From: Candidatus Aminicenantia bacterium
GTDB taxonomy: Bacteria; Acidobacteriota; Aminicenantia; UBA2199
DNA length: 64,000 nucleotides
Direction: 5' to 3'
Assembly (NCBI GenBank): GCA_965225955.1
Contig: CBDDBX010000027.1
Coordinates: forward strand, 9,057 to 73,056
Within the stretch, counting starts at the first letter, position 1; the number at the start of each line of letters is the position of its first letter. The translations under genes were made by a program, and so were the position numbers. The notes below the pieces were generated by a model. The model was not told where the DNA came from, searched no databases, and was given only the letters and a program-made list of their open reading frames with translations. Positions 1-64,000 of this stretch are shown here, piece after piece.

Positions 1-453
1 GCAGATGAGTACTACTCTTCATCAGTATCTTATGAGGTCGATTCAAATGTAACAGTTGAACCATGGGAGATGAATATTACTGCTCTTCTGGATAAGAAAA
101 ATCTCAAGTGGGGTCATCTTGTAAAAAAGAATACTCCTCTTCCAACACCATGGGGTAAGAAGGCATTTGATACACTTGGTGCGAAAGTAAAGAAAAAGAG
201 AGCTGAGCTTAGAGCAAAGAAGGTTGATGAATCTGTTATGGAAAAACTCTTTACAGATCAGAAGAGCCAGGAACAGGCGATGTTTGGGAAGATGAAATAT
301 AATGGAACCGTTGGGGCTTTCGAAGGTGCAGGGTATCTGTCAAAGGGACTCTACAGATCTTCTACAGACTGTATTATGTTTACCAGAAGTGATGAGTTCT
401 GTCCTGTATGCTGTGATGCTCTCACAAAAGTTATTAATCAGTACAATAAGTAG
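1..453 (+). CDS. Hypothetical protein, 5'-partial (reading frame stays open to window start); C-terminal CPVCC motif.
   Basis: The ORF-track ORF at 70..453 has no in-frame stop between position 1 and 70, so the CDS continues upstream of the window. No recognisable family. Confidence 0.35.
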   Translation, partial: ADEYYSSSVSYEVDSNVTVEPWEMNITALLDKKNLKWGHLVKKNTPLPTPWGKKAFDTLGAKVKKKRAELRAKKVDESVMEKLFTDQKSQEQAMFGKMKYNGTVGAFEGAGYLSKGLYRSSTDCIMFTRSDEFCPVCCDALTKVINQYNK

Positions 454-464
454 AAGGAAAGAAG

Positions 465-1832
465 ATGAAAAGTATAGAGTATCTTAATAGTAGAAAAAGT
501 GAGTCAATGGAGGAGCTTAAAGAGTTGCTCCGTATTCCAAGTATAAGTGCTCAGTCAAAATATAAGAGAGATATGTCTGTCTGTGCAGAGTGGGTGGAAA
601 CTTTTCTGAAGAGGAGAGGTTTTGAAACCAGAATAATTGAAACACCAGGTTATCCTGCTGTTTATGCAGAGATGATGGTTTCAGATGACCTGCCTACAGT
701 CCTGGTTTACGGCCACTACGATGTTCAGCCGGTTGATCCTGTTGAGGATTGGTTTACAGACCCTTTTAATCCAATAGAGAAAGATGGGTACCTTATTGCC
801 CGGGGGGCCAGCGATGATAAAGGGCAGTTCTTTACCCATATGAAAAGCTGTGAAGCTCTGATAGAGGCTGAAGGTGGTCTTCCTCTGAATGTTAAGTTTC
901 TTATCGAAGGTGAGGAAGAGGCTGCCGAGAATCATCTTGATGAGCTTATTGAAGAACATAAGGAGTTGTTAAAGGCAGATGTGGCTCTTGTTTCAGATAG
1001 TGCTCAGTATGGAATTGACCTGCCTGCAATAACTTATGCCTTAAGAGGCATTACTGCTATGGAAATTACTGTTACAGGCCCTGATAAAGATCTCCATTCC
1101 GGTGCTTTTGGTGGAGCTGTTCCCAATCCTGTTAATACTCTCTGCTCAATTATCGGGAAACTACAGGATGAGAAGGGCAGAATTACTGTTCCTGGTTTCT
1201 ATGATAGTGTAAGAGATCAGACTGAATGGGAGAGAGATCAGGCTGCAGCACTTCCTTTTAATCATGATGAGTTTCTTGAGTATACAGGTTGCAAAAGTCT
1301 TCATGGAGAAGAGGGGTTTACTACAACAGAGAGAAAGAGTGCAAGACCTACTCTGGACTGCAACGGTATATTCGGAGGTTATCAGGGTGAAGGTCTGAAG
1401 ACTATTGTTCCTTCCACAGCTACAGCAAAACTCTCTATGCGCCTTGTTGCAGATATGGATCCTGCTGATACATATAAGAAGGTGGAAAAATACATTCTGG
1501 AGCTTTGTCCCGACTATGTAGATGTTAAGATAACAGATCTTGGTGGTGCATATCCTGTTCAGGTTCCTGTAGAAAGTGACTGGCTTAAAGCAGCAGGTGA
1601 GGCTGTAAAGGAAGGGTTTGGTAAGAAGCCTCTCTTTACAAAAGATGGTGGTTCAATACCTGTAGTTGGTACTTTCAGTAAAGTACTGGGTATTGATACA
1701 CTGCTTATTGGCTGGGGTCAGGAAGATGACAATATCCACTCTCCAAATGAGAGATTCAGAATAGAAGACTTTCACAGAGGTTGCACTACTTCAGCTATGA
1801 TTCTTAAGAGACTTTCAGAAGTTAAAAAATGA
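465..1832 (+). CDS. M20 family metallopeptidase (ArgE/DapE/ACY1/CPG2-type dipeptidase).
   Basis: 455 aa. M20 signatures are present: the HYDVQP metal-binding region, GASDDKG, and an EGEEE acidic catalytic stretch. RBS-like purine run upstream. Confidence 0.85.
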   Translation: MKSIEYLNSRKSESMEELKELLRIPSISAQSKYKRDMSVCAEWVETFLKRRGFETRIIETPGYPAVYAEMMVSDDLPTVLVYGHYDVQPVDPVEDWFTDPFNPIEKDGYLIARGASDDKGQFFTHMKSCEALIEAEGGLPLNVKFLIEGEEEAAENHLDELIEEHKELLKADVALVSDSAQYGIDLPAITYALRGITAMEITVTGPDKDLHSGAFGGAVPNPVNTLCSIIGKLQDEKGRITVPGFYDSVRDQTEWERDQAAALPFNHDEFLEYTGCKSLHGEEGFTTTERKSARPTLDCNGIFGGYQGEGLKTIVPSTATAKLSMRLVADMDPADTYKKVEKYILELCPDYVDVKITDLGGAYPVQVPVESDWLKAAGEAVKEGFGKKPLFTKDGGSIPVVGTFSKVLGIDTLLIGWGQEDDNIHSPNERFRIEDFHRGCTTSAMILKRLSEVKK

Positions 1833-2758
1833 TAATAAGCGCAAGCCGGCGGACAGATCTGCCGGCTTTCTATGGGGACTGGCTGCTCAATAGATTAAAG
1901 GAAGGTGTAGTTGATAGAGTTAACCCTGTGAACCCCCTTCAGGTAAGCCGTCTCCTTTTTACTCCTCAAACCATCGATTCAATAGTTTTCTGGACGAAGA
2001 ACCCTTCAGCTTTTCTGGTTAATCTGGATGAGGTGTTGAAGATGGGATACAGAGGGATGTTTCTTTTTACTCTCAACTCTTATACTCAGGAAGTTGAGCC
2101 AGGTATCGGAGATCTGAATTCAAGAATTGAAGCTTTCAAAGCAGTCTCAAAGATAGTCGGGAAAAGAGCTGTTGCCTGGAGATATGATCCTGTAATTCTC
2201 AGTACCAGTTTTACATCTGAATGGCATTTTGAGCAGATTGAGAAGATCTATAATAAACTTTCCGGTTATACAAACCGCCTGATTCTGAGTTTCTACGACT
2301 ACTACTCAGCACCACAGAAAAGGATGGCAGGAATTGATTCTCTAGATATGAGTGGTTGCTGTGACCATCTTAAGAGTCAGTTTATGAAGAGATTATCTGA
2401 TATGTTCAGAGAGGAAGAGATTGAGATCTCACTTTGTGCCCAGAAGGAAGACTACTCAGATTGTGGAATATACAACAGAGGCTGTATAGAAGGGAGAGAT
2501 ATAGCAGATCTCTTTGGGCTTAACATTAAGGCGGAGAGAGATAAAGGGCAGAGAGGAAGTTGCCTCTGTACCCGGTCTTTTGATATCGGAGCATACGAAA
2601 CCTGCAGATATAACTGCATCTACTGCTATGCAGATAAGAGGCGAAACAGAAATAAGCCTCATAAATACCACCATAATCCCGCCTCAATATCACTAATCCC
2701 TTACCCCCGAAACGCAAAAATCACAGTAAAAGATTTGACCTCCGGGTTATTCTGTTAA
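1829..2758 (+). CDS. DUF1848 family protein with a C-terminal CX3CX2C cysteine cluster.
   Basis: N-terminal SASRRTDLPAFYGDW is the DUF1848 hallmark as I recall it. C-terminal CRYNCIYCYADKR. ATGA start/stop overlap with the upstream M20 peptidase, so the two are translationally coupled. Confidence 0.6.
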   Translation: MIISASRRTDLPAFYGDWLLNRLKEGVVDRVNPVNPLQVSRLLFTPQTIDSIVFWTKNPSAFLVNLDEVLKMGYRGMFLFTLNSYTQEVEPGIGDLNSRIEAFKAVSKIVGKRAVAWRYDPVILSTSFTSEWHFEQIEKIYNKLSGYTNRLILSFYDYYSAPQKRMAGIDSLDMSGCCDHLKSQFMKRLSDMFREEEIEISLCAQKEDYSDCGIYNRGCIEGRDIADLFGLNIKAERDKGQRGSCLCTRSFDIGAYETCRYNCIYCYADKRRNRNKPHKYHHNPASISLIPYPRNAKITVKDLTSGLFC

Positions 2759-2759
2759 A

Positions 2760-3286
2760 AAATCACACAGATATTAACCCAATTGCAGGGATTTAATGTT
2801 GCATTGGTCAGGTATGCCACGCCCTTGCTACCTTTCATTCAGGCGTGCTGGGTAATAAACAGTTAAAAAATTGGTTTGACCTGTTAAACGGGCGCATACT
2901 CCGTTATGGTAGAACCATAACTCCGATGCGCCCCTACAAATCTCTCCTGTATATCAAATTTTGCAGGCCACGGCATAACTCTTATAACAAATTTTGACAT
3001 TAATCACTTGAAAATTAACCGCCAACACACGCCAATAAAAACAAATGCACACGAATAAATACACCGGTTGCAACCACACCTGACCCAATGATAAGAGACA
3101 CGGTTTGTAGGGGCGTATCGACGAGATTGCTATTGCAATCAAGGAGTATGCGCCCGTTTATCAGGCCACGGTATAATCTGAAAATTGTACAACGTGTTTC
3201 TTATTGTCAGATGAGGACTTCTGTTTGCCTTATTGTTAAGGCGTGTGGGTGAGGGGCGATCTAAGGTAGATCGCCGGTTTTATGGA
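2760..3286. repeat. REP/BIME-like modular repeat cluster A. Modules: 'ggcatgcca(c/a)gcccttgctacc', 'ggtttgacctgttaaacgggcgcatactccg..cgatgcgcccctacaaa' (forward at 2873..2940, inverted at 3104..3160), and a 'ctgtatatcaaattttgcagg' tail.
   Basis: The same modules recur at 4786.., 5771.., 6768.., 7065.., 9046.., 9255.. and 63820... Imperfect palindromes with an adjacent CTAC/GTAG. Confidence 0.8.
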
Positions 3287-4648
3287 TTATTTTGCCTGGT
3301 TCAGCAGGTTGCGATAGGTTTCTATCATTTCTGCTGTTGAAGTTGCAGCTTTTCTTTTCTTTGAATCTACAGATATATTTTCGTATTTGGATATAAGGTT
3401 CTGCATTGGCAGGTTAAGTTCTGCTGCTCCGGTTTTTATTCTGTCTTCAAGTATTGGAAGAGCAGCAAAACCAAGTGCTTCAATTTGTCTGCTTTTTTCA
3501 TCAGGTGATTCTGAAGAGTAGAGTATTGCATCTACTTTTTCAGGTAGTCTGGTTAAAAATCTATCCCAGCTGAACACCCAGCCTGATCCTGTTTCCCATT
3601 TTCCTGATACTGCTTTAAGATCTACAGCGGCAATTTTTTCAGCAGCTATTGCAAGAATATAATCTATCAGGCCATTCTCTTTAGTAGATTTGATTCTGTT
3701 CTTTATGGTTTCGAGAGCTTTGGGGCCCATTGCTACAATCTTTCTGAAACCATCATTATTGATATAGTCGTAAGGATTAGATGAATTCACATATCTGTTA
3801 ATATTAAATTCAAGTTCAGCAACGTGGTTCATTAGATCTCTGTCAGTTTCTGTATATGCTTTACGAAGTTCAGGGTCGCCACTCTCAACACTTAAGAAGT
3901 CAGAAGCATATTTACCGTTACTGTCGGTTACTGAAACCTCCAGCTCAAGACCGGAGTTTGAGGGCATCTGTGCTGAAGTGGAACTCTCTGTTCCTCCATC
4001 TATTGTGTCTTCGTATCTATTTGAGATCATCCAGCTGTATGTGTATGGCGGAACTCCGTTTTTGACTCTTACACTCCAGATCTGAGTAGTGTTTGGAGCT
4101 GCTCTGTTTGGGCCACGGATTTCAGCTGTCATACTCTTATAGTAGACTTTGACTTTTGCCCCGTAACCGGCTCTCTGCTGAGTGTATGGGTAGTTATACA
4201 ACTTGTGAGTGTAGTAGGTATTGTATGGGTCCCATGAATTGTGCTGCAGAAGGTTCAGGCCGCCGCATTTAGCCTGGCAGGCAGAAGAGCTTATCACTTT
4301 ACTGAAATGCCCAATGCTGTTTGTTGTTCCATAAGATATGATTTTTGCATAATGCCCATATGTTCTGTAACCTTTACTACTCATATAGGTGTTAACCTGA
4401 TTACTTGTAGGATTACTGCTTCCCCATGGCCATACCCACTGGTTTGTAATGCCAATAGAGTATGCAAGGCAGTTATAAGTGCCTGTACAGGGCCCAAGAT
4501 ATGACCAGGTGGTGCAGAAACTGTTGTAAAATTCCGTTGGGGTACCGTTATAGTCTGAAGGCTTGCATAACTGCTGCCCATAAGTATTGCCTGTTAAAAA
4601 CAGAAAAGTTATTAACAGAAAAATGGTAGCTGAAAATTTTTTAGACAT
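3287..4648 (-). CDS. Secreted multidomain protein of unknown function (signal peptide; Cys/His-containing N-terminal domain; PKD/Ig-like 'GVPPYTYSW' motif; helical C-terminal domain).
   Basis: 453 aa. N-terminus MSKKFSATIFLLITFLFLTGNTYG is a typical Sec signal. The YNCLAYSIG ... GHYAKI / IGHFSKVI spacing resembles papain-like/CHAP-type Cys-His hydrolases (weak). The gene sits between two REP clusters. Confidence 0.5.
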   Translation of the reverse strand: MSKKFSATIFLLITFLFLTGNTYGQQLCKPSDYNGTPTEFYNSFCTTWSYLGPCTGTYNCLAYSIGITNQWVWPWGSSNPTSNQVNTYMSSKGYRTYGHYAKIISYGTTNSIGHFSKVISSSACQAKCGGLNLLQHNSWDPYNTYYTHKLYNYPYTQQRAGYGAKVKVYYKSMTAEIRGPNRAAPNTTQIWSVRVKNGVPPYTYSWMISNRYEDTIDGGTESSTSAQMPSNSGLELEVSVTDSNGKYASDFLSVESGDPELRKAYTETDRDLMNHVAELEFNINRYVNSSNPYDYINNDGFRKIVAMGPKALETIKNRIKSTKENGLIDYILAIAAEKIAAVDLKAVSGKWETGSGWVFSWDRFLTRLPEKVDAILYSSESPDEKSRQIEALGFAALPILEDRIKTGAAELNLPMQNLISKYENISVDSKKRKAATSTAEMIETYRNLLNQAK

Positions 4649-4979
4649 TTGTCCTCCTTTCCCGCATGTTTTGAAAAACTAATAATCTCACAGCAGGATT
4701 TTGCTAAATATTTACCATTAAAACCATTGTATAAGATCCAGAAGAATTGTTCAAAGAATATGAAGATCAATAACTTTGCAGGTGCCAGGCATGCCAAGCC
4801 CTTGCTACCTTTTATTCAGGCGTGCAGGGGAGTGAGAGTCAATCTTGCAGATTCGGAGGATGCCGATTTTATCATAATAATGCATGGGTCAGGCATGCCT
4901 GACACCCTACACAATCATTGTATTACAAGACTTTACAGACCTGTTAAATAATAAGACACACCCAGGAATTTATCATTTT
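4649..4979. repeat. REP/BIME-like cluster B, including a P1 REP copy (gggtcaggcatgcctgacaccctacac at 4886..4912).
   Basis: Contains a 16-nt perfect palindrome gtcaggcatgcctgac plus a flanking CTAC. Shares the 'ggcatgccaagcccttgctaccttttattcaggcgtgcagggg' module with clusters A, C and D. Confidence 0.8.
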
Positions 4980-5498
4980 TTATAATAGTGGTGAATTCAT
5001 CTGATCTGTATCCCAATTTTTAGGATTATTGATTATGTATTCCCGGATAATATTTAATTCCCGGTCATTCCTTATGACTCTTTCCCAATAGTTACGCTGC
5101 CAAATTTTTGTTTTATCCCCTGAATTCATTTCATTTATTTTTCTGGTAACAGTTGATTTGAAAGACCCTATAATTGTAGATAATGATTGTTTAGTGGGTA
5201 ATATGCGAGAATGTAGGGGCTTGCCATGGCACGCCCCTGGAGATACTGTCATACAGATTATGCCGTGTACGTGATTTGGCATTACTATAAATTTATCGAG
5301 GGAGATATTTGAAAAATGGTTGGGGATTTCATTCCAGATAGAAAAGGCGATTTTCCCATACTGGCTTAATGACATTCTGTTATTGATGATATTGCCAAAA
5401 TAATGTTTTTTCTCATGTGTACATATAGTTACATAGTATGCACCAGCAGATGAATAATCCCTCTGGGGTAATCTGATTGATTGTCTGTTATGTTGCAT
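4980..5498 (-). CDS. REP-associated tyrosine transposase (RAYT; IS200/IS605 TnpA-like Y1 HUH enzyme).
   Basis: 172 aa. HUH motif in 'MPNHVHGIICM'; catalytic Tyr context 'IWQRNYWERVIRND'; size and motif order typical of RAYT/TnpA_REP. Flanked on both sides by identical P1 REP palindromes (4886..4912 and 5662..5688). Confidence 0.8.
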   Translation of the reverse strand: MQHNRQSIRLPQRDYSSAGAYYVTICTHEKKHYFGNIINNRMSLSQYGKIAFSIWNEIPNHFSNISLDKFIVMPNHVHGIICMTVSPGACHGKPLHSRILPTKQSLSTIIGSFKSTVTRKINEMNSGDKTKIWQRNYWERVIRNDRELNIIREYIINNPKNWDTDQMNSPLL

Positions 5499-5938
5499 TG
5501 TATATTTTGTTAATATAAAAAATATATGTTATTTGGAGTGATTAATCAAGAAGAAAATTTAAGAATAAATGCAGAGATCTTTGCGTGTGATCTTGTTGTA
5601 ACACCATATTAGAGGATAACGAATGCAGTTCAAGGGGAAGTGTTGTGTTGTTATGTTGCATGGGTCAGGCATGCCTGACACCCTACACGTCATTGTATTA
5701 AAAGGCTGTACAGATCTGTTAAATAATAACTGTACGGCTGATTAAAGGATTGCTGAATTGTGGTTGGGTAGGGGCTTGGCATGCCACGCCCTTGCTACCT
5801 TTTATTCAGGCGTACGGGGGTAATATAAGCAGTTAAAAAATTGGTTTGACCTATTAAATGGGCGCATACTCCGTTTGATTGGTTACGGCAATACTGTTTT
5901 ATATATTAGGTTTGTTTTTCAGATACCATTTGTGAGGG
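5499..5938. repeat. REP/BIME-like cluster C, including a P1 REP copy (5662..5688) and R2/R3 modules (5771..5885).
   Basis: Direct sequence identity to modules in clusters A, B, D and E. Confidence 0.8.
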
Positions 5939-6412
5939 TTACTGTTTTTGTTTGAGAGCCAGAAGTTCTTCTACGTCAAGTTTATCTTTTGTTCTGTTAA
6001 CAAGCCTCTTAGCTTCTATCAGTTCATCCATTCCAAGGATTCTGATTTTAAGGTTATCTACTACATCTTCAACTATATTGTTAAAATATTGAGCTGTTTT
6101 TTCTGTAGAGATACTGGTTATTATATCGATTGCATTTGGCTCTGCTCCAAGGTGAATAGCAGCACCTTCTTTAGTAAAAACTTCCGGGTCAATTCCAGCA
6201 TTTCCAAACCCGAAATCCGTTAACGCAATCATGACTTTTTCTGCGTTTTCTCTATTGGGGTTTATAAGAATATCAAAGTCAAATGTTGCTCTCATGTAGC
6301 CATAATAACTGACTGCATATCCGCCACAGACGGCATAATCTACATTATATTCATTAAAGAGCTCTATCAGCTCCTTCATATCATTTGTCAGTTTCAGCAT
6401 TGTCAAAGTCAA
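5939..6412 (-). CDS. Nucleotidyltransferase-fold protein (Pol-beta superfamily; AbiEii/DUF1814-like 'GG..x..R.T.DFD' motif). Putative toxin/effector of a two-gene module.
   Basis: 157 aa. 'VCGGYAVSYYGYMRATFDFDILI' fits the hG[GS]-x(9-13)-DhD nucleotidyltransferase signature. Its start overlaps the stop of the upstream 62-aa ORF. Embedded between REP clusters. Confidence 0.5.
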   Translation of the reverse strand: MTLTMLKLTNDMKELIELFNEYNVDYAVCGGYAVSYYGYMRATFDFDILINPNRENAEKVMIALTDFGFGNAGIDPEVFTKEGAAIHLGAEPNAIDIITSISTEKTAQYFNNIVEDVVDNLKIRILGMDELIEAKRLVNRTKDKLDVEELLALKQKQ

Positions 6413-6569
6413 GTTTGCGGATTTTTACTATTTTTTCGATTGGTTTGTTCCATGTACCCATGCGTTTTGCTAATAGGAGCATACGTTCAGGACCGGTCAT
6501 CTTGAGAATCTCTTCACGGCGGATCTGATCCTGATCTTCCACTCTGGCGATTTTTACAACCTTTTCCAT
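6381..6569 (-). CDS. Small hypothetical protein (62 aa), operonic partner of the nucleotidyltransferase; candidate antitoxin or regulator.
   Basis: Overlaps the 5' end of the NTase ORF by ~30 nt (or abuts it if the NTase starts at Met12). Charged, helical composition. No recognisable family. Confidence 0.35.
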   Translation of the reverse strand: MEKVVKIARVEDQDQIRREEILKMTGPERMLLLAKRMGTWNKPIEKIVKIRKLDFDNAETDK

Positions 6570-7357
6570 GTGTTAAATATATAATGCAGGGGAGTAGGAG
6601 TCAATCTTGCAGATTCAGGAGATGTCGATTTTGTTTTATTTCCGCATGGGTCAGGCATGCCTGACACCCTACACAATCATCAGGCGGTGATTTGACAGAA
6701 ATTATTACTGTTATCTGAAAAGGACTGTAAAAATTAAAAATTGACGCGCAATATTAATAAATTGTAGGGGCCTGGCATGCCACGCCCTTGCTACCTTTTA
6801 TTCAGCCGTGCGGGGGTAATAAGCAGTTAAAAAATTGGTTTGACCTGTTAAACGGGCGCATACTCCGATACGCCCCTACAAACCGCTTCTCTTATTATCA
6901 ATCGGGGATTGTTTAATAATGTTTTGATTCTAATCTTTATGTTTATTCGCGTGTATTTGCGTCTTTTTTGGCGTCCATTCGCGGTTAATGCTGATTTTTA
7001 AACCGTTCGGGAATTCTGTTTGTCTTATTTTAAGGCGTGCGGGGAGATAAACATCTGATAAATTGGTTTGACCTGTTAAACGGGCGTATACTCCGTTATG
7101 GTGGAACCATAACTCCGATACGCCCCTACAAATCTCTCCTGTATATCAAATTTTGCAGGGCACGGCATAATCTGAAAATTGTACAATGTGTTTCTTATGA
7201 TTGGGTAGGGTGTGGTTGATTTATTCGTGTGTATTTGTTTTTATTGGCGTGTGTTGACGTTCGGGTATTTGTTTGGTGTTTATTTGTGTGCATTGGTGGT
7301 TCCTTCTGTGTTATGTTTCGGGTTTCTGGTATACTTTCGGATTATTATGGAGGAGTT
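6570..7357. repeat. REP/BIME-like cluster D: P1 copy at 6649..6675, an R3 short form at 6837..6880, an R3 long form at 7065..7133, and the module 'ttattcgcgtgtatttgcgtcttttttggcg...cggttaatgctgattt'.
   Basis: The modules repeat nearly verbatim at 9125..9235 and 9340..9440. The 5' leader of the C69 dipeptidase gene is built from these modules. Confidence 0.8.
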
Positions 7358-8941
7358 ATGTCAATTAAGAATTTTTTGATTGGAGGGCTTTTATCTGCCC
7401 TTGTTATGACACCTGTTTTTGGTGAGGATGATGCTTGTACTACTATTACAGTTGGTAAGAAGGCTTCAACTGATGGTTCTGTTATGACTTCACACACCTG
7501 TGATTCAAGAACCACAAGAACATGGATAGATATTGTGCCTGGAAAGAAGCATAAACCCGGTACAATGAGAAAGGTTTATGGTTCAACTGAGAGAACTGTC
7601 AGTGCAGACAACTTATCAGCAAGAAAGCTGAGAGGTGAGATTGCTCAGCAGGCAAGAACCTATAAGTATTTCAACTCTGCTCTGCCTTTTATGAATGAGA
7701 ATCAGGTTGGTATTGGTGAAGCTACTTTTGGTGGCAAAAAAGAGATGAAAAGTGATAACGGACTCATCGACTACAGGGAGCTTAACCGCCTTATGGCTGA
7801 GAGAGCTACTTCTGCAAGAGATGCTATCAGAGTTGCTGATGAGGTAACTAAGAAGTATGGTTATATCTCCGGTGGTGAGTGCTTCACTATTGCTGATACT
7901 AAAGAGGTGTGGCATCTTGAAATTGTTGGCCCTGGTAAGGGTAAAAAAGGTGCTGTATGGGTTGCTCAGAGAGTACCGGATGATCATGTTAGTGTAAATG
8001 CAAACGCTTCAAGAATCAGAGAAGTAAAGACTAATGATAAAGAGAACTTCATGTATTCAGAGAATGTCTTCTCAGCTGCTGAAGAGGCTGGTCTCTGGAG
8101 TAAATCAAGTGGTAAAACATTTGAGTTCTGTTATGTTTACGGTTCAAGAAGAAGTATGGCTTCAAGAAGAAGAGAGTGGAGGGTATTTGATCTCCTGGCT
8201 CCTGGTCTTAAACTAGATCCTAATGGAGAGAATTTTCCTTTTTCAGTAAAACCTGAAAAAAAGGTTGCCCCTTCAGATATTATGAGAATCTTCAGAGATA
8301 CTTATGAAGATACACCTTTTGATATGACCAAATATATGCTGGTTCAGGAGAAGGACGATAAAGGAAAACTTACAGGTAAGTTTGTAAAGAGTCCTTATGC
8401 TAACCCTTTTATGCACTACGATATGATGCCTCTCTTTAAAGTCAATGGTGGTTGGAATGAGATGGGGGAGAGATGTATTGCAAGATACTACTGTACTTAT
8501 GTTACCGTAATTCAGCTGAGAGACTGGCTCCCTAATGAGATCGGTGGTCTTACATGGTTTGGTCTTGATAATACAGCAACCACTTCATATGCTCCTCTCT
8601 ACGCAGGTATGACATCTGTTCCCCAGAGTTACAGAATCTGCGGTCGTCCCGGCTTTAACAGAGATAGTGCATGGTGGGCTTTTAACCGTGTTGCTGACCT
8701 TGCTGCTCAGAAATGGGGCTATATGAGAAAAGATTGTAAGAAGGTCTGGAGTGTTTATGAGAAAGAGGCCTTTGATAAACAGGCTGATATTGAAAAAGAG
8801 GCACTGCGTCTTCATAAAAAAAGTAAAAAGAAAGCATCTAAATACCTCAACAAGTACAGTAACGACTGGATGAACAAACTGGTTAAAGCGTACTGGAAAC
8901 TTGGAGATGATCTCTGGAGTAAATACACAGGAAAATTCTAA
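7358..8941 (+). CDS. Peptidase C69 family dipeptidase (secreted; Cys nucleophile right after the signal peptide).
   Basis: 'ACTTITVGKKASTDGSVMTSHTCD' matches the C69 N-terminal nucleophile region. Signal peptide MSIKNFLIGGLLSALVMTPVFG. GGAGGAG RBS 6 nt upstream of the ATG at 7358. The longer ORF-track start at 7229 reads through repeat sequence and is rejected. Confidence 0.8.
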   Translation: MSIKNFLIGGLLSALVMTPVFGEDDACTTITVGKKASTDGSVMTSHTCDSRTTRTWIDIVPGKKHKPGTMRKVYGSTERTVSADNLSARKLRGEIAQQARTYKYFNSALPFMNENQVGIGEATFGGKKEMKSDNGLIDYRELNRLMAERATSARDAIRVADEVTKKYGYISGGECFTIADTKEVWHLEIVGPGKGKKGAVWVAQRVPDDHVSVNANASRIREVKTNDKENFMYSENVFSAAEEAGLWSKSSGKTFEFCYVYGSRRSMASRRREWRVFDLLAPGLKLDPNGENFPFSVKPEKKVAPSDIMRIFRDTYEDTPFDMTKYMLVQEKDDKGKLTGKFVKSPYANPFMHYDMMPLFKVNGGWNEMGERCIARYYCTYVTVIQLRDWLPNEIGGLTWFGLDNTATTSYAPLYAGMTSVPQSYRICGRPGFNRDSAWWAFNRVADLAAQKWGYMRKDCKKVWSVYEKEAFDKQADIEKEALRLHKKSKKKASKYLNKYSNDWMNKLVKAYWKLGDDLWSKYTGKF

Positions 8942-9433
8942 ACAGGCATTCTGCCATTAAATATCATGGGTCAGGCATGCTTCAGCAAGCTCAGGACTGG
9001 TTGCCTGACCCCTTACATACGTTACCGTATTATGAAATCTTTCAGACCTATTAAACGGGCGCATACTCCGTTACGGTAAAACCATAACTCCGATACGCCC
9101 CTACAAACCGTGTTTCTTATTATCAATATGTTTATTCGCGTGTATTTGCGTCTTTTTTGGCGCCTATTCGCGGTTAATGCTGATTTTTAAACCGTTCGGG
9201 AATTCTGTTTGTCTTATTTTAAGGCGTGCAGGGGGATAAACATCTGATAAATTGGTGTGGCCTGTTAAACGGGCGTATACTCCGTTACGGTAAAACCATA
9301 ACTCCGATACGCCCCTACAAACCGTGTTTCTTATTATCAATTGGGATTGTTTAATAATGTTTTGATTCTAATCTTTATGTTTATTCGCGTGTATTTGCGT
9401 CTTTTTTGGCGTTTATTCGCGGTTAATGCTGAT
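8942..9433. repeat. REP/BIME-like cluster E: an interrupted P1 copy (8968..9017 with a ~23-nt insertion), two R3 long forms (9046..9104 and 9255..9319), and duplicated 'ttattcgcgtgtatttgcg...' modules.
   Basis: Direct sequence identity to clusters A-D. The cluster abuts the stop codon of the downstream minus-strand MATE gene. Confidence 0.8.
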
Positions 9434-10837
9434 TTAAACCGTGCGGGTTTTCCATTTGCCTTTTCTGAAGAGGTAGAGTCCTGTTATTGCCATTACTCCT
9501 TCAGCAATGATTATTGCCAGATAGACCCCTTTTGCATCCAGAGTAGAGTGGAGTGCAAGGTATATCGCCAGAGGGATTTCAAGAGCCCAGAAGCAGAATA
9601 TGTTTATAATAGTTGGAGTCATTGTATCTCCTGCTCCGTTAAAGGACTGTACCATAACCATTCCTATTCCGTAGAAGATGAATCCGTAACTTATAAATCT
9701 CAGAGCCGTTGCACCATGCTCTATAAGCAGAGGATCTGCAACCTGATTTATGTTGATGAGTTTTATGAAAACTTCAGGTATTGTAGCGAATACAATTCCC
9801 AGAATCCCCAGAATAGCAACATTGGTCATACTGGCAATCCATACAGCTCTTTCAGCTCTGTCAGATCTTTTTGCACCAAGGTTCTGACCTACAAGGGTAG
9901 CCGCTGCATTACTCAGTCCAAGAGACGGAAGAAGTGCAAAGATGATAACTCTTATGGCAATAATGTATCCTGAAGCTACCTTTGCTCCGAAGTTGTTAAC
10001 TATCTTCATGAGAATGATCCAGCTGGAAGTAACAATAATTGATTGCCCTATTCCACCTATAGATAGTTTGAATATTCTCTTCATTATGGATAAGTCGGGA
10101 ATAAAACTCTTAATATCTACTTTTACAACCCCTTTGCCCCCAAACAGAAGGTAGAACTGGTATATAACAGCAACACCACGACCTATATTTGTGGCAACTG
10201 CTGCTCCGGTAACACCCATTTCAGGAAAAGGGCCTAAACCGAAAATAAGACAGGGGTCCAGAATAATATTCAGAAGGTTTGCGAGCCACAGTACCCTCAT
10301 GGACCTTGCAGCATCACCGGAACTTCTGAAAACAGCATTAATTACAAAAAGAAGAAGAATTACACCATTTCCTGTAAGCATAACCTTTGCATAGTTACTG
10401 CCAATGGCTATAGATTCTGCAGGAGCATCCATAAGATGCAGCAGATCTGTAGAGAAGAAGAAGCCAATTGCTGCAATAACTGCAGATACAGCAATTGCAG
10501 CTACAATAGCCTGTCCTGTTACCTTTGATGCCAGTTCAGGTCTCTTTTCACCAATTCTCCTTGCAACCATGGCGGTTGTTGCTGCACTAAGGCCCACGCC
10601 AATTGAGTATACAATTGTTATAAGGGATTCGGTTGTACCAACAGCTGTAATTGCGGAGTCTCCCAGTTTTGAAACAAAGGCTATATCCACAACTGCAAAT
10701 ATTGATTCCATAACCATTTCCAGAATCATTGGAATGGAGAGGAGAAGAATTGAGCGTCCCAGAGGAAGAGAGGTGTAGTCTCTCTGAACGCCTCGAATTG
10801 AGTCAATAATATCTTTTAGTAGTCTTCTGTAGTTCAT
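9434..10837 (-). CDS. MATE family efflux transporter.
   Basis: 467 aa, ~12 predicted TM segments. N-terminal 'LLLSIPMILEMVMESIFAVVDIAFVSKLG' is typical of the MATE/NorM family. Confidence 0.8.
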   Translation of the reverse strand: MNYRRLLKDIIDSIRGVQRDYTSLPLGRSILLLSIPMILEMVMESIFAVVDIAFVSKLGDSAITAVGTTESLITIVYSIGVGLSAATTAMVARRIGEKRPELASKVTGQAIVAAIAVSAVIAAIGFFFSTDLLHLMDAPAESIAIGSNYAKVMLTGNGVILLLFVINAVFRSSGDAARSMRVLWLANLLNIILDPCLIFGLGPFPEMGVTGAAVATNIGRGVAVIYQFYLLFGGKGVVKVDIKSFIPDLSIMKRIFKLSIGGIGQSIIVTSSWIILMKIVNNFGAKVASGYIIAIRVIIFALLPSLGLSNAAATLVGQNLGAKRSDRAERAVWIASMTNVAILGILGIVFATIPEVFIKLININQVADPLLIEHGATALRFISYGFIFYGIGMVMVQSFNGAGDTMTPTIINIFCFWALEIPLAIYLALHSTLDAKGVYLAIIIAEGVMAITGLYLFRKGKWKTRTV

Positions 10838-11019
10838 TTTCTCTCTTTTTGTTGGGATGGAAAACAGTATAGCATCTATATCCTGCCTGTCAATTATTAA
10901 TTTAAGAAGAAAGAACTGCCTCTTCAGGCAGTTCGTTGGGATTAAAAATCTTAAGGAGAACTTCTCTGTTCAAATTCAGGGATGAGTGTAGTGAAGGAAT
11001 AGTTGCAGAAAAATTTTTT

Positions 11020-12348
11020 TTAACTATTTTCTGCTGAAGTAATCTTTATAAATCTTAAGAAAAGAAGGATTGCAGCCAGAGTGAGGCCAATCAGAAGACC
11101 TGTCCAGATTCCTTTAACTCCCATATTTCCATGAAGAGACAGATACCATGCAGCAGGAAATCCAACTACCCAGTATGAGAATATAGCAATAACTGTAGGC
11201 ATTTTGGCGTCAGCCATTCCTCTCAGAGCTCCAAGGCAGACTACCTGAACGCCGTCAGATATCTGGAAAAGAGCTGCAATTATAAGAAGAGGGGAGGCCA
11301 GAGCTATAACATTGAGATCTTCACTGTACCAGGTTGGCATAACATCTCTCATAAGAGTGAATACAATACCGCATAATCCCATAAATGTTCCGGTTAATTT
11401 AACCGCAGTTACTCCTGCACTTCTTGCTCCAGTCAGATCTTTCCTGCCAAGAGCATTTCCTACTCTTACTGATGCTGCAGCTGAGACTCCAAGTCCCGCC
11501 ATATATGTTATTGATGCAAGGCTTATTGCTACCTGGTGAGCTGCAAGAGGGGCTGAACCAAGCTTACCTGCCAGAACTGCTGCTCCGGTAAATGCACCGA
11601 CTTCAAAAAAGTATTGCATACCACTGCCAAGGCCAAGTTTAAAGATCCTTTTTACACTTTTTCTTTCAGGTTTTCCGGGTATAAGTCTAAGTTTGTATTT
11701 CCTGAGTGACGGACTTCTCAGTATGTACCACACCATGGCTACAGCCATTAAGGTTCTGGTAAATAGGGTGGAATAACCAGCTCCATCAAGGCCCATTGCC
11801 GGAAACCCAAGTTTTCCGTGAATAAATACCCAGTTGAATAGTGCGTTAAAAATATTGGCAGCAATTGTTATTACCATAGCAGGAATCATAAGAGATAAGC
11901 CTTCAGCAAACTGCCTGTATATCTGAAAAACAATGAAGGGAATGATGGACCAGCCTATTATATGCAGATAGCTTGATGCCTGGGCTGCTACCTCTGCGGG
12001 CTGATCAAAACGGTGAGTGTGGTTTGAGAGAATAATAACTGCAACAAATAGTATTGCTCCTACAGCGAGAGAGATAATAGCACCTGCATTCATAACAGTT
12101 GAACACTTTCTACTGTCTCCTTTACTTTTTGCCATTGCTACATAAGGAGTAATGGCGTAGGTAAAGCCAAGACCAATAACTAAAAGAAGGAAGAATAGTG
12201 CATTTGAGAAAGATGAGGCTGCAAGAGGAACTGTACCTACTGAACCAACCATAAGACTGTCTACAACTCCCATCATAATGTGCCCCAACTGGCCTGCAAC
12301 AACGGGATATGCAAGCTTAAGTGTCTCTCTGTATTCTTTTGTATCCAT
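11020..12348 (-). CDS. MATE family efflux transporter (second, tandem copy).
   Basis: 442 aa polytopic protein. 'LAYPVVAGQLGHIMMGVVDSLMVG' is typical of the MATE N-terminus. Confidence 0.8.
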   Translation of the reverse strand: MDTKEYRETLKLAYPVVAGQLGHIMMGVVDSLMVGSVGTVPLAASSFSNALFFLLLVIGLGFTYAITPYVAMAKSKGDSRKCSTVMNAGAIISLAVGAILFVAVIILSNHTHRFDQPAEVAAQASSYLHIIGWSIIPFIVFQIYRQFAEGLSLMIPAMVITIAANIFNALFNWVFIHGKLGFPAMGLDGAGYSTLFTRTLMAVAMVWYILRSPSLRKYKLRLIPGKPERKSVKRIFKLGLGSGMQYFFEVGAFTGAAVLAGKLGSAPLAAHQVAISLASITYMAGLGVSAAASVRVGNALGRKDLTGARSAGVTAVKLTGTFMGLCGIVFTLMRDVMPTWYSEDLNVIALASPLLIIAALFQISDGVQVVCLGALRGMADAKMPTVIAIFSYWVVGFPAAWYLSLHGNMGVKGIWTGLLIGLTLAAILLFLRFIKITSAENS

Positions 12349-12501
12349 TTTTTACAACTTTTCTCCCGTCAGATTCTACCTCATAAACTCAAATACAGAA
12401 AGTACATAGAAAATTTTAGTAAAAAAACTTTTATGGTGACACTTGTATCCTGAAGGTGTGTTTAATCATGTTCAATAAGAAAAAAGGTCAGGTATTTAAG
12501 C

Positions 12502-13968
12502 GTGTGTATTAGTTTTTTGAGAAACAAAGAGATCCGTTCCTACTGGATCTTCATTATTTTAACGTTCAATCTGGTCTCCTTTATTCCTTTTAGTAACGAA
12601 GAGACCTATTTTGCACTGGCAAAGCAGTTTGTTGATCCCCAATGGATTCCAGGCTCCTTTACTTTAACAGAGTGGCCCGGAACAAGACTGGTATCCCAGT
12701 ATATTATCGGAGGGCTTCTTAAATATATGAGTTTTGAAGCTCTTGCTTTCTGGGGAAGAGTAGCTGTTTTTGCCTTAACATCCATTCCTCTGGCGGGTTT
12801 GCTGAAGCATTTCAGATTCAGACTACTGGATGGATTGCTGCTTATACAGGTATATGTGATTGCATGGCAGTCATTTTTTGCCGGAGAGTGGATATTCAAA
12901 GCCTTTGAAGGAAAGACTATAGCCTATATTTTTGTTTTCTATTCCCTCATGGCTGTATTTAAGAGGAGATATACAACTGCAGTTACCATGGGTGCTCTTG
13001 CAACCTGGTTCCATGTGCTTGTTGGTGGCTGGTTTATGCTGGCAATCCTTCTCTGGAGACTGGTTGAGTCCGGAAAGTTTTTCAAAGTGGTAAAAGAGGG
13101 ACTTCTTTATACACTTCTGATCTCTCCATTTATATACTATCTGGGAAAGACAATTCTGATGGATAGCAGATCTGTAATAAAAGGGGTAAATCTGGACTGG
13201 GTATATGTGTACTTCAGAAATTCCCACCACACAGCTCCTTTTGGAACTATCGACTGTTTTCTGAAAAATTTTGCCCTTGGTATCGTTCTTTCAATTGTTG
13301 CTTTGGTATTCTTTGTTAAGATCCGTAAAAAACTGGAAGGACCCATAGCAGCTCTTAATAATCTCAATATTGTTATCTTCTCAATCCTTTTTCTCTTTCT
13401 GCTGATAGGAGTATTTGATGTTAACGGTTCAATACTGAAATTCTATACATTCAGACTTTCAGGTTTATCTCTGTTTTTAACCTTTATGGAGCTATTTATT
13501 CTGTTCAGGCTTTTTAAAAAAGATGTAATGGAGAGAAGTAAATTTCAGAGAAATAGTACTGTTGCTCTTCTCCTGCTTTTTATAGCCGGAACAGCGGGAA
13601 ATCTGTACAGCATGAAAAAAGGTATAAGCAGACTTGAATCTATTGGAGCTGTAGCAGTAGGAGCTGCTGAGATTTCTAAAACCGGAGATGTTTTTATGTT
13701 TCTTGAGGATGATGCAGTTGAGTTTATTCGCAAATCCCGGCGTGAACGATTTGTAGTTTATAAGTTTGATCCGGGAGGCGGGGAGAAGATATACGATTGG
13801 TACGTAAGGGTTCTTGCCAAAAGGAAGGTTGAGAAGGATATCTCAGAGCTTGATGAGCTGAAAAAGAGTTACCGTATCGACTTTCTTATAAGTAGCAAGC
13901 CACTGGTTTCTGCCTCTCTTGAAGAGAAGTGGAAGAATAATAAATACTGGATTTATGGTGTCCTATGA
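12502..13968 (+). CDS. Polytopic membrane protein, GT-C-like glycosyltransferase (ArnT/PMT-like candidate) with a C-terminal soluble domain.
   Basis: 488 aa, >=10 hydrophobic segments. The first loop carries an acidic 'SNEETYFALAKQF' motif resembling the DE/DExY loop motif of GT-C enzymes. Stop overlaps the fdtA-like start (ATGA). Confidence 0.4.
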   Translation: MCISFLRNKEIRSYWIFIILTFNLVSFIPFSNEETYFALAKQFVDPQWIPGSFTLTEWPGTRLVSQYIIGGLLKYMSFEALAFWGRVAVFALTSIPLAGLLKHFRFRLLDGLLLIQVYVIAWQSFFAGEWIFKAFEGKTIAYIFVFYSLMAVFKRRYTTAVTMGALATWFHVLVGGWFMLAILLWRLVESGKFFKVVKEGLLYTLLISPFIYYLGKTILMDSRSVIKGVNLDWVYVYFRNSHHTAPFGTIDCFLKNFALGIVLSIVALVFFVKIRKKLEGPIAALNNLNIVIFSILFLFLLIGVFDVNGSILKFYTFRLSGLSLFLTFMELFILFRLFKKDVMERSKFQRNSTVALLLLFIAGTAGNLYSMKKGISRLESIGAVAVGAAEISKTGDVFMFLEDDAVEFIRKSRRERFVVYKFDPGGGEKIYDWYVRVLAKRKVEKDISELDELKKSYRIDFLISSKPLVSASLEEKWKNNKYWIYGVL

Positions 13969-14399
13969 TAGTTAAACAGAGCGGATTAATAGAGTTGCCG
14001 GTAATACCGGATGGTGTGGATGGTATGCTTTCAGTTGGTGAAGCAGAGAAGCATATTCCTTTTGACATAAGAAGAGTCTACTATATCTACAACCTCTGCA
14101 GTTCACAATCTGTAAGAGGTAAGCATGCTCATAAAGAGCTGGAGCAGGTAATATTCTGCCTGAACGGGAGTTTTACTCTTTCTCTTGATGATGGGGAGAA
14201 TCGTGAGGATATTATTATGGATCGTCCTAATAAGGGTATCGTACTTGGTAAAAGACTGTGGCATACAATGCACTCTTTTACAAGGGATACAATAATTATG
14301 GTTCTTGCTTCAGACTACTATGAAGAAGCTGATTACATAAGAGATTACAGAGAATTCAGGGAATATGTGGAAAAGGTGGACACAGATGATAATGTTTAA
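13965..14399 (+). CDS. fdtA: WxcM/FdtA-like cupin, dTDP-4-dehydro-6-deoxyglucose 3,4-ketoisomerase family.
   Basis: 144 aa. 'RRVYYIYN...SVRGKHAHKELEQVIFCLNGSF' matches FdtA/WxcM-family isomerases. Confidence 0.65.
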   Translation: MIVKQSGLIELPVIPDGVDGMLSVGEAEKHIPFDIRRVYYIYNLCSSQSVRGKHAHKELEQVIFCLNGSFTLSLDDGENREDIIMDRPNKGIVLGKRLWHTMHSFTRDTIIMVLASDYYEEADYIRDYREFREYVEKVDTDDNV

Positions 14400-15471
14400 T
14401 GATTTTAAAAGTGAATATAGAGAGCTGCGCTCAGAAATTGACAGTGCAGTGAAAAGAGTTCTTGAGAGTGGATGGTTTATTCTCGGTGAAGAGCTGAGGA
14501 AGTTTGAAGAAGAGTTTGCATCTTATAATGGGGCACAGTACTGTGTCGGGGTAGCAAGTGGAACAGATGCTATAACTCTTGGGCTTAAAGCAATGGGAAT
14601 AAAGGCTGGAGACGAGGTCCTGACAACTTCTGTAACAGCTTATCCAACGATTACAGGTATAGTTCGCAGTGGGGCTATTCCTGTAGTTGTGGATATAGAT
14701 CCTGAAAACGGACTTATAGATATTAATAAGGTAAAAGAGGCAGTTACAGAAGATACTAAAGCTATAGTTCCGGTTCATCTATATGGAGAGGTATGCAATA
14801 TGGATGAACTGATTAGCTTCTCTGAGGAAACCGGTATTCTTATTCTTGAAGACTGTGCTCAATCTGCAGGGTCAACATGGAATGGGAAGAGAGCCGGAAC
14901 CTTTGGGAGCTGCGGTGCTTTCTCTTTCTACCCAACCAAAAATCTTGGAGCTTATGGAGATGCAGGAGCTGTAGTAACAAATAGTAAAGAGATATATGAG
15001 AGAATGGTGGAACTCAGAAATTACGGAGAATCATCAAGATATCACCACACTTCAGAGGGAATAAACAGTCGCCTTGATGAGATCCAGGCAGCTATACTCC
15101 GTACAAAACTTCCTTTTCTGGACAACTGGAATAAGAAGAGAAGTGAGAATGCCGCTTTTTATAGAGAAAACCTCAGACAGGTTGAGTTTATGAAGCCTGG
15201 TGATGAGTCTGAATCCAACTATCACCTCTTTGTAATTAAAGTTGATAACAGAGATAAGTTTCTTGAGTTCCTTAAAGAGAGAGGAGTTGCTTCACTTATG
15301 CACTATCCTCTTCCTGTACATCGTCAGGAGGCTTATAGCGGCATGGTTTACGGTAATACTGTACATGCTGACAGATTTACTACTTCAATATGCTCTCTTC
15401 CGATACACCCATGGCTGACCCGGGAGGAGCTTACTGAAATTGCAGGAGTTATTAATGAGTACCGCAGATAA
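14392..15471 (+). CDS. DegT/DnrJ/EryC1/StrS family PLP-dependent sugar aminotransferase (FdtB/ArnB-like).
   Basis: 'GWFILGEELRKFEEEFASY', 'VGVASGTDAITL' and 'FSFYPTKNLGAYGDAGAV' are hallmark DegT motifs. Start chosen at MFNDFKS, overlapping the fdtA-like stop by 8 nt. Confidence 0.8.
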   Translation: MFNDFKSEYRELRSEIDSAVKRVLESGWFILGEELRKFEEEFASYNGAQYCVGVASGTDAITLGLKAMGIKAGDEVLTTSVTAYPTITGIVRSGAIPVVVDIDPENGLIDINKVKEAVTEDTKAIVPVHLYGEVCNMDELISFSEETGILILEDCAQSAGSTWNGKRAGTFGSCGAFSFYPTKNLGAYGDAGAVVTNSKEIYERMVELRNYGESSRYHHTSEGINSRLDEIQAAILRTKLPFLDNWNKKRSENAAFYRENLRQVEFMKPGDESESNYHLFVIKVDNRDKFLEFLKERGVASLMHYPLPVHRQEAYSGMVYGNTVHADRFTTSICSLPIHPWLTREELTEIAGVINEYRR

Positions 15472-16402
15472 ACTGATATCTGTTGTTATTCCTGTCTATA
15501 ATAGCGAAGATACTATTCCCAGAGTAGTGGAATCTGTACTCGGGGTACTCGATAATGTTGAAATAGTATTGGTTAACGATGGATCAGCAGACAATTCACA
15601 TGAGGTCTGCTCTGATCTGACAGAGAAGTTTAGTGGAAAGGTGCGCTACTACTCTCTTGCCCGTAATGTAGGTGAGCATAACGCAGTAATGGCTGGTCTC
15701 AACTGCTGCAATGGAGATTATGCGGTTATTATGGATGATGATTTTCAGAATCCCGTAAGTGAAGTTAAAAAGCTGGTGAATTATGCACTGGAAAACAGTT
15801 TTGATGTGGTTTACACATATTATGCAGAGAAAAAACACCATCTGTTCCGTAATCTGGGGAGTAAGTTTAATGATAAAGTTGCGAACCTGATGCTTAAGAA
15901 GCCAAAAGGCCTCTATCTTTCCAGTTTTAAGATTCTCAACAGATTTCTTATAGATGAAGTTATAAAATATAGCCTTCCTTTTCCATATATCGATGGCCTG
16001 ATACTCCGTTCAACAGCAAATATAGGGACACTTCAGGTTAAACATGAAGCCCGGGAAACAGGGAAATCCGGCTATACATTTATGAAGCTGCTCTCATTGT
16101 GGTCAAATATGTTTGTGAACTTTTCGGTTCTTCCTCTGAGAGTAACCACTATTGCAGGGTTTATCTTTTCGGGACTGGGTTTTATTCTGGGAATCACAGC
16201 AGTAGTTGAAAAGTTTCTGAATCCTCATCTACCTGCAGGTTATACCCTGCTGGTAACTGCAATAACTATCTTCTCAGGTATTCAGCTGATTGCAGCAGGA
16301 ATGCTGGGGGAGTATCTGGGGCGGATGTTTCTATCACAGAACAGGACTCCCCAATACACTATAAGAGAGAGCTTTGGTACTGAAGAGTTGAAAAAAAAGT
16401 AA
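15455..16402 (+). CDS. GT2 family polyprenyl-phosphate glycosyltransferase (ArnC/GtrB/DPM1-like) with C-terminal TM helices.
   Basis: 'ISVVIPVYNSEDTIPRVVESV...VLVNDGSADNS' and 'VIMDDDFQNP' (DXD); two C-terminal hydrophobic helices. AGGAG RBS 6 nt upstream of the chosen ATG. Confidence 0.75.
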   Translation: MSTADKLISVVIPVYNSEDTIPRVVESVLGVLDNVEIVLVNDGSADNSHEVCSDLTEKFSGKVRYYSLARNVGEHNAVMAGLNCCNGDYAVIMDDDFQNPVSEVKKLVNYALENSFDVVYTYYAEKKHHLFRNLGSKFNDKVANLMLKKPKGLYLSSFKILNRFLIDEVIKYSLPFPYIDGLILRSTANIGTLQVKHEARETGKSGYTFMKLLSLWSNMFVNFSVLPLRVTTIAGFIFSGLGFILGITAVVEKFLNPHLPAGYTLLVTAITIFSGIQLIAAGMLGEYLGRMFLSQNRTPQYTIRESFGTEELKKK

Positions 16403-16435
16403 TTTATCGTTAATTTCATTTCAGGAGGAACAAGT

Positions 16436-17242
16436 ATGAGCTATTCTGAAACAGATACTTTTTTTGAGAACCTGAAGAGAAGATACCGTAAAGTATATCC
16501 TGCTTCTGAGAGAGTTGAAGAGATTCTCGGGAATGGTAATGGAGAGATTATTAATGATCACATTGCCTTTCGTACTATTGATCACCCGAAGGTGAATATT
16601 GAGAGAATTGCAGGCTTCATACTTAATCTCGGATATGAAGAGAAGAAGAGATATGTAATCGATTCAAAACATCTTCTTGCAAGGCATTATGAGCATAAGA
16701 GTGGTAACTATCCCAGAATATTCATAAGTGAGCTGAGGCTTGCTGATTTTTCTGATAAGTTCAGAAAGATCTTTAACGATATTGTGGAGCAGATAGATGA
16801 TAGTTATCTTCAGAGTGAAGCTGTTTTCTATAGTGGTAAAATGTGGGACATCAGCTATGAGAACTATAATGAATTGCTGAAAGAGAGTCAGTATGGAGCA
16901 TGGTTCTCAACTATGGGATATATTGCAAACCACTTTACTGTTAGTGTTAATAAGCTGGAGAAGTTTGAAAATCTTGTTCAGGTTAATGAGGCTCTTAAAG
17001 CCGGAGGCTTTAAGATGAATCAGTCTGAAGGGGAGATCAAGGGTTCACCTGAACTTCTGCTTGAACAGTCATCGGTAATTGCTGATGATACTGAGGTGAC
17101 ATTTACAGAAGGGGTAAAAGCTGTACCAGGATGTTACTATGAGTTTGCTCTGAGATACAGAGATAAGAGTGGTAATTTATTTAACGGATTCATTGCGCAG
17201 TCTGCTGAAAAAATTTTTGAAAGCACAGATACTGCAGAATAG
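16436..17242 (+). CDS. DUF1338 family protein (HglS/YdcJ-like 2-oxoadipate dioxygenase/decarboxylase family).
   Basis: 268 aa. 'INDHIAFRTIDHP' N-terminal motif characteristic of DUF1338. AGGAGG RBS upstream. Confidence 0.6.
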   Translation: MSYSETDTFFENLKRRYRKVYPASERVEEILGNGNGEIINDHIAFRTIDHPKVNIERIAGFILNLGYEEKKRYVIDSKHLLARHYEHKSGNYPRIFISELRLADFSDKFRKIFNDIVEQIDDSYLQSEAVFYSGKMWDISYENYNELLKESQYGAWFSTMGYIANHFTVSVNKLEKFENLVQVNEALKAGGFKMNQSEGEIKGSPELLLEQSSVIADDTEVTFTEGVKAVPGCYYEFALRYRDKSGNLFNGFIAQSAEKIFESTDTAE

Positions 17243-17256
17243 ATTAAGAGAAATTA

Positions 17257-17283
17257 ATCCTCAGCATATCGGATGCTGAGGAT
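17257..17283. terminator. Bidirectional rho-independent terminator-like hairpin between convergent genes.
   Basis: 'atcctcagcat atcgg atgctgaggat' forms an 11-bp stem, followed by 'tatattatgatttta' on the plus strand and a T-rich run on the minus strand. Confidence 0.55.
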
Positions 17284-17295
17284 TATATTATGATT

Positions 17296-17610
17296 TTATA
17301 AACCTAAAGCTTCTGAAAGAGTTTCCAGGTTCTGGACACCCAAAAAGTTTTTTTCTGCTTTTCCATCTTTAAAAACAATAAGGGTGGGGATGCTTCTGAT
17401 ACCAAATTTTGCAGCTACCTGAGGACTTTCGTCTACATTCAGTTTGCAAATTTTAGCTTTACCTTCAGCTTTTTCAGCTACTTTATCAAGAATTGGAAGC
17501 TGCATTTTGCAGGGACCACACCATTCTGCCCAGAAATCTACCAGACATACTCCATCTTTAATTGTTTCTTCAAAATTATCTGCGTTGAGTTTCAAAACTT
17601 TATCTGACAT
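17296..17610 (-). CDS. trxA: Thioredoxin.
   Basis: 104 aa with the 'WAEWCGPCKM' active site. Confidence 0.95.
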   Translation of the reverse strand: MSDKVLKLNADNFEETIKDGVCLVDFWAEWCGPCKMQLPILDKVAEKAEGKAKICKLNVDESPQVAAKFGIRSIPTLIVFKDGKAEKNFLGVQNLETLSEALGL

Positions 17611-17767
17611 TTTATCCTCCCTTTAGTTGCTACTAGCAACAATACAATATTATAGTATTTTTTATTTTTTTGTCAACTGCATGTGTAAGTCCTTACCAGT
17701 TGTAATATCTGCCATCTTTAATATAATAGTGTACATGAAGTGCGAGATTCAGGTTATCGATCTAATT

Positions 17768-18151
17768 ATGGAACTTAAAAAGAAATGTCTGCAGGTGGAA
17801 GAGGAGATTCTTGGGAAATTTAAACTCTCTTCCGCTGAGTACCATGCAGTAATGCTTACCGGAAAGGAAGAGAAGCTTTCATGTGTATTACTGGCAGACA
17901 GAATAGGGCTTTCACGTTCCAGAGGTAGCAGAATTATTGAACGTCTTGTTACTAAAGGCTATATGAAAAAAGAGCTGGATCAGAGTGACGGAAGGGTGGT
18001 TACTGTATCTCTTACAGATGACGGTATTACTGTTAAAGGTGAACTTGAACGTTTTAAGCTGGAGTGTGGCGAGAAGATAACAGGGCATCTCAATTCTGAA
18101 GAGATGATTGTACTGACAGATAATCTTTCAAAAATGATAAACCTGCTGTAG
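17768..18151 (+). CDS. MarR family transcriptional regulator.
   Basis: 127 aa from Met at 17768. 'LSSAEYHAVMLTGKEE...LADRIGLSRSRGSRIIERLVTKGYMKKELDQSDGRVVTVSLTDDG' is a winged-helix MarR pattern. Confidence 0.65.
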   Translation: MELKKKCLQVEEEILGKFKLSSAEYHAVMLTGKEEKLSCVLLADRIGLSRSRGSRIIERLVTKGYMKKELDQSDGRVVTVSLTDDGITVKGELERFKLECGEKITGHLNSEEMIVLTDNLSKMINLL

Positions 18152-18321
18152 TAGAAAAAATATCCATTAATTAAACCTCTATTAAAATAGCAAAATTTAT
18201 TTATTTTTAAGTGAAAATATTGTAAGATTGTAATGCCCGGTAGCAGGGTAGCTTAGATGCAGAACTTCTAAATCATAATTCATGATCCTGAGTTCGGGAA
18301 TTTAGTATCTGCTTCAGGCAG

Positions 18322-20586
18322 TTGGACTTTAAGATAATGCTCAGTTTTATAAAAAGATTAAAACTCAAAAACAAGTTGATAGTCGTAATCCTCAGCATTA
18401 CATCGTGCATTATTATTCTGGGTTCAACTCTGCTGACCTATTTCAACTACTCAAGACTTAAAGACAATATGATTAAAACCACAAGAGTTCTGGCTCTTGT
18501 AACAGGTAACAGTCTTATACCTGAACTCAGTTTTGATCGTCCCGATGATGCCCACGATGTTCTGGATAAGATAAGAAATATTTCACGTATTAAAAACGTA
18601 TTTGTTTTTGATGAAACCGATAAACTCTTTGTTTCATATACATATTCAAATGATTATGAGATGAAGACACCGGAACTTAAGAAGAAGTTTAATGCCTGGT
18701 TCAGTGAGCAGTATCTGCACCTTTTCCAGCCAATAATACACAGAAATGTTATATATGGAGTAATCTATCTGCGGGTTTCCACAAAACAACTAGATGAAGA
18801 TATTGAGAAGAACATTCTTCTGGTTGCCGGGGTAATTGTGCTCCTGATTATTATATCTTTTGTACTTGCGATTCTTCTGCAGAATGTTATTTCAGAGCCA
18901 ATACTCAAACTTGCTGAAGTTGCCAACAGAATCTCTTCTCTTGGTAATTACGGAATAAGAGTAGAGTATAGTTCTTCCGATGAGATAGGGCAGCTTTATC
19001 AGGGGTTTAACTCAATGATAAGGCAGATTCAGAAGAGAGAACGTCAGCTTGATGCTGCCCGTACTTTTCTGACAGATATTATTGAATCAATGCCTTCAGT
19101 ACTTATTGCAATAAACGGTGATGAAGAGATTACCCACTGGAACAGAGCTGCAACAAATATGCTCGGAATTGTGTCTCTTAATGCTATAGGGCAGAAACTG
19201 TGGGATGTGTCACCGGAATTTGAAACTTACAGAAGCAGTATTATTTCTGCTCTTCAGAAAAAAGAGACTCTTACTTACCATAAGAAAATCTTCAGAAGAG
19301 GTCATGAGAAAAACTTTGTAAATCTCTCTTTCTACCCTATAACCACCAATGGTCTTAACAGCATGGTAATCATGGCCGTTGATGTTACAGAAATTGAGAC
19401 CAAGGAGCAACAGCTCAGACAGGCCCAGAAAATGGAAACGGTTGGTACTCTGGCAGGGGGACTTGCTCACGATTTTAATAATGTACTCGGGGGTATAATA
19501 GGAACTCTCTCTCTGGTTAATGTTAAGATGAAGAGAGAGCAGCTATCTATGGATGGTGTCAAGAGCTATCTTAATGATATTTCAAACCTTGCAAGCAGAG
19601 CTACAGATATGGTACAGCAACTACTTGCTCTTTCAAGAAAAGAGGAACTGACATTCTCTACAATAGATCTCTCAAGAACCATTGAGAGTGTAATGAAAAT
19701 ATGTAAAACCACCTTTGATAAAAGTATTGAGGTTATTTCAGAATTTGATGCTGAGCCTGTAATAATTCATGCTGACCAGACTCAGATTGAGCAGGTTTTC
19801 CTCAACTTATGTGTTAATGCGGCTCATTCAATGACGATTATGAGACCTGGAGGAGACCGGTGGGGTGGTCAGATTAATCTGAGTTACAGAAAGATATATG
19901 CTGATGATGAACTTATAAATGCACAGCCTGAAGCAAGACCAGGGTGGTACTGGGCTGTACGGATAAAGGACCAGGGAGTTGGTATAGATTTAAACTCTCT
20001 TAACAAGATCTTTGACCCCTTCTATACAACAAAAGAGAAAGGTGTTGGTACAGGTCTCGGGCTTGCAATGGTTTACAATATTATTCTTCAGCATAAAGGT
20101 TTTATTAAAGTGGAGTCTGAACCTGGAAGAGGTACTTCATTTACAATCTATCTGCCTGAAATGGTGGCAGGTAACGACTCTATGATGATAAAGCAATCAC
20201 GACATGTATCAGTTAAGTGTGATGGTATAGTACTTGTGATTGATGATGAACTGGTTTTGAGAAAACTGGCTACCCATATTCTTGAAGATATGGGGCTTTC
20301 AGTAATGGTTGCAGAAGATGGGGAAAAAGGAATTGAGATCTTCAGGCAACATAAAGATAAAATAGATCTTGTTATACTTGATATGCTTATGCCAAGAAAA
20401 TCAGGTATAGAGGTTTATGAGAGTTTGAAAGCGTCAAAAGATGATGTAAAAGTAATTCTTGCATCAGGGTTCAGAAAAGATGAGAGGGTTGAGAAGGTTA
20501 TTGAGATGGGGGTGGATAAGTTTATTGAGAAACCCTATACTTATGAAACTCTTTCAGAAACTGTTGTGGAAGTTCTTAAGAGCTGA
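18322..20586 (+). CDS. Hybrid sensor histidine kinase / response regulator (TM sensor, HAMP, PAS, HisKA, HATPase_c, C-terminal REC).
   Basis: H-box 'LAGGLAHDFNNVLGGI'; G-boxes 'GVGIDL...GTGLGLAMV'; receiver 'VLVIDDE...DLVILDMLMPRKSG'. Confidence 0.85.
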   Translation: MDFKIMLSFIKRLKLKNKLIVVILSITSCIIILGSTLLTYFNYSRLKDNMIKTTRVLALVTGNSLIPELSFDRPDDAHDVLDKIRNISRIKNVFVFDETDKLFVSYTYSNDYEMKTPELKKKFNAWFSEQYLHLFQPIIHRNVIYGVIYLRVSTKQLDEDIEKNILLVAGVIVLLIIISFVLAILLQNVISEPILKLAEVANRISSLGNYGIRVEYSSSDEIGQLYQGFNSMIRQIQKRERQLDAARTFLTDIIESMPSVLIAINGDEEITHWNRAATNMLGIVSLNAIGQKLWDVSPEFETYRSSIISALQKKETLTYHKKIFRRGHEKNFVNLSFYPITTNGLNSMVIMAVDVTEIETKEQQLRQAQKMETVGTLAGGLAHDFNNVLGGIIGTLSLVNVKMKREQLSMDGVKSYLNDISNLASRATDMVQQLLALSRKEELTFSTIDLSRTIESVMKICKTTFDKSIEVISEFDAEPVIIHADQTQIEQVFLNLCVNAAHSMTIMRPGGDRWGGQINLSYRKIYADDELINAQPEARPGWYWAVRIKDQGVGIDLNSLNKIFDPFYTTKEKGVGTGLGLAMVYNIILQHKGFIKVESEPGRGTSFTIYLPEMVAGNDSMMIKQSRHVSVKCDGIVLVIDDELVLRKLATHILEDMGLSVMVAEDGEKGIEIFRQHKDKIDLVILDMLMPRKSGIEVYESLKASKDDVKVILASGFRKDERVEKVIEMGVDKFIEKPYTYETLSETVVEVLKS

Positions 20587-20671
20587 AGCATATTTCCGTC
20601 TCTTCTGATTCTTTTGTTTCAGCTGGTCATATTTTTGTAATATGTTAAAATATTGACAGGAGTAATTATAA

Positions 20672-22858
20672 TTGAAGAAATTTCCGGTTTATATACAGCA
20701 TGACGCTATGGATTGTGGGCCTACATGCCTGCGTATGGTTGCAGAGCATTACGGGAAAAGATACTCTCTTCAGACACTGAGAGATAAGAGTTTCATAACC
20801 AGAGAAGGTGTTTCCATGCTTGGGATCAGTGATGCTGCTGAATCCATTGGTATGAGAACAATGGGTGTAAGAATCTCTTTTAATAAACTAAAAACAGAAG
20901 GTGTTCTGCCCTGTATAGTTCACTGGAAACAGAACCATTTTGTAGTTGTGTTCCGTTTCCATAAAGGACTTGTATATGTATCTGACCCTGCACACGGAAT
21001 AGTTAAATATACAGAAGAGGAGTTCTGTGCAGCCTGGGCTACTACCAGAGATGGTGGTGAGGATCAGGGACTTTGTCTTCTTCTTGAACCTTCTCCCGAG
21101 TTCTATAAAATGGAAGATGAGAAGATAGACAAGAAGGGGCTTAAGTTTATGCTAAGGTATCTTAAACCTTATAAGAAACTTATAAGCCAGCTCTTTCTTG
21201 GGATGGCTACAGGAAGTTTGCTCCAGCTGATTTTTCCTTTTCTTACCCAGTCCATTGTGGATGTCGGTATTAACAATCAGGATATAAATTTTGTATATCT
21301 TATTCTCATTGCACAGCTTGTGCTTTTTGTAAGTCAGACAGCAGTGGGAATGATAAGGAGCTGGATACTACTCCATATAAGTAGCCGTATAAACATCTCT
21401 CTTATTTCAGATTTCCTTATGAAACTTCTGAGGCTTCCTATAGGTTTCTTCGATACGAAAATGATAGGTGATATTCTGCAGAGAATAGGGGATCATACAA
21501 GAATCGAATCTTTTCTTACCTCTTCAACTCTCAGTATAATCTTTTCGATGTTCAATCTGGTTATTTTTTCAGTGGTTCTTGGAATCTACAATATGAAGAT
21601 TTTCGGAATCTTCATTCTTGGTTCTGTACTCTATTTCATCTGGGTATATCTCTTTATGAAGAAGAGAAGAGAGCTGGACTTTAAAAGATTTGCCCAGATG
21701 TCAAGCAACCAGTCTTCTCTGATTCAGCTTATAAACGGGATTCAGGAGATTAAGCTGAATAATTGTGAGAAGCAGAAGAGATGGGAGTGGGAAAAGATCC
21801 AGGCCCAGCTGTTTAAAATCAATGTAAAGAGTATGGCTCTTAACCAGTATCAGCAGTCAGGTTCAGGCTTTATTAATGAAATCAAGAATATCTTTATCTC
21901 ATTTTTTGCTGCAAGCAGCGTGATAAACGGAGATATGACCCTTGGTATGATGCTATCAGTTCAGTATATCATCGGTCAGCTCAATGCACCTATTGAGCAG
22001 CTTATCGGTTTTGTTCATTCAGCTCAGGATGCAAAAATGAGTGTGGAGCGTCTTGGGGAGATACACAATAAAGAGGATGAAATTAATGAAGATGTTCACG
22101 TCTCAGATCTGCCTGAAGAGAAAGGGTTCAATATAAAAGATCTCTCTTTTCAGTACGAAGGCCCCCATTCAGAGAGAGTTCTTAAGAACCTCAATCTTGC
22201 TATTCCTGAGAATAAAACCACAGCTATAGTTGGAGCAAGTGGTAGTGGTAAGACCACTATGGTAAAGCTTTTACTTGGGTTCTATCCTCCTGCAGATGGG
22301 GAGATTCAGGTGGGGCGGATGAATCTTGCAGATATAAATCCTTCTATATGGCGACAGAACTGTGGTGTAGTAATGCAGGATGGTTTTATATTCTCAGATA
22401 CTATTGCACGAAACGTAGCAGTAAGTGATGAGGTTGTAGATAAAAAACGACTTGTTAATGCAGTAAAAACTGCCTGTATATACGATTTCATCAAATCTCT
22501 GCCTCTGGGGTTCAATACAAAAATCGGTGCTGATGGTCACGGGTTGAGTCAGGGGCAGAAACAGAGACTTCTTATTGCAAGAGCTGTATATAAGAACCCC
22601 TCTTTTCTCTTTCTGGATGAAGCTACTAATGCTCTGGATGCAAACAATGAAAGAGCAATTATGGATAATATGAATGAGTTCTTTAAAAACAGAACTGTTG
22701 TAGTTGTAGCTCATAGATTAAGTACAGTTAAAGATGCAGATCAGATTGTTGTACTGGATAATGGGCAGATAATTGAAATTGGCACCCATAACGAACTTAC
22801 TTCTGCCCGGGGGGCTTACTATATGCTTGTAAAAAATCAATTGGAGCTTGGTAACTGA
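20672..22858 (+). CDS. Peptidase C39 domain-containing ABC transporter (bacteriocin/double-glycine-leader peptide exporter, permease plus ATPase).
   Basis: N-terminal 'QHDAMDCGPTCLRMVAEHYG' gives the C39 Cys. Walker A 'GASGSGKTT', ABC signature 'LSQGQKQRLLIARA', Walker B 'FLFLDEATNALD'. TTG start with an AGGAG RBS. Confidence 0.85.
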   Translation: MKKFPVYIQHDAMDCGPTCLRMVAEHYGKRYSLQTLRDKSFITREGVSMLGISDAAESIGMRTMGVRISFNKLKTEGVLPCIVHWKQNHFVVVFRFHKGLVYVSDPAHGIVKYTEEEFCAAWATTRDGGEDQGLCLLLEPSPEFYKMEDEKIDKKGLKFMLRYLKPYKKLISQLFLGMATGSLLQLIFPFLTQSIVDVGINNQDINFVYLILIAQLVLFVSQTAVGMIRSWILLHISSRINISLISDFLMKLLRLPIGFFDTKMIGDILQRIGDHTRIESFLTSSTLSIIFSMFNLVIFSVVLGIYNMKIFGIFILGSVLYFIWVYLFMKKRRELDFKRFAQMSSNQSSLIQLINGIQEIKLNNCEKQKRWEWEKIQAQLFKINVKSMALNQYQQSGSGFINEIKNIFISFFAASSVINGDMTLGMMLSVQYIIGQLNAPIEQLIGFVHSAQDAKMSVERLGEIHNKEDEINEDVHVSDLPEEKGFNIKDLSFQYEGPHSERVLKNLNLAIPENKTTAIVGASGSGKTTMVKLLLGFYPPADGEIQVGRMNLADINPSIWRQNCGVVMQDGFIFSDTIARNVAVSDEVVDKKRLVNAVKTACIYDFIKSLPLGFNTKIGADGHGLSQGQKQRLLIARAVYKNPSFLFLDEATNALDANNERAIMDNMNEFFKNRTVVVVAHRLSTVKDADQIVVLDNGQIIEIGTHNELTSARGAYYMLVKNQLELGN

Positions 22859-24159
22859 TGTGTGAAGAGAATTATGACAATATCGAACTGAGAAGTGAAG
22901 AAGTTCAGGAGATAATGGGATATGTGCCACACTGGGTGGTTAGAAGTGGTATTGCTACGGTTTTTGCGGTTCTTCTGCTTCTTCTTACCGGAAGCTGCTT
23001 TTTTAAATATCCCGATGTAATAGAATCAACTGTACTTATAACAACAGCAAACCCTCCGGCTAAGGTTGTGGCTGCTATCTCTGAAAAGATTGAAGAGATA
23101 AAAGTGAAAAATGAAGAGATCGTTAAAGAGGGTGATGTTCTTGCTGTGCTCAGGAGTTCTGCAGCTGCTTCAGATATGCTTACTCTCAAGAGTGAACTTG
23201 GAGATTTCCGTAAAGGTTTTGTAAAAGACAGGAATACAGAGCTCTCTTTTAAAAATTATACTCTTGGGGATCTGCAGAGCAGATATGAGAACCTCATAAT
23301 AGCTATAAACGATTACAAAGACTTTATGGATCTGGACTATTACGGAAATAAGATCGCCGGAGCTAAAGAGAGATTGAAACAGTATCGTTCCAAAACAGAT
23401 GTTGTTGTGGAGCAGGTGAAGCTTAAAAAGAGAGAGCTTACTCTTGGAGAGAGGCATTTTAAAAGAGCTGAAGATCTTTACAGGAAAGGAATTCTTTCAA
23501 AAGAGGCTTATGACGATGCTGAAGGCAGGTGGCTGGCAGTTCAGAACAGTTATGAATCTGCCAAAGGACTGGAAGCAGATACACATATTCAGGTACAGAA
23601 TCTTAAGGAATCCATTGGAGAGCTTGAGCTCAAACAGCTGGGAGATCGCAGAAAGTATGAGTATAAGGTAAAAGAGTCTGTAGATATTCTGAGAAGCAGT
23701 ATCTCAAACTGGGAACTGAAGTATCTGCTGGTAGCACCGGTTAGCGGGAGAGTGGCATTCAGTGAATTCTGGAGTGTAAACCACAATGTAAAGGCCGGAG
23801 CAACTGTAATGACAGTGATACCTGAGGGAACAAACAAGAAAATAATCGGTAAAGTGGTTCTGCCTCTCCAGAGATCCGGTAAAGTGAAAGAGGGGCAGAG
23901 AGTTAATATAAAAGTACACAACTACCCCCATATGGAGTATGGAATGTTAAAAGGAGTGGTGCAGAAAGTAGCACTGATACCTTCTGATGACAGCTATGTT
24001 GTAGACGTATCTTTGCCGGAGCGTCTTAAAACAAATTATGGTAAGAAGCTCAAATTTATTGAAGAGATGAGAGGACAGGCAGAGATTATCACAGAGGATA
24101 TGAGGTTAATTGAGAGATTCATTAACCCTATTATTTCTCTCTTTAAAAAGAGTAGTTAA
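22858..24159 (+). CDS. HlyD family secretion protein (membrane fusion protein partner of the ABC exporter).
   Basis: 433 aa: one N-terminal TM, long coiled-coil region, C-terminal beta domain. Start overlaps the ABC stop. Confidence 0.75.
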   Translation: MCEENYDNIELRSEEVQEIMGYVPHWVVRSGIATVFAVLLLLLTGSCFFKYPDVIESTVLITTANPPAKVVAAISEKIEEIKVKNEEIVKEGDVLAVLRSSAAASDMLTLKSELGDFRKGFVKDRNTELSFKNYTLGDLQSRYENLIIAINDYKDFMDLDYYGNKIAGAKERLKQYRSKTDVVVEQVKLKKRELTLGERHFKRAEDLYRKGILSKEAYDDAEGRWLAVQNSYESAKGLEADTHIQVQNLKESIGELELKQLGDRRKYEYKVKESVDILRSSISNWELKYLLVAPVSGRVAFSEFWSVNHNVKAGATVMTVIPEGTNKKIIGKVVLPLQRSGKVKEGQRVNIKVHNYPHMEYGMLKGVVQKVALIPSDDSYVVDVSLPERLKTNYGKKLKFIEEMRGQAEIITEDMRLIERFINPIISLFKKSS

Positions 24160-24192
24160 GAAAAAAGGTTGTAAAGAGTTATATAGATATTC

Positions 24193-25446
24193 ATGGAATG
24201 GGAAAGAAGTGATAAGAGTGGTAAGGCTCTGCCCATAAAATCCTGGTGCAGAGATATTGAAAATGAAGCTTTAAAACAGGCAAAAGATCTTGCTAATCAC
24301 CCGGCAGTAGAGGGGCATGTTGCTCTTATGGCGGATTGTCATATTGGGTACGGGATGCCTATTGGCGGGGTTATTGGTTGTAAAAATGCAGTAATTCCAA
24401 ATGCAGTGGGAGTAGATATCGGTTGTGGTATGGGAGCAGTTCAGACCTCGCTGCACTCAGATAGTGTTGGAAAAGAAACTGTAAGAAGCATTCTTGCTGA
24501 AGTTAAAAAAGCAGTGCCTGTTGGAGAAGGCAGATCACATAAAAGTCCTCAGAGTTGGGATGGATTTGGAGCTTATCTGAATTCAGCAGGTGTTGAAGAA
24601 GATGACTATAAATCCAGGAAAGCTCCAGGGTGGAGAGATAAAAGGGGCTGGGAACTTGCGCTCCTTAATCTTGGGTCTCTGGGGGGAGGTAATCACTTTA
24701 TAGAACTCCAGGTAAGCAGAGATGGGTTCATATGGCTGATGCTACATTCAGGTTCAAGAAATCTTGGATACAGAATTGCAAACTACTACCATAAACTGGC
24801 ACTTCAGAAAAATGAGAGAGACAGGATTGTTCTTCCATCAAAAGAGCTGGCCTTTTTTGATGCAGAAAGTGGTAAAGGGAAGGCTTATATAAGGGATATG
24901 CAGTTTGCTCTGGAGTATGCAGCTGAGAATCGCAGAAGAATGATGCAGATTTTTAAAGAGTCTGTAGCAGAAATTATCGGGAATATTGAGTTTGTAAGAG
25001 AGATAAATATCCATCACAACTATGCATCTCTGGAAACATTTGGTGAGCAGGAGTTGTGGATTCACAGAAAAGGAGCTACTTCTGCCAGAAAAGGGGAAGC
25101 TGGTATAATTCCCGGAAGTATGGGAACAAACTCATATATTGTAAAAGGTCTTGGTAATAATGAATCCTTTCAATCCTGTTCTCATGGGGCAGGAAGAGTA
25201 ATGGGGCGTAAAGAAGCAGGGAGAGTTCTGACTCTTGAGGAGTGTAACCGTTCAATGGAAGGTGTGGTTTTTGATGGGTGGAATCACTATGTGTCTTATG
25301 GGGGAAGAAAGAGAAACAGTGATCCGGTTTTCGATTTTGGAGAAGCCCCGGGAGCATATAAAAATATAGATGAAGTGATTGCTGCTCAGAAAGATCTTAT
25401 AGAACCTGAAGTTATACTTAAACCTCTTGGGGTAATAAAGGGATAA
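24193..25446 (+). CDS. rtcB: RtcB family RNA-splicing ligase.
   Basis: 417 aa. 'ADCHIGYGMPIGGV', 'NAVGVDIGCGMGA' and 'GGGNHFIELQ' metal-binding motifs typical of RtcB. Confidence 0.7.
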   Translation: MEWERSDKSGKALPIKSWCRDIENEALKQAKDLANHPAVEGHVALMADCHIGYGMPIGGVIGCKNAVIPNAVGVDIGCGMGAVQTSLHSDSVGKETVRSILAEVKKAVPVGEGRSHKSPQSWDGFGAYLNSAGVEEDDYKSRKAPGWRDKRGWELALLNLGSLGGGNHFIELQVSRDGFIWLMLHSGSRNLGYRIANYYHKLALQKNERDRIVLPSKELAFFDAESGKGKAYIRDMQFALEYAAENRRRMMQIFKESVAEIIGNIEFVREINIHHNYASLETFGEQELWIHRKGATSARKGEAGIIPGSMGTNSYIVKGLGNNESFQSCSHGAGRVMGRKEAGRVLTLEECNRSMEGVVFDGWNHYVSYGGRKRNSDPVFDFGEAPGAYKNIDEVIAAQKDLIEPEVILKPLGVIKG

Positions 25447-25655
25447 AAAAAAATTTTGGAAAACCGGTTTTTTACAATCGGTTTATATGTTCCTGATAAC
25501 TGTTTTATATATTTCTGCTAACCGGAACCGGTAAAACTGATGTCAAAAACAGGAAAACTGAAGTTTTATGTTTTTTGAGGTCTGTTGCAACTGTTTGACA
25601 GAAACTGAATTCAACTGATAAAGTTCTCTATACAAAATATCAGGGAGAGATGTAT

Positions 25656-27743
25656 ATGAAGAGCAAATTTGGTTCACAGGTCTTTGATTTTGCTAAAATT
25701 GAAGATAAACTTCCGGCTACAATATTTAAAAAGTTCCGTAAATCTGTAGATGCCAGACGTTCTCTGGATGCAGATGTAGCAGAGTTTCTGGCTCATGAGA
25801 TAAAAGAGTGGGCAGAAGAGATGGGAGCTACCCATTTTACTCACTGGTTTTTACCTCTTACAGGAATCACTGCCGGTAAGCAGGAAACATTTCTTAAGCC
25901 GGATGGTGAAGGAAGAATAATCTCTTCTTTCTCAGGTAAGGATCTTGTTAAAGGAGAACCTGATGCCTCATCTTTTCCTCACGGTGGAATGCGTTCAACC
26001 TTTGAAGCCCGTGGTTATACTGCATGGGATCCTGCTTCTCCTGTTTTTATTGAGAAAAAAGGGAAAGGAGCTCTTCTCTATATTCCTTCTGTATATTTTG
26101 GATATAACGGGAAAGTTCTTGATAAAAAGACTCCTTTATTAAGGTCTCTCAGACTTATTAATGATGTGTCACTTAATATTCTGCGCCACCTCAATCAGAA
26201 TGTGAGCTGGGTAAAGAACATGATTGGTGCTGAACAGGAGTTTTTTCTTATAAATGAGGACGATTACAGAGCCCGTCCTGATCTTCGTACAGTAGGAAGA
26301 GCTATCTTTGCTGCACGTCCTCCTAAAGGACAGCAGATGGGGGATCACTATCTGGGAGAGATACCTGAAAAGGTGTTGTCTTTCTATGAAGATCTTGAAG
26401 AGGAGGCATTCAAATTAGGGATTCCCGTAAAAACAAGACACGGTGAAGTCGCTCCAAACCAGTTTGAAATAGCTCCGATTTTTGAAGAAGCAAATATTGC
26501 GGCAGATCACAACCAGATGTTAATGGAAATTCTGGCGAGAGTTGCACGTAAACATAAAATGGTATGTCTTTTCCATGAGAAGCCTTTCAAGTGTTTTAAT
26601 GGAAGTGGTAAACATATAAATTGGTCATTAATGGACAGTAAGGGAAGAAACCTTCTGTCTCCGGGTTCAACAAGGGGAACAAGAATCATATTTCTAACAT
26701 TCCTGGCAGGTTTTCTTGATGGAATAAAAAGACATAATGGTCTTTTACAGGCCTCCCTTGCCTCAGCAGGCAATGAATTCCGATTGGGGGGGCATGAAGC
26801 CCCACCCTCAATAATTTCAGTAAATCTCGGTGAAGAGCTGCAGACTATAATAAATAATCTGGAAGCATTTTTATCAGGGAAACTTAAAAAAGCAGAATTT
26901 CTGCGTTTTGAATCCTTTATTCCTCCTATACTGCACGATCTGTCTGACCGGAACAGAACATCACCTGTTGCATTTACAGGAAATAAGTTTGAGTTCAGAA
27001 TGCCGGGATCTTCAGCATCAATTGCCTTTCCGGTATCTGTAATAAACCTGATTGTAGGTGACGGACTTGATAGAGTTTATCGCCGGATTTCCGGTCACGA
27101 TAATGAGGATAAGGTTTTGAGTGAAATCAGTTCCATTCTTTCAGAATCCATGGATATAGTCTTTGATGGGGATAACTACGACAATAACTGGAAGGAGGAA
27201 GCTGAAAGAAGAGGCCTCTACATTCCTGAATCTGTTCCTGAAACTGTCTCAGTTATGAGAAACGATGAATCTGTAAAACTATTTGAGAAACACTCTGTAC
27301 TAAATGAAGATGAGCTTCATGCCAGAGCAGCAATTAAGAATGAAATGTATGTGAAAATAGTTGAAATGGAACTGAGGGTAGCGCGTTATATGCTAAGGGC
27401 TTATGTTATTCCCGCAGCTTTGAAGAATCAGACTATGCTTATTAATGCAGTTAAGGATTTTCCACCTGAACTTCTTAAGGCAAACAGTTCTCTTCTGGAC
27501 AATCAGTACAGGTTTATTGGTAAATTTGCTGATAAACTTGAGCGTACAATGGAGATGCTCTCTGTTCTTGATGACAACAATGAAAAGATTAAAGAGGGTA
27601 CTCCTGAAGAACAGGCTGCTTTCTGTTCTGATATTGTAAGAAAGAACATAGAGAAGACAGCTCTGGTTGTTGAAAAGATCGAAGAGAGGGTGGATCGTGG
27701 GGTCTGGACAATTCCAAGGATTACTGATATGCTTTTCCGGTAA
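25656..27743 (+). CDS. glnN: Glutamine synthetase type III.
   Basis: ~695 aa, the length typical of GSIII. GS catalytic motifs 'HGEVAPNQFEIAP' and 'FHEKPFKCFNGSGKHINWSL'. Confidence 0.8.
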   Translation: MKSKFGSQVFDFAKIEDKLPATIFKKFRKSVDARRSLDADVAEFLAHEIKEWAEEMGATHFTHWFLPLTGITAGKQETFLKPDGEGRIISSFSGKDLVKGEPDASSFPHGGMRSTFEARGYTAWDPASPVFIEKKGKGALLYIPSVYFGYNGKVLDKKTPLLRSLRLINDVSLNILRHLNQNVSWVKNMIGAEQEFFLINEDDYRARPDLRTVGRAIFAARPPKGQQMGDHYLGEIPEKVLSFYEDLEEEAFKLGIPVKTRHGEVAPNQFEIAPIFEEANIAADHNQMLMEILARVARKHKMVCLFHEKPFKCFNGSGKHINWSLMDSKGRNLLSPGSTRGTRIIFLTFLAGFLDGIKRHNGLLQASLASAGNEFRLGGHEAPPSIISVNLGEELQTIINNLEAFLSGKLKKAEFLRFESFIPPILHDLSDRNRTSPVAFTGNKFEFRMPGSSASIAFPVSVINLIVGDGLDRVYRRISGHDNEDKVLSEISSILSESMDIVFDGDNYDNNWKEEAERRGLYIPESVPETVSVMRNDESVKLFEKHSVLNEDELHARAAIKNEMYVKIVEMELRVARYMLRAYVIPAALKNQTMLINAVKDFPPELLKANSSLLDNQYRFIGKFADKLERTMEMLSVLDDNNEKIKEGTPEEQAAFCSDIVRKNIEKTALVVEKIEERVDRGVWTIPRITDMLFR

Positions 27744-27763
27744 ACTTTTTTACGGAAATAAGC

Positions 27764-28576
27764 ATGATTGTAAAATACCTTCTTCAATTGTACAGATTTG
27801 ACGTTTTTATTGTAACAACTATAACGGCTCTACTGGGATATACATTTCTTGATGTGGAACCAGGACTGAAAGAGATTGGTATATGTCTCTTTATATCAGC
27901 CTTTATATATAATTATGTCTATATTATAAATGCTCTGGCAGATATAAAAGAGGATATGATAAACAAGGCAGACAGACCTCTGCCTTCAGGACGCCTGAGT
28001 AAAAAAACTGTTTACATATATCTTGCTGTAATAACGATTGTCTCTGTAACAGGTATTCAGATATTCTTTACAGGGCTCTCTTTATATATGGCATGGTTCG
28101 TTATTCTTATGGGGATACTCTATTCTGTTCCTCCGGTTGCTTTAAAAAGAATACCCATATACGGAGCTTTTGTAACAGGATGGGGGCTTATTCACCCTAT
28201 TTTCATAACCGGGGATATGAGAATTCTGTGGGATGCAGTTATACTTATTCTTCTGGCTTTCGGTAATACAATTCTAAAAGATCTTTCAGATATTGAAGGA
28301 GACAGAGCTGCAGGCAGAAGAGTTGTTACAGATTTCATGTCTGTCAAGGGAGTACTGTTAATAGCTATCGGGCTTCTTGTTACTTCATCTGTACTTGGTA
28401 TTTTCTATCTCAGAAACAGCCTTTTATCAATACTCCCCGCAATAACAGCTGTTAATCTTTTAGTTCACCTCTTCAAAGTCGATGAAGATACTATCTGTAA
28501 AAAGATATACGACAGAGCTATTATGTCTACAGTTCTTTCAGCAGTAATTGTTGTAGGGCTATCATATTTCGTTTGA
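27764..28576 (+). CDS. UbiA family prenyltransferase (membrane).
   Basis: 'NALADIKEDMINKADRPLPSGRLS' (NxxxDxxxD Asp-rich motif). Polytopic. Confidence 0.7.
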   Translation: MIVKYLLQLYRFDVFIVTTITALLGYTFLDVEPGLKEIGICLFISAFIYNYVYIINALADIKEDMINKADRPLPSGRLSKKTVYIYLAVITIVSVTGIQIFFTGLSLYMAWFVILMGILYSVPPVALKRIPIYGAFVTGWGLIHPIFITGDMRILWDAVILILLAFGNTILKDLSDIEGDRAAGRRVVTDFMSVKGVLLIAIGLLVTSSVLGIFYLRNSLLSILPAITAVNLLVHLFKVDEDTICKKIYDRAIMSTVLSAVIVVGLSYFV

Positions 28577-28909
28577 TATTCCTGCTGGTTCACCTGTTAA
28601 GATAGCTGCACAAATTACCATTGAATAGCAGAAAGCCCCTCCTTTCCTCACCTGACTGTATTGGCGAGTCACTTTATTTAAAGATTTGATGGAAAACTCA
28701 TAGTTCGTAAAACATCAAAAATCAAGGAGGGGGGGGCAGCAAACTGAGAGCTTTAGCGAATCAGTGTAGCTGACGGGGTGGTCCTGGAAAGTCCTGCAAC
28801 ATTTAGAATAAATCTGATTGAGCAAAAAATGCTTAAGCTAGTGGCATTCCTGTTTGTTATTGAATGTCAAGGCGAAGCCGTGTTCTTTGTGTTGCTGTTC
28901 ATAAAACGA

Positions 28910-29866
28910 TTAAATCCAGCTTTGAAGCACAAGGAACCAGAAGGGTAGGGATATAAGTGACAGCAGTGTTGAGAATCCGATAATCCCCGCTATAAGTTCC
29001 TGATCTATCTCTGTAAAATCCCCGAAAAAAGGAGCCATTGCTGCAGTAGGCATAACAGACTCCAGAAGTATAACTCTTGTAGTAGCTATATCTACAGTAA
29101 AGAGCTGTTTAACAATCCATAGAGTAGCCAGTCCCACAACTATACCACCACCAAGCCTTGTGGCAGAAGAGAGGATTACTGGTTTAAGATGCTCTTTTTT
29201 AATTCTTAACTTAAAGTTAAGTCCAATAGTAAAGAGTATCATTGGTATGGTTATACCGGAGAACTGGGTTATAAATTTCATACCAAACTGTGGTACTTCG
29301 ATTTTTGTAAGATTAAGAGCAATTGCCAGAGCAGCTGTTGCAAGAGGAATAGAGGCGTTGTTCTTCAGAATAGCAAAGAAGTTTATCTTATCTGATTCAG
29401 AATGGCGATTTTTTCTGTTCATCATCCAGAAACCGCAGAAAAGAAACATTGGCCAGAAGAATATAGTAAAGAAAACAGCTCTTGTAAACTCCTGGTTTCC
29501 GTAGAATGTAAAGAGCACACCCCACCCAAGGTAGCTGTAGTTACCTACAAATACAGAATACATAAAACTCTTCTGTTGTGCCGGATCTTTCGAAGAGTAG
29601 CCTGCAAGAGTAAGGGCTGCCAGAGTGAATATAGCAGTCATGATTACAAAAGCAGTACCGTTGGGGAGGAACTGCTTAATACTTGCAATATCTGCAAGGT
29701 AGAGGTTTTTAAATATAATAAAAGGAACAGATACTCTTATTACAAATTTCCTCAGTGTTACAGTTTCTGATTTCGAAAAAAGGTTCAGATGCCTGAAAGC
29801 ATATCCAAACCCTATAGGCAGAAGAACTGGTAAGACAGCCAGCACCAGTGAGTTAAAATTATCCAT
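28910..29866 (-). CDS. AEC (auxin efflux carrier / malate permease-like) family transporter.
   Basis: 318 aa, ~10 TM, two-repeat architecture typical of AEC. Confidence 0.65.
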   Translation of the reverse strand: MDNFNSLVLAVLPVLLPIGFGYAFRHLNLFSKSETVTLRKFVIRVSVPFIIFKNLYLADIASIKQFLPNGTAFVIMTAIFTLAALTLAGYSSKDPAQQKSFMYSVFVGNYSYLGWGVLFTFYGNQEFTRAVFFTIFFWPMFLFCGFWMMNRKNRHSESDKINFFAILKNNASIPLATAALAIALNLTKIEVPQFGMKFITQFSGITIPMILFTIGLNFKLRIKKEHLKPVILSSATRLGGGIVVGLATLWIVKQLFTVDIATTRVILLESVMPTAAMAPFFGDFTEIDQELIAGIIGFSTLLSLISLPFWFLVLQSWI

Positions 29867-29905
29867 TGATGAATTTTAACACAGCAGTCAGGTGACAGGA
29901 AAGAC

Positions 29906-30577
29906 CTATTTATCGAAGTAGTATTTTTCGATATACTCCTGCTGAACTTTAAATGACCAGTGAATGTTGTGGATCTCATTGGCTGCACGCTCAACATCAC
30001 CTTTCTTCAGAAGGTCAATGAGCTGCTGATGCCATTTAATTGAAAGGTATTCCCACTCTTTAATGCACTGGGTTTTTTTAATAAAGTCGTATAGCCTCTT
30101 TTTGAGAGTGTTTACAGTTTTGATGAGTACTTTGTTCTGTGACAGATCTATATAGACGTTGTGAAATTTCAGATTATATTTGTGAAACTGGTTGAAGCTG
30201 TCACGATCAAGAGCCGCAAGCATCTTGTCGTTATACGTCTGCATCAGGTCAATTTCATGTTGTGTGAATTTACCAAATGAGAGCTCAAGGGCAGATCTTT
30301 CGAGTGCTCCAATGATCTGATAATACTCTTTAATATCCTCTTTGGTCAGTTCGTTTACATATATTCCCTTACGGGCTTTAATAGTAACAAAACCTTCCAT
30401 TTCAAGCTGAATAAGTGCATCTCTCAGAGGTGTTTTACTTATTCCAAGCTTTTCGCTGGTTTCGTTCATATTAATTGCTGCGCCGGCTTTGAATTTACCC
30501 TGCTGAATCTGATCTCTAAGGTATTCATATACCTGTTCTTTTAAGGATTTTGTTATTATTCTGGTTTCTCTGCTCAT
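29906..30577 (-). CDS. GntR family transcriptional regulator (FadR/FCD subfamily).
   Basis: wHTH 'ETSEKLGISKTPLRDALIQLEMEGFVTIKARKGIYV' plus an all-helical C-terminal domain. Confidence 0.8.
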   Translation of the reverse strand: MSRETRIITKSLKEQVYEYLRDQIQQGKFKAGAAINMNETSEKLGISKTPLRDALIQLEMEGFVTIKARKGIYVNELTKEDIKEYYQIIGALERSALELSFGKFTQHEIDLMQTYNDKMLAALDRDSFNQFHKYNLKFHNVYIDLSQNKVLIKTVNTLKKRLYDFIKKTQCIKEWEYLSIKWHQQLIDLLKKGDVERAANEIHNIHWSFKVQQEYIEKYYFDK

Positions 30578-30731
30578 AATTGATTTATAGCATAGTATTT
30601 TTCTTATTGCAACTGAAATTTAATTAGATAAAACGATGTTTCGTAAAATATTTTAAGGTTGAACAGAGAGAGTTCCGAAGAGACGGGAGGTAATATGTCC
30701 CGTCTCCGTTTATAATTGGGTGTTCAAAAAG

Positions 30732-31754
30732 TTAAAGTTTAATTTTAATTAATTCCCAGGTCTCATCATCCACATTTTCAACAAACTTATAAAAGTGACC
30801 TTTATGGATTATATATGGAGAAGTAAATCCAAGACCATAAGTATGAGGAATCGGAAGATATACTTTCTTAATCTCTTTTCCTTTTGTATCTGTAATGATG
30901 CACTCTCTATCTTCCCCTTTCATATTATTTGTAAAGATATTAAGTCTGTTTCCGTCAGGCCACATGAAGAATATAGGAGGAAAAGCTTCTCTGAAGCTGA
31001 TTCTGTTTTTAAAGAAGCTGTACATATTTTTGTAATTAGGATCTGTTTTAAACCATTCTGTTGTTTTATTTTTATAGTCAGCAGGAACAGGTAGTTTTTT
31101 AACTTTCTTCCTGATCTTATTTACAATATCCCCGTTTGTGTTGTATTCGTTTATAGCAAAGCCTTCACGCCCAACAGTAATATATAGTTTATCTCCTTCA
31201 GGTGTAGGATAGAAAGGAGCTATCGGGAAGTTGAACTGTACATTCATTCCGGTCTGGAAATCTGTTTTATATAGAAGCTTTCCCTTTTTGAATTTACTGT
31301 CTGCAAGAAAAAGAGCCAGAACTCTCAGCTGGGGATTACCGTCCTTTTCTGCTGTGGACATACAAACATACTTATCTCCAAAAGGAAAGTATGAATCAAA
31401 GGGAGCGATCTTGTGCTCTTCTATAAAATCTCCGGTTTTACTGAATACTGATACTTTGGAAGAACTACTTATATACACTTTATCGTTATGTGGCATTACA
31501 ACCAGCGGAGCTCCGAACATCATCTTCTTCAGTTCTCCCGGGCCTTCGCCGTTTTTCCCGAACTTTTTGACAAAAGTAAAATCTGACTCTTTATAAATAT
31601 ATATGGTAGTACCTTCCAGAACATACATATATCCATTACCAAATGTTACAGATTCCGGTTTACCAAACTCTTCCATAGTAGCGACAACGTTGTTATTGCT
31701 GTATCCACAAACCGTTACAGCAATTAGCAATATAAAAAATACAACTTTTTTCAT
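30732..31754 (-). CDS. Hypothetical lipoprotein/secreted protein (beta-propeller-like).
   Basis: N-terminus MKKVVFFILLIAVTVCG with a lipobox-like Cys. No recognisable catalytic motifs. Confidence 0.5.
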   Translation of the reverse strand: MKKVVFFILLIAVTVCGYSNNNVVATMEEFGKPESVTFGNGYMYVLEGTTIYIYKESDFTFVKKFGKNGEGPGELKKMMFGAPLVVMPHNDKVYISSSSKVSVFSKTGDFIEEHKIAPFDSYFPFGDKYVCMSTAEKDGNPQLRVLALFLADSKFKKGKLLYKTDFQTGMNVQFNFPIAPFYPTPEGDKLYITVGREGFAINEYNTNGDIVNKIRKKVKKLPVPADYKNKTTEWFKTDPNYKNMYSFFKNRISFREAFPPIFFMWPDGNRLNIFTNNMKGEDRECIITDTKGKEIKKVYLPIPHTYGLGFTSPYIIHKGHFYKFVENVDDETWELIKIKL

Positions 31755-31935
31755 TCTTATTCTCCTGAATATATTGGCCATTTTATGACGAATGTATAAT
31801 ATAAATATATTTTTAATGAATTACAACACAAAAATTAATTGGTGAAGTGCCATCTTTCTGCTATAATAGCGTCTCAACTTTGTCTCACATATTTCCGGGA
31901 CAGGAAATCGACATTGAATCTTTCGGGAGAAGTTT

Positions 31936-33750
31936 ATGAAAAAGATAAAGAATATTGCAATTATTGCACACGTAGATCATGGTAAGACAACACTTATAGA
32001 TGCTGCTCTAAGACAGGCGGGTATTTTCCGCAGCAATCAGAAGGTTGCAGAAAGAGTTATGGACTCAAATGATCTGGAGAGAGAAAAGGGGATTACCATT
32101 TTCTCAAAAAATGCAGCCTTCAGTTACAGGGATTTTAAAATCAACATTGTTGATACTCCGGGACATGCTGATTTTGGTGGTGAAGTTCAGAGAATAATGA
32201 AGATGGTTGATTCAGTACTTCTTCTGGTAGATGCTTTTGAAGGAGCTATGCCCCAGACAAAATATGTTCTGAAGAAATCTCTTGAACAGGGACTGAAACC
32301 TATTGTTGTTATAAATAAGATAGATAGACCCAATGCAAGGCCTGACGAGGTACTTGATCAGGTTTTTGATCTTTTTGTTGAACTTGAGGCAAATGAAGAA
32401 CAGCTTGATTTTCCTATAGTGTATGCTTCAGCAAAAGAGGGCTTTGCTATGCTGGATACTTCAGAAGAGGGGAAAGATCTTACTCCGCTTTTTGATACTA
32501 TTATAGAAAATGTCAAAGAGCCGGAAGGAGATGAAAACGCTGATTTTCAGTTCTTCACATCTGCTGTAAGTTTTGATAACTATATTGGTAAAATCGGAAC
32601 AGGAAGAATCCATAACGGTACAATAAAACATGGTGAAGAGGTAACTCTTATAAAACGTAATGGTTCAACAGTTGATTTTAAAATAACCAAACTGTTTACT
32701 TATGACGGTCTTGGAAGAGTTGCTGTTAAAGAGGCTAAAGCGGGAGATATTATTTCGATTGCAGGAATAGATTCTGTAGATGTTGGAGAAACTATTGCTT
32801 CTAAAAATAACCCTGTTGCTCTTCCGGGAATAGCTATAGATGAGCCAACTCTGGCTATGACCTTTCTTGTTAATGATTCACCTTTTGCAGGTAATGAAGG
32901 TAAGTATGTAACCTCAAGACATGTGAGGGAAAGGTTGCAGAAGGAGCTTCTTACCAATGTTAATCTCAGAGTTGAAGAGACAGATGTGATGAATGCTTTC
33001 ACAGTAAAAGGCAGAGGCGCACTTCAGTTATCAATTCTTATAGAAAACATGAGGCGTGAAGGCTACGAATTCCAGGTGTCAAGGCCGGAAGTTATAATGA
33101 AAGAGATTGATGGTGTTATGTGTGAGCCTATTGAAACAGTCACTGTTGATGTGGAAGATGAGTTCTCCGGTGTGGTTATTGAAATGTTCGGACAGAGAAA
33201 AGGTGAACTAAAGAATATGGTATCAGGTAATGGTGGGTACACCCGCCTGGAGTTTATGATGCCTGCGAGAGGTCTTATTGGAATTAATAATGAGTTTCTT
33301 ACTTCTACAAGAGGTACAGGTATACTGAATCACAGTTTTTACGGCTATGAGCCTTTCAGAGGTGAGTTGAGTCGTAAATCCAAAGGCGTGCTAATTGCTC
33401 TTGAGCCCGGAACAACTGTTCCTTTTGCTCTCTTCAATCTGCAGGATAGGGGAGTAATGTTTGTAAATAGCGGAATTCCAGTCTATCCGGGAATGATTAT
33501 CGGGGAACACAGTAAAGATAATGATCTGGTTGTAAATGCCTGTAAAACAAAAAAACTGACCAATATGAGATCTTCTGGAGCAGATGATGCGGTAAGAGTT
33601 ACTCCTCCAAGGCAGTTTACTCTTGAACTTGCACTTGAGTACATCGGTGATGATGAACTGCTTGAAGTTACTCCTCAGAATATAAGAATGAGAAAGAAGA
33701 TTCTGGATCACAATCTCCGCAAAAGAGATGAAAAAAAGAAGAGTGCTTAA
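31936..33750 (+). CDS. typA: Translational GTPase TypA/BipA.
   Basis: 'NIAIIAHVDHGKTTL', 'DTPGHADF', 'NKIDR'; 604 aa. Confidence 0.95.
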   Translation: MKKIKNIAIIAHVDHGKTTLIDAALRQAGIFRSNQKVAERVMDSNDLEREKGITIFSKNAAFSYRDFKINIVDTPGHADFGGEVQRIMKMVDSVLLLVDAFEGAMPQTKYVLKKSLEQGLKPIVVINKIDRPNARPDEVLDQVFDLFVELEANEEQLDFPIVYASAKEGFAMLDTSEEGKDLTPLFDTIIENVKEPEGDENADFQFFTSAVSFDNYIGKIGTGRIHNGTIKHGEEVTLIKRNGSTVDFKITKLFTYDGLGRVAVKEAKAGDIISIAGIDSVDVGETIASKNNPVALPGIAIDEPTLAMTFLVNDSPFAGNEGKYVTSRHVRERLQKELLTNVNLRVEETDVMNAFTVKGRGALQLSILIENMRREGYEFQVSRPEVIMKEIDGVMCEPIETVTVDVEDEFSGVVIEMFGQRKGELKNMVSGNGGYTRLEFMMPARGLIGINNEFLTSTRGTGILNHSFYGYEPFRGELSRKSKGVLIALEPGTTVPFALFNLQDRGVMFVNSGIPVYPGMIIGEHSKDNDLVVNACKTKKLTNMRSSGADDAVRVTPPRQFTLELALEYIGDDELLEVTPQNIRMRKKILDHNLRKRDEKKKSA

Positions 33751-33772
33751 AAATAAAATAGACGGATACTGT

Positions 33773-33796
33773 AAGGACGCAATATTTTGCGTCCTT
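33773..33796 (+). terminator. Rho-independent terminator-like hairpin downstream of typA.
   Basis: 'aaggacgcaa tatt ttgcgtcctt' gives a 10-bp stem, followed by an A/T-rich run. Confidence 0.5.
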
Positions 33797-34153
33797 AATA
33801 AAATCTTTAAAATTCACCCGGGGACTTCAAAATATTAACCAGTTACGTTAAGCCTTCCATAAAAAAACCTGTTTATCTTTGCCTTTTTTCTTTTTTTTCA
33901 ATTTTTGAAAAATTAATAATTGAAAAAAAAAGAGAAAAAATTTTATTATCTATAGAAATGTATTTCCGATTAAGGTATAACAAGCTTTTAACGGCATGAA
34001 CATATTTGAATTGAGAAAACGTGTTACTTTAAATTCCCTTGTGTGATTGCTTTAGTTCTTTGTTTATAAAATTGTTACATAAAGATCTGGTTCACAGTAC
34101 TGGGATTATAGTTTTTCAGAGTGGGTCAGGAAATTAATTTCAAGGAGACATTT

Positions 34154-34435
34154 ATGAGTAACAGGAAAGTTTATGTAGGGAATATCCCTTATTCAACTCA
34201 GGAAGATGATCTGACTGCTATTTTTTCAGAATGCGGTGGCATTGAAGAAATAAAAATTATCAGAGATTATGAAACCGGCAGATCAAAGGGTTTTGCATTT
34301 ATCACATTTGAAACACCAGAAGGAATGCAGAGTGCACTTGCAAAAGATGGTAATGACATGGGTGGAAGAAACCTCAGAGTTAATGAAGCCGAAAACAAAA
34401 GAAGAAACTCAGACAATTTTCGTAAAAACTATTAA
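34154..34435 (+). CDS. RRM-domain RNA-binding protein.
   Basis: RNP-2 'VYVGNI', RNP-1 'KGFAFITF', Gly/Arg-rich tail. Preceded by a ~400-nt A/T-rich non-coding leader. Confidence 0.85.
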   Translation: MSNRKVYVGNIPYSTQEDDLTAIFSECGGIEEIKIIRDYETGRSKGFAFITFETPEGMQSALAKDGNDMGGRNLRVNEAENKRRNSDNFRKNY

Positions 34436-34548
34436 TTGAGCTTTTAAGTATAAATTTGCTTTAGTTTCGATCTTAGAGAGAATTTAATCTGTATCTGTTT
34501 TGAAAATCCCGGAGTCTTCCGGGAGTAGTTAGTTGTAGATTTGATTCC

Positions 34549-35040
34549 ATGAAAAAAACATTGATTGTTTATACCACCAATCATGGTACTACTGAGAAAG
34601 CAGCAAAGATGATTTCTGATCATTTATCCGGTTCTGCTCAAATGATAAATATCAAAAAAGAGAAGATACCGGACGTTAATCTGTACGATCAGGTCATTAT
34701 TGGTGGTTCAATTTATGCAGGTAAGACGGGGCGGCGTCTTATTCGATTCTGCAGAGAAAATCTTGATATTCTTATTAAGAAAAATATAGCTCTTTTTATC
34801 TGCTGTTTTGAGCAGTCACCTAAAAGAGAAGAGCAGTTTGCTGCCTCATTTCCGGTTGAACTGAGGAGGGTATCTCTTATTGACGGTTTTTTCGGTGGAG
34901 AGTTCATTGTTAATGATATGAACTTTTTCGAAAAGCTTGTCGTTAAAAAGGTGGCTTCAGCAAAATCATCTGTATCTTTCTTTGATAAAGAAGCAGTAGG
35001 TGTTTTTGCTGAAGGATTCAGGCGAAGGTGTGAGTTCTAA
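34549..35040 (+). CDS. Flavodoxin-like domain protein.
   Basis: 'LIVYTTNHGTTEKAAKMI' is a flavodoxin FMN-loop-like N-terminus. Confidence 0.6.
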   Translation: MKKTLIVYTTNHGTTEKAAKMISDHLSGSAQMINIKKEKIPDVNLYDQVIIGGSIYAGKTGRRLIRFCRENLDILIKKNIALFICCFEQSPKREEQFAASFPVELRRVSLIDGFFGGEFIVNDMNFFEKLVVKKVASAKSSVSFFDKEAVGVFAEGFRRRCEF

Positions 35041-35690
35041 ACAGCAGTTTTAAGGGCTTCTCTCAGTTCTAGGCATTTTGCTTCAACTTTTTCCGGGGAT
35101 TTTTTCTTAAATTCCACGACGAAGTTCTTAAGAGCATTAATTGTTTTTTTGACCTCTTTTACTACTTTACTTTTGAAGAGTCCGGCAAAAACAGATTTAG
35201 GTACAACGAAACTCTTGTATATCAGAATAGTACGATTCCCGGAAGGAATGAATCTGGCCCATCCCTTACTGTCTTTGGCAGAACTTGAACTTACCTGATA
35301 CCAGCTGATTATGTAGCTGTTATCATCTCTGGATATAACATTCCCTGTAACATATTTTGAATTGGCTGCAGGAAATGGCAGATCCATTTCAAAATCAACA
35401 TGTTTTTCGACAGGGGAGATAATCTTTACGATATCTGCTTTTATGAGTCTTGGAACATAAGTCTTCTGCAGAGGATAATCTGTAAATATTGCCATAGCTT
35501 CCTCAGCTGTAGATTCAATAGTGTCATAAATGATTACTTCAGGCCAGACAAAGCCTTTCAGTTTTGTAACAACTGCTACCTGCTCGCCTTTAAGAGCTTT
35601 TTCAACCATAGATTCATCAGGTGTGAATTCGGTATTTGAAAAGAGAAAGCCTGAAGTCAGTACAAAAAAAATAAAAATCCTTGTTAACAT
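35037..35690 (-). CDS. Hypothetical secreted protein.
   Basis: Signal peptide MLTRIFIFFVLTSGFLFS. No family recognised. Confidence 0.45.
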   Translation of the reverse strand: MLTRIFIFFVLTSGFLFSNTEFTPDESMVEKALKGEQVAVVTKLKGFVWPEVIIYDTIESTAEEAMAIFTDYPLQKTYVPRLIKADIVKIISPVEKHVDFEMDLPFPAANSKYVTGNVISRDDNSYIISWYQVSSSSAKDSKGWARFIPSGNRTILIYKSFVVPKSVFAGLFKSKVVKEVKKTINALKNFVVEFKKKSPEKVEAKCLELREALKTAV

Positions 35691-35852
35691 ATTTACTCCC
35701 ATAATTAAAAAAACATTATAGCCTATTGAAAGGGAAGGTGCTACTCAATACCCGCTTTTATACGGATTTAAAATATTAAACCCCTACATTTATCTATCAT
35801 CCAAACCAACCCCTGAATTGCTAAAAAACAGGTGCTATGTTATATTTGGCAG

Positions 35853-36695
35853 ATGAAAATCAGAGCAATACAATTCGCCCCTGTTCTGGGGAATATGGAT
35901 AAGAATTTTGAGTTCCATGTCGAGAAAATAGAAGCAGCAGCTGTTGATGGAGTTGACCTTATTATTTTCCCTGAACTCAGTATTACAGGTTACGATCTGA
36001 AGGATCTTGTTTATGAAAATTCATTTAATAAAGATCATAAAATGCACAGAGAGTTTCTCAGGTTAAGTAAAAGTACGGATATTCTTATTGGAGCCCCCTG
36101 GGAAGAAGAAGCGGGAATAATCTATAATGCAGCAATTCTCTATTCTGCCGGTGAAGTTGTACATATTCATAAGAAGGTTCAGCTTCCCAATTTCGGAATG
36201 TTTGAGGAAGCAATGAATTTCAGAAAGGGAGATAGTTTTATGGCTTTCCCTTACAGAGGCTTTACTGCGGGAATCATAATCTGTCGTGAAATTCTCTTTC
36301 CATCTATTGCCTGGCTCTACTTTATGCAGAAAACAGACCTGCTTCTTGGAATATCAAACAGTCCTTTCAGAGGCCTGGGGGATAAAGGATTCTCTTCTCT
36401 GTCTCTCTGGGAAAGAGCTGGTGAGGTTAATGCTGTTAACTACCATCAGAACTATCTCTTTGTAAACAGAACGGGGTTTGAAAATGGTATGGGATTTGGA
36501 GGCGGCTCGTTCTATGCAGCTCCAGGTAAAGGTATTGTTGATAAGTGTCTCTATTTTGATGCAGATGAGATGGATGTGGAATTTGAACCGGATGCTGCAA
36601 GAAATGCAAGATTTTCAGCTAACTATCTCAGAGACGAAAATCCTGAAATAATAATGAATGAGTTGAAGAGGATTACAGATGTTCACAATAGATAA
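35853..36695 (+). CDS. Carbon-nitrogen hydrolase (nitrilase superfamily) family protein; probable glutaminase subunit for NadE.
   Basis: Catalytic E (FPELSITGY), K (HIHKKVQLP) and C (GIIICREI). Its stop overlaps the nadE start by 17 nt. Confidence 0.7.
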   Translation: MKIRAIQFAPVLGNMDKNFEFHVEKIEAAAVDGVDLIIFPELSITGYDLKDLVYENSFNKDHKMHREFLRLSKSTDILIGAPWEEEAGIIYNAAILYSAGEVVHIHKKVQLPNFGMFEEAMNFRKGDSFMAFPYRGFTAGIIICREILFPSIAWLYFMQKTDLLLGISNSPFRGLGDKGFSSLSLWERAGEVNAVNYHQNYLFVNRTGFENGMGFGGGSFYAAPGKGIVDKCLYFDADEMDVEFEPDAARNARFSANYLRDENPEIIMNELKRITDVHNR

Positions 36696-37494
36696 TAGTG
36701 TTACAGAGCATGTGCTATGTAGTTTTATAAAGGATAATGTGCATAAAAACGGTTTTAAAAAAGCCATTCTCGGAGTTTCCGGTGGTCTGGATTCCGCTGT
36801 TGTGGTTACTCTTTGCGCAAAGGCTCTTGGTTCTGAAAATGTGCATGGAATCCTGATGCCTTATAAGCTGTCTTCAAAAGAGAGTCTTGAGGATGGAGAA
36901 AAGATCTGTAAGCAGCTTAATGTATCTTATGATGTAATTGAGATTACAGACTCTGTAGATGCGTATTTTTCAAAGTTTCCCCCTGAGCATCCAATGCAGC
37001 TTGGTAATAAGTGTGCACGGGAAAGGATGTCAGTACTTTATGACTTCTCAGACAGAAAGAGAGCGCTTGTTGCAGGAACATCCAATAAGAGTGAACTTCT
37101 GATTGGCTACTCTACAATCTGGGGAGATTCAGCAGCAGCATTCATGCCTATCGGAGATCTTTACAAAACCCAGATTTTTACCTTTGCAGAATACCTTGGT
37201 GTTCCTGAATCCATAGTAAAAAAACAGCCATCAGCTGACTTGTGGGAAAACCAGACTGATGAAGGGGAGATCGGTTTTACATACAGAAGACTTGATGAGA
37301 TTCTCATGCGTTATGTGGACTGGAGAATGACACCTGAGCAGATTGTAGAAGATGGCTATGGTGAAGAGGATGTGCAGAGAGTTATAAAACTTATTGTTAA
37401 TTCACAATATAAGAGAACCATGCCATCAGTGGCAAAGCTTCAGAACAGAACTATAGGCATCGATTTCAGAATGCCCCGGGACTGGAAGAGGTAG
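36679..37494 (+). CDS. nadE: NH3-dependent NAD+ synthetase.
   Basis: PP-loop 'LGVSGGLDSAVV'; 271 aa. Confidence 0.85.
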   Translation: MFTIDNSVTEHVLCSFIKDNVHKNGFKKAILGVSGGLDSAVVVTLCAKALGSENVHGILMPYKLSSKESLEDGEKICKQLNVSYDVIEITDSVDAYFSKFPPEHPMQLGNKCARERMSVLYDFSDRKRALVAGTSNKSELLIGYSTIWGDSAAAFMPIGDLYKTQIFTFAEYLGVPESIVKKQPSADLWENQTDEGEIGFTYRRLDEILMRYVDWRMTPEQIVEDGYGEEDVQRVIKLIVNSQYKRTMPSVAKLQNRTIGIDFRMPRDWKR

Positions 37495-37495
37495 T

Positions 37496-38287
37496 GTGAC
37501 TCTCTATCTTGTTCCGGTTCCTGTTGGTAACCTCGATGATATAACCCTGCGTGCAGTAAAAATCCTTAAAGATGTGGATTTTATTATTGCAGAAGATACC
37601 AGATACTCTCTTAAACTCCTTAACCACCTGGATATAAGAAAACGGATGGTTAGCTATTACAGACCAAAGGAGCATGAAAAAGCAGGACGTATTGCAGATG
37701 AGATAGAGAAGGGGGCAACAGCAGCCCTTATTACTGACTGTGGGTCTCCATGTATCTCTGATCCGGGATATGTACTTGTAAATGAAGTGGTTTCAAGAGG
37801 AATAGATATCGTTGCCCTACCGGGGCCAACAGCTTTTGTACCAGCACTTTCAGCTTCAGGTATAGTAACGGATCGATTTCTTTTTGCAGGTTTTCCGCCC
37901 CGTAAAAAAGGGGAACTGATTAAATTCTTTGAAAAACTTGAAAATGAAACTGCTACAATGATTTTTTATGAATCCCCTAAGAGAGTTGAGGCTTTTCTCA
38001 GAGTTGCTGCAGAAGTTTTTGGAGAAAGGAAATTTGTACTGGCCAAAGAGTTAAGCAAAAAGAATGAAAAATACATCAGGGGAAATCTTTGCAGCATAGA
38101 TGAGGTTCTTGAGAATGAGGTGCTTCTTGGGGAGTTTGTGGTTATTCTTGAGGGAACTGTGGAAAGCAGCAGAGAAGAAGTACCGGAACTCAGTTCAATT
38201 GATGATATCTATGCCTATTTTATGAAAAAATACGGAATATCCAAAAACACCATTAAACAAATATTTATGACCAGAAACAGCAAATAG
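37496..38287 (+). CDS. rsmI: 16S rRNA (cytidine1402-2'-O)-methyltransferase RsmI (tetrapyrrole-methylase fold).
   Basis: 'LYLVPVPVGNLDDITLRAVKILKDVDFIIAEDTR'. GTG start. Confidence 0.85.
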   Translation: MTLYLVPVPVGNLDDITLRAVKILKDVDFIIAEDTRYSLKLLNHLDIRKRMVSYYRPKEHEKAGRIADEIEKGATAALITDCGSPCISDPGYVLVNEVVSRGIDIVALPGPTAFVPALSASGIVTDRFLFAGFPPRKKGELIKFFEKLENETATMIFYESPKRVEAFLRVAAEVFGERKFVLAKELSKKNEKYIRGNLCSIDEVLENEVLLGEFVVILEGTVESSREEVPELSSIDDIYAYFMKKYGISKNTIKQIFMTRNSK

Positions 38288-38363
38288 AGCAGTAATTGTA
38301 AGAATTATGCTGTTTCTTTCTTCAATTTACTTAAATAGTCATTAATGATATAATTCACGGAGT

Positions 38364-39002
38364 ATGAAAAGGCTGAAATATATTGTAGTTGATGGGCTTG
38401 TGAAGTCTGGTAAAACAGAACTCGCCAGAATCCTTTCTGAAAGACTTGGAGGGCGACTATTACTTGATAATACTGAGAGTCCTTTTGCATCAGATTTCTG
38501 TAATGGCCTCAATAGTGGTGATAGTTCCAGTTTTCTTAAGCATCAGCTGATTTTCCTTCTTAACAGATATCAGCAGCAGACAGAAGCTGCTCAGAAAGGA
38601 CTGTTTCATAAACTGACAATAAGTGACTATATATTTCTCCGTGATGCTATTTATGCGCACTCTGTACTTAGTGATGAAGAGCTTAAACTCTATAAAAAAA
38701 TGTTTGAGTTTCTTTCCAAAGATTCGGTAAAACCTGATCTTGCAGTATATCTCCAACTCTCATATTCAGAAATGCTCAAGAGAATAAAAGAGAACGGTAC
38801 AGAGGCTGAGAAGAAAATCCCCCGTGAATACTGGAGGGATGTTTTTGAATCGTACAATTTCTATTTCTTCAATTACAAGTTGTCTCCTCTTCTGGTTGTT
38901 AATATGGAAAAACTTGATCTTAACGATGAGAAAGAGGTGGATAATCTGGTGAATGAAATTTTAAACCATACAACAGGAACCAGTTACTATGCACCAGCCT
39001 AG
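38364..39002 (+). CDS. Deoxynucleoside kinase family protein.
   Basis: P-loop 'VDGLVKSGKTELARIL'; dNK-like length and motifs. Confidence 0.65.
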   Translation: MKRLKYIVVDGLVKSGKTELARILSERLGGRLLLDNTESPFASDFCNGLNSGDSSSFLKHQLIFLLNRYQQQTEAAQKGLFHKLTISDYIFLRDAIYAHSVLSDEELKLYKKMFEFLSKDSVKPDLAVYLQLSYSEMLKRIKENGTEAEKKIPREYWRDVFESYNFYFFNYKLSPLLVVNMEKLDLNDEKEVDNLVNEILNHTTGTSYYAPA

Positions 39003-39846
39003 AAAAGTTACTGCAAAATCCTTAAAACGTATCAAAAAGAACGGTGGCAGAATCTCTGCCATAACAGCCTATGATTATACAATGGCTTCCATTGTTTCGA
39101 GAGCCGGAATAGATATCATTCTCGTAGGGGATTCTCTCGGAATGGTTCTTCAGGGAGCCCCTCATACACTTAAAGTGACTATGGATCAGGTAGTTTATCA
39201 TACTACCATGGTTTCATCGGCTAAACCTGAAGCTCTTGTAATTGCAGATATGCCTTACGGCTCTTACCACGTTTCTGAAGAAGAGAGTGTAAGAAATGCT
39301 CTCAGATTCATAAAAGAGGGGGGCGCGGAGGCTGTAAAGCTGGAAGGGGGGGATAAAAGATTATCCCATATAAAGAGCATTCTTAATGCAGAGATACCTG
39401 TAATGGGGCATCTGGGACTGACTCCCCAGTCAGTGCATTCGATAGGTGGATTCAGAGTACAGGGTAAAATTAAAAGAAGAGCCCGGGAGATATTTGATCA
39501 GGCACTCCGTCTACAGGATGCAGGAATATTTGCTCTTCTTCTTGAGTCTATTCCTTATGAACTTGGTAAAAAGATCTCAGAAACTCTTGAAATCCCATGT
39601 ATCGGTATTGGTGCCGGCGCCGGCTGTGATGGGCAGATTCTGGTATGCAATGATCTTCTGGGACTTACAGATATGTACATGCCGAGTTTTGTACGGAAAT
39701 ATGCCAGCCTTAACAGTACAATTGAAGATGCTGTTAAGACATATATTGGGGAGATAAAGAACGGAGAATTCCCGGGTGAAAAAGAGACCACCTATCTTAA
39801 TAGTGATATAGAGGAATTTCTTAATGATAATAGTAAAAAAAATTGA
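38989..39846 (+). CDS. panB: 3-methyl-2-oxobutanoate hydroxymethyltransferase.
   Basis: 'ITAYDYTMASIVSRAGIDIILVGDSLGMV'. Confidence 0.9.
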   Translation: MHQPRKVTAKSLKRIKKNGGRISAITAYDYTMASIVSRAGIDIILVGDSLGMVLQGAPHTLKVTMDQVVYHTTMVSSAKPEALVIADMPYGSYHVSEEESVRNALRFIKEGGAEAVKLEGGDKRLSHIKSILNAEIPVMGHLGLTPQSVHSIGGFRVQGKIKRRAREIFDQALRLQDAGIFALLLESIPYELGKKISETLEIPCIGIGAGAGCDGQILVCNDLLGLTDMYMPSFVRKYASLNSTIEDAVKTYIGEIKNGEFPGEKETTYLNSDIEEFLNDNSKKN

Positions 39847-40666
39847 TGAACTGAAATCAATTCTGCGAAATGATCACAAATCAACAGGATTTGTGCCAAC
39901 AATGGGTTACCTCCATGAGGGGCATCTGAGTCTTGTAAAGGAGTCTGTCAGGCAGAATCAGAGAACAGTAGTTTCTATATATGTAAATCCTTCACAGTTT
40001 GGCGCAGGGGAAGATCTTGATAAATATCCAAGAGATATTGAGAGAGATATTGAGTTACTGGAGAGAGAAGGAACAGATATCCTTTTCCTGCCGGATAACA
40101 GAGAGATGTACCCTGCTGGTTATCTTACCTGGACTGAAGTATCAGAGCTGGACTCCCATCTATGTGGAGCTTCAAGACCTGATCACTTCAAAGGGGTTGT
40201 AACAATAGTTCTTAAATTTTTCAATATTGTAAGACCAGATAGAGCCTATATGGGACTTAAGGATGCACAGCAATACATAATTATCAGGAGAATGGTAAAA
40301 GATCTTAATCTGGATACAGATGTTGTAGGAATGCCTCTTGTAAGAGACAGAGATGGTATTGCTCTGTCCTCCAGAAACAGATACCTCTCTGAGATTCAGC
40401 GTAATCAGGCCTTATGTCTCAGTCGTAGCCTGAAGAAGATCAGGGCTTCTGTTGAGAATGGTGTGACTTCTGTTGAGAAACTCAGAGAAATAGTAGAAAA
40501 TGAAATATCAGAAAGCAGTGAGGCTGTAATAGATTACCTGGCCTTTGTATCAGTTAAAACTCTTGAGCCTCTTTCAGAAATAGATATTGACGGGAGCCTT
40601 ATTGCTATGGCTGTCAGATTTGGAAAAACAAGATTAATAGATAATTTAATTTTAGGAGATATATAG
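39824..40666 (+). CDS. panC: Pantoate--beta-alanine ligase.
   Basis: 'GFVPTMGYLHEGHLSLV'. Confidence 0.9.
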   Translation: MIIVKKIDELKSILRNDHKSTGFVPTMGYLHEGHLSLVKESVRQNQRTVVSIYVNPSQFGAGEDLDKYPRDIERDIELLEREGTDILFLPDNREMYPAGYLTWTEVSELDSHLCGASRPDHFKGVVTIVLKFFNIVRPDRAYMGLKDAQQYIIIRRMVKDLNLDTDVVGMPLVRDRDGIALSSRNRYLSEIQRNQALCLSRSLKKIRASVENGVTSVEKLREIVENEISESSEAVIDYLAFVSVKTLEPLSEIDIDGSLIAMAVRFGKTRLIDNLILGDI

Positions 40667-41032
40667 ATGTTAATTGCACTTTTGTCTGCGCGTATAGATA
40701 ATCTCAAAGTAACATCCGGCAGTTATGCAGTTCCACTTGCTGTTGGTATTGATGGTGATATTGTTGAAAAAGCAGGCATAAAAGATTATCAGGAGATCAG
40801 GGTATATAATAGAAAAAGTGGTAAGAGTGTAACTGGTTATGCTGTTTCTCTGCCGGAAGGTTCAGGTAGGGTTGAACTGGATAGTGCCTCTTTTGGTGCA
40901 GAAGCCGGAGATGTGCTTGTAATTTCTGCTTTCAGCTATCTGCCTGAAAAGGATCTTGGGTCCAGAGATATAAATATTGTACACGTTGATGAAAATAACG
41001 CCATAGCCCGGGTATCTACTGGAAAAATTTAA
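40667..41032 (+). CDS. panD: Aspartate 1-decarboxylase (pyruvoyl-dependent).
   Basis: 121 aa. 'KVTSGSYAVPLAVGID' contains the Gly-Ser self-cleavage site. Sits directly after panBC. Confidence 0.75.
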   Translation: MLIALLSARIDNLKVTSGSYAVPLAVGIDGDIVEKAGIKDYQEIRVYNRKSGKSVTGYAVSLPEGSGRVELDSASFGAEAGDVLVISAFSYLPEKDLGSRDINIVHVDENNAIARVSTGKI

Positions 41033-41049
41033 TTGGAGACAGGAGAATA

Positions 41050-41358
41050 ATGATGAACGACGGATATTGTGAGACAGATTCAGAAGTAATTTTTATGGAA
41101 GATCTGAAGCAGGAGTTTCTTGAAGGTATACCTGAACAAATTAAGGATATGCGAAGCTTTCTTACAGAAGGAGAGCTTGATGAAGTAACCAGAATAGCTC
41201 ACGATATAAAGGGGACAGCCGGAGTTTTTGATATGGATGAAGGGTCTGATATAGCACTTTCTCTACAGGTAGCTTCTGCTGAGGATCGCCTGGAAGATTG
41301 TGTTGTACTTGTTGAGAAGCTGGCCTGCTATATGAGAGCTAAAGGAGCTTCTATTTAA
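41050..41358 (+). CDS. Hpt (histidine phosphotransfer) domain protein.
   Basis: 'AHDIKGTAGVF' Hpt motif with the phospho-accepting His. Confidence 0.65.
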   Translation: MMNDGYCETDSEVIFMEDLKQEFLEGIPEQIKDMRSFLTEGELDEVTRIAHDIKGTAGVFDMDEGSDIALSLQVASAEDRLEDCVVLVEKLACYMRAKGASI

Positions 41359-41383
41359 AATTTGATAATACTGGAGAAAAAAA

Positions 41384-42367
41384 ATGAAGAAAATTACGGG
41401 AATTGGAAATGCTCTTGTGGATATACTGATTAGAACAGAAGAGAGTGTACTTGATAAAAACGAGCTGCCTAAAGGTAGTATGATACTTGTTGATAGTGAC
41501 AGATCACTTTCAATACAGAAGAGTCTTGAGAACGAGCAAAAAGATATGTCATCAGGTGGATCAGTTGCCAATACTATAAGAGGCATTGCTGATCTGGGTG
41601 GTAAAGCAGGATATATAGGTAAAGTAGGGAATGACCAGTATGGTGATTTCTATGAAAACTATATGAGAGATAAAGGAATTGAGACATTTGTAGGAAGAGG
41701 TAATGAACGTACAGGATGTTGTACTGTACTTATAACAGAAGACAGCGAAAGAACTTTTGCCACATACCTTGGCGCAGCAATTGAGCTGGGAGTAGATGAT
41801 ATTACTGAAGATCTTTTCAAAGGTTACTCATACTTTCATATAGAAGGGTATCTTGTACAGAATAAACCTATGCTGGATAAAGCAATGGAAGTTGCTAAAG
41901 CTGCGGGTGTAACCTGTTCAATAGATCTGGCAAGTTATAATATGGTGGATGAGAACAGAGAATACTATCTGAAAAAGATCGCTGAATCTATAGATATTGT
42001 TTTTGCAAATGAAGAAGAAGCTGCTTCTCTTACTGGTAAACAGAATCCTGCAGAAGCACTTGAAATAATTGCAGAGATGACTGAAATTGCTGTGGTAAAA
42101 TGCGGTGGTGATGGATCTCTCATTGCTGTCGGGAATGAAAGATATACAGTTGCACCTTTCAAAGTTGAAGCTGTTGATACAACCGGAGCAGGTGACTACT
42201 ATGCAGCTGGTTTTCTCTATGGCCTTGCAGCGGGGTACTCTTATGAAGAGAGTGGAATGATTGGTTCACGTCTTGCTTCAGAAGTAGTAAGAATTATAGG
42301 TACAACTCTTAGTGAAGAGAAAATAGATGAGATAAATAAGTGGGTTAAATCTGAACTGAAAAAATAA
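41384..42367 (+). CDS. PfkB family carbohydrate/nucleoside kinase (adenosine kinase/ribokinase-like).
   Basis: 'DTTGAGDYYAAGFLYGL' ATP-binding signature. Confidence 0.8.
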   Translation: MKKITGIGNALVDILIRTEESVLDKNELPKGSMILVDSDRSLSIQKSLENEQKDMSSGGSVANTIRGIADLGGKAGYIGKVGNDQYGDFYENYMRDKGIETFVGRGNERTGCCTVLITEDSERTFATYLGAAIELGVDDITEDLFKGYSYFHIEGYLVQNKPMLDKAMEVAKAAGVTCSIDLASYNMVDENREYYLKKIAESIDIVFANEEEAASLTGKQNPAEALEIIAEMTEIAVVKCGGDGSLIAVGNERYTVAPFKVEAVDTTGAGDYYAAGFLYGLAAGYSYEESGMIGSRLASEVVRIIGTTLSEEKIDEINKWVKSELKK

Positions 42368-42384
42368 CCCGGTAAAATATTGAG

Positions 42385-42409
42385 GTAACCGGTTTTTATA
42401 ACCGGTTAC
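42385..42409. terminator. Bidirectional terminator-like hairpin between convergent pfkB-like and cheZ-like genes.
   Basis: 'gtaaccggtt tttat aaccggttac' gives a 10-bp perfect stem. Confidence 0.5.
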
Positions 42410-42422
42410 ATATTAAAGATTT

Positions 42423-43256
42423 CTATTTCTGCTGGCTGTTAAAGTCAGCAATTATTTTGTCAACATCAGAAAGATCTGCGTCTACTGAAGCTGCAGCTCT
42501 TGATCCTGTAACCTCATGTTCATCATCAACTGCTGCTGAGGCGTCAATCTGTCCCCCCTGAAAATCATTGATAATCTGGTCTACGTCACTTTTATCCTGA
42601 TCAGAAACCATAGTTTTATTGTCGATCTGGTGACCGAAATGATCAGGTTTATCTGCTTCATATCCAAGAAGATCATTAAGATATTCATTCAGTTTGGCAA
42701 GAGTATACATTACCTTCATCAGTTTCTGACGGTTAATATCCTGAAACTGGAAAGCATCCATTGCGTCAAATATTGTATTCTCAATGGACTGGCTGTACTC
42801 TTTTAAATACTGCATCACTTCGGCAACATCAACAGCTCCGGGACAATTCTCATTTAATTTTGAAATGTCTCCAATAAACTTGTTCTGTTGTGAAATGAGT
42901 GTAAGTACCTTGTCAAGGTAATTCATAACAAGGTTGGTACCCTCTTCAGAAGCCTCAGTAACTTTGGAGATCTGCCCCATAACCTTACCACGCTTCTGCG
43001 CTTCAGTAACAGCTGCCTGCTGTGGAGTTGGTTCAGGTTCAGCTGTTTCAGTGACAGGTTCTGCTACTGGTTCAGTTGCAGCTGCAACACCAGTCGCTTC
43101 TGCAGCAATACTCTCTGCAACAGCCTGAAAATCTACTTCAGCTTCGTCTGTTTCTTCAGTTTTACTTGTTAGATTTTCGTAAATCTCCTGCTGTTTGTTA
43201 TCTTCTTCAGCAAAACTACCGCTTTTCAGAAGCTCATCAATGGCATTCTGATCCAT
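42423..43256 (-). CDS. cheZ: CheZ-like CheY-P phosphatase (acidic protein).
   Basis: 'DAFQFQDINRQ' resembles the CheZ active-site 'AQDFQDLTGQ' (D..Q). Acidic C-terminus. Immediately downstream of cheY in the same operon. Confidence 0.5.
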   Translation of the reverse strand: MDQNAIDELLKSGSFAEEDNKQQEIYENLTSKTEETDEAEVDFQAVAESIAAEATGVAAATEPVAEPVTETAEPEPTPQQAAVTEAQKRGKVMGQISKVTEASEEGTNLVMNYLDKVLTLISQQNKFIGDISKLNENCPGAVDVAEVMQYLKEYSQSIENTIFDAMDAFQFQDINRQKLMKVMYTLAKLNEYLNDLLGYEADKPDHFGHQIDNKTMVSDQDKSDVDQIINDFQGGQIDASAAVDDEHEVTGSRAAASVDADLSDVDKIIADFNSQQK

Positions 43257-43257
43257 T

Positions 43258-43608
43258 TTATTTGAGTACCGCCTCTACTTTCTCTTTCAGTGTTTCTGGT
43301 GTAAAGGGTTTTACGATGTAGTTGTTCACTCCGTTTTTCAGAGCTGACACGATATCATCTTTCGCAGCATTTGTTGTAACCATTAATATCGGAATAGATG
43401 CATTACCTGTTCTGACGTTCTTTACAAATTCAAGACCATCCATTTCAGGCATATTCCAGTCGGTAAGGATGATGTCAATACCACCAAGTTTAGTTAAAGC
43501 ATCCTGTCCGTTTTCTGCTTCAACAATATCTTCGTAACCAATTCTTTTTAAGGTGTTTTTAATTATTCTTCTCATTGTTGAGGAATCATCTACGACTAAA
43601 AATTTCAT
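43258..43608 (-). CDS. cheY: Single-domain response regulator CheY.
   Basis: 116 aa. 'FLVVDDSSTMRRI', 'ILTDWNMPEMDGL', and the conserved K in 'YIVKPF'. Confidence 0.85.
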   Translation of the reverse strand: MKFLVVDDSSTMRRIIKNTLKRIGYEDIVEAENGQDALTKLGGIDIILTDWNMPEMDGLEFVKNVRTGNASIPILMVTTNAAKDDIVSALKNGVNNYIVKPFTPETLKEKVEAVLK

Positions 43609-43775
43609 TCTTTATCTCCTGCCGTTATTCATATTAATATCATATAATTTAAAATTATTATTCTAAAAAGTCAACCGATTCGTAATCCATTATACCATAA
43701 TCTCTTTTAAAAAACTTTTCCTCCAGGTAAAAGAGGTCAGGATTGACATCATTTTGCTGTGTATATATATTTTTA

Positions 43776-44228
43776 ATTATGACAGATATATATAAAGTTC
43801 CAAAGAAAGAGAAGGATGTAATTGTTCAACTTGATGGTAAAGCGGGGACACCGGAAAAATACACTGTTTTTCTGAACTGTATTTCAAGATATGGCAATAC
43901 AGAAGAGACAGTGGATGAATTTCTCAAAGAGTCTGTGGACTTTTTTGGGGTAAGAGCAGTTGAAGATGGACGTTTTTCAATAATTAATTATGAGGCTATT
44001 GTCTATGTAATGGAAACCGAAGCCTTTGATCACGAAGCCAGAGACAGTTACAAACTGGTACTTGCAGGTGGTGAAGAGATTGATGTTCTTGATTACACTC
44101 AGAGACCCTCTCAATACTCCAGAATACTCGACTATCTTAATAGTGGGGAAAAGTTTCTCTCTTTTATCTGTGATAACAGGCGTATTTACGTCAATCGTGC
44201 CAAAATTCTGAGAGTTGAAGTCAAATGA
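43776..44228 (+). CDS. Hypothetical protein (150 aa) translationally coupled to the PilT-like ATPase.
   Basis: ATGA overlap with the downstream ATPase. No recognisable family. Confidence 0.45.
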   Translation: MMTDIYKVPKKEKDVIVQLDGKAGTPEKYTVFLNCISRYGNTEETVDEFLKESVDFFGVRAVEDGRFSIINYEAIVYVMETEAFDHEARDSYKLVLAGGEEIDVLDYTQRPSQYSRILDYLNSGEKFLSFICDNRRIYVNRAKILRVEVK

Positions 44229-45664
44229 GCAGCAATATAGAGAAGTTCCTTGATGCATTCCTTAACTGGAATGGTGAGAGGCTTATCGTTGCACTGGGTA
44301 AGCAGGTTTGTGTTGAAAAAGATACTTCTCTGGTGCCAATAATTAAAAAAGAACTGAATGAAAGGGAGTTTCAGCTCCTTAAATCTGAGTTCAGTAAAAT
44401 TTTTGGTGATAACAGATCTATTGAATTCAGAGGCAGAGAAATATTTGTCTCTTCAAATGAGAGTGAGTTAATATTCTCGGTTGCTGACGATAGCCAGATA
44501 ACCGGTGCATTTGCACGGGGTGATGTTGAAAAGAGTATGAGTAGCCCTGAACCAGTTGCAGAAGAAGAACCAGTAGTACAGGGGAGTGCGGAATTTAATC
44601 TCCAGAGTCTTCTTAAGCTGATGGTTGATAAAGGCTGTTCTGATCTGCACTTATGTACAGGATGCTACCCTTACATGAGACTTGACGGGGACATGATTAC
44701 CTTTGAAGAGTACGGTAAGATTGAAGAGAAGGTGCTGTGGGAACAGCTGGAAGAGATAACACCTGGTATCAATGTTGACGAGTTCAGAAAAGATAATGAC
44801 ACTGATTATGCATACTCCCGGAAAGGGCTTGCACGGTTCAGGGCAAACCTTTTTAAAGACAACAGAGGTGTTGGAGCTGTTTTTCGTCAGATTCCCGAAA
44901 AGATACTTACTGTTGACCAGCTTGGAGTACCTGAAGCGGTAGTGAATCTCTGTTCTATTCCTAAAGGACTTATTCTGGTAACAGGGCCTACAGGAAGTGG
45001 TAAATCAACTACTCTGGCAGCACTGATAGATAATATAAACAGAACTCAGAAAAAGCATATAATTACAATTGAAGATCCAGTGGAATTTGTGCATGAAAAC
45101 CAGCTCTCACTTGTTAATCAGAGAGAGATAAGTACTCATACACACTCATTTAAAAGAGCCCTGAGGGCTGCTTTAAGAGAAGATCCCGATGTGATTCTTG
45201 TTGGTGAGATGAGAGATCTGGAAACTATTGCAATTGCAATTGAAATGGCTGTTACAGGGCATCTTGTATTTGGAACCCTGCATACTTCTACAGCTATGGG
45301 AACTGTAGATCGTATAATTGATCAGTTTCCTGCAGATGAGCAGCCCCAGATCAGAACAATGCTTGCTGATTCACTTAAAGGAGTTGTTTCACAGACTCTG
45401 CTTAAAAAGAAGAAAGGGGGAAGAGTTGGAGCTTATGAAGTTCTGATTTCAAGTCCTGCAATAGCAAATCTTATCAGAGAAGGGAAAACCTTCCAGATTG
45501 CAACTCTCATGCAGACAGGTAAAGCTCAGGGAATGCAGATGATCAATTCTGTACTTGCTGATCTTGTAGCTTCAGGTGAGGTTGATGCTGATGAGGCCGT
45601 TATGAAAGCTGTAGACAAAGATAATCTGAAAATGCAGCTTAAAGGAAAAGGACTTATGGATTAA
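44225..45664 (+). CDS. PilT-family type IV pilus retraction-type ATPase with a ~125-aa N-terminal extension.
   Basis: Walker A 'GPTGSGKSTT', Asp box, His box 'HLVFGTLHT', and the PilT signature 'AIANLIREGK'. Confidence 0.8.
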   Translation: MSSNIEKFLDAFLNWNGERLIVALGKQVCVEKDTSLVPIIKKELNEREFQLLKSEFSKIFGDNRSIEFRGREIFVSSNESELIFSVADDSQITGAFARGDVEKSMSSPEPVAEEEPVVQGSAEFNLQSLLKLMVDKGCSDLHLCTGCYPYMRLDGDMITFEEYGKIEEKVLWEQLEEITPGINVDEFRKDNDTDYAYSRKGLARFRANLFKDNRGVGAVFRQIPEKILTVDQLGVPEAVVNLCSIPKGLILVTGPTGSGKSTTLAALIDNINRTQKKHIITIEDPVEFVHENQLSLVNQREISTHTHSFKRALRAALREDPDVILVGEMRDLETIAIAIEMAVTGHLVFGTLHTSTAMGTVDRIIDQFPADEQPQIRTMLADSLKGVVSQTLLKKKKGGRVGAYEVLISSPAIANLIREGKTFQIATLMQTGKAQGMQMINSVLADLVASGEVDADEAVMKAVDKDNLKMQLKGKGLMD

Positions 45665-45717
45665 GTTCTTTTCTGCTCAGGATCTTTGTTATTAAAAAAA
45701 AGACTATTTATTTCATA

Positions 45718-45743
45718 AAAAGACAGTAATTTTACTGTCTTTA
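45718..45743 (+). terminator. Rho-independent terminator downstream of the pilT-like gene.
   Basis: 'aaagacagta attt tactgtcttt' followed by 'att'. Confidence 0.6.
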
Positions 45744-45863
45744 TTCCTAATCGTAAAAAAAATTTTTTTTTGCTTTAAAATCCTCTATATAAGTGAGCCG
45801 GAAAGGGGATACTGCTGTTCTGACAGAGTTGACTTTTGATCTGAATAACGATATAAAATCTCT

Positions 45864-47321
45864 ATGTGTGGCGTAATAGGAATATATGACAGTGAAGAAG
45901 TAATTGCAAAAATGTACTCAGCAATGCTGACACTTCAGCATAGAGGACAGGATTCAGCAGGAATAGTAACCTTTGATGGTGCAAGATACCATATGAAAAA
46001 AGGGAACGGGCTTATAAGGGATATCTTTGACACAAATAATGTCTCCCGTCTTACCGGAGATGTTGCAATTGGTCATACAAGATATCCTACAGTAGGTGGT
46101 GGTATCAGTGAGGATGCCCAGCCTTTCTGGATTAATCAGCCATTTGGTATGGCAGGAGCTCACAATGGAAATGTAACAAATTTCTATGAACTGAAAAAAG
46201 AGCTCTTTGAGAAGTCCCAGAAAATTGTTAATTCCAACTGTGACGGAGAGGTTATTCTCCACGTTTTTGCAGAATATATAGATCGTTATAAGAAAAAGAA
46301 GATCACTCCGCAGATTATCTTCGGAGCAGTAAGACATGTATATAAGAAAGTTAAAGGCAGCTATTCAGCAGTAATTCACATTGCCGGTATAGGTATGGTG
46401 GCTTTCAGAGATCCATGGGGACTGAGACCTCTGGTGTTTGGTCAGAAAGACAATAAAACCTTTGGCTTTGCTTCTGAAAGTATTTCCCTGGATATTGTTG
46501 GTCTTGAAAATATTGTTGATGTTGAACATGGCGGAGCAGTTTTTATTAACAGCGAAAAGAAGGTTTATAAGAAAAAGGTACTTAATAAACCATTCAGGCC
46601 ATGTATTTTTGAATATATCTATTTTGCCCGCCCTGATACTGTAATTAACGGTATAAATGTAGATGCGGCAAGAGTTTCTCTTGGAAGAAAACTGGCAAGA
46701 AAAATCAGAAAGGAGAATCTGGATATTGATGTTGTTATTCCGGTTCCCGATTCAGCCAGAGCAGCTGCTATTGAAATTGCCCGCTCACTTCGTGTTAAGT
46801 ATCGTGAAGGTCTGGTTAAAAACAGATACATCGGTCGTACTTTCATAATGCCGGGAAATAGTGTAAGAAAAAAATCCATCAGGGAAAAACTGAATCCTAT
46901 CGTTGATGTAATTAAAGATAAAAGTGTTCTGATTGTAGATGACTCAATTGTAAGAGGTAATACTTCCAAATCAATAGTTGAAATGGTAAGAGAGACGGGG
47001 GCTAAAAAAGTCTATTTTGCATCTTACTCTGCGCCTCTTGTTGAACCTTGCGTCTATGGTATTGATATGCAGACCAGAGGCGAATTTATCGCAGTTGATG
47101 CAACTGATAAGGAAGTTGCTGAAAAACTTGGGGCAGATGCAGTTATCTACCAGAATGTAGCAGATATGGAGCTTGCTGTAAGAGAGCAGAACATGAAAAT
47201 TAAATCTTTCTGTAAAGCCTGCTTCAATGGAATTTATCCTACTAAAGATGTTTCAGATGAGACACTTGAATCCATTGAAGAAGAGAGACTTGATATAAGC
47301 AGAAAGAATGAGAATGAATGA
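45864..47321 (+). CDS. purF: Amidophosphoribosyltransferase.
   Basis: N-terminal 'MCGVIGIY' (Ntn Cys) and a PRTase domain. Confidence 0.9.
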   Translation: MCGVIGIYDSEEVIAKMYSAMLTLQHRGQDSAGIVTFDGARYHMKKGNGLIRDIFDTNNVSRLTGDVAIGHTRYPTVGGGISEDAQPFWINQPFGMAGAHNGNVTNFYELKKELFEKSQKIVNSNCDGEVILHVFAEYIDRYKKKKITPQIIFGAVRHVYKKVKGSYSAVIHIAGIGMVAFRDPWGLRPLVFGQKDNKTFGFASESISLDIVGLENIVDVEHGGAVFINSEKKVYKKKVLNKPFRPCIFEYIYFARPDTVINGINVDAARVSLGRKLARKIRKENLDIDVVIPVPDSARAAAIEIARSLRVKYREGLVKNRYIGRTFIMPGNSVRKKSIREKLNPIVDVIKDKSVLIVDDSIVRGNTSKSIVEMVRETGAKKVYFASYSAPLVEPCVYGIDMQTRGEFIAVDATDKEVAEKLGADAVIYQNVADMELAVREQNMKIKSFCKACFNGIYPTKDVSDETLESIEEERLDISRKNENE

Positions 47322-47333
47322 GAATAACTTTTA

Positions 47334-48470
47334 ATGACAAATAGTGCCGTAGCCAGCTCCGGTAATTTAAGGGGGGTAGAACTTCTGCCTCTCTATTTCA
47401 GACTTTATCGTGAAAAACTTACCTGTACTCTGGTAATAACAAGTGACAGATTTGAGAGAAAAATCTATGTTGTGGATGGAAAACTGATCTTTGCATCTTC
47501 AAACGCTGTAGATGATTCCCTCGGTCGTTTTATGGTGAGAACCCGTATTATTGATGAAGATATCTTCGCCCGGGCCAGTCGCCACATGAAAGACAGGAAA
47601 GTACGTTTTGGTCGTGCTCTTCTGGAAATGAAGCTGATAGATTATGAGAGACTCTGGTATTCAGTGAAACAGCATATGAAGGAGATTATCTTCAGAACTA
47701 TGCAGATTTCAAGAGTTGATTACAGAATCATTCATGATCAACAGGGAATAGAAGAGAATATTACTCTCGATTCGGAGATACCGGAAATTCTGGCAGATTC
47801 TTTGAGACAGGTTAAGAATCAGCAGGATTTTATAACCGATTACTTCGCAGATATAACAAATATATATGTCAGGAATCCGGCTCATGCGGATAGTATCTCT
47901 TTAAGAGAGTATGAAAAACATGTTCTGGATCTTGTAAAAAGAGGGAGTGAGCTTGAAACTCTGATAGAGCAGTGTGAGCTTCTTAAAGAAGATACTCTGA
48001 AGATATTGTACCTGTTTTTATCACTGGGAATTGTTTCAACAGATATCTCCTGTCAGATGAAGAGTGTAAAAGAAGAACCTTCCGGGGATGTTTCATCAGC
48101 ATCTATACCATCCTCTTCCTCTTTCTCATCTTTTGAAGAGGCTCTCGGGTACTATAACAGAAAATATGTAATGGTTTTTAAATCCCTTACCAAAGAGATA
48201 GGCCCAATTGCGTACTCCATTATTTCAAAAGCTCTGGACGAGGTTTCTGAAACTCTTCCGGGGACTCTTAAAAAAGTCAGTCTCTGTTATGATGGAAGAA
48301 TAGAAGAAGAACCCATTCTTAAAGCTGTATGGTATCACGATTTTGATAAGCATATTGCAGAGTTTGTAAGAGGGCTGGAAGAGCTCTTATATGCAGAACT
48401 CTTTGCTATAAAAAAACATCTTGGACCTGCCTATGAGCAGCAGATACTTAAATGGATCAATACTCAGTAA
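47334..48470 (+). CDS. Hypothetical protein (possibly DUF4388/PATAN-like N-terminal domain).
   Basis: 378 aa. No catalytic motifs recognised. The family call is from memory and weak. Confidence 0.4.
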   Translation: MTNSAVASSGNLRGVELLPLYFRLYREKLTCTLVITSDRFERKIYVVDGKLIFASSNAVDDSLGRFMVRTRIIDEDIFARASRHMKDRKVRFGRALLEMKLIDYERLWYSVKQHMKEIIFRTMQISRVDYRIIHDQQGIEENITLDSEIPEILADSLRQVKNQQDFITDYFADITNIYVRNPAHADSISLREYEKHVLDLVKRGSELETLIEQCELLKEDTLKILYLFLSLGIVSTDISCQMKSVKEEPSGDVSSASIPSSSSFSSFEEALGYYNRKYVMVFKSLTKEIGPIAYSIISKALDEVSETLPGTLKKVSLCYDGRIEEEPILKAVWYHDFDKHIAEFVRGLEELLYAELFAIKKHLGPAYEQQILKWINTQ

Positions 48471-48534
48471 AACTTGAGAAGAAGCAGCTGGTTTTTCTGC
48501 GGATAATCTATTTTATTCTGCTCTTTTTCTGCCT

Positions 48535-49452
48535 ATGAAAAAAAATATTGTACAGATTCTGGGACCCACCGGAACAGGTAAAACCCGTATCACAATAGAT
48601 CTTTGTAAAAGAATCAGAGGAGAGGTTATTTCAGCTGATTCAGTTCAGGTTTACAAGGGGTTTGATATTGGATCAGATAAAATAGGAAAAGATGAAATGG
48701 AGGGGGTTCCCCACTTTATGATTGATGTCTTTGATCCGGCAGAGCAGTTTAATGCATCGATATTTCTGGAACACTCTTATAAAATAGCTGACGATATCGT
48801 TGCCAGAGGGGGAGTGCCCGTGGTATGTGGTGGTACAGCTCTGTACCATAGAGTGATGATAAAGGGGCTGTTTCAGGATAAGGGAGCAGTCAGAATCCGA
48901 CGGGAAAAACTTGAAGCCCTTGCTGATTCACTGGGAGTAGAGAGATTGTGGAACCGTGTCAGGGAGTTTGACCCGGAATATGCGGAAACTATAAAAGTTA
49001 CTGATAGAAAACGGATTTTAAGAGCTCTGGAGATCTACTACAACAACGGTATAATACCTTCCAGACTTTCTGAACATAATGTAACCCCTTATAGTGGGTG
49101 GAATTTTATAAGAATCGGTCTTGAAAGGGAGAGACAGCAACTATACAGACGTATTGAAAAAAGGGTTGACCAGATGGTTCACAAAGGCTTGTTTGAAGAG
49201 GTCGCAGCTCTGTTGAAGATCTATCCTGAGAGTGTACCTCCGTTTCAGGCAATTGGTTACAGGGAAGTTGTTCAGTATCTGAATGGTGAACTCTCATACG
49301 ACAGATCTGTTGAGCTGATCAAGCAGCACACGAGGAATTTTGCCAAAAGACAACTCTCCTGGTACAGACAGGAAGAGGATATAATCTGGTTTAATCCAGA
49401 CAAACCTGATGAAATAGTAGATATAGTTTCTGAAATTATTGCTGGTAAATGA
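48535..49452 (+). CDS. miaA: tRNA dimethylallyltransferase.
   Basis: P-loop 'ILGPTGTGKTRI'; 305 aa. Confidence 0.9.
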   Translation: MKKNIVQILGPTGTGKTRITIDLCKRIRGEVISADSVQVYKGFDIGSDKIGKDEMEGVPHFMIDVFDPAEQFNASIFLEHSYKIADDIVARGGVPVVCGGTALYHRVMIKGLFQDKGAVRIRREKLEALADSLGVERLWNRVREFDPEYAETIKVTDRKRILRALEIYYNNGIIPSRLSEHNVTPYSGWNFIRIGLERERQQLYRRIEKRVDQMVHKGLFEEVAALLKIYPESVPPFQAIGYREVVQYLNGELSYDRSVELIKQHTRNFAKRQLSWYRQEEDIIWFNPDKPDEIVDIVSEIIAGK

Positions 49453-49516
49453 GAATAATTTATTCAGATTTTGCGATATGGGAATATAGTGATAAAATTG
49501 TACATCCGGAGGCACA

Positions 49517-50818
49517 ATGTATTATAAACCCCTTATACTCATTTTAGTTCTTGTTTTTCTTGGGTCATGTTCAGCTGGTAAAAAAGTATATCAGATAATT
49601 GATATTCCTGAGATGTCAGCATCACCCTGCGAAGATTTTAATTATAAAAACGGCATGGTACAGCTGAAAACAGGAAGAGCTGAAGAAGCAATCAGGCTTA
49701 TCAGTAGTAGTAGCTGCCCTGATGATGTTAAAAATGTTGGCCTTGGTTATGCCTATATGACAATGAAGAGAAGCGACATGGCTGAAGAGAGTTTTAAAAA
49801 AGCTCTTGAGGTTAATCCGGAAAATATCGATGCATCAGTAGGTTTGGCGAAAATTTATGAAGAGAAGGGTGATAAGAAACAGGCCTGGCATACATACTCA
49901 TCAATTCTTACAAGAGAACCTGAAAACAGGGAAGCAAAAGAGAAGTTTGTTCTCCTGAGCAGCAGTGGAAAAGAAGAGAAACTAAAAGAGGCTCAGAACT
50001 ATTTTGATAAAGGTGAGCAGGATAAATACATTGAAGCTCTTGAAGAGGCGGCAGCATATTCAGCAGATGATCCGGAGCTGTTGAAAAGAATTGCTGATTA
50101 CTTTTTTGAAAATCAGAACTATACAAGTGCTCTGAAATATTTTGAGAAATTAAGGGATATTGACGGAGAAGATTCTGTTATAGATCAGCTTGCAGTCTGT
50201 TATGAAAATACTGATAAAATCGATGCAGCAATAATTCTGTACAGCAGGCAGTTGCAGAAGAATCCCGGAAGTATTGAGTTGCAGAATAAGATCAATGAAC
50301 TGAAAGCACGATTTGTAGATACTGAACTGCCAAATCAGTTTAAAGATATCTTCTTCAAAGATGAACTTAACAGAGAAGATCTTGCAATACTTATAGGTCA
50401 CTATTTTGAAAACTACCTGGATCTGAATAACCGTCCTGTGATCATCACAGATATTAACAGAACATTTTCCAGAAACTATATTATAAAAGTCTGTACTCAC
50501 GGAATCATGCAAATCAGACCTGATCACTCTTTTGGTGGAAATCTGAAAGTTAACAAAATCGAATTTGCTTCAGCAATGAAGAAGCTGATGGAAGTGCTTC
50601 TTAAAAGAGGAGATGTGCAGTTCTCTCTGAATCCTTCTGAAAAACCAGCTCCTTCAGATATCGATGAAGCTCACAGATATTTTCAGACTATAAATTTTGT
50701 AACAGGGTACGGAATTATGGAACTTGACGATGAAAACAGATTTAATGCTTCAGAAATTATGAATCCCGTAAAGAGTCTTGAGGTTATAAGAAGAATTCTG
50801 AATCTTATTGAGTCCTGA
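49517..50818 (+). CDS. TPR-repeat lipoprotein.
   Basis: Lipobox 'FLGSCS'; multiple TPR-like helical repeats. Confidence 0.6.
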   Translation: MYYKPLILILVLVFLGSCSAGKKVYQIIDIPEMSASPCEDFNYKNGMVQLKTGRAEEAIRLISSSSCPDDVKNVGLGYAYMTMKRSDMAEESFKKALEVNPENIDASVGLAKIYEEKGDKKQAWHTYSSILTREPENREAKEKFVLLSSSGKEEKLKEAQNYFDKGEQDKYIEALEEAAAYSADDPELLKRIADYFFENQNYTSALKYFEKLRDIDGEDSVIDQLAVCYENTDKIDAAIILYSRQLQKNPGSIELQNKINELKARFVDTELPNQFKDIFFKDELNREDLAILIGHYFENYLDLNNRPVIITDINRTFSRNYIIKVCTHGIMQIRPDHSFGGNLKVNKIEFASAMKKLMEVLLKRGDVQFSLNPSEKPAPSDIDEAHRYFQTINFVTGYGIMELDDENRFNASEIMNPVKSLEVIRRILNLIES

Positions 50819-50883
50819 TATATCTATACATAATAGCAGAATATTGTTGCTATCTTCATTTTAATGAACTATTCTGAATAGTA

Positions 50884-53800
50884 ATGGAAGTAAGCATATT
50901 TAAGCAGCCGGGTTTTAAGTTCAGAGTACTGCTTTCAGTTGTTCTGATACTACTATTTACGGAAATATCTTATGCTCACGCATATAGCCTTAAATTCAGT
51001 TTTTATGGTCCACGAGACGGTATTGCGGGAAATCAGGTTAATGCTGTTGTACAGGGAAGATCCGGCTACATGTGGTTTGGTACTGAGGATGGAATAAGTC
51101 GGTTTGACGGCTATGAATTTCTGAATCCTGATCAGGAAACCCTCCTCCCCGACAGTAGAGTCTTCTCACTGTGCAGTAGTCTGGATGGCAGCCTCTGGGC
51201 AGGTACACAAAGCGGTATCAGTAGAATTAATACAGCAGATCTTACAAGCAGATTGTTCTATTTCTATTCAGATCATGGAGTGGAAAAGCCTCTGGATTCA
51301 GTGAGAGTTATTATACAAAGCAGAGAGGAACGAATCTGGGCAGGTACTGGTGAGGCTCTACTCTTTTTCAATGAAGATCGTGGAAGATTTGAGAAAGTTG
51401 CAGATATTGATGTTACTGCTCCAGGTATTTTCAGCATTGTTGAAGGAATGGGGTCCTACTTATGGATTAGCACCGGAACCCGGTTATTAAGATACGATAC
51501 AGAAACCTACGAAGTTTTAAGTATAGAAGGAAAAGATATCGACCCGAAATCAGGGGCTGATACATTTATTCTCAGTCTCAACTCAAAAAAAGATGGAAAA
51601 CTGTGGATAGGTACAAATAACGGACTTTTTCTTTACGAATACTCTCCTGAAGAAAAGTTCAGTGCAGGACAGGTTGCACATGTTCTGAAAAGTGAGATGA
51701 TACTGGATATATTCATCTCTCCTGATGAAGATATGTGGCTTGGTACCATGAACGGTCTGATAAGAATACAGAATAAAGGACGGAGATCTATAAGGTATTC
51801 CGAAAACTATCTTACTACCCATAATCTCAGAGGCAATGCTGTTTATGCAATGTTTATGGATAGAGCCGGAATATTCTGGGCCGGTACAAACAGGGGTATT
51901 AATAAGTTTGACTGGGGAAAGCAGAGATTCAGATATATTGCAGATAAAAAAAACTCATCAGAGAGTTTTAAAGATAATATCCTGTCAGTATCAAAAGGGA
52001 GTCAGGGAATCTGGATCGGTACAGGCAGGGGAGTCTGGTACTACAAATGTGGTAGTAGCCAGTCTGGTTTTATAAAAAAGCTTAATGGTCAGAAAGAGTT
52101 TAACACTCCTGTATCTGTTATTTTTGAAGATAGTCGTAAGAGACTCTGGCTAAGTAGTATAAACGGTTTCTATTGCTATCACATATCAACCGAAGTATTT
52201 GAAGTTATAAGTGTGCTGGAAGAGGGAGAGAGGGGTGAAAATATCAACGCCCTTTTTGAAGACAGCACAGGTAGAATATGGATCGGATCTGACAGAGGGA
52301 TAAGCTATTTCAGGGAAACAGACCACACTCTTGTATCGGTTAAATGCAGAAAGAGAGGAGATGTTAATGTAACCTCTTTTTATGAAACCAGTAATAAGAA
52401 GCTCTATGCAGGCACAACAGATGCGGGTCTCTTTGTACTGGAAAAAGGTGGTGGTTCTTCAGGTATCTATTTCGATCATATAGGATGGGAAGACAACACC
52501 TCGTTCAGAATCAATACTGTTTCTGAGGATTTTGACGGAAAAGTTCTGGCAGGAACCGACAGAGGACTCCTGTGTATTGATGAAAGAGGTAAGATGGTTA
52601 AAGTACCATGGCTTCAGAACCATCTTGCAGGAAGAGTAATAAACTTCATTATACCTGTAAGGAACCGTATGACTCACAGTAATGAGTTGTGGTTTGGTAC
52701 AGAAACAGGTCTGTTAAGAATCAATAAAAAAAGTGGCACATATACAGATTACAGAGTTGATGACGGACTTCTTAATGAGTATTTTACCCACGGTGTTATT
52801 GCGGATGACGGAACAGTTTTTGCCGGAACACTGAAAGGAGTCACAATATTTAAAGCTGAAGAGATAAATCCAAATCTCTTCTCTCCTGAAATTGTTCTGG
52901 CTAACCTGAAGATTATGGGGAAAGCCCGAAAGAGACCTGAACCTGGTAAGGATGGAGTAAGTTTTATCAGAGTACCTTATGATCAGAATGTAATTTCACT
53001 GAAATTTGCAGCTCTTAATTTTTCCGAGCCATCCAAAAACAGATATGCATACAGGCTTGGTGGAGTTAACAGTAAATGGATTGATCTTGGAACTAAAAGA
53101 GAGATTACTCTCTTTAATCTCAATCCAGGGGAATACCAGCTTGAAGTGATTGCTTCAAACAGTGATAAAATATGGAATAGACAAGGGAGACTCTTTCTGA
53201 TTGAAGTAACCCCTCCATTATGGATGACCACTACTTTCAGAGTTATTATAGGGCTTATCTTAATGGTTGTAGTTCTGTTCATATATAATGCCAGAATACG
53301 TATTGTAAGAAGGCAGAACAGAAGGCTTCAGGAGCTTGTTGATGCAAGAACCGGTGAATTGAAGAGAGCCAACGAAGAGCTTGAAAAGCTGGCTCAGCTG
53401 GATTCCTTAACTCAGCTGCCAAACAGAAGAAGCTTCTTTGAGAGAGCGGACCGACTGTTTTCAATGGCTGAAAGGGAAAAGTATCCTGTTGCAATTATTA
53501 TGGTGGATGTGGATTACTTTAAAAGATATAACGACTCATACGGCCATCAGGCAGGAGATGAGTGCCTGGTGGAGATGGGCAGTGTGTTGCGGAAATCTGT
53601 GAAGAGATCAGGAGATATTGTTGCAAGATATGGTGGGGAAGAGTTCATTGTGCTTCTATACAATACTGAAAAAGAAGGAGCTCTTAAGGTTGCCGGAAGA
53701 ATCAGAAAAAGGCTACATAAGAAAGATATCGGTTTTGATAAATCGGAGATATCTGACAGAGTCACTGTGAGTCAGGGAATTGCTGTAATGGTTCCCGATG

Positions 53801-53952
53801 AAAAGTTCAATTCTGATATAGCTATTCTTGCAGCAGATACAGCACTTTATCAGGCAAAAGCCAGTGGACGTAACTGTGTATTCTTTTTTAATGAAGATCT
53901 TGTAGCTGTAAACGGGGATTATACAAAAAATAAGGATTCTGTGAGAATTTAA
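50884..53952 (+). CDS. Diguanylate cyclase with periplasmic two-component-regulator beta-propeller (Y_Y_Y-type) sensor, one TM and a C-terminal GGDEF domain.
   Basis: Repeated 'WIGT/WFGT/WAGT' propeller motifs; TM 'IIGLILMVVVLFIY'; GGDEF 'RYGGEEF'. Confidence 0.8.
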   Translation: MEVSIFKQPGFKFRVLLSVVLILLFTEISYAHAYSLKFSFYGPRDGIAGNQVNAVVQGRSGYMWFGTEDGISRFDGYEFLNPDQETLLPDSRVFSLCSSLDGSLWAGTQSGISRINTADLTSRLFYFYSDHGVEKPLDSVRVIIQSREERIWAGTGEALLFFNEDRGRFEKVADIDVTAPGIFSIVEGMGSYLWISTGTRLLRYDTETYEVLSIEGKDIDPKSGADTFILSLNSKKDGKLWIGTNNGLFLYEYSPEEKFSAGQVAHVLKSEMILDIFISPDEDMWLGTMNGLIRIQNKGRRSIRYSENYLTTHNLRGNAVYAMFMDRAGIFWAGTNRGINKFDWGKQRFRYIADKKNSSESFKDNILSVSKGSQGIWIGTGRGVWYYKCGSSQSGFIKKLNGQKEFNTPVSVIFEDSRKRLWLSSINGFYCYHISTEVFEVISVLEEGERGENINALFEDSTGRIWIGSDRGISYFRETDHTLVSVKCRKRGDVNVTSFYETSNKKLYAGTTDAGLFVLEKGGGSSGIYFDHIGWEDNTSFRINTVSEDFDGKVLAGTDRGLLCIDERGKMVKVPWLQNHLAGRVINFIIPVRNRMTHSNELWFGTETGLLRINKKSGTYTDYRVDDGLLNEYFTHGVIADDGTVFAGTLKGVTIFKAEEINPNLFSPEIVLANLKIMGKARKRPEPGKDGVSFIRVPYDQNVISLKFAALNFSEPSKNRYAYRLGGVNSKWIDLGTKREITLFNLNPGEYQLEVIASNSDKIWNRQGRLFLIEVTPPLWMTTTFRVIIGLILMVVVLFIYNARIRIVRRQNRRLQELVDARTGELKRANEELEKLAQLDSLTQLPNRRSFFERADRLFSMAEREKYPVAIIMVDVDYFKRYNDSYGHQAGDECLVEMGSVLRKSVKRSGDIVARYGGEEFIVLLYNTEKEGALKVAGRIRKRLHKKDIGFDKSEISDRVTVSQGIAVMVPDEKFNSDIAILAADTALYQAKASGRNCVFFFNEDLVAVNGDYTKNKDSVRI

Positions 53953-54018
53953 AAAAGCTATTAAAATCAAATTTATAGTATGCTAGAATTGTGATTATTT
54001 AATCAGGAGAAGAGATAT

Positions 54019-54465
54019 ATGAAAAAGACAATTTTAATTCTTATGATCTGCTTTGCTTTTGTTATGACAGCGAGCGCAAAAGATTATTCAGACCTCAAAG
54101 CTGTTATGACTAAAATGGTAGATGCAACAGAAGCTTTTGCTAAAGAAGCTAATGTTGTAAAAGATGCTGCTGGTGCAGCTAAAGCAATCAGAAACTATAC
54201 AAAGAATGTTACTCCAATTGTAGAAGATATGGTTAAGCTGCCTAAAAAGTATCCTGAACTGGAAGGTATGGAAAAAGATCCATCAAAACTTCCTGCTGAA
54301 CTCAAAGATCTTGGTGCAAGAATGGAAAAAATGCAGCCAATGATGCAGACAGCAATGATGAAAATCATGGCTTATGGAAACGATCCTGAAGTTCAGAAAG
54401 CAACAATGGAAATGCAGCAGGTCTGGATGAAAATGGCAGCAGCTGCAAAAAAAGACAAAAAGTAG
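54019..54465 (+). CDS. Small secreted Met-rich helical protein of unknown function.
   Basis: Signal peptide MKKTILILMICFAFVMTASA. C-terminal half has 'MEKMQPMMQTAMMKIMAYG...MEMQQVWMKM'. Confidence 0.5.
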   Translation: MKKTILILMICFAFVMTASAKDYSDLKAVMTKMVDATEAFAKEANVVKDAAGAAKAIRNYTKNVTPIVEDMVKLPKKYPELEGMEKDPSKLPAELKDLGARMEKMQPMMQTAMMKIMAYGNDPEVQKATMEMQQVWMKMAAAAKKDKK

Positions 54466-54541
54466 ATCTTATCAGTAAAAAAACGGGCAGTATCTCTTAC
54501 TGCCCACCCATCACTCAATAATTAAATCAGGAGAATCCATA

Positions 54542-56329
54542 ATGATTAAAAACAGATTAGAAAAACTGAGAAAACTTATGTCTGAAAAAGGAGTTAAAAC
54601 TTATATAATTCCCGGAACAGACCCACATGGTAGTGAATATCTGCCGGAACTCTGGAAAAGGAGAGAGTGGTTAAGTGGTTTTGACGGATCTGCCGGAGAT
54701 CTTGTGGTGTCAATGGATTCTGCTGGTTTATGGACAGATTCAAGATATTTTATTCAGGCTGAAAAACAGCTTGAAGATACAGGTATAACTCTTTTTAAAT
54801 TGAGACAGCCTGAAACACCTGAACTTTTCGACTGGGTTGAATCAACTCTTAATGAAGGGGAAGTGGCAGCAGTAGATCCTCTTTTAACCTCTTACGGGGA
54901 ATTCAGGATTCTGGAAAACAGATTCAGAGCTAAAGGACTGGTTCTCAGGGGGCTTGAAGAAAACCTGGTGGATCTTATAAGGGAAGATACTCCCTCAATG
55001 CCAATGGAGCCTATTGTAACTCTGGATATTGAATTTGCCGGTGTAACTGCTGCAGATAAGCTTGAAAATCTCAGAAATGCATTCAGAAGCAGAGGGGCAG
55101 ATTCTATTGTTCTGACTCAGCTTGATGATATCTCATGGCTCTTCAATGTAAGAAGCTGTGATGTTATGTACAACCCTGTAGTAATATCTTATGCCTGGGT
55201 AACTGTTGACAGAGCGGTTTTATATGTAGAAGCCGGTAAAGTTACTGATGAGGTAAAAAAGCATGCTGAAGAGAACTCTTTCGAGTTAAGGGATTACGGT
55301 CTTTTTATAAAAGATCTTAAAGAAGGATACTGTGAATCTTCAGCTCTGATGATAAATGAGGGAGCAGTAAGTTACTGTGTCAGAGGTTCGGTAAGTGCCG
55401 GGAAGGTTATAAACAGCGAAAGTCCTGTTGTATATATGAAAGCTGTTAAGAACGCAGCTGAACTTGAATGCTTCCGTAAAGCTCATGTTGCTGACGGAGT
55501 AGCAATGGTAAGGTTTATTAAATGGCTGAAAGAGATTGCAGATATAGAAACTGTAACTGAGCTTGACGCTTCTGATAAACTTGAAGAGTTCAGGCAGATG
55601 GGTGAGGAATACAGAGGTAAAAGCTTTTCAACAATTTCTGCTTTCGGGCCAAATGGAGCAATTGTTCATTATGAAGCAACTGAGGCGGAGAATGCTCAGT
55701 TTAAAAAAGATCAGCTCTATCTCATAGATTCCGGTGGTCAGTATAACGGGGCCTTAACAGATATCACCAGAACCCTTCTTACAGGCACTCCTTCTGCTAA
55801 TATGAAGAAGCACTATACTCTTGTATTAAAGGGGATGATTAATCTTTCCGCTGCAGCTTTCCCTGCAGATACTTCAGGTGTAAGGCTCGATACTCTTGCA
55901 AGATCGCCCTTGTGGGAGCATGGCATAAACTATATGCACGGAACAGGCCATGGAGTCGGGGCAGGATTGAGTGTTCATGAATCTCCTCCGTCAATATCTT
56001 TTTATGGTCCAAGCCACAGATTAATTAAGGCTGGTATGGTTAATTCTATCGAGCCGGGAATCTATCTGGAAGGGGAGTATGGCATCAGGCTTGAGAATAT
56101 TGTCCAGGCTGTTAAGGATGAAGCCATATCGTCAGAAAGTAGTGAGTATCTGAGGTTTGACTACTTTACTCTCTGTCCTTTCGAAAAAGAGCTTATTGAT
56201 GTAACTCTTCTCTCTGAAAGAGATAGGGCTTATATTAATAAATATCACTCAGAAGTCTATAGAATACTGAAAGAGCACCTCTCAGATGAGGAAAAAGAGT
56301 GGTTAAGAAGAGCAACTGAAGAAATATAA
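54542..56329 (+). CDS. Xaa-Pro aminopeptidase (M24B aminopeptidase P, three-domain type).
   Basis: 595 aa; M24 metal ligands 'HGTGHGVG' and 'DSGGQY'. Confidence 0.8.
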   Translation: MIKNRLEKLRKLMSEKGVKTYIIPGTDPHGSEYLPELWKRREWLSGFDGSAGDLVVSMDSAGLWTDSRYFIQAEKQLEDTGITLFKLRQPETPELFDWVESTLNEGEVAAVDPLLTSYGEFRILENRFRAKGLVLRGLEENLVDLIREDTPSMPMEPIVTLDIEFAGVTAADKLENLRNAFRSRGADSIVLTQLDDISWLFNVRSCDVMYNPVVISYAWVTVDRAVLYVEAGKVTDEVKKHAEENSFELRDYGLFIKDLKEGYCESSALMINEGAVSYCVRGSVSAGKVINSESPVVYMKAVKNAAELECFRKAHVADGVAMVRFIKWLKEIADIETVTELDASDKLEEFRQMGEEYRGKSFSTISAFGPNGAIVHYEATEAENAQFKKDQLYLIDSGGQYNGALTDITRTLLTGTPSANMKKHYTLVLKGMINLSAAAFPADTSGVRLDTLARSPLWEHGINYMHGTGHGVGAGLSVHESPPSISFYGPSHRLIKAGMVNSIEPGIYLEGEYGIRLENIVQAVKDEAISSESSEYLRFDYFTLCPFEKELIDVTLLSERDRAYINKYHSEVYRILKEHLSDEEKEWLRRATEEI

Positions 56330-56457
56330 TAAAAGATTAAATTTTATATAAAGAAAGTTAATGACTCAAAAAGTAGTGGTGGTCAGTGATGCAGGGAAAA
56401 GGTTGAATTTTCGTATGCTAAAAACCAGAAAATTCAGTATAAATTCTGCGCAGAATA

Positions 56458-56486
56458 TTGACACACCACCACATCTTTGATAGAAT
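56458..56486 (+). promoter_or_regulatory. Sigma70-type promoter candidate for the tRNA-Ser gene.
   Basis: TTGACA (56458..56463), a 17-nt spacer, TAGAAT (56481..56486); about 13 nt upstream of the tRNA 5' end. Confidence 0.45.
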
Positions 56487-56499
56487 TACTTTCGTTGAC

Positions 56500-56589
56500 G
56501 GAGAGTTGGCAGAGCGGTTGAATGCGGCGGTCTTGAAAACCGTTGAGCCTTTGCGGGTTCCCGGGGTTCGAATCCCTGACTCTCCGCCA
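56500..56589 (+). tRNA. tRNA-Ser (anticodon UGA), class II with long variable arm, CCA encoded.
   Basis: Hand-folded: 7-bp acceptor stem GGAGAGT/ACTCTCC, a D arm, anticodon stem GCGGT/ACCGT with loop CUUGAAA (UGA at positions 34-36), a ~19-nt variable arm, T arm CGGGG-TTCGAAT-CCCTG, discriminator G, CCA. Confidence 0.9.
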
Positions 56590-57129
56590 TACATCCCTTT
56601 CAAAATCACAAACTTCTCAAATCAAAGAAAATTCCATATTGAATAGATGCGTCTCAGGGATGAGAATCCCGGAGGGGTTTGATTAAATCAGCTTGCTGAT
56701 TAAAGAAACCTGAGCTTGCGAAGGTTCCCGAAGGGTGAGCGTAGCGAATCAATCTCTGACTCTCCGCCATTTCTTTCTTTTTTAAAATTACAAAATTCAC
56801 AACTTAATAATAATTTTTCATCCTTCTTTATTTCGGGATTCGAACATTTATGTAGTGATAAGCTGCGTTCCTCGCTTATTCCCATCTGCGACATTACTCA
56901 TCCTTCACTTCGTTACGTCCTTCGTTCGCAGACCCTGACTCTCCGCCATACATCCCTTTCAAAATCACAAACTTCTCAAATCAAAGAAAATTTCATATTG
57001 AATAGATGCGTCTCAGGGATGAGAATCCCGGAGGGGTTTGATTAAATCAGCTTGCTGATTAAAGAAACCTGAGCTTGCGAAGGTTCCCGAAGGGTGAGCG
57101 TAGCGAATCAATCCCTGACTCTCCGCCTC
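56590..57129 (+). repeat. Tandem array of three ~180-bp units directly abutting the tRNA-Ser 3' end. Units U1a (56590..56769), U2 (56770..56948) and U1b (56949..57127) each end in a 14-16-nt copy of the tRNA 3' end ('ccctgactctccgcca'). U1a and U1b are near-identical; U2 is unrelated internally.
   Basis: Direct sequence comparison. U1 also carries a degenerate ~40-nt copy of the tRNA 3' half ('ggttcccgaagggtgagcgtagcgaatcaatctctgactctccgcca'). Confidence 0.8.
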
Positions 57130-57167
57130 TCCGCAGAAGCAGTGAGCCTGCGAACTCCTGTAAGGAA

Positions 57168-57190
57168 TAAAAGCAAAGGACTTTGCTTTT
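57168..57190 (+). terminator. Terminator-like hairpin downstream of the tRNA-linked array.
   Basis: 'aaagcaaaggactttgcttt' followed by 'tatataat'. Confidence 0.35.
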
Positions 57191-57441
57191 ATATAATCCC
57201 GCATAATGTTTAATGCTTTCGCTTCGCTACAGATATTAAAATCGGGATTGCGGAGATGGGAGCAAGCTCCAGCTTGTCACTTTATACGATTTTAAATTTT
57301 TAAGTCTTATTGGACTTTCTAATACCACCCCACCTGGAGTACCAGGCACCCCTCCTTAAAAGAAGGGGAGTTCTGTTTGTCTTGCAAAGAGCTACCTTTG
57401 GATGAATTCGCCTTCTGGTTCAAATATGTTACGATAAGCAT

Positions 57442-57708
57442 ATGTGGTATTTATATATTCTCAGATGTTCAGACGATTCCCTCTATACAGGTATAACAAC
57501 TGATGTAGAGAAACGGATTAAAGCTCACAGAGGTGAAATTCCCGGAGGGGCTAAGTATCTGAGAGGAAGAGCCCCTTTCGAACTTGTATTCCAGGTAGAA
57601 GCCGGCACAAAGAGTGATGCTTCCAAACTTGAACTACGTGTAAAAAAATTAACAAGAAGAGGCAAAGAGGCTCTTCTGGAAGACGCCTCTTTAATAGAAA
57701 AACTCTGA
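57442..57708 (+). CDS. GIY-YIG nuclease family small protein (UPF0213/YhbQ-like).
   Basis: 'LYILRCSDDSLYTGITTDVEKRIKAH' GIY-YIG motif; 88 aa. Confidence 0.7.
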   Translation: MWYLYILRCSDDSLYTGITTDVEKRIKAHRGEIPGGAKYLRGRAPFELVFQVEAGTKSDASKLELRVKKLTRRGKEALLEDASLIEKL

Positions 57709-57717
57709 ATATTCAGG

Positions 57718-59601
57718 CTACCAGTTCCACACCTGAACCCCTATGTAACCATTAATGAGAAGATAAACAGCTACAGTAAGATGAACAAGAGATGCTGCTG
57801 CAGAGTGGCTGTAGAGTAAAACAGATATTTCAGCTTTTCTGTTTCTGAAAATATAGAGGGCAGACCATACTGATAGAATTCCAAAAAGAAGAGAGAGCAG
57901 CATAAACATGATAGATCCAGTATTAACTGTTCCCATTAATCTCAGAAAACCGTAATGAGTATCTGCCATCATAACAGCAGGCGAAAGAGCAAATATACAG
58001 AGACTGGTGAGAAAAGGAAGTATGTTGATAAGAAGAGCTTTTTTATCTCTTCTGGAAGGGAAAAGAAAAATAATGCCTCTTATCAGAGCTGTAACAGGAG
58101 TTGTAATAAGAACCAGAAACCATAAAACAAGAACAGATAGTTGAAAAAACACTATAAAGCGGGATGTTTTTCTCAGCACAATCTCTCCGGCGTGTATTAC
58201 TTCTCCTTCAATCGGGTCATTTGCCAGAGCCATTCCGACTCTTCCGGTTTTAACAGATATGAAACGGTTGTTCTGAGTAGCTTTAAACTCTTTGGGACGT
58301 TTATTAAAGATATCGGTTTTAACAATTTTATCTTCTTTATGGAACAGCTTTACCAGTCTCTTCAGTTTTGTAAAAGGAGCAAAGAATCTGAATTTCGGAT
58401 TAACCGGCATGTAGTACCCGGTAAGATCTCTATCTGAAATAACTGCAGGTTCTGTCTCAACTGGAGGTACTGTAAGATTGCTGGTCTGAAACCCTTTAAT
58501 GAGATTTACTATTCTGGTCAGAGCCTCCTGGTTATTTGTATTAATCATCACCGCATAACCGGTATTCATGCCGGGGAGATATGCAAAATCTGCATCTCCT
58601 CCGGGTACACTGCCTCCATGAGAACGATAGATAAACTGTTTATAGGGAGCAGCGTGGTTTGCAAGTCCATACAGAAACATTCCTGATGACGAAACTGGCA
58701 GGGTTTCTGATCTTTCCATGCGGTCAAAAGAGTCTGGTTTAAGTATTTGATTGTCCTGAATCGTTCCCCGGTTAATAAACAGTCTTATCATTTTTAGCAT
58801 ATCTTCTGGAGAAGCATTAAGTGAACCAGAGGGCCTCATGAGCATATGGAAATACTCCGTTTTGTGGTTGTTATCATATAGATGAGCTCTGTGTTTTTTG
58901 TAATAAGGGGAGTTGAAGAAGGTCATATACTCAGAGTTCATAGGTTTAAAGAAGTATTCAGCTATATAATTTTCAAAACTCCTGCCACTTAGTTTTTCTA
59001 CAATATATGCTGCTACAGCGGGGCCGGAGTTACTGTAAAGATGTCGCGTCCCCGGAACCCATTGGGAGGTTCTGGAATCAGGGTACATATTAAGAGCATC
59101 TTTAAGTTTCAGAGGCGTTGGGTCGTTACTTGCAAATTCTGCAAATTTCCAGTAACACCAGCCGGTTGTATGTTCAAGGAGTTGTTCAACAGTAACAGGA
59201 TTGCTGTCTGACCAGGGATTATAGAATTTAATTTCCGGAACTAAATCCCTGACTCTGTCTTTAAGAGTAAGTTTCTCTTCCTCTTTCAGTTTTAATATTG
59301 CCAGAGCGACATACATCTTGGATATAGAACCTAATCTGAACATGGTTTTTCCGGTTGTTCTTATGCGATTGTCAAAATCAGAATACCCAAAAGCTTCCAT
59401 CCACTCACTACCATCAGGGTTTATGGTTGCTATACCTGCGGCTTTAATTCCAGCCTCTTTCAGAACGGCTTTGATGGATGCTTTAAGTTCTTCATGTGTC
59501 TTCGGTGGTTCTGAATATCTTTTATGGAGGTCCTGAGCTTTAACAGGATTTGTAATTAATAGAATAATAAGGATAAGTTTTGTACATAAACTGAATTGCA
59601 T
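57718..59601 (-). CDS. Serine hydrolase of the beta-lactamase/DD-peptidase family with a C-terminal multi-TM domain.
   Basis: Signal peptide; SxxK motif 'LGSISKMY'; four C-terminal hydrophobic helices. Confidence 0.7.
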   Translation of the reverse strand: MQFSLCTKLILIILLITNPVKAQDLHKRYSEPPKTHEELKASIKAVLKEAGIKAAGIATINPDGSEWMEAFGYSDFDNRIRTTGKTMFRLGSISKMYVALAILKLKEEEKLTLKDRVRDLVPEIKFYNPWSDSNPVTVEQLLEHTTGWCYWKFAEFASNDPTPLKLKDALNMYPDSRTSQWVPGTRHLYSNSGPAVAAYIVEKLSGRSFENYIAEYFFKPMNSEYMTFFNSPYYKKHRAHLYDNNHKTEYFHMLMRPSGSLNASPEDMLKMIRLFINRGTIQDNQILKPDSFDRMERSETLPVSSSGMFLYGLANHAAPYKQFIYRSHGGSVPGGDADFAYLPGMNTGYAVMINTNNQEALTRIVNLIKGFQTSNLTVPPVETEPAVISDRDLTGYYMPVNPKFRFFAPFTKLKRLVKLFHKEDKIVKTDIFNKRPKEFKATQNNRFISVKTGRVGMALANDPIEGEVIHAGEIVLRKTSRFIVFFQLSVLVLWFLVLITTPVTALIRGIIFLFPSRRDKKALLINILPFLTSLCIFALSPAVMMADTHYGFLRLMGTVNTGSIMFMLLSLLFGILSVWSALYIFRNRKAEISVLLYSHSAAASLVHLTVAVYLLINGYIGVQVWNW

Positions 59602-59750
59602 TTTTTCACCTCAGATATTAAGAACGGTAGTCAAAGGAATCTGTTCCTGAAATTATCCACAAAATGAAGACTATTCTGAATCGATAATGCATAAATACTC
59701 AGATGCAGTTTCTGTAGATGATATCTGAAGGGAACAGAGGAACTGCCAGT

Positions 59751-60152
59751 TTATTTTATTCCTGCTTTTTTCATAGCTTCAGCATAGTCCTGATCAGACA
59801 TTAATATGTGATTTATTACCCAGTCCATCAGAAATATCATTATATCTTTGAGGCTAAGCTGATTTCCCGCAATTCGCTGTTCTTCAAAATCTTTTACTAC
59901 TCTTATAAATTCCTGATGCTGCTTCTTGTGGGAAGGAAGATCTTTGTATCCTGCCAGATTCATATATCTCTCTTCCAGGGAAAAATGTTCTTCAGTATAT
60001 TTAAAAAGTTCCTGAATTATTTCGCCGATTTCTTCCTTCTTTCTGTTTGCTTTTATGAGATCACTGCATCTGCCTATCAGATCTATCAGGTGTGCATGCT
60101 GTTTATCAAGAGTTTCAACCCCAACACTATGTTTTATATCCAGATTTTCCAT
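59751..60152 (-). CDS. Hemerythrin-like metal-binding protein (bacteriohemerythrin).
   Basis: 'HFSLEERYM...HKKQHQEF' His/Glu ligand pattern; 133 aa. Confidence 0.75.
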   Translation of the reverse strand: MENLDIKHSVGVETLDKQHAHLIDLIGRCSDLIKANRKKEEIGEIIQELFKYTEEHFSLEERYMNLAGYKDLPSHKKQHQEFIRVVKDFEEQRIAGNQLSLKDIMIFLMDWVINHILMSDQDYAEAMKKAGIK

Positions 60153-60291
60153 TAGAACTCCTCAATATATTTTAATCTGATTCCCGTTTTAAACTTATAA
60201 AAAAAGTTAATAGGGCAATTATTATATGAGGACTATTAAGAATTATTAATTGGAGAGAAGGGCAGGGAGAACCCTGCCCGGAGTTTTTATG

Positions 60292-62286
60292 TCAATCTGT
60301 TTTAAACTGGTTAACGATTTCTTTCAGCTGCTCAGCTTCATTGGCAAGGCTTTCGGTGTTTTCTGCAACATTGGTAACAGCTTTTGAAGTCTCTTCAAGG
60401 CCTGCAGCTATATTCTGAACATCATTGTTTATACTCTCAATCTTGCTGTTCTCATCTTCAATTGAGCCGGTTATAAGCTGTGACGATTCTTTAATTTCAA
60501 TACTGTGAGTAACTATCTCTTCAAGAATAACCATAGACTCTTTATTCTTTTCAGAACCACTGTCTATTGCGGAAGCTACGTTATCCATTGAAGTTTTGGC
60601 TTTAATGGATTCACTCTGGAGAGTGCTGATAATATGTTCGATTTCGCTTGTAGCATTTCCTGTTCTTTCAGCAAGCTTTCTTACCTCATCAGCAACAACC
60701 GCAAACCCCCGGCCGGCTTCACCGGCTCTTGCAGCTTCAATAGCAGCATTAAGAGCAAGAAGATTGGTCTGATCAGAAACATCTGTAATTACTTCAACAA
60801 TTTTACCGATCTTTTCTGAAGATATTGTCAAATTCTCTATAATAGTTCTTAGTTCAGATGAGTGGTCTGAAATAGATTTAAAAATCTTATCAGATTCTTT
60901 TATAATAACCTCTTCTTTTACTGTTATCTGATGGGATTTTTCCATCTGGTCATAAGAGTGGTGGGCAGCATCAGATATTTTTACAGATGTTTCTGAAAGT
61001 TCATTAAGAGTCTCTGTAAGATTCTGGCACAACCGGTTCTGTTCATTAACGGTAAGAGAGAGCTCCTCAGTTGTTGATGAGATGTCAATTGAGTGGGATG
61101 TTACATCTGATGTTTTCAATTTAGTAACAGCTACAAGTTTATCAATCCTTTCTACAAATGTGTTGAACCACTGGGATAATTCCCCAAGTTCGTCGTTGGA
61201 ATCAACTTTAATTCTTACAGTCAGATCAGAATCACCTGTAGCTATATCTTTAACAGTGTCTACAAGAGAGTTTATAGGTTTTGTAATAGATGCAGCCAGC
61301 AGTGATAACATCAGCACAAGAAGGCCTGATACAATTAATATAGTAAGAAGAAGGGTATTTGAGAGATCATTGACCGGAGCATTAATTTCACTGTCATCAA
61401 CACTTAATACCAGATATCCGTTGAAGTTTTTAATATAGACGTAGAAGAAGTAGTAGAGTGAACCGTTATACTCATATTTTGTTACACCACTCTCTCCGTT
61501 TTTACTCTCTGTAATGAACTCCTTTATCGCCTGAAACTCTTCCTGTTCCTTTTTATTGAGATTTTTGTCTGAAGCTTTGTTCAGAAGAATCAGTTTACTG
61601 TTTTTATGGTAGATTATCTTAAGAGGAGAGCCGGTTTTATCTTCTCCAACCATGAAGATGTTGCCTGTTTTAAAAATGTTTACTTTATCAAAGAAGGCTG
61701 TAATGGTGGAAGGATTAAAATCGAAGCCACTTACACCAACCAGATTGCTGTTGAAGTATACCGGTGCTCTGTAGTTTATAAGAAGCTCTCCGGTTTCAGC
61801 TGCATAATCCACATCCCAGCAGGGTTTACCGTGAGATTTTGTTCTGGTGTACCAGTCTCTTGTATTAAGTCTGTAGTTGGCCTGGAATTTTCTTTTGGTA
61901 TTATCGTAATACATCTGACTCTTCTCTGACGCCAGAAAAGCAGTATTTATATCTCCGTTATTTCTTACTATACGGTTGAGCTGTTCAAAAACCTTTGCTG
62001 TTTCAGGCTCTTCATGATCAAGAACTCTCAGTTCATTGGTACTAAGCCATGATTCAGTCTGACGGTTTTTGGAAAATGTATCGATTGCTTTTGCATGGAT
62101 ATTCAGAAAGCCGTTAAAGTCGCTTGAGATTTTTTTTACAGCTTCAATAGCTCTACCATGGGTCTGATCAATTAAGATGTTCTGAAAGTAGATTTTGAAC
62201 ATCATAAGGAGAGCGATAAACATAACTAAACATACACTAAGGGTCGAAAATAGAAGTTTCTTTTTGATATTAAAGTTTTTAAGCAT
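60292..62286 (-). CDS. Methyl-accepting chemotaxis protein with a periplasmic Cache-like sensor and HAMP domain.
   Basis: The C-terminal MCP signalling domain has the characteristic Ala/Glu-rich heptads and the highly conserved '[34 protein letters not shown]' block. Confidence 0.85.
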
Positions 62287-62984
62287 ACACCTGACCTTTC
62301 TTAACAGATTTTTAACAATATTTCATATTAGCATATAGGAAAAAAAATTTGCAACCGATAAAAAAATGTAAGAATAATAAGGCTATGAGAGGGTTTAGGT
62401 GGAGTATGATATATCAGGTCTGTTTCTTTGTAATGTTACAAATAGTTACGCTTATTACCTGAGAAAAGTAGGTAACCAGCTCAACTGGTCAGAGGAAATT
62501 ACCTGATTAATTTTAAATAAACTTTTTATACAAATTTTAGTGTAAAAAATTGATGCCGGATATTTTTTATTCTACTTTTCCTGAAAATTCTGATCAGATT
62601 AGAATATTTTCTGAATTTTCATTGCTTAATTGAATTTATAAGTTTTTTTTATTAACAGAATGGTATGAACTCATGCTCATAATCTATGTTACAGGTTGTT
62701 TTTGGTTTTTCAGGGGAGTAGTATTGAATAGTACAATTGCAGATTAAGAGTGAAGAAAGATTGGGTTCTTTTCGTCACAAATCAATGCTTTTTATGCCAT
62801 AATTCATTGATGGAGTCTGCTGTAAAAAGATTTGCCCGCAGTGTTTACTTTTTTATAAGTATAAACAGAAGGAGAAACTCACCCCCGGAGTTCCATAACC
62901 ATTAAGAGATACCTCTCAACCCACTCCAATTAAGAGTAAGAATAACAAGCCGGTAATTTCAAAAAAATAAAGGAGGGTATCTCT

Positions 62985-63497
62985 ATGCTTTTTATTACTA
63001 ACAGGTCTCCAAAAGGGTCATCACGATCTAAAAATGGAAGATCTTTTAAATTTGATCTAAATGAAAATGAACCCAGAAGTCAGGTTTACTGCTGCAGAAG
63101 AAATGGTTCTGGCGATTATACTGAAATAGGGGCAAAGGGTTTACTTGATGATCTCAGGAAGAATAAGTACAAACAAATTCTTCTGTATGTGCATGGTTAT
63201 TCGAATCTGCCAGAGCCTGATATTTTTCCAAGAGCTATAAAACTGCAGAAGTTCTTTGACCAGAAATCACCAGATAATGTAGCTGTTGTTGTGTTGAAAG
63301 GACATAACAGAAATGAGAACAAAGTTAAAGGTGCTTTGTTGTTTTATGACGGTAATGTGTATAAAGCAAGATTAATTAGAGGTTCTTATCTTATTAGGAA
63401 TGGATATTTTTATAATGTTATTGAATCAATTAGCAATGGAGCTGTATTAAAACTAAATGATAATTCATTGTGGTCAGTGCCTGATTATGATCAGTAG
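62985..63497 (+). CDS. Hypothetical protein (170 aa); weak resemblance to the N-terminal part of DUF900-type alpha/beta hydrolases ('LLYVHGYSN'). Possibly a truncated gene.
   Basis: AAGGAGGG RBS upstream; no catalytic Ser motif seen. Followed by a REP cluster. Confidence 0.4.
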   Translation: MLFITNRSPKGSSRSKNGRSFKFDLNENEPRSQVYCCRRNGSGDYTEIGAKGLLDDLRKNKYKQILLYVHGYSNLPEPDIFPRAIKLQKFFDQKSPDNVAVVVLKGHNRNENKVKGALLFYDGNVYKARLIRGSYLIRNGYFYNVIESISNGAVLKLNDNSLWSVPDYDQ

Positions 63498-63689
63498 GAT
63501 ACTAATTATTGGTTACCACCATACCCTGTAATCATTTCTTATGACCGACTGTTTATGATAAATGTAAAAAAAGGAAAGCAGATATGGGTTAATAAAATTA
63601 GGTGATTTTATTAAAATTTACTAATCTTATTTGCTTGATAACGCCTTAATAATACTAAAAGATAAAAAAAGTAACAAATTGAGGTAGTT

Positions 63690-64000
63690 TGGTTGAGGGC
63701 GGATACAATACTTTCCCTATGATAGGGCAAAGTAAGATCCGCCCCTACGGGTGATTTGAGTATTAATATGTGCGTTTAGGTTTTACAAGTATGTTGGGGG
63801 AGTGAGCGGATGGTGGGTTGGTTTGGCCTGTTAAACGGGAGCATACTCCGTTATGGTAAAACCATAACTCCGATGCTCCCCTACAAATCGTGTCTCTTAT
63901 CATAATATCGGTGTTGTTTTTTGTGCTGTTATTCGCAAGCTCACTACTCCTGCGGAGACCCCTGCAAATCGTGTTTCTTATCATGATGTTGGTGTTATTA
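63690..64000. repeat. REP/BIME-like cluster F at the window end. Palindrome 'gggcggat...atccgcccctac' (63694..63748), R3 long form (63820..63880), and a duplicated 'ccctacaaatcgtgt(c/t)tcttatcat' tail.
   Basis: Same module family as 2760..9433. The R3 copy carries compensatory changes (gggagcat / atgctccc) that preserve the stem. Confidence 0.75.

Follow-up and report, generated by a model that had tools for sequence, protein, structure and literature searches.

The four genes at positions 12502-16402 of the window, the 64-kb stretch of DNA analysed as a whole, are read here with moderate confidence as a three-component-type (Arn/Gtr-like) pathway of extracytoplasmic glycosylation that carries its own branch for donor-sugar synthesis. 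The operon appears to provide a complete route for synthesis of a 3-amino-3,6-dideoxy sugar, its loading onto a membrane lipid carrier and its attachment outside the cytoplasmic membrane by a member of the DUF6798 family, and as such belongs to a familiar class of systems that modify the cell surface and involves no new principle. This reading draws on family and fold assignments, conserved gene linkage and a lipopolysaccharide (LPS) core neighbourhood in Bacteroidales.

Organization of the gene cluster

The cluster and its surroundings comprise the following features:
9434-10837, opposite strand to the cluster: MATE gene
11020-12348, opposite strand to the cluster: MATE gene
12469-12513, + strand: short upstream ORF (MFNKKKGQVFKRVY, then stop), read directly from the sequence
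12502-13968, + strand: DUF6798-family GT-C-fold membrane glycosyltransferase, 488 aa, GTG start
13965-14399, + strand: FdtA/QdtA-type dTDP-4-keto-6-deoxyglucose 3,4-ketoisomerase (cupin, 144 aa; PF05523, E 4.6e-46)
14386-15471, + strand: DegT-family PLP-dependent sugar aminotransferase with predicted action at C-3 (PF01041, E 2.5e-112)
15455-16402, + strand: putative ArnC/GtrB-type GT2 polyprenyl-phosphate glycosyltransferase (PF00535, E 2.7e-31)
16436-17242, + strand: HGLS/DUF1338-like gene (PF07063, E 6.5e-27)
17255-17285, no strand given: hairpin with 13-bp stem between convergent genes (terminator scan)

As the first-pass annotation had proposed for this segment, four ORFs follow one another on the + strand in the order GT-C, FdtA, DegT and GT2, and since each overlaps the next, translational coupling is plausible at each of the three junctions. 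The GT-C gene ends and FdtA begins within a shared ATGA (13965-13968). The FdtA stop codon (14397-14399) lies within the DegT gene, whose likely start, ATG 14386, is preceded by the Shine-Dalgarno sequence AAGGTGGA and gives a 14-nt overlap, the longest ORF beginning further upstream at 14365. Similarly, the DegT stop (15469-15471) and the likely GT2 start (ATG 15455, with AGGAG 7 nt upstream) define a 17-nt overlap, while the longest GT2 ORF begins at TTG 15440. At the upstream end, the short ORF extends across the GTG codon at which the GT-C gene begins and may represent a leader or coupling ORF; its ATG and the GTG are both kept in L086, a 68%-identical relative.

Downstream of GT2, the HGLS/DUF1338-like gene follows after a 33-nt spacer with its own AGGAGG and is probably located on the same transcript. 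It may nevertheless stand functionally outside the cluster, because it has no known link to glycosylation genes; its position beside the cluster is retained in L086 but not in the Bacteroidales loci. The hairpin beyond it is likely to be a bidirectional terminator that closes the transcription unit. The two MATE genes singled out in the first-pass annotation do lie upstream, but a functional link to the cluster is unsupported, since they are divergently transcribed from the opposite strand and recur beside the cluster in L086 alone, the Bacteroidales loci lacking them. The host has chemotaxis and c-di-GMP genes and makes use of Shine-Dalgarno sequences, and hence is probably not a member of the Bacteroidota.

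Enzymes of the proposed donor branch

Both enzymes belong to the families first suggested for them. The best solved relative of the ketoisomerase is FdtA of A. thermoaerophilus (2pa7, E 5.6e-38), and in the alignment the motif RGKHAHK stands opposite RGFHAHK of FdtA, which contains the two known catalytic histidines. For the aminotransferase, the two top-scoring chains are uninformatively named (7b0d, E 2e-118; 7n63, E 8.5e-89), while the high-scoring named solved relatives are the C-3 aminotransferases DesV (2oga), QdtB (3frk), WlaRG (5u1z) and WbpE with E values of 1e-75 to 1e-89, as opposed to only 3e-46 for the C-4 enzyme ArnB. The Schiff-base lysine motif is present as SFYPTKNLG. Thus, isomerase and aminotransferase are both closest to enzymes making dTDP-3-amino-3,6-dideoxyhexoses, in line with the sugar originally predicted, although sequence does not decide between the galacto (Fuc3N) and gluco (Qui3N) configurations.

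Membrane-associated glycosyltransferases

The GT2 protein carries a DXD motif within IMDDDFQNP and two hydrophobic C-terminal TM helices (residues 238-256 and 270-288). Its best NCBIfam match is ArnC (PRK10714, E 2.8e-49), whose score of 168 bits falls below the equivalog cut-off of 529 bits, and the PgfS model is likewise matched under its equivalog cut-off (E 3.6e-42). Solved ArnC (9bhc; residues 6-306 against 8-313, E 2.3e-41) and GtrB (5ekp, E 8e-30) both align end to end, the likeness covering the catalytic domain as well as the juxtamembrane and TM helices. This full-length similarity agrees with the architecture attributed to the protein at the outset and supports its classification as an ArnC/GtrB-type polyprenyl-phosphate glycosyltransferase.

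The polytopic partner is predicted to comprise 11 TM helices, a cytoplasmic N-terminus and a C-terminal periplasmic alpha/beta domain of ~95 aa. A high-confidence structure model and Foldseek agree on the GT-C fold that had been surmised for it. The acidic motif NEETYFA of the first-pass annotation is real (residues 32-38): its first glutamate, E33, directly follows TM1 and is shared by at least 90% of 26 family members, and further invariant residues are situated in predicted periplasmic loops. The predicted role of the protein is to pass the amino sugar from its lipid carrier to the acceptor. Membership in the ArnT (GT83) or PMT (GT39) families, both earlier candidates, did not hold up, as PMT/PMT_2 matches and profile similarity to a PMT_2 protein are absent; structurally, the protein resembles ArnT no more than ALG12, AftA or DPY19. 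Weak Pfam matches to the polymerase family EpsG occur in 5 of the 26 family members (best E 3e-4). The literature searched contains no mention or study of DUF6798, which is regarded here as an uncharacterised glycosyltransferase family.

Recurrence of the cluster and its genomic neighbourhood

The same four genes recur in the same order in at least 12 other independent loci with 33-85% protein identity (L005, L007, L009/L085, L011, L084, L086, L088, L092, L096, L097 and L108, with L004 in part). Hence, the arrangement is not due to chance but constitutes a conserved unit. Within the GT2 orthogroup (80 metagenomic loci, 54-66% identity), the DegT gene ends at most ~100 nt from the GT2 start in 45 loci, and FdtA is present in 25, many contigs being too short to reveal it. 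The membrane partner varies: PMT_2 with YkcB_C (L166), PMT (L091) and GT87 (L129) occur as alternative GT-C proteins, the polytopic and uncharacterised family DUF6044 in L113 and L141, and a GtrA flippase domain is encoded as a fusion beside GT2 in L101. In sister loci, a SAM methyltransferase with weak similarity to sugar N-methyltransferases is found next to GT2.

The cluster adjoins LPS inner-core genes, namely DUF4254, GT9 and Kdo/WaaP-family kinase genes, in six loci of Bacteroidales, Tannerella sp. oral taxon 808 among them; a Wzy_C (WaaL-like ligase) gene is also near the cluster in one locus, L085. This neighbourhood lends independent support to the envelope acceptor proposed earlier, and because of it the LPS inner core or lipid A region is considered the most likely acceptor. 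The LPS-core proposal is carried across phyla, from Bacteroidales to the host of the window. Around the cluster in the window and in L086, its one close relative, lie MATE, HGLS and thioredoxin genes instead of LPS genes, and LPS-core neighbours are absent from DUF6798 relatives without FdtA.

Proposed pathway and alternative interpretations

From homology and gene context, the following substrates, lipid carrier, flipping step and acceptor can be proposed. FdtA would convert dTDP-4-keto-6-deoxyglucose into the 3-keto sugar, its substrate being supplied by RmlA/RmlB encoded elsewhere (no rmlA/rmlB lies within the 64-kb window), and the DegT enzyme would aminate C-3 to yield dTDP-Fuc3N or dTDP-Qui3N. 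Subsequently, GT2 would load the sugar onto undecaprenyl phosphate at the cytoplasmic membrane face. The lipid-linked sugar would be flipped by a protein encoded outside the window, within which no GtrA- or ArnE/F-type flippase was found, and the DUF6798 protein, with conserved acidic and basic residues facing the periplasm, would finally hand over the single sugar to an acceptor in the envelope.

As previously remarked, the window lacks an N-acyltransferase: a crude repeat screen and Pfam scans of ORFs of at least 150 aa revealed none of the hexapeptide-repeat type in 64 kb, and an acyltransferase or formyltransferase was found neither in the window nor in the conserved clusters, of which there are at least 12. 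That the sugar keeps a free, cationic amine is a speculation with this absence from the cluster as its sole basis, and a role in resistance to cationic peptides, by analogy, is equally speculative. The same machinery could instead handle a sugar that receives an N-acyl group (acetyl, formyl or other) from an enzyme whose gene lies elsewhere, so that neutral Fuc3NAc or Qui3NAc would form a side branch of a polysaccharide (O-antigen, capsule or S-layer glycan) rather than a charge modification of lipid A or core. To our knowledge, 3-amino-3,6-dideoxyhexoses of known glycans are N-acylated almost without exception, and ArnC requires an N-formylated donor in the Arn pathway. The Wzy_C-family gene in L085 is also compatible with this alternative, which has been proposed for wxcK-wxcO of X. 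campestris, where mutation of wxcK or of wxcN, the gene for a small membrane protein, abolishes the Fuc3NAc side branch of the rhamnan O-antigen (PMC4878081), and where WxcL is catalogued as a GT2, with WxcO a possible lipid-linked-sugar transferase (PMC13133917). However, the X. campestris acetyltransferase sits inside its own cluster as a WxcM fusion, whereas such enzymes are missing here throughout; the methyltransferase of the sister loci would fit an unacylated amine, and the Bacteroidales neighbours are inner-core and not O-antigen genes. On balance, we consider this alternative unlikely, though of appreciable weight.

Distinctly less probable is a DUF6798 enzyme that glycosylates periplasmic or surface proteins (O-, N- or C-linked single sugar, like PMT, DPY19 or AglB) and not a glycolipid. 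The match to PgfS recalls the streptococcal Pgf system (PgfS GT2 plus GT-C), which modifies proteins, but fold similarity is blind to the acceptor, with ALG12, AftA and ArnT scoring equal or higher; moreover, neither a WWDYG-type nor another sequon-binding motif is seen in the DUF6798 family alignment, and the Bacteroidales context indicates LPS core. Least credible of all is a partly coincidental linkage, in which GT2 uses an unrelated donor (UDP-Glc, UDP-GlcNAc) or its membrane partner has a function other than glycosyl transfer (polymerase, ligase or permease), while FdtA and DegT feed a cytoplasmic glycosyltransferase encoded elsewhere. Sequence cannot reveal donor specificity, GT2 is distant from every characterised enzyme even where, as with ArnC, it aligns over its full length, and the EpsG matches may be cited in favour; these points are opposed by the overlap of all four genes and by the location of the GT2 orthogroup beside DegT, frequently with FdtA as well, in dozens of unrelated metagenomic loci despite differing membrane partners.

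Comparison with known systems

The extracytoplasmic pathway favoured here differs in several respects from the Arn pathway (ArnB/ArnC/ArnT with ArnA, ArnD and ArnE/F), which places L-Ara4N on lipid A. Arn employs UDP-Ara4N rather than the predicted dTDP-linked 3-amino-3,6-dideoxyhexose and the C-4 enzyme ArnB, while the window aminotransferase groups with C-3 enzymes; its formyltransferase/deformylase cycle (ArnA, ArnD) and ArnE/F are missing from the cluster, the GT-C protein lacks the PMT/PMT_2 (GT83) signature of ArnT, and GT2 falls far under the ArnC equivalog cut-off. With regard to the FdtA/FdtB/FdtC (Aneurinibacillus, dTDP-Fuc3NAc) and QdtA/QdtB/QdtC (Thermoanaerobacterium, dTDP-Qui3NAc) pathways, the isomerase is nearest to FdtA and the aminotransferase strongly similar to QdtB, besides DesV and WlaRG, but the N-acetyltransferase FdtC/QdtC has no counterpart in the cluster. 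Furthermore, the Fdt/Qdt products enter the growing glycan directly via a cytoplasmic transferase, whereas the window product is predicted to reach a lipid carrier via a membrane GT2.

In three-component systems, a GtrB/ArnC-type polyprenyl-phosphate-monosaccharide synthase is combined with a GT-C transferase that varies by system (PMC11127046), as in GtrA/GtrB/Gtr-type GT-C sets, Rhizobium RgtE with RgtA-D (LPS core, lipid A), streptococcal PgfS/PgfM and the GT136 pentofuranose systems. The same logic is apparent in the pairing of the GT2 orthogroup with PMT_2, PMT, GT87, DUF6798 and DUF6044 proteins and a GtrA fusion; unlike these systems, the window operon holds dedicated donor-sugar genes and a DUF6798 GT-C partner, and a flippase gene is unlinked.

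The closest precedent is the set of Fuc3NAc branching genes wxcK-O of Xanthomonas. Region 3 of the X. campestris wxc locus encodes the aminotransferase WxcK, the GT2 WxcL, the FdtA-like isomerase/acetyltransferase WxcM, the GtrA-like protein WxcN and the membrane protein WxcO (PMC4878081, PMC13133917). The window cluster contains neither an acetyltransferase domain nor a GtrA-like small membrane protein, its membrane partner is a DUF6798 protein, and context places its likely acceptor in the inner core or lipid A, not in an O-antigen backbone. Nevertheless, in both systems one block of genes brings together an isomerase of the FdtA type, a DegT aminotransferase, a GT2 and a polytopic membrane protein, and the gene content of both implies that a 3-amino-3,6-dideoxyhexose is added via a lipid carrier once the main glycan is complete.

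Organization of the cluster

Four translationally coupled genes at 12502-16402 had been described in the first-pass annotation, and all four are present on the + strand, with neighbouring genes overlapping at each junction.

Features of the cluster and its downstream flank
12502-13968, +, GT-C-like membrane protein gene (488 aa), GTG start
13965-14399, +, FdtA gene
13965-13968, +, ATGA shared by the GT-C stop and the FdtA start, read from sequence
14386-15471, +, DegT gene
14397-14399, +, FdtA stop, read from sequence
15455-16402, +, GT2 gene
15469-15471, +, DegT stop, read from sequence
16436-17242, +, HGLS/DUF1338-like gene, 33 nt after GT2, with its own AGGAGG
17255-17285, unstranded, 13-bp bidirectional hairpin, the first terminator-like element downstream of the cluster (terminator scan)

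Reading of the sequence places two in-frame DegT ATG codons, 14386 and 14392, just 5' of the FdtA stop; the former has AAGGTGGA 5' of the start and yields a 14-nt overlap with FdtA. The likely start of GT2 is the ATG at 15455, which has AGGAG upstream and overlaps DegT by 17 nt, while positions 14365 and 15440 mark the starts of the longest possible DegT and GT2 ORFs and are not likely starts. Shine-Dalgarno sequences occur in the window at 14372-14379 and 15443-15447, and at a GC content of 0.39-0.41 the cluster is no different in composition from the remaining window. Upstream of the cluster, a 14-codon ORF at 12469-12513 (MFNKKKGQVFKRVY, then stop) runs into the GT-C gene, whose GTG start it overlaps. 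In L086, the most closely related locus (68% identical), this GTG is kept along with the ATG and the codons that begin the small ORF (ATGTTCAATAAGAAAA). The small ORF may serve as a leader or coupling ORF.

Since the first terminator-like hairpin lies at 17255-17285, the HGLS-like gene is probably co-transcribed with the cluster. This gene has no known connection to sugar metabolism; its association with the cluster is kept in L086 and is not seen in the Bacteroidales loci. The two MATE genes noted immediately upstream are indeed present at 9434-10837 and 11020-12348, but they lie on the opposite strand and a functional link to the cluster is unsupported.

Elsewhere in the window, 20672-24159 holds the genes of a bacteriocin/peptide export pair, namely an ABC transporter whose N-terminal domain is a C39 peptidase and, after it, an HlyD-family protein, and a hybrid CHASE8/PAS histidine kinase (18322-20586) is encoded just upstream of this pair. 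An ORF at 4980-5498 matches only the last third of an IS200-like Y1 transposase model and may be a transposase remnant. An Rfam scan returned a tRNA only.

Amino-sugar enzymes and the predicted carrier synthase

The assignments made from sequence for the three soluble or monotopic enzymes all stood up to profile searches. The FdtA-type 3,4-ketoisomerase matches PF05523 (E 4.6e-46), and its best relative is FdtA of A. thermoaerophilus (2pa7, E 5.6e-38), followed at somewhat lower scores by QdtA and WlaRA. The RGFHAHK motif of FdtA contains the two catalytic histidines of that enzyme; it aligns with RGKHAHK of the isomerase, in which the catalytic His-x-His is thus present. Similarity scores do not separate the FdtA (galacto) from the QdtA (gluco) type. 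The DegT-family aminotransferase matches PF01041 (E 2.5e-112) and carries the PLP-lysine motif SFYPTKNLG. Its closest named solved relatives are the C-3 enzymes DesV, QdtB, WlaRG and WbpE (1e-75 to 1e-89), whereas the C-4 enzyme ArnB scores far lower (3e-46), and the aminotransferase is predicted to act at C-3. The top-scoring match overall is 7B0D, on which a literature search brought up no relevant papers.

The GT2 enzyme matches PF00535 and aligns end to end with solved ArnC and GtrB, in agreement with the ArnC/GtrB architecture proposed for it: residues 6-306 align with ArnC 8-313 (E 2.3e-41; GtrB, E 8e-30), C-terminal membrane helices included. A DXD motif is present as DDD, and hydropathy indicates two C-terminal TM helices. 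On the other hand, the score against the ArnC equivalog of NCBIfam is 167.9 bits, below the cut-off of 529, and that against the PgfS equivalog is also far under its cut-off. By homology, the enzyme is therefore classed as an ArnC/GtrB-type polyprenyl-phosphate glycosyltransferase and not as ArnC.

Scanning metagenomes with GT2 yielded 80 loci, in which the protein is 54-66% identical to that of the window. In 45 of these, the end of a DegT gene lies no more than ~100 nt from the beginning of GT2; FdtA is seen in 25, many contigs being too short to include it. This linkage to the amino-sugar enzymes, which had been presumed for the window, thus recurs in dozens of loci of the orthogroup despite differing membrane partners, and argues strongly against a GT2 unconnected to them. 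The partners comprise DUF6798, DUF6044 (loci L113 and L141), PMT_2 with YkcB_C (L166), PMT (L091) and GT87 (L129). When the DUF6798 profile was compared by hhalign with the PMT_2 protein of L166 (0.07%) and the DUF6044 protein of L141, probabilities remained <1%, so that the varying partner proteins are not mergeable into one sequence family. The observed pattern of partners is the one that would arise if a donor module (aminotransferase and carrier synthase) were joined to exchangeable GT-C transferases, with the GT2 orthogroup acting as a general carrier synthase for amino sugars.

The DUF6044 proteins are large and polytopic (~680 aa; L141 9241-11262, L113 4936-6990) and adjoin DegT, GT2, methyltransferase and FdtA genes. 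DUF6044, of which a literature search found no mention, may be another GT-C transferase family. Moreover, a ~250-aa SAM methyltransferase is often encoded directly 3' of GT2 in the sister loci (L141 7942-8721, L113 3717-4457, L150 7996-8754), the L101 copy carrying a fused GtrA flippase domain (7929-9122). These methyltransferases weakly resemble CalS10 and DesVI, which methylate amino sugars at nitrogen, and so hint at an N-methylated 3-amino sugar on a lipid carrier.

The membrane protein: predicted GT-C fold and probable membership of DUF6798

The membrane protein itself has no Pfam (E <= 0.01) or NCBIfam match, the DUF6798 model included. Database searches, however, returned 51 relatives, one with 68% identity and the others with ~40% at best, and 23 of 26 aligned members, among which the window protein is counted, match PF20604 (DUF6798; best E 3.1e-28). 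The window protein aligns over its full length with the matching members at 20-68% identity and hence is, judged by homology, a divergent member of DUF6798. When 1.84 billion cluster representatives were searched with its profile, the family counted 5,561 members at E <= 1e-3, of which 1,472 reach E <= 1e-30, and a GTDB scan locates it mainly in Bacteroidota and Planctomycetota. No mention of DUF6798 was found in a literature search.

The GT-C fold was revealed by structure prediction only, not by sequence search: the 26-member family profile found nothing relevant among all PDB chain sequences, neither ArnT nor PMT. The predicted structure, in contrast, matches solved GT-C enzymes, as the description of a polytopic GT-C-like protein had anticipated, and Foldseek gave the same list of enzymes.

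Structural comparison of the predicted membrane protein with solved structures (score)
ALG12, 14.9
AftA, 14.8
DPY19, 13.9
Pmt4, 13.7
ArnT, 13.6
Pmt2 and STT3B, 13.1
ALG9, 12.4
PglB, 12.3
AglB, 11.6
FtsW, the nearest non-GT-C polytopic membrane match, 7.3

Together, both comparisons indicate that the modelled protein has a GT-C fold, with a likeness to ArnT no greater than to other GT-C enzymes. As for the suggested assignment to GT83 or GT39, the protein matches neither PMT (PF02366) nor PMT_2 (PF13231) and so belongs neither to ArnT/GT83 nor to PMT/GT39; none of the 26 aligned members has a PMT or PMT_2 match even at E <= 1. As for a polymerase or ligase of the Wzy, EpsG or WaaL kind, 5 of the 26 members do show weak EpsG matches; neither sequence nor fold comparison identified the protein as any of these.

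The helices of the model and the positive-inside rule (9 K/R in 26 'in' loop residues vs 8 in 110 'out' residues) indicate 11 TM helices, a cytoplasmic N-terminus and, on the outer side, a C-terminal alpha/beta domain that spans ~95 residues. The acidic motif recognized in the first loop contains a conserved residue: E33 of N-E-E-T-Y-F is kept in at least 90% of the 26 members, directly follows TM1 and is periplasmic by the positive-inside rule, and we infer a catalytic role for it. The conserved polar positions (E33, E129, E136, K138, H171, Y235, R239, H242/H243, K313, Y315 and R318) all reside in predicted periplasmic loops or their edges. In the model, this arrangement is the one expected for a GT-C active site using a lipid-phosphate-linked donor.

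A DUF6798 homologue with 35% identity was also observed in a 6.2-Mb genome (L001, 7076-11991). Its gene is flanked there by another type of GtrB-like GT2 and by a protein of 529 aa for which Pfam lists no family; next after the latter comes an LPG_synthase_TM (MprF flippase-like) protein, which may represent an alternative flippase partner for DUF6798.

Conservation and origin of the cluster

The order GT-C, FdtA, DegT, GT2 recurs in at least 12 loci: L005, L007, L009/L085 and L011 from Bacteroidales MAGs and Tannerella sp. oral taxon 808 (GTDB), L004 in part, and L084, L086, L088, L092, L096, L097 and L108. Identity to the window proteins across these loci is 33-68% for GT-C and 61-81% for GT2. 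L086 is the only close relative and shares with the window a wider synteny of MATE, cluster, HGLS, thioredoxin and MarR genes. In L011, from the Tannerella phylotype, a toxin-antitoxin-like pair (8019-8698; 116 aa and 110 aa, the latter of HTH/XRE type judged by eye) is inserted between FdtA and DegT and splits the operon, whose genes otherwise overlap.

The window also encodes an MCP chemoreceptor (60292-62286), a Reg_prop/Y_Y_Y-GGDEF protein (50884-53952) and a DUF4388 protein (47334-48470). By virtue of these proteins and the use of Shine-Dalgarno sequences, the host is probably not a member of the Bacteroidota. The nearest GTDB relatives of the cluster are nevertheless found in Bacteroidales, the best match in the GTDB representative set reaching 40% identity. 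The combination of non-Bacteroidota host traits and Bacteroidales relatives points to lateral transfer of the cluster.

Acceptor, missing components and state of the amine

An acceptor in the LPS inner core or lipid A is best supported by the Bacteroidales neighbourhood, which stems from a phylum other than that of the window host and would apply to the latter by analogy. In six Bacteroidales loci (L005, L007, L009/L085, L011, L084 and L088), LPS-type genes lie within 3 kb of the cluster, namely DUF4254, a GT9 glycosyltransferase and/or a Kdo/WaaP-family LPS kinase, the kinase often being fused to or adjoining a GT2. In L084 such a kinase-GT2 gene overlaps the GT-C start, and in L085 a Wzy_C (WaaL-like) gene is located two genes downstream. 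DUF6798 relatives devoid of FdtA linkage have no LPS-core neighbours. No lipid A or core structure that contains Fuc3N or Qui3N emerged from a literature search.

RmlA and RmlB are absent from the scanned ORFs of the 64-kb window. Likewise, none of the 80-200-aa ORFs in the 64 kb has three or more hydrophobic segments, as would befit a small GtrA- or ArnE/F-type flippase, and neither the Bacteroidales clusters nor the other conserved four-gene clusters include a small flippase-like gene; a GtrA domain adjoins the orthologous GT2 only in sister locus L101. The flippase may be encoded elsewhere. The adjacent MATE pumps were considered as MOP-superfamily flippases for the lipid-linked sugar, a role rejected as unsupported in view of their match to NorM-type efflux models, their divergent transcription and the absence of MATE genes from the Bacteroidales clusters.

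The proposal of a free amine arose because no acyltransferase was found, and this absence holds: neither the cluster, nor the window (crude hexapeptide-repeat screen and Pfam scans), nor the conserved four-gene clusters encode an FdtC/QdtC-like N-acyltransferase. A Formyl_trans_N gene in L084 was considered as an ArnA-like sugar formyltransferase, but its product is of PurN size (189 aa) and the gene is absent from the other loci. Indirect support for a free amine comes from the methyltransferases of the sister systems. Against it count that ArnC needs an N-formylated donor and that 3-amino-3,6-dideoxyhexoses are usually N-acylated in known glycans.

Proposed pathway and significance

From the fold, the family memberships and the gene linkage we infer each chemical step of the following route. 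RmlA and RmlB, presumably encoded outside the window, would supply dTDP-4-keto-6-deoxyglucose, which FdtA would isomerise to the 3-keto sugar for amination by DegT to dTDP-Fuc3N or dTDP-Qui3N. GT2 would then load the amino sugar onto undecaprenyl phosphate, a flippase from outside the window would move the lipid-linked sugar across the membrane, and the DUF6798 GT-C enzyme would pass it to the acceptor. The analogy with the Arn pathway holds for the architecture, though not for membership of the membrane protein in ArnT, and the suggested resistance to cationic peptides is speculative.

A fuller reading, which we regard as speculative and on balance improbable, would make DUF6798 an unrecognised GT-C family. 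Here it would decorate the LPS inner core or lipid A with a 3-amino-3,6-dideoxyhexose that is unacylated and positively charged, using undecaprenyl phosphate as the sugar carrier. This would constitute a second route of envelope charge modification, independent of Ara4N and free of a formylation/deformylation cycle. Bacteroidales from oral and environmental sources, Tannerella sp. oral taxon 808 among them, would possess it, and it would have spread to other phyla.

If true, the scheme assigns a function and a fold to a large uncharacterised membrane family, adds Fuc3N or Qui3N, perhaps with its amine free, to the few monosaccharides that undecaprenyl phosphate delivers to the bacterial envelope, and makes a prediction on how the LPS core or lipid A is built in Bacteroidales, the oral Tannerella phylotype included. 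In these bacteria, envelope charge and glycan decoration affect antimicrobial-peptide resistance as well as innate immune recognition. Furthermore, the occurrence of one GT2 orthogroup with several GT-C families suggests a modular amino-sugar toolkit that might find use in glycoengineering.

Comparison with known systems

A literature search for FdtA together with ArnC or GT-C gave nothing on point. The closest specific precedent is the wxcK-wxcO region of X. campestris, where mutation of the aminotransferase or of the GtrA-like protein leaves the O-antigen without its Fuc3NAc branch (PMC4878081; PMC13133917). Unlike this system, the window cluster is devoid of acetyltransferase and GtrA components, its membrane partner belongs to an uncharacterised GT-C family, and the Bacteroidales context of clusters of its type is the LPS inner core. 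In general terms, the window cluster shares the three-component logic of periplasmic glycosylation described for the Gtr, Arn, Rgt, Pgf and GT136 systems (PMC11127046), the hallmark of which, a GtrB-type synthase and a GT-C transferase in one overlapping operon, is kept in at least 12 loci. The principle is not new; what would be new is the predicted lipid-linked amino-sugar donor and the likely function of a large DUF family.

Follow-up and report, generated by a model that had tools for sequence, protein, structure and literature searches.

What are the repeated tRNA ends that follow a serine tRNA gene at this locus: the scars of elements that came and went, or a repeat class of its own? The original prediction had described a tRNA-Ser(UGA) gene trailed by three ~180-bp units ending in the tRNA tail, and had left both readings standing. 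We therefore examined the locus within the window, that is the whole 64-kb stretch of DNA, and compared it with related elements in other genomes.

The tRNA-Ser gene and its repeated 3′ end

The tRNA-Ser(UGA) gene, with CCA encoded, lies at 56500..56589 on the + strand (ARAGORN; Rfam tRNA, 55.9 bits), with its T-stem at 56562-56566/56574-56578 and its 3′ acceptor strand at 56579-56585. Four copies of the 15-mer CCCTGACTCTCCGCC are present in the window, all at this locus, against a chance expectation of 0.03: in the tRNA itself (56574-56588) and at 56754-56768 (one mismatch, T at 56755), 56933-56947 and 57113-57127. Three units, U1 (56590-56769, 180 nt, beginning one base past the tRNA CCA), U2 (56770-56948, 179 nt) and U1′ (56949-57127, 179 nt), are arranged head-to-tail on the + strand, and the last 15-16 nt of tRNA-Ser close each one. 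Identity to the tRNA 3′ end covers 15-17 nt (AATC/CCCTGACTCTCCGCCA), with one mismatch in U1 and an exact copy in U2; the copy in U1′ ends without the terminal A (GCCT, not GCCA). ARAGORN, Rfam and the copies of the 15-mer thus bore out the described layout.

Similarly, U1 and U1′ proved near-identical and U2 internally unrelated, as claimed. The segment 56574-56768 recurs at 56933-57127 with 99% identity (195-nt repeat D1), and U1 differs from U1′ by two substitutions and the last base. U1 and U2 together make a period of 359 nt, and because the interior of U2 is unrelated, Tandem Repeats Finder gave no ~180- or 359-nt array. It did return an 8-nt tandem duplication, CTCTCCGC in two copies, at the distal edge of the array (57119..57134, + strand). 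Also recovered was the further, degenerate stretch from the 3′ half of the tRNA that had been noticed in U1: tRNA positions 37-68 match U1 positions 116-147 (z 5.9, 0/1000 shuffles). Among the 58 representatives, U1 alone has the variable-arm region of tRNA-Ser copied into it.

The neighbours in the window encode an aminopeptidase P, a GIY-YIG protein and a beta-lactamase-like protein. The GIY-YIG gene said to lie downstream is found at 57442-57708 (Pfam, 59.5 bits), and no sign of a link between it and the repeats was found at this locus. On contig L136 of Logan sample ERR15087788, which carries a beta-lactamase homologue, neither GIY-YIG nor repeats adjoin; contig L001 of the same sample, from a close relative, ends within the tRNA. 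For three proteins, the best database matches are scattered across several phyla.

U1 and U1′ very probably are RtT-type tRNA-linked repeats

tRNA-linked repeats (TLRs) go back to descriptions by Egan & Landy (1978) and Rudd (1999), both cited in PMC8144298. By the definition given there, the terminal 18-19 nt on the 3′ side of a TLR are the same as those of the tRNA or rRNA before it. U1 and U1′ lie on the same strand immediately 3′ of a tRNA gene, and both finish with a copy of its 3′ end. We searched the 64-kb window with R1, a covariance model of 39 elements from other genomes from which the window sequences were excluded. Only U1 (63.8 bits, E 1e-14) and U1′ (63.4 bits, E 1.3e-14) were matched, both over their full length. 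The 178-nt unit of E. coli aligns with the entire U1 (z 9.4, 0/2000 shuffles), and the spacers of U1 and the E. coli tyrT unit on their own gave z 4.35 (3/2000 shuffles). The Rfam RtT model (RF00391) also matched both units at full length and ended exactly at the unit ends, with 24.2 bits for U1 (E 0.11) and 25.8 bits for U1′ (E 0.047), which stay below its gathering score of 45 bits and make them remote relatives by Rfam's own cut-off. Other weak Rfam matches were rejected: Plastid-psbl-rps4 corresponds to the T-arm read in antisense, and matches to snoRNA models are noise. From their sequence and predicted pairing, U1 and U1′ are thus very probably TLRs of the RtT type, like those after E. 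coli tyrT.

An RtT-type unit is built from an AU-rich spacer, a conserved core of ~125 nt and a tail in which the final 16-17 nt of the preceding tRNA are copied. In U1, the AU-rich spacer or trailer (56590..56644, + strand) starts with CCCTTTCAAAA directly past the CCA and aligns with the tyrT unit spacer. The core (56645..56769, + strand), identified by R1, the Rfam RtT model, alignment and pair counts, contains the blocks in the expected order: the 7-bp helix P1 (56654-56660, TCAGGGA, with 56753-56759, TCTCTGA), GATGAGAA (56659-56666), the 7-bp helix P2 (56664-56670/56674-56680), the P3 hairpin (56683-56704), the segment resembling the tRNA variable arm (56705-56736) with CCCGAAGGG at 56727-56735, GAGCGTAGCGAATCAA (56737-56752) and the copied tRNA end (56754-56769). 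U1′ repeats this arrangement within D1, with its spacer at 56949..57003 (+ strand), its core at 57004..57128 (+ strand), P1 at 57013-57019/57112-57118 (7 bp, as is its P2) and its tRNA-end copy at 57113-57127. In both, the 5′ strand of P1 is complementary to the tRNA-derived 3′ strand: 7 nt directly 5′ of the invariant GAUGAGAA form base pairs with the copied 3′ strand of the T-stem and with the first nucleotide of the acceptor, thereby closing the core.

Two other readings of the unit were rejected. A tpr-like small protein would have a frame of only 11 codons in U1, whereas the E. coli tpr gene spans 90 nt (29 codons and a stop); and a hammerhead-like reading of GAUGAGAA...CGAA fails for want of the canonical CUGAUGA core, with no Rfam ribozyme model matching.

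A family of elements matched to their upstream tRNA

Whether U1 occurs elsewhere was a check proposed for this locus. R1 and a pattern scan placed U1 homologues after tRNAs in >100 other genomes. A simple duplication of the tRNA 3′ flank, peculiar to this locus, agrees with the two substitutions and one last base that separate U1 from U1′; with so many homologues, it would explain the copy number and not the element, which refutes it as a full explanation, and as an origin of the units it is barely credible.

The pattern scan and an accompanying script gave 131 units downstream of a tRNA, the nearest upstream tRNA being Tyr, Ser (GGA, CGA, UGA), Lys, Gln, Arg, Pro or Glu; one further element, L057, is of RtT type and follows a tmRNA. 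Apart from L057, pattern matches that had no tRNA (Pseudomonas, Salinicola, Flavobacteriales, Prosthecobacter and others) were rejected as family members by R1 and Rfam. First units begin 32-110 nt past their tRNA, unit lengths have their mode at 170-189 nt, and arrays hold from 1 to ~6 units, varying between species. Units close with the 3′ end of their own tRNA, and the bases preceding GATGAGAA are complementary to that end. A metagenome scan for two TGACTCTCCGCC copies 160-190 nt apart gave four matches, three of them unrelated repeats (L132-L134) and the fourth, L135, a tRNA-Ser(CGA) with a single ~185-nt unit not recognised by R1.

P1 is matched in this way to at least 8 different tRNA species. 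At four of its pairs both sides changed in 14, 7, 19 and 15 sequences, and 85.5% of P1 cells are paired, vs 75.2% in shuffles and at most 60% with the partner slid. Part of this covariation could come from copied T-stem strands and not from selection. Such copying is disfavoured because the pair 17-154 involves the acceptor and because CGGGG of the tRNA corresponds to CAGGG in the window. Across P1 and P2, G-U pairs exceed A-C by a modest 37 vs 22; wobble pairs are thus favoured on the sense strand, which is mild evidence of selection acting on the RNA strand. Core blocks and P1/P2 pairing are kept in several orders of Gammaproteobacteria, in a Verrucomicrobiota MAG (L045) and in this window, at GC contents of 39% vs ~60%.

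These observations bear directly on the att reading, in which tyrosine-integrase elements inserted serially at the tRNA 3′ end and were later lost, leaving duplicated att cores. At the attL and attR sites of tRNA-integrated islands and prophages, too, the final 16-20 nt of a tRNA gene are directly repeated, as are the 16-nt tails here; a foreign interior (U2) lies between the repeats, U1 includes a longer degenerate tRNA copy, and prophages of enterobacteria are indeed found beside such arrays, at a tRNA-Ser fragment. In those prophage loci, however, the array is host flank outside the att fragment. Unlike attL/attR, the units here are tandem with a conserved structured interior, and U1 shares that interior with a family whose arrays, in >100 genomes, have no integrase between units. 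Unlike in core-type integrase sites, the P1 strand stands ~100 nt from its partner. The ORF list showed no integrase or cargo between the copies, as stated in the original prediction, nor any integrase gene, remnant or island cargo in or beside the array. 5S rRNA is not a known integration target. The family also follows 5S rRNA in E. coli (PMC8144298), unlike attL/attR. Family membership thus refutes the att reading for U1 and U1′, and for the locus as a whole it is highly improbable. Between the two original readings, conservation of the family and covariation of P1 with the linked tRNA spoke against integration/excision scars in U1 and U1′, while "tRNA-linked repeat array" turned out to be nearly the literal name of the class. 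Of the suggested small tRNA-targeting mobile repeat, the repeat class was retained, and any mobility is putative.

A second alternative accepts the family and regards its members as neutral or selfish DNA repeats without RNA function, regenerated beside stable-RNA genes by unequal crossing-over and gene conversion. Copy number indeed varies between species, many of the 331 units examined are truncated or decayed, and a Leclercia unit (L100) is a tRNA-TLR hybrid joined at GGTTCGA. At most non-Tyr loci an intrinsic terminator separates the tRNA from the core, so that many family members would be transcribed only by read-through; the predicted fold of U1 is no stabler than that of shuffled sequences (z -0.28), and no phenotype is known in E. 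coli (PMC8144298). Against this stand the conservation of core blocks and P1/P2 despite the GC gap, the re-matching of P1 to its tRNAs and the wobble bias on the sense strand. We regard purely neutral repeats as unlikely, although they deserve some weight.

U2, a unit with a foreign interior

U2 shares only spacer and tRNA tail with U1. Its spacer-like part (56779-56815, + strand) is similar to the U1 spacer at 27/36 positions (z 5) and its tail (56933-56948, + strand) is the exact copy of the tRNA 3′ end. Between them lies a core of ~115 nt with a box, CGGGATTCGAA (56834-56844, + strand), that resembles the T-stem 5′ strand and T-loop of a tRNA, and two hairpins (56858-56863/56874-56879 and 56885-56891/56926-56932, + strand). 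In-register, global and local alignment and reverse-complement comparison found the U2 core unrelated to that of U1; a weak reverse-complement signal (z 2.7) was gone in local alignment. R1 left U2 unmatched on both strands with filters off (best score 7 bits), and searches for its core in phages and plasmids gave AT-rich chance matches only. Its predicted fold is unremarkable (z -1.4). Among the 331 units examined, U2 is the sole one with a foreign interior. The best explanation of its sequence is that U2 has the same frame, spacer and tRNA tail, and that its core would have been replaced by foreign sequence. U2 may also be of att-type origin, a reading that has no positive support.

A more radical scheme would have TLRs arise by an active process in which inserts of ~160 nt are capped, in a fixed ~180-nt register, with the 3′ end of the stable RNA before them, be it tRNA, tmRNA or 5S rRNA, U2 being the first captured unrelated cargo. 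We consider this very unlikely; were it true, the capping process would make TLRs stable-RNA-templated mobile or RNA-mediated elements and not passive duplications. In such a scheme, U2 would combine the same length, spacer and tail with a foreign core and a split T-arm, its box of 5′ strand and T-loop standing ~90 nt before the 3′ strand.

Transcription, processing and possible roles

We then considered how the array might be expressed. A sigma-70-type promoter (TTGACA-17 nt-TAGAAT with an extended TG, 11/12 in the promoter scan) is predicted at 56458..56486 on the + strand, 14 nt before the tRNA-Ser gene, and its -35/-10 pair is retained in the relative on contig L001 (71% identity). A terminator scan detected no terminator-like sites inside the array. 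Beyond it, the hairpin noted earlier corresponds to a perfect 12-bp inverted repeat (57167..57192, + strand, I13, 100% complementary) with TTTTAT at the end of its 3′ arm, a candidate terminator of the tRNA-repeat transcript; a strict terminator scan missed it on account of its AT-richness and 2-nt loop. Co-transcription of the units with the tRNA, which had been suggested, is thus plausible given a strong promoter, no internal terminator and a distal hairpin, and the arrangement tips us slightly towards an array that is both co-transcribed with tRNA-Ser and processed.

In the model that we favour, transcription from the promoter would proceed through tRNA-Ser and the array, and nucleases of tRNA maturation would cut past each tRNA-like end, freeing ~180-nt structured RNAs with tRNA-like 3′ tails. 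In E. coli, the tyrT-repeat RNA and RrB have been detected as processed RNAs, and a role in recognising the repeated end has been proposed for RNase E (PMC8144298). The array may be reshaped when its repeated ends recombine unequally or undergo gene conversion, which would account for the 359-nt U1+U2 period and the 99% identical U1 copies, while selection on P1 would hold the element matched to its tRNA. Tentatively, the units might act in cis as a trailer or processing module, the freed RNA being a stable by-product. Taken as a whole, from TLR identity through co-transcription, processing and recombination to a role in cis, we consider this explanation probable.

Alternatively, freed units could act in trans as small RNAs, as protein sponges or as tRNA 3′-end mimics for a tRNA-binding enzyme. 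A trans-acting role with Hfq and CsrA has been proposed for the 5S-linked TLRs RrA, RrB and RrF, and RrB binds both proteins in vitro (PMC8144298); here, U1 has a C-rich tRNA-like tail and its singular copy of the variable-arm region. However, the 19 tRNA-linked TLRs score <0.01 for CsrA binding (PMC8144298), and a target or partner is not inferable from sequence. Since U1 has no acceptor 5′ strand, charging is unlikely. We hold a trans-acting RNA to be rather improbable. No function has been established for the TLRs of E. coli, and an early claim concerning the stringent response was withdrawn (PMC8144298).

Comparison with known systems

RNAs from tRNA 3′ trailers can have functions of their own, as for 3′ETS-leuZ of E. 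coli, a sponge for small RNAs (cited in PMC8144298); it has no sequence relation to the units, no tRNA-end copy and no tandem arrangement. Another case is the Xanthomonas sRNA sX4 (RF02223), whose model covers a tRNA-Ser and the start of a downstream element (…GGGGGGUGAGA) and matches 56498-56665 at full length with 27.6 bits, under its gathering score of 70; that family is described as an sRNA and not as a TLR.

Other TLRs of E. coli, in the lysT-valT operon and after 5S rRNA (RrA, RrB, RrF; Rudd 1999; Stenum et al. 2021, PMC8144298), likewise copy the upstream stable RNA at their 3′ end and have in common with the units here a module of hairpin, CCCGRAGGG and hairpin. They are short (~100 nt) and lack the module of P1 5′ strand, GATGAGAA and P2. 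R1 scored 34-55 bits on the lysT-operon units and 10.7 bits on RrB, which lies between two terminators and carries GGA motifs that bind CsrA.

The closest counterparts are the TLRs of E. coli tyrT, with their rtT RNA (gene rttR; RF00391), which also stand in tandem on the same strand directly after a tRNA and have tails of its 3′ end. Unit lengths are ~178 nt there and 180 nt here, and the order of blocks is common to both: the CTTTCAAAA spacer, ATGCG, the P1 5′ strand, GATGAGAA, P2, TTYGA, hairpins, CCCGAAGGGYGA, GCGNAGCGA, AATC and the tRNA tail. The linked tRNA is Ser(UGA) instead of Tyr and the host a 39%-GC lineage instead of an enteric bacterium; unlike at tyrT, P3 is AT-rich here, the P4 region is similar to the variable arm of the tRNA itself and the array is broken by the unrelated U2. 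The family has been known in E. coli since 1978, and the literature treats TLRs as an enterobacterial curiosity of stable-RNA operons, unexplained since then; the locus described here extends the RtT type far outside enteric bacteria. In this uncultured lineage, which has no close named relatives, the complete unit kept its ~180-nt length, spacer motif and core blocks, with its closing helix re-tailored to another tRNA. Together with the other gammaproteobacterial orders, the Verrucomicrobiota MAG and the tmRNA case, this argues for an element that is old or repeatedly transferred and under constraint. Such constraint strengthens the case for a function without revealing it, and covariation across the tRNA species offers comparative material for experiments on the E. 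coli repeats.

Organization of the tRNA-Ser array

The window carries a single tRNA gene, tRNA-Ser(UGA), at 56500–56589 on the + strand (ARAGORN; Rfam tRNA 55.9 bits). Its final 15 nt (CCCTGACTCTCCGCC) were found four times in the 64 kb (0.03 expected by chance), all at this locus: inside the gene itself, at 56754–56768 with one mismatch, at 56933–56947, and at 57113–57127 without the final A of CCA. These copies mark off three head-to-tail units, U1 (56590–56769, 180 nt), U2 (56770–56948, 179 nt) and U1′ (56949–57127, 179 nt). Segments 56574–56768 and 56933–57127 form a direct repeat of 99% identity. Alignment of U2 with U1 gave a match at the two ends only, hence Tandem Repeats Finder reported no long-period array at the locus. 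The 15-mer count and the 99% repeat confirmed, with slightly corrected coordinates, the original prediction of a tRNA-Ser followed by three units each closing with its tail. The array is a genuine feature and not a chance pattern.

U1 and U1′ are tRNA-linked repeats

When 3 kb were scanned with Rfam at permissive settings, two full-length matches to RtT RNA (RF00391, model positions 1–130) appeared, each stopping precisely where U1 or U1′ stops. The first scored 24.2 bits (E 0.11) and the second 25.8 bits (E 0.047), below the gathering score of 45 bits; by this curated Rfam cut-off U1 and U1′ are only distantly related to the enterobacterial RtT seed and do not count as members. R1, a covariance model trained on 39 elements from other genomes with the window sequences left out, matched the 64-kb window twice only, at full length both times: U1 scored 63.8 bits and U1′ 63.4 bits, with E about 1e-14, a value that is only rough because the calibration was short. 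The features that define tRNA-linked repeats (TLRs), namely position, 3′-end copy and core, are present in both units. U1 and U1′ belong to the TLR family and have its architecture.

Structure and covariation of the core

Base pairs were counted on A2, an alignment of 41 sequences. In helix P1, which closes the core, the segment 5′ of GAUGAGAA pairs with bases of the tail that run from the last of the T-loop through the T-stem 3′ strand to the first of the acceptor. For four of its pairs, both sides were changed in 14, 7, 19 and 15 sequences, respectively. Pairing over the entire structure reached 85.5%, against 75.2% in shuffles (none of 500 as high), and at most 60% when the partner was slid. 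Much of the P1 covariation could in principle come from copied T-stem strands. Two facts argue for real pairing rather than copying: in pair 17–154 the acceptor base is without counterpart in any T-arm copy, and the window P1 strand reads CAGGG where the T-stem strand of the tRNA reads CGGGG, so that it is the Watson-Crick complement of CCCTG and not a copy of the tRNA strand. The core contains a covarying helix. P2 (GAAnnnn/nnnnUUC) was 90% paired, and the excess of G-U (37) over A-C (22) in P1 and P2 together points mildly to constraint on the sense RNA strand.

In U1, P1 pairs 56654–56660 with 56753–56759 and P2 pairs 56664–56670 with 56674–56680; P3 occupies 56683–56704 and CCCGAAGGG lies at 56727–56735. 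The minimum-energy fold of U1 showed no extra stability relative to shuffles (z −0.28), which counts against strong structure.

Local peculiarities: a variable-arm-like segment and U2

The further degenerate tRNA copy proposed inside U1 proved real: tRNA positions 37–68 (anticodon-stem 3′ strand, variable arm and T-stem start) align with U1 116–147 (z 5.9). Among 58 representatives this likeness was seen in the window element only (z 4.96 versus at most 2.3 in the others), so that the family as such does not share it; recombination with the adjacent tRNA gene is its probable source. Such exchanges do occur, as directly evidenced by a hybrid unit of Leclercia adecarboxylata (L100:4910–5097) that joins two-thirds of a tRNA-Tyr gene, the 5′ part, with the distal portion (one half) of a TLR; the junction lies at GGTTCGA (GAAGGTTCGA), where the T-loop recombined with the T-loop-like block of the TLR.

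Of the features that define TLRs, U2 has only the position and the 3′ end, its final 16 nt being the tRNA tail. Its positions 10–46 resemble the U1 spacer (27/36, z 5). Its core of ~115 nt showed no relationship to that of U1 on either strand, R1 with filters off did not recognise it, and searches of phage and plasmid collections returned nothing genuine for it. The core holds two hairpins and CGGGATTCGAA (56834–56844), 10 of whose 11 bases match the T-stem 5′ strand and T-loop of the tRNA (z 2.5, weak). Since the spacer can still be recognised and identity in the core is no higher than random, the core was swapped out rather than worn down. A stretch of 17 nt in the U2 core (56874–56890) is 82% complementary to 57251–57267, 360 nt downstream and outside the array, probably by chance in AT-rich sequence.

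A foreign interior was found in U2 only, among 331 units in 150 arrays; the other units without the strict core motif were all diverged or truncated TLRs. [quoted passage not shown] Perhaps this unit is a TLR that has diverged greatly or, as with U2, represents a second type of unit.

The family in other genomes

Relatives were sought with a pattern built from the blocks common to the E. coli tyrT unit and U1, giving 10 prophage-edge loci in IMG/VR and at least 119 loci in species-representative genomes. Among the matches listed, at least 131 units were located by script 3′ of a tRNA, the nearest being Tyr(GTA), Ser(GGA), Ser(CGA), Lys(TTT), Gln(CTG), Arg(CCG), Pro(TGG) or Glu(TTC), with 32–110 nt between tRNA and first unit in arrays. 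Each tRNA-linked unit in this set closes with the last ~17–20 nt of its own tRNA, and in each case 7–11 nt lying 5′ of GATGAGAA are complementary to the unit's tail. Hosts among these matches were mostly Enterobacterales, together with Neptuniibacter, Luteimonas, Stenotrophomonas, Thioalkalivibrio, Fluctibacter, MAGs of Oleiphilaceae, Steroidobacteraceae and Pseudomonadales, and one Verrucomicrobiota MAG (Puniceicoccaceae, L045). In a Neptuniibacter MAG (L057:376–918), an RtT-type element follows a tmRNA gene and its terminator (Rfam RtT 57.4 bits, exceeding the gathering score; R1 67.6 bits), with a P2 that matches the T-arm of the tmRNA. The stable RNAs to which TLRs are linked thus include tmRNA besides tRNA and 5S rRNA.

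At two of the prophage edges (L009:900–1336 and L011:880–1300), a ~45-nt 3′ fragment of tRNA-Ser (att site) comes after the integrase gene end; beyond this fragment the host DNA carries an array of Ser-type TLR units of ~166 nt each, into which the prophage boundary calls run too far. The pattern also matched a repeated sequence of Pseudomonas, …GCAGGCCGTTGAGAA…CCCGAAGGGYGA…AATCAAGCGGAG… (L083, L110 and L115), with no adjoining tRNA and unrecognised by R1 and Rfam.

Expression, neighbours and possible function

A near-consensus promoter (TTGACA-17-TAGAAT, 11/12) lies 14 nt upstream of tRNA-Ser and is kept in the sole close relative found. No terminator-like site was detected on the + strand within the array, and a perfect 12-bp hairpin follows it at 57167–57192. 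Unlike the window, most non-Tyr loci of the family have an intrinsic terminator between tRNA and core: in Ser-, Lys-, Gln-, Pro- and Glu-linked arrays, mostly, a terminator hairpin with a T-run separates the tRNA CCA from the TLR core and recurs in every unit (L024, L025, L039, L048, L074, L120 and others).

The array would be transcribed together with the tRNA, and the nucleases of tRNA 3′-end maturation would cut after each tRNA-like tail; for the 5S-linked repeat RrB, RNase E has been proposed (PMC8144298). The freed units would be structured RNAs bearing C-rich tRNA-like tails; that they act in trans seems quite improbable. We tentatively read the array as a cis-acting trailer or processing module yielding a stable by-product RNA. 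A functionless but self-perpetuating repeat is rather unlikely. TLRs are thus far without known function (PMC8144298). The 359-nt U1+U2 period with its near-identical U1 copies probably arose when the repeated tails recombined unequally or underwent gene conversion. That the locus as a whole consists of integration scars is very doubtful: no integrase gene was found among the neighbours, which are aminopeptidase P upstream and GIY-YIG and beta-lactamase-like genes downstream. The host has 39% GC, and for three of its proteins the best named hits are spread over several phyla.

In the nearest relative (Logan ERR15087788, L136:3766–3946), a long inverted repeat (gtgttgttgaggtcacaaagaac … gttctttgtgacctcaacaacac), and not a GIY-YIG gene, comes after the beta-lactamase-like gene; conserved synteny is lacking on this flank of the array. 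Elsewhere, the window encodes a bacteriocin-type export pair (C39-peptidase ABC exporter and HlyD-like protein) followed by RtcB RNA ligase (20672–25446, rtcB at 24193–25446), a type III glutamine synthetase (25650–27743) and miaA (48535–49452).

Comparison with E. coli RtT and other known repeats

TLRs, of which E. coli K-12 has 22 at ten loci, are defined by 3′-terminal 18–19 nt identical to the 3′ end of the upstream tRNA or rRNA; an early claim linking tyrT RNA to the stringent response was withdrawn (PMC8144298). The E. coli lysT-operon repeats scored 34–55 bits with R1 and the 5S-linked RrB only 10.7 bits; what RrB visibly has in common with the family is a module of hairpin, CCCGGAGGG, hairpin and 3′-end copy. 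The Rfam family sX4 of Xanthomonas appears to comprise a tRNA-Ser and the beginning of a TLR-type element.

RtT is the repeat 3′ of E. coli tyrT, where four ~178-nt units each close with the tRNA-Tyr 3′ end and score 133–137 bits. Like U1, these units are without a terminator hairpin between tRNA and core. Both share blocks in identical order: a spacer with CTTTCAAAA, ATGCG, a segment complementary to the tRNA-derived tail, GATGAGAA, a short hairpin, GGTTYGA, two variable hairpins, CCCGAAGGGYGA, GCGNAGCGA, AATC and the tRNA tail. Global alignment over entire units gave z 9.4 (0/2000 shuffles), and the spacers aligned alone z 4.35. The locus is a further instance of the TLR class already described, set apart by two features of its own: the segment resembling the variable arm, and U2. 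Its value is comparative: an RtT-type unit, spacer included, is kept far outside the enteric bacteria in which RtT was described.
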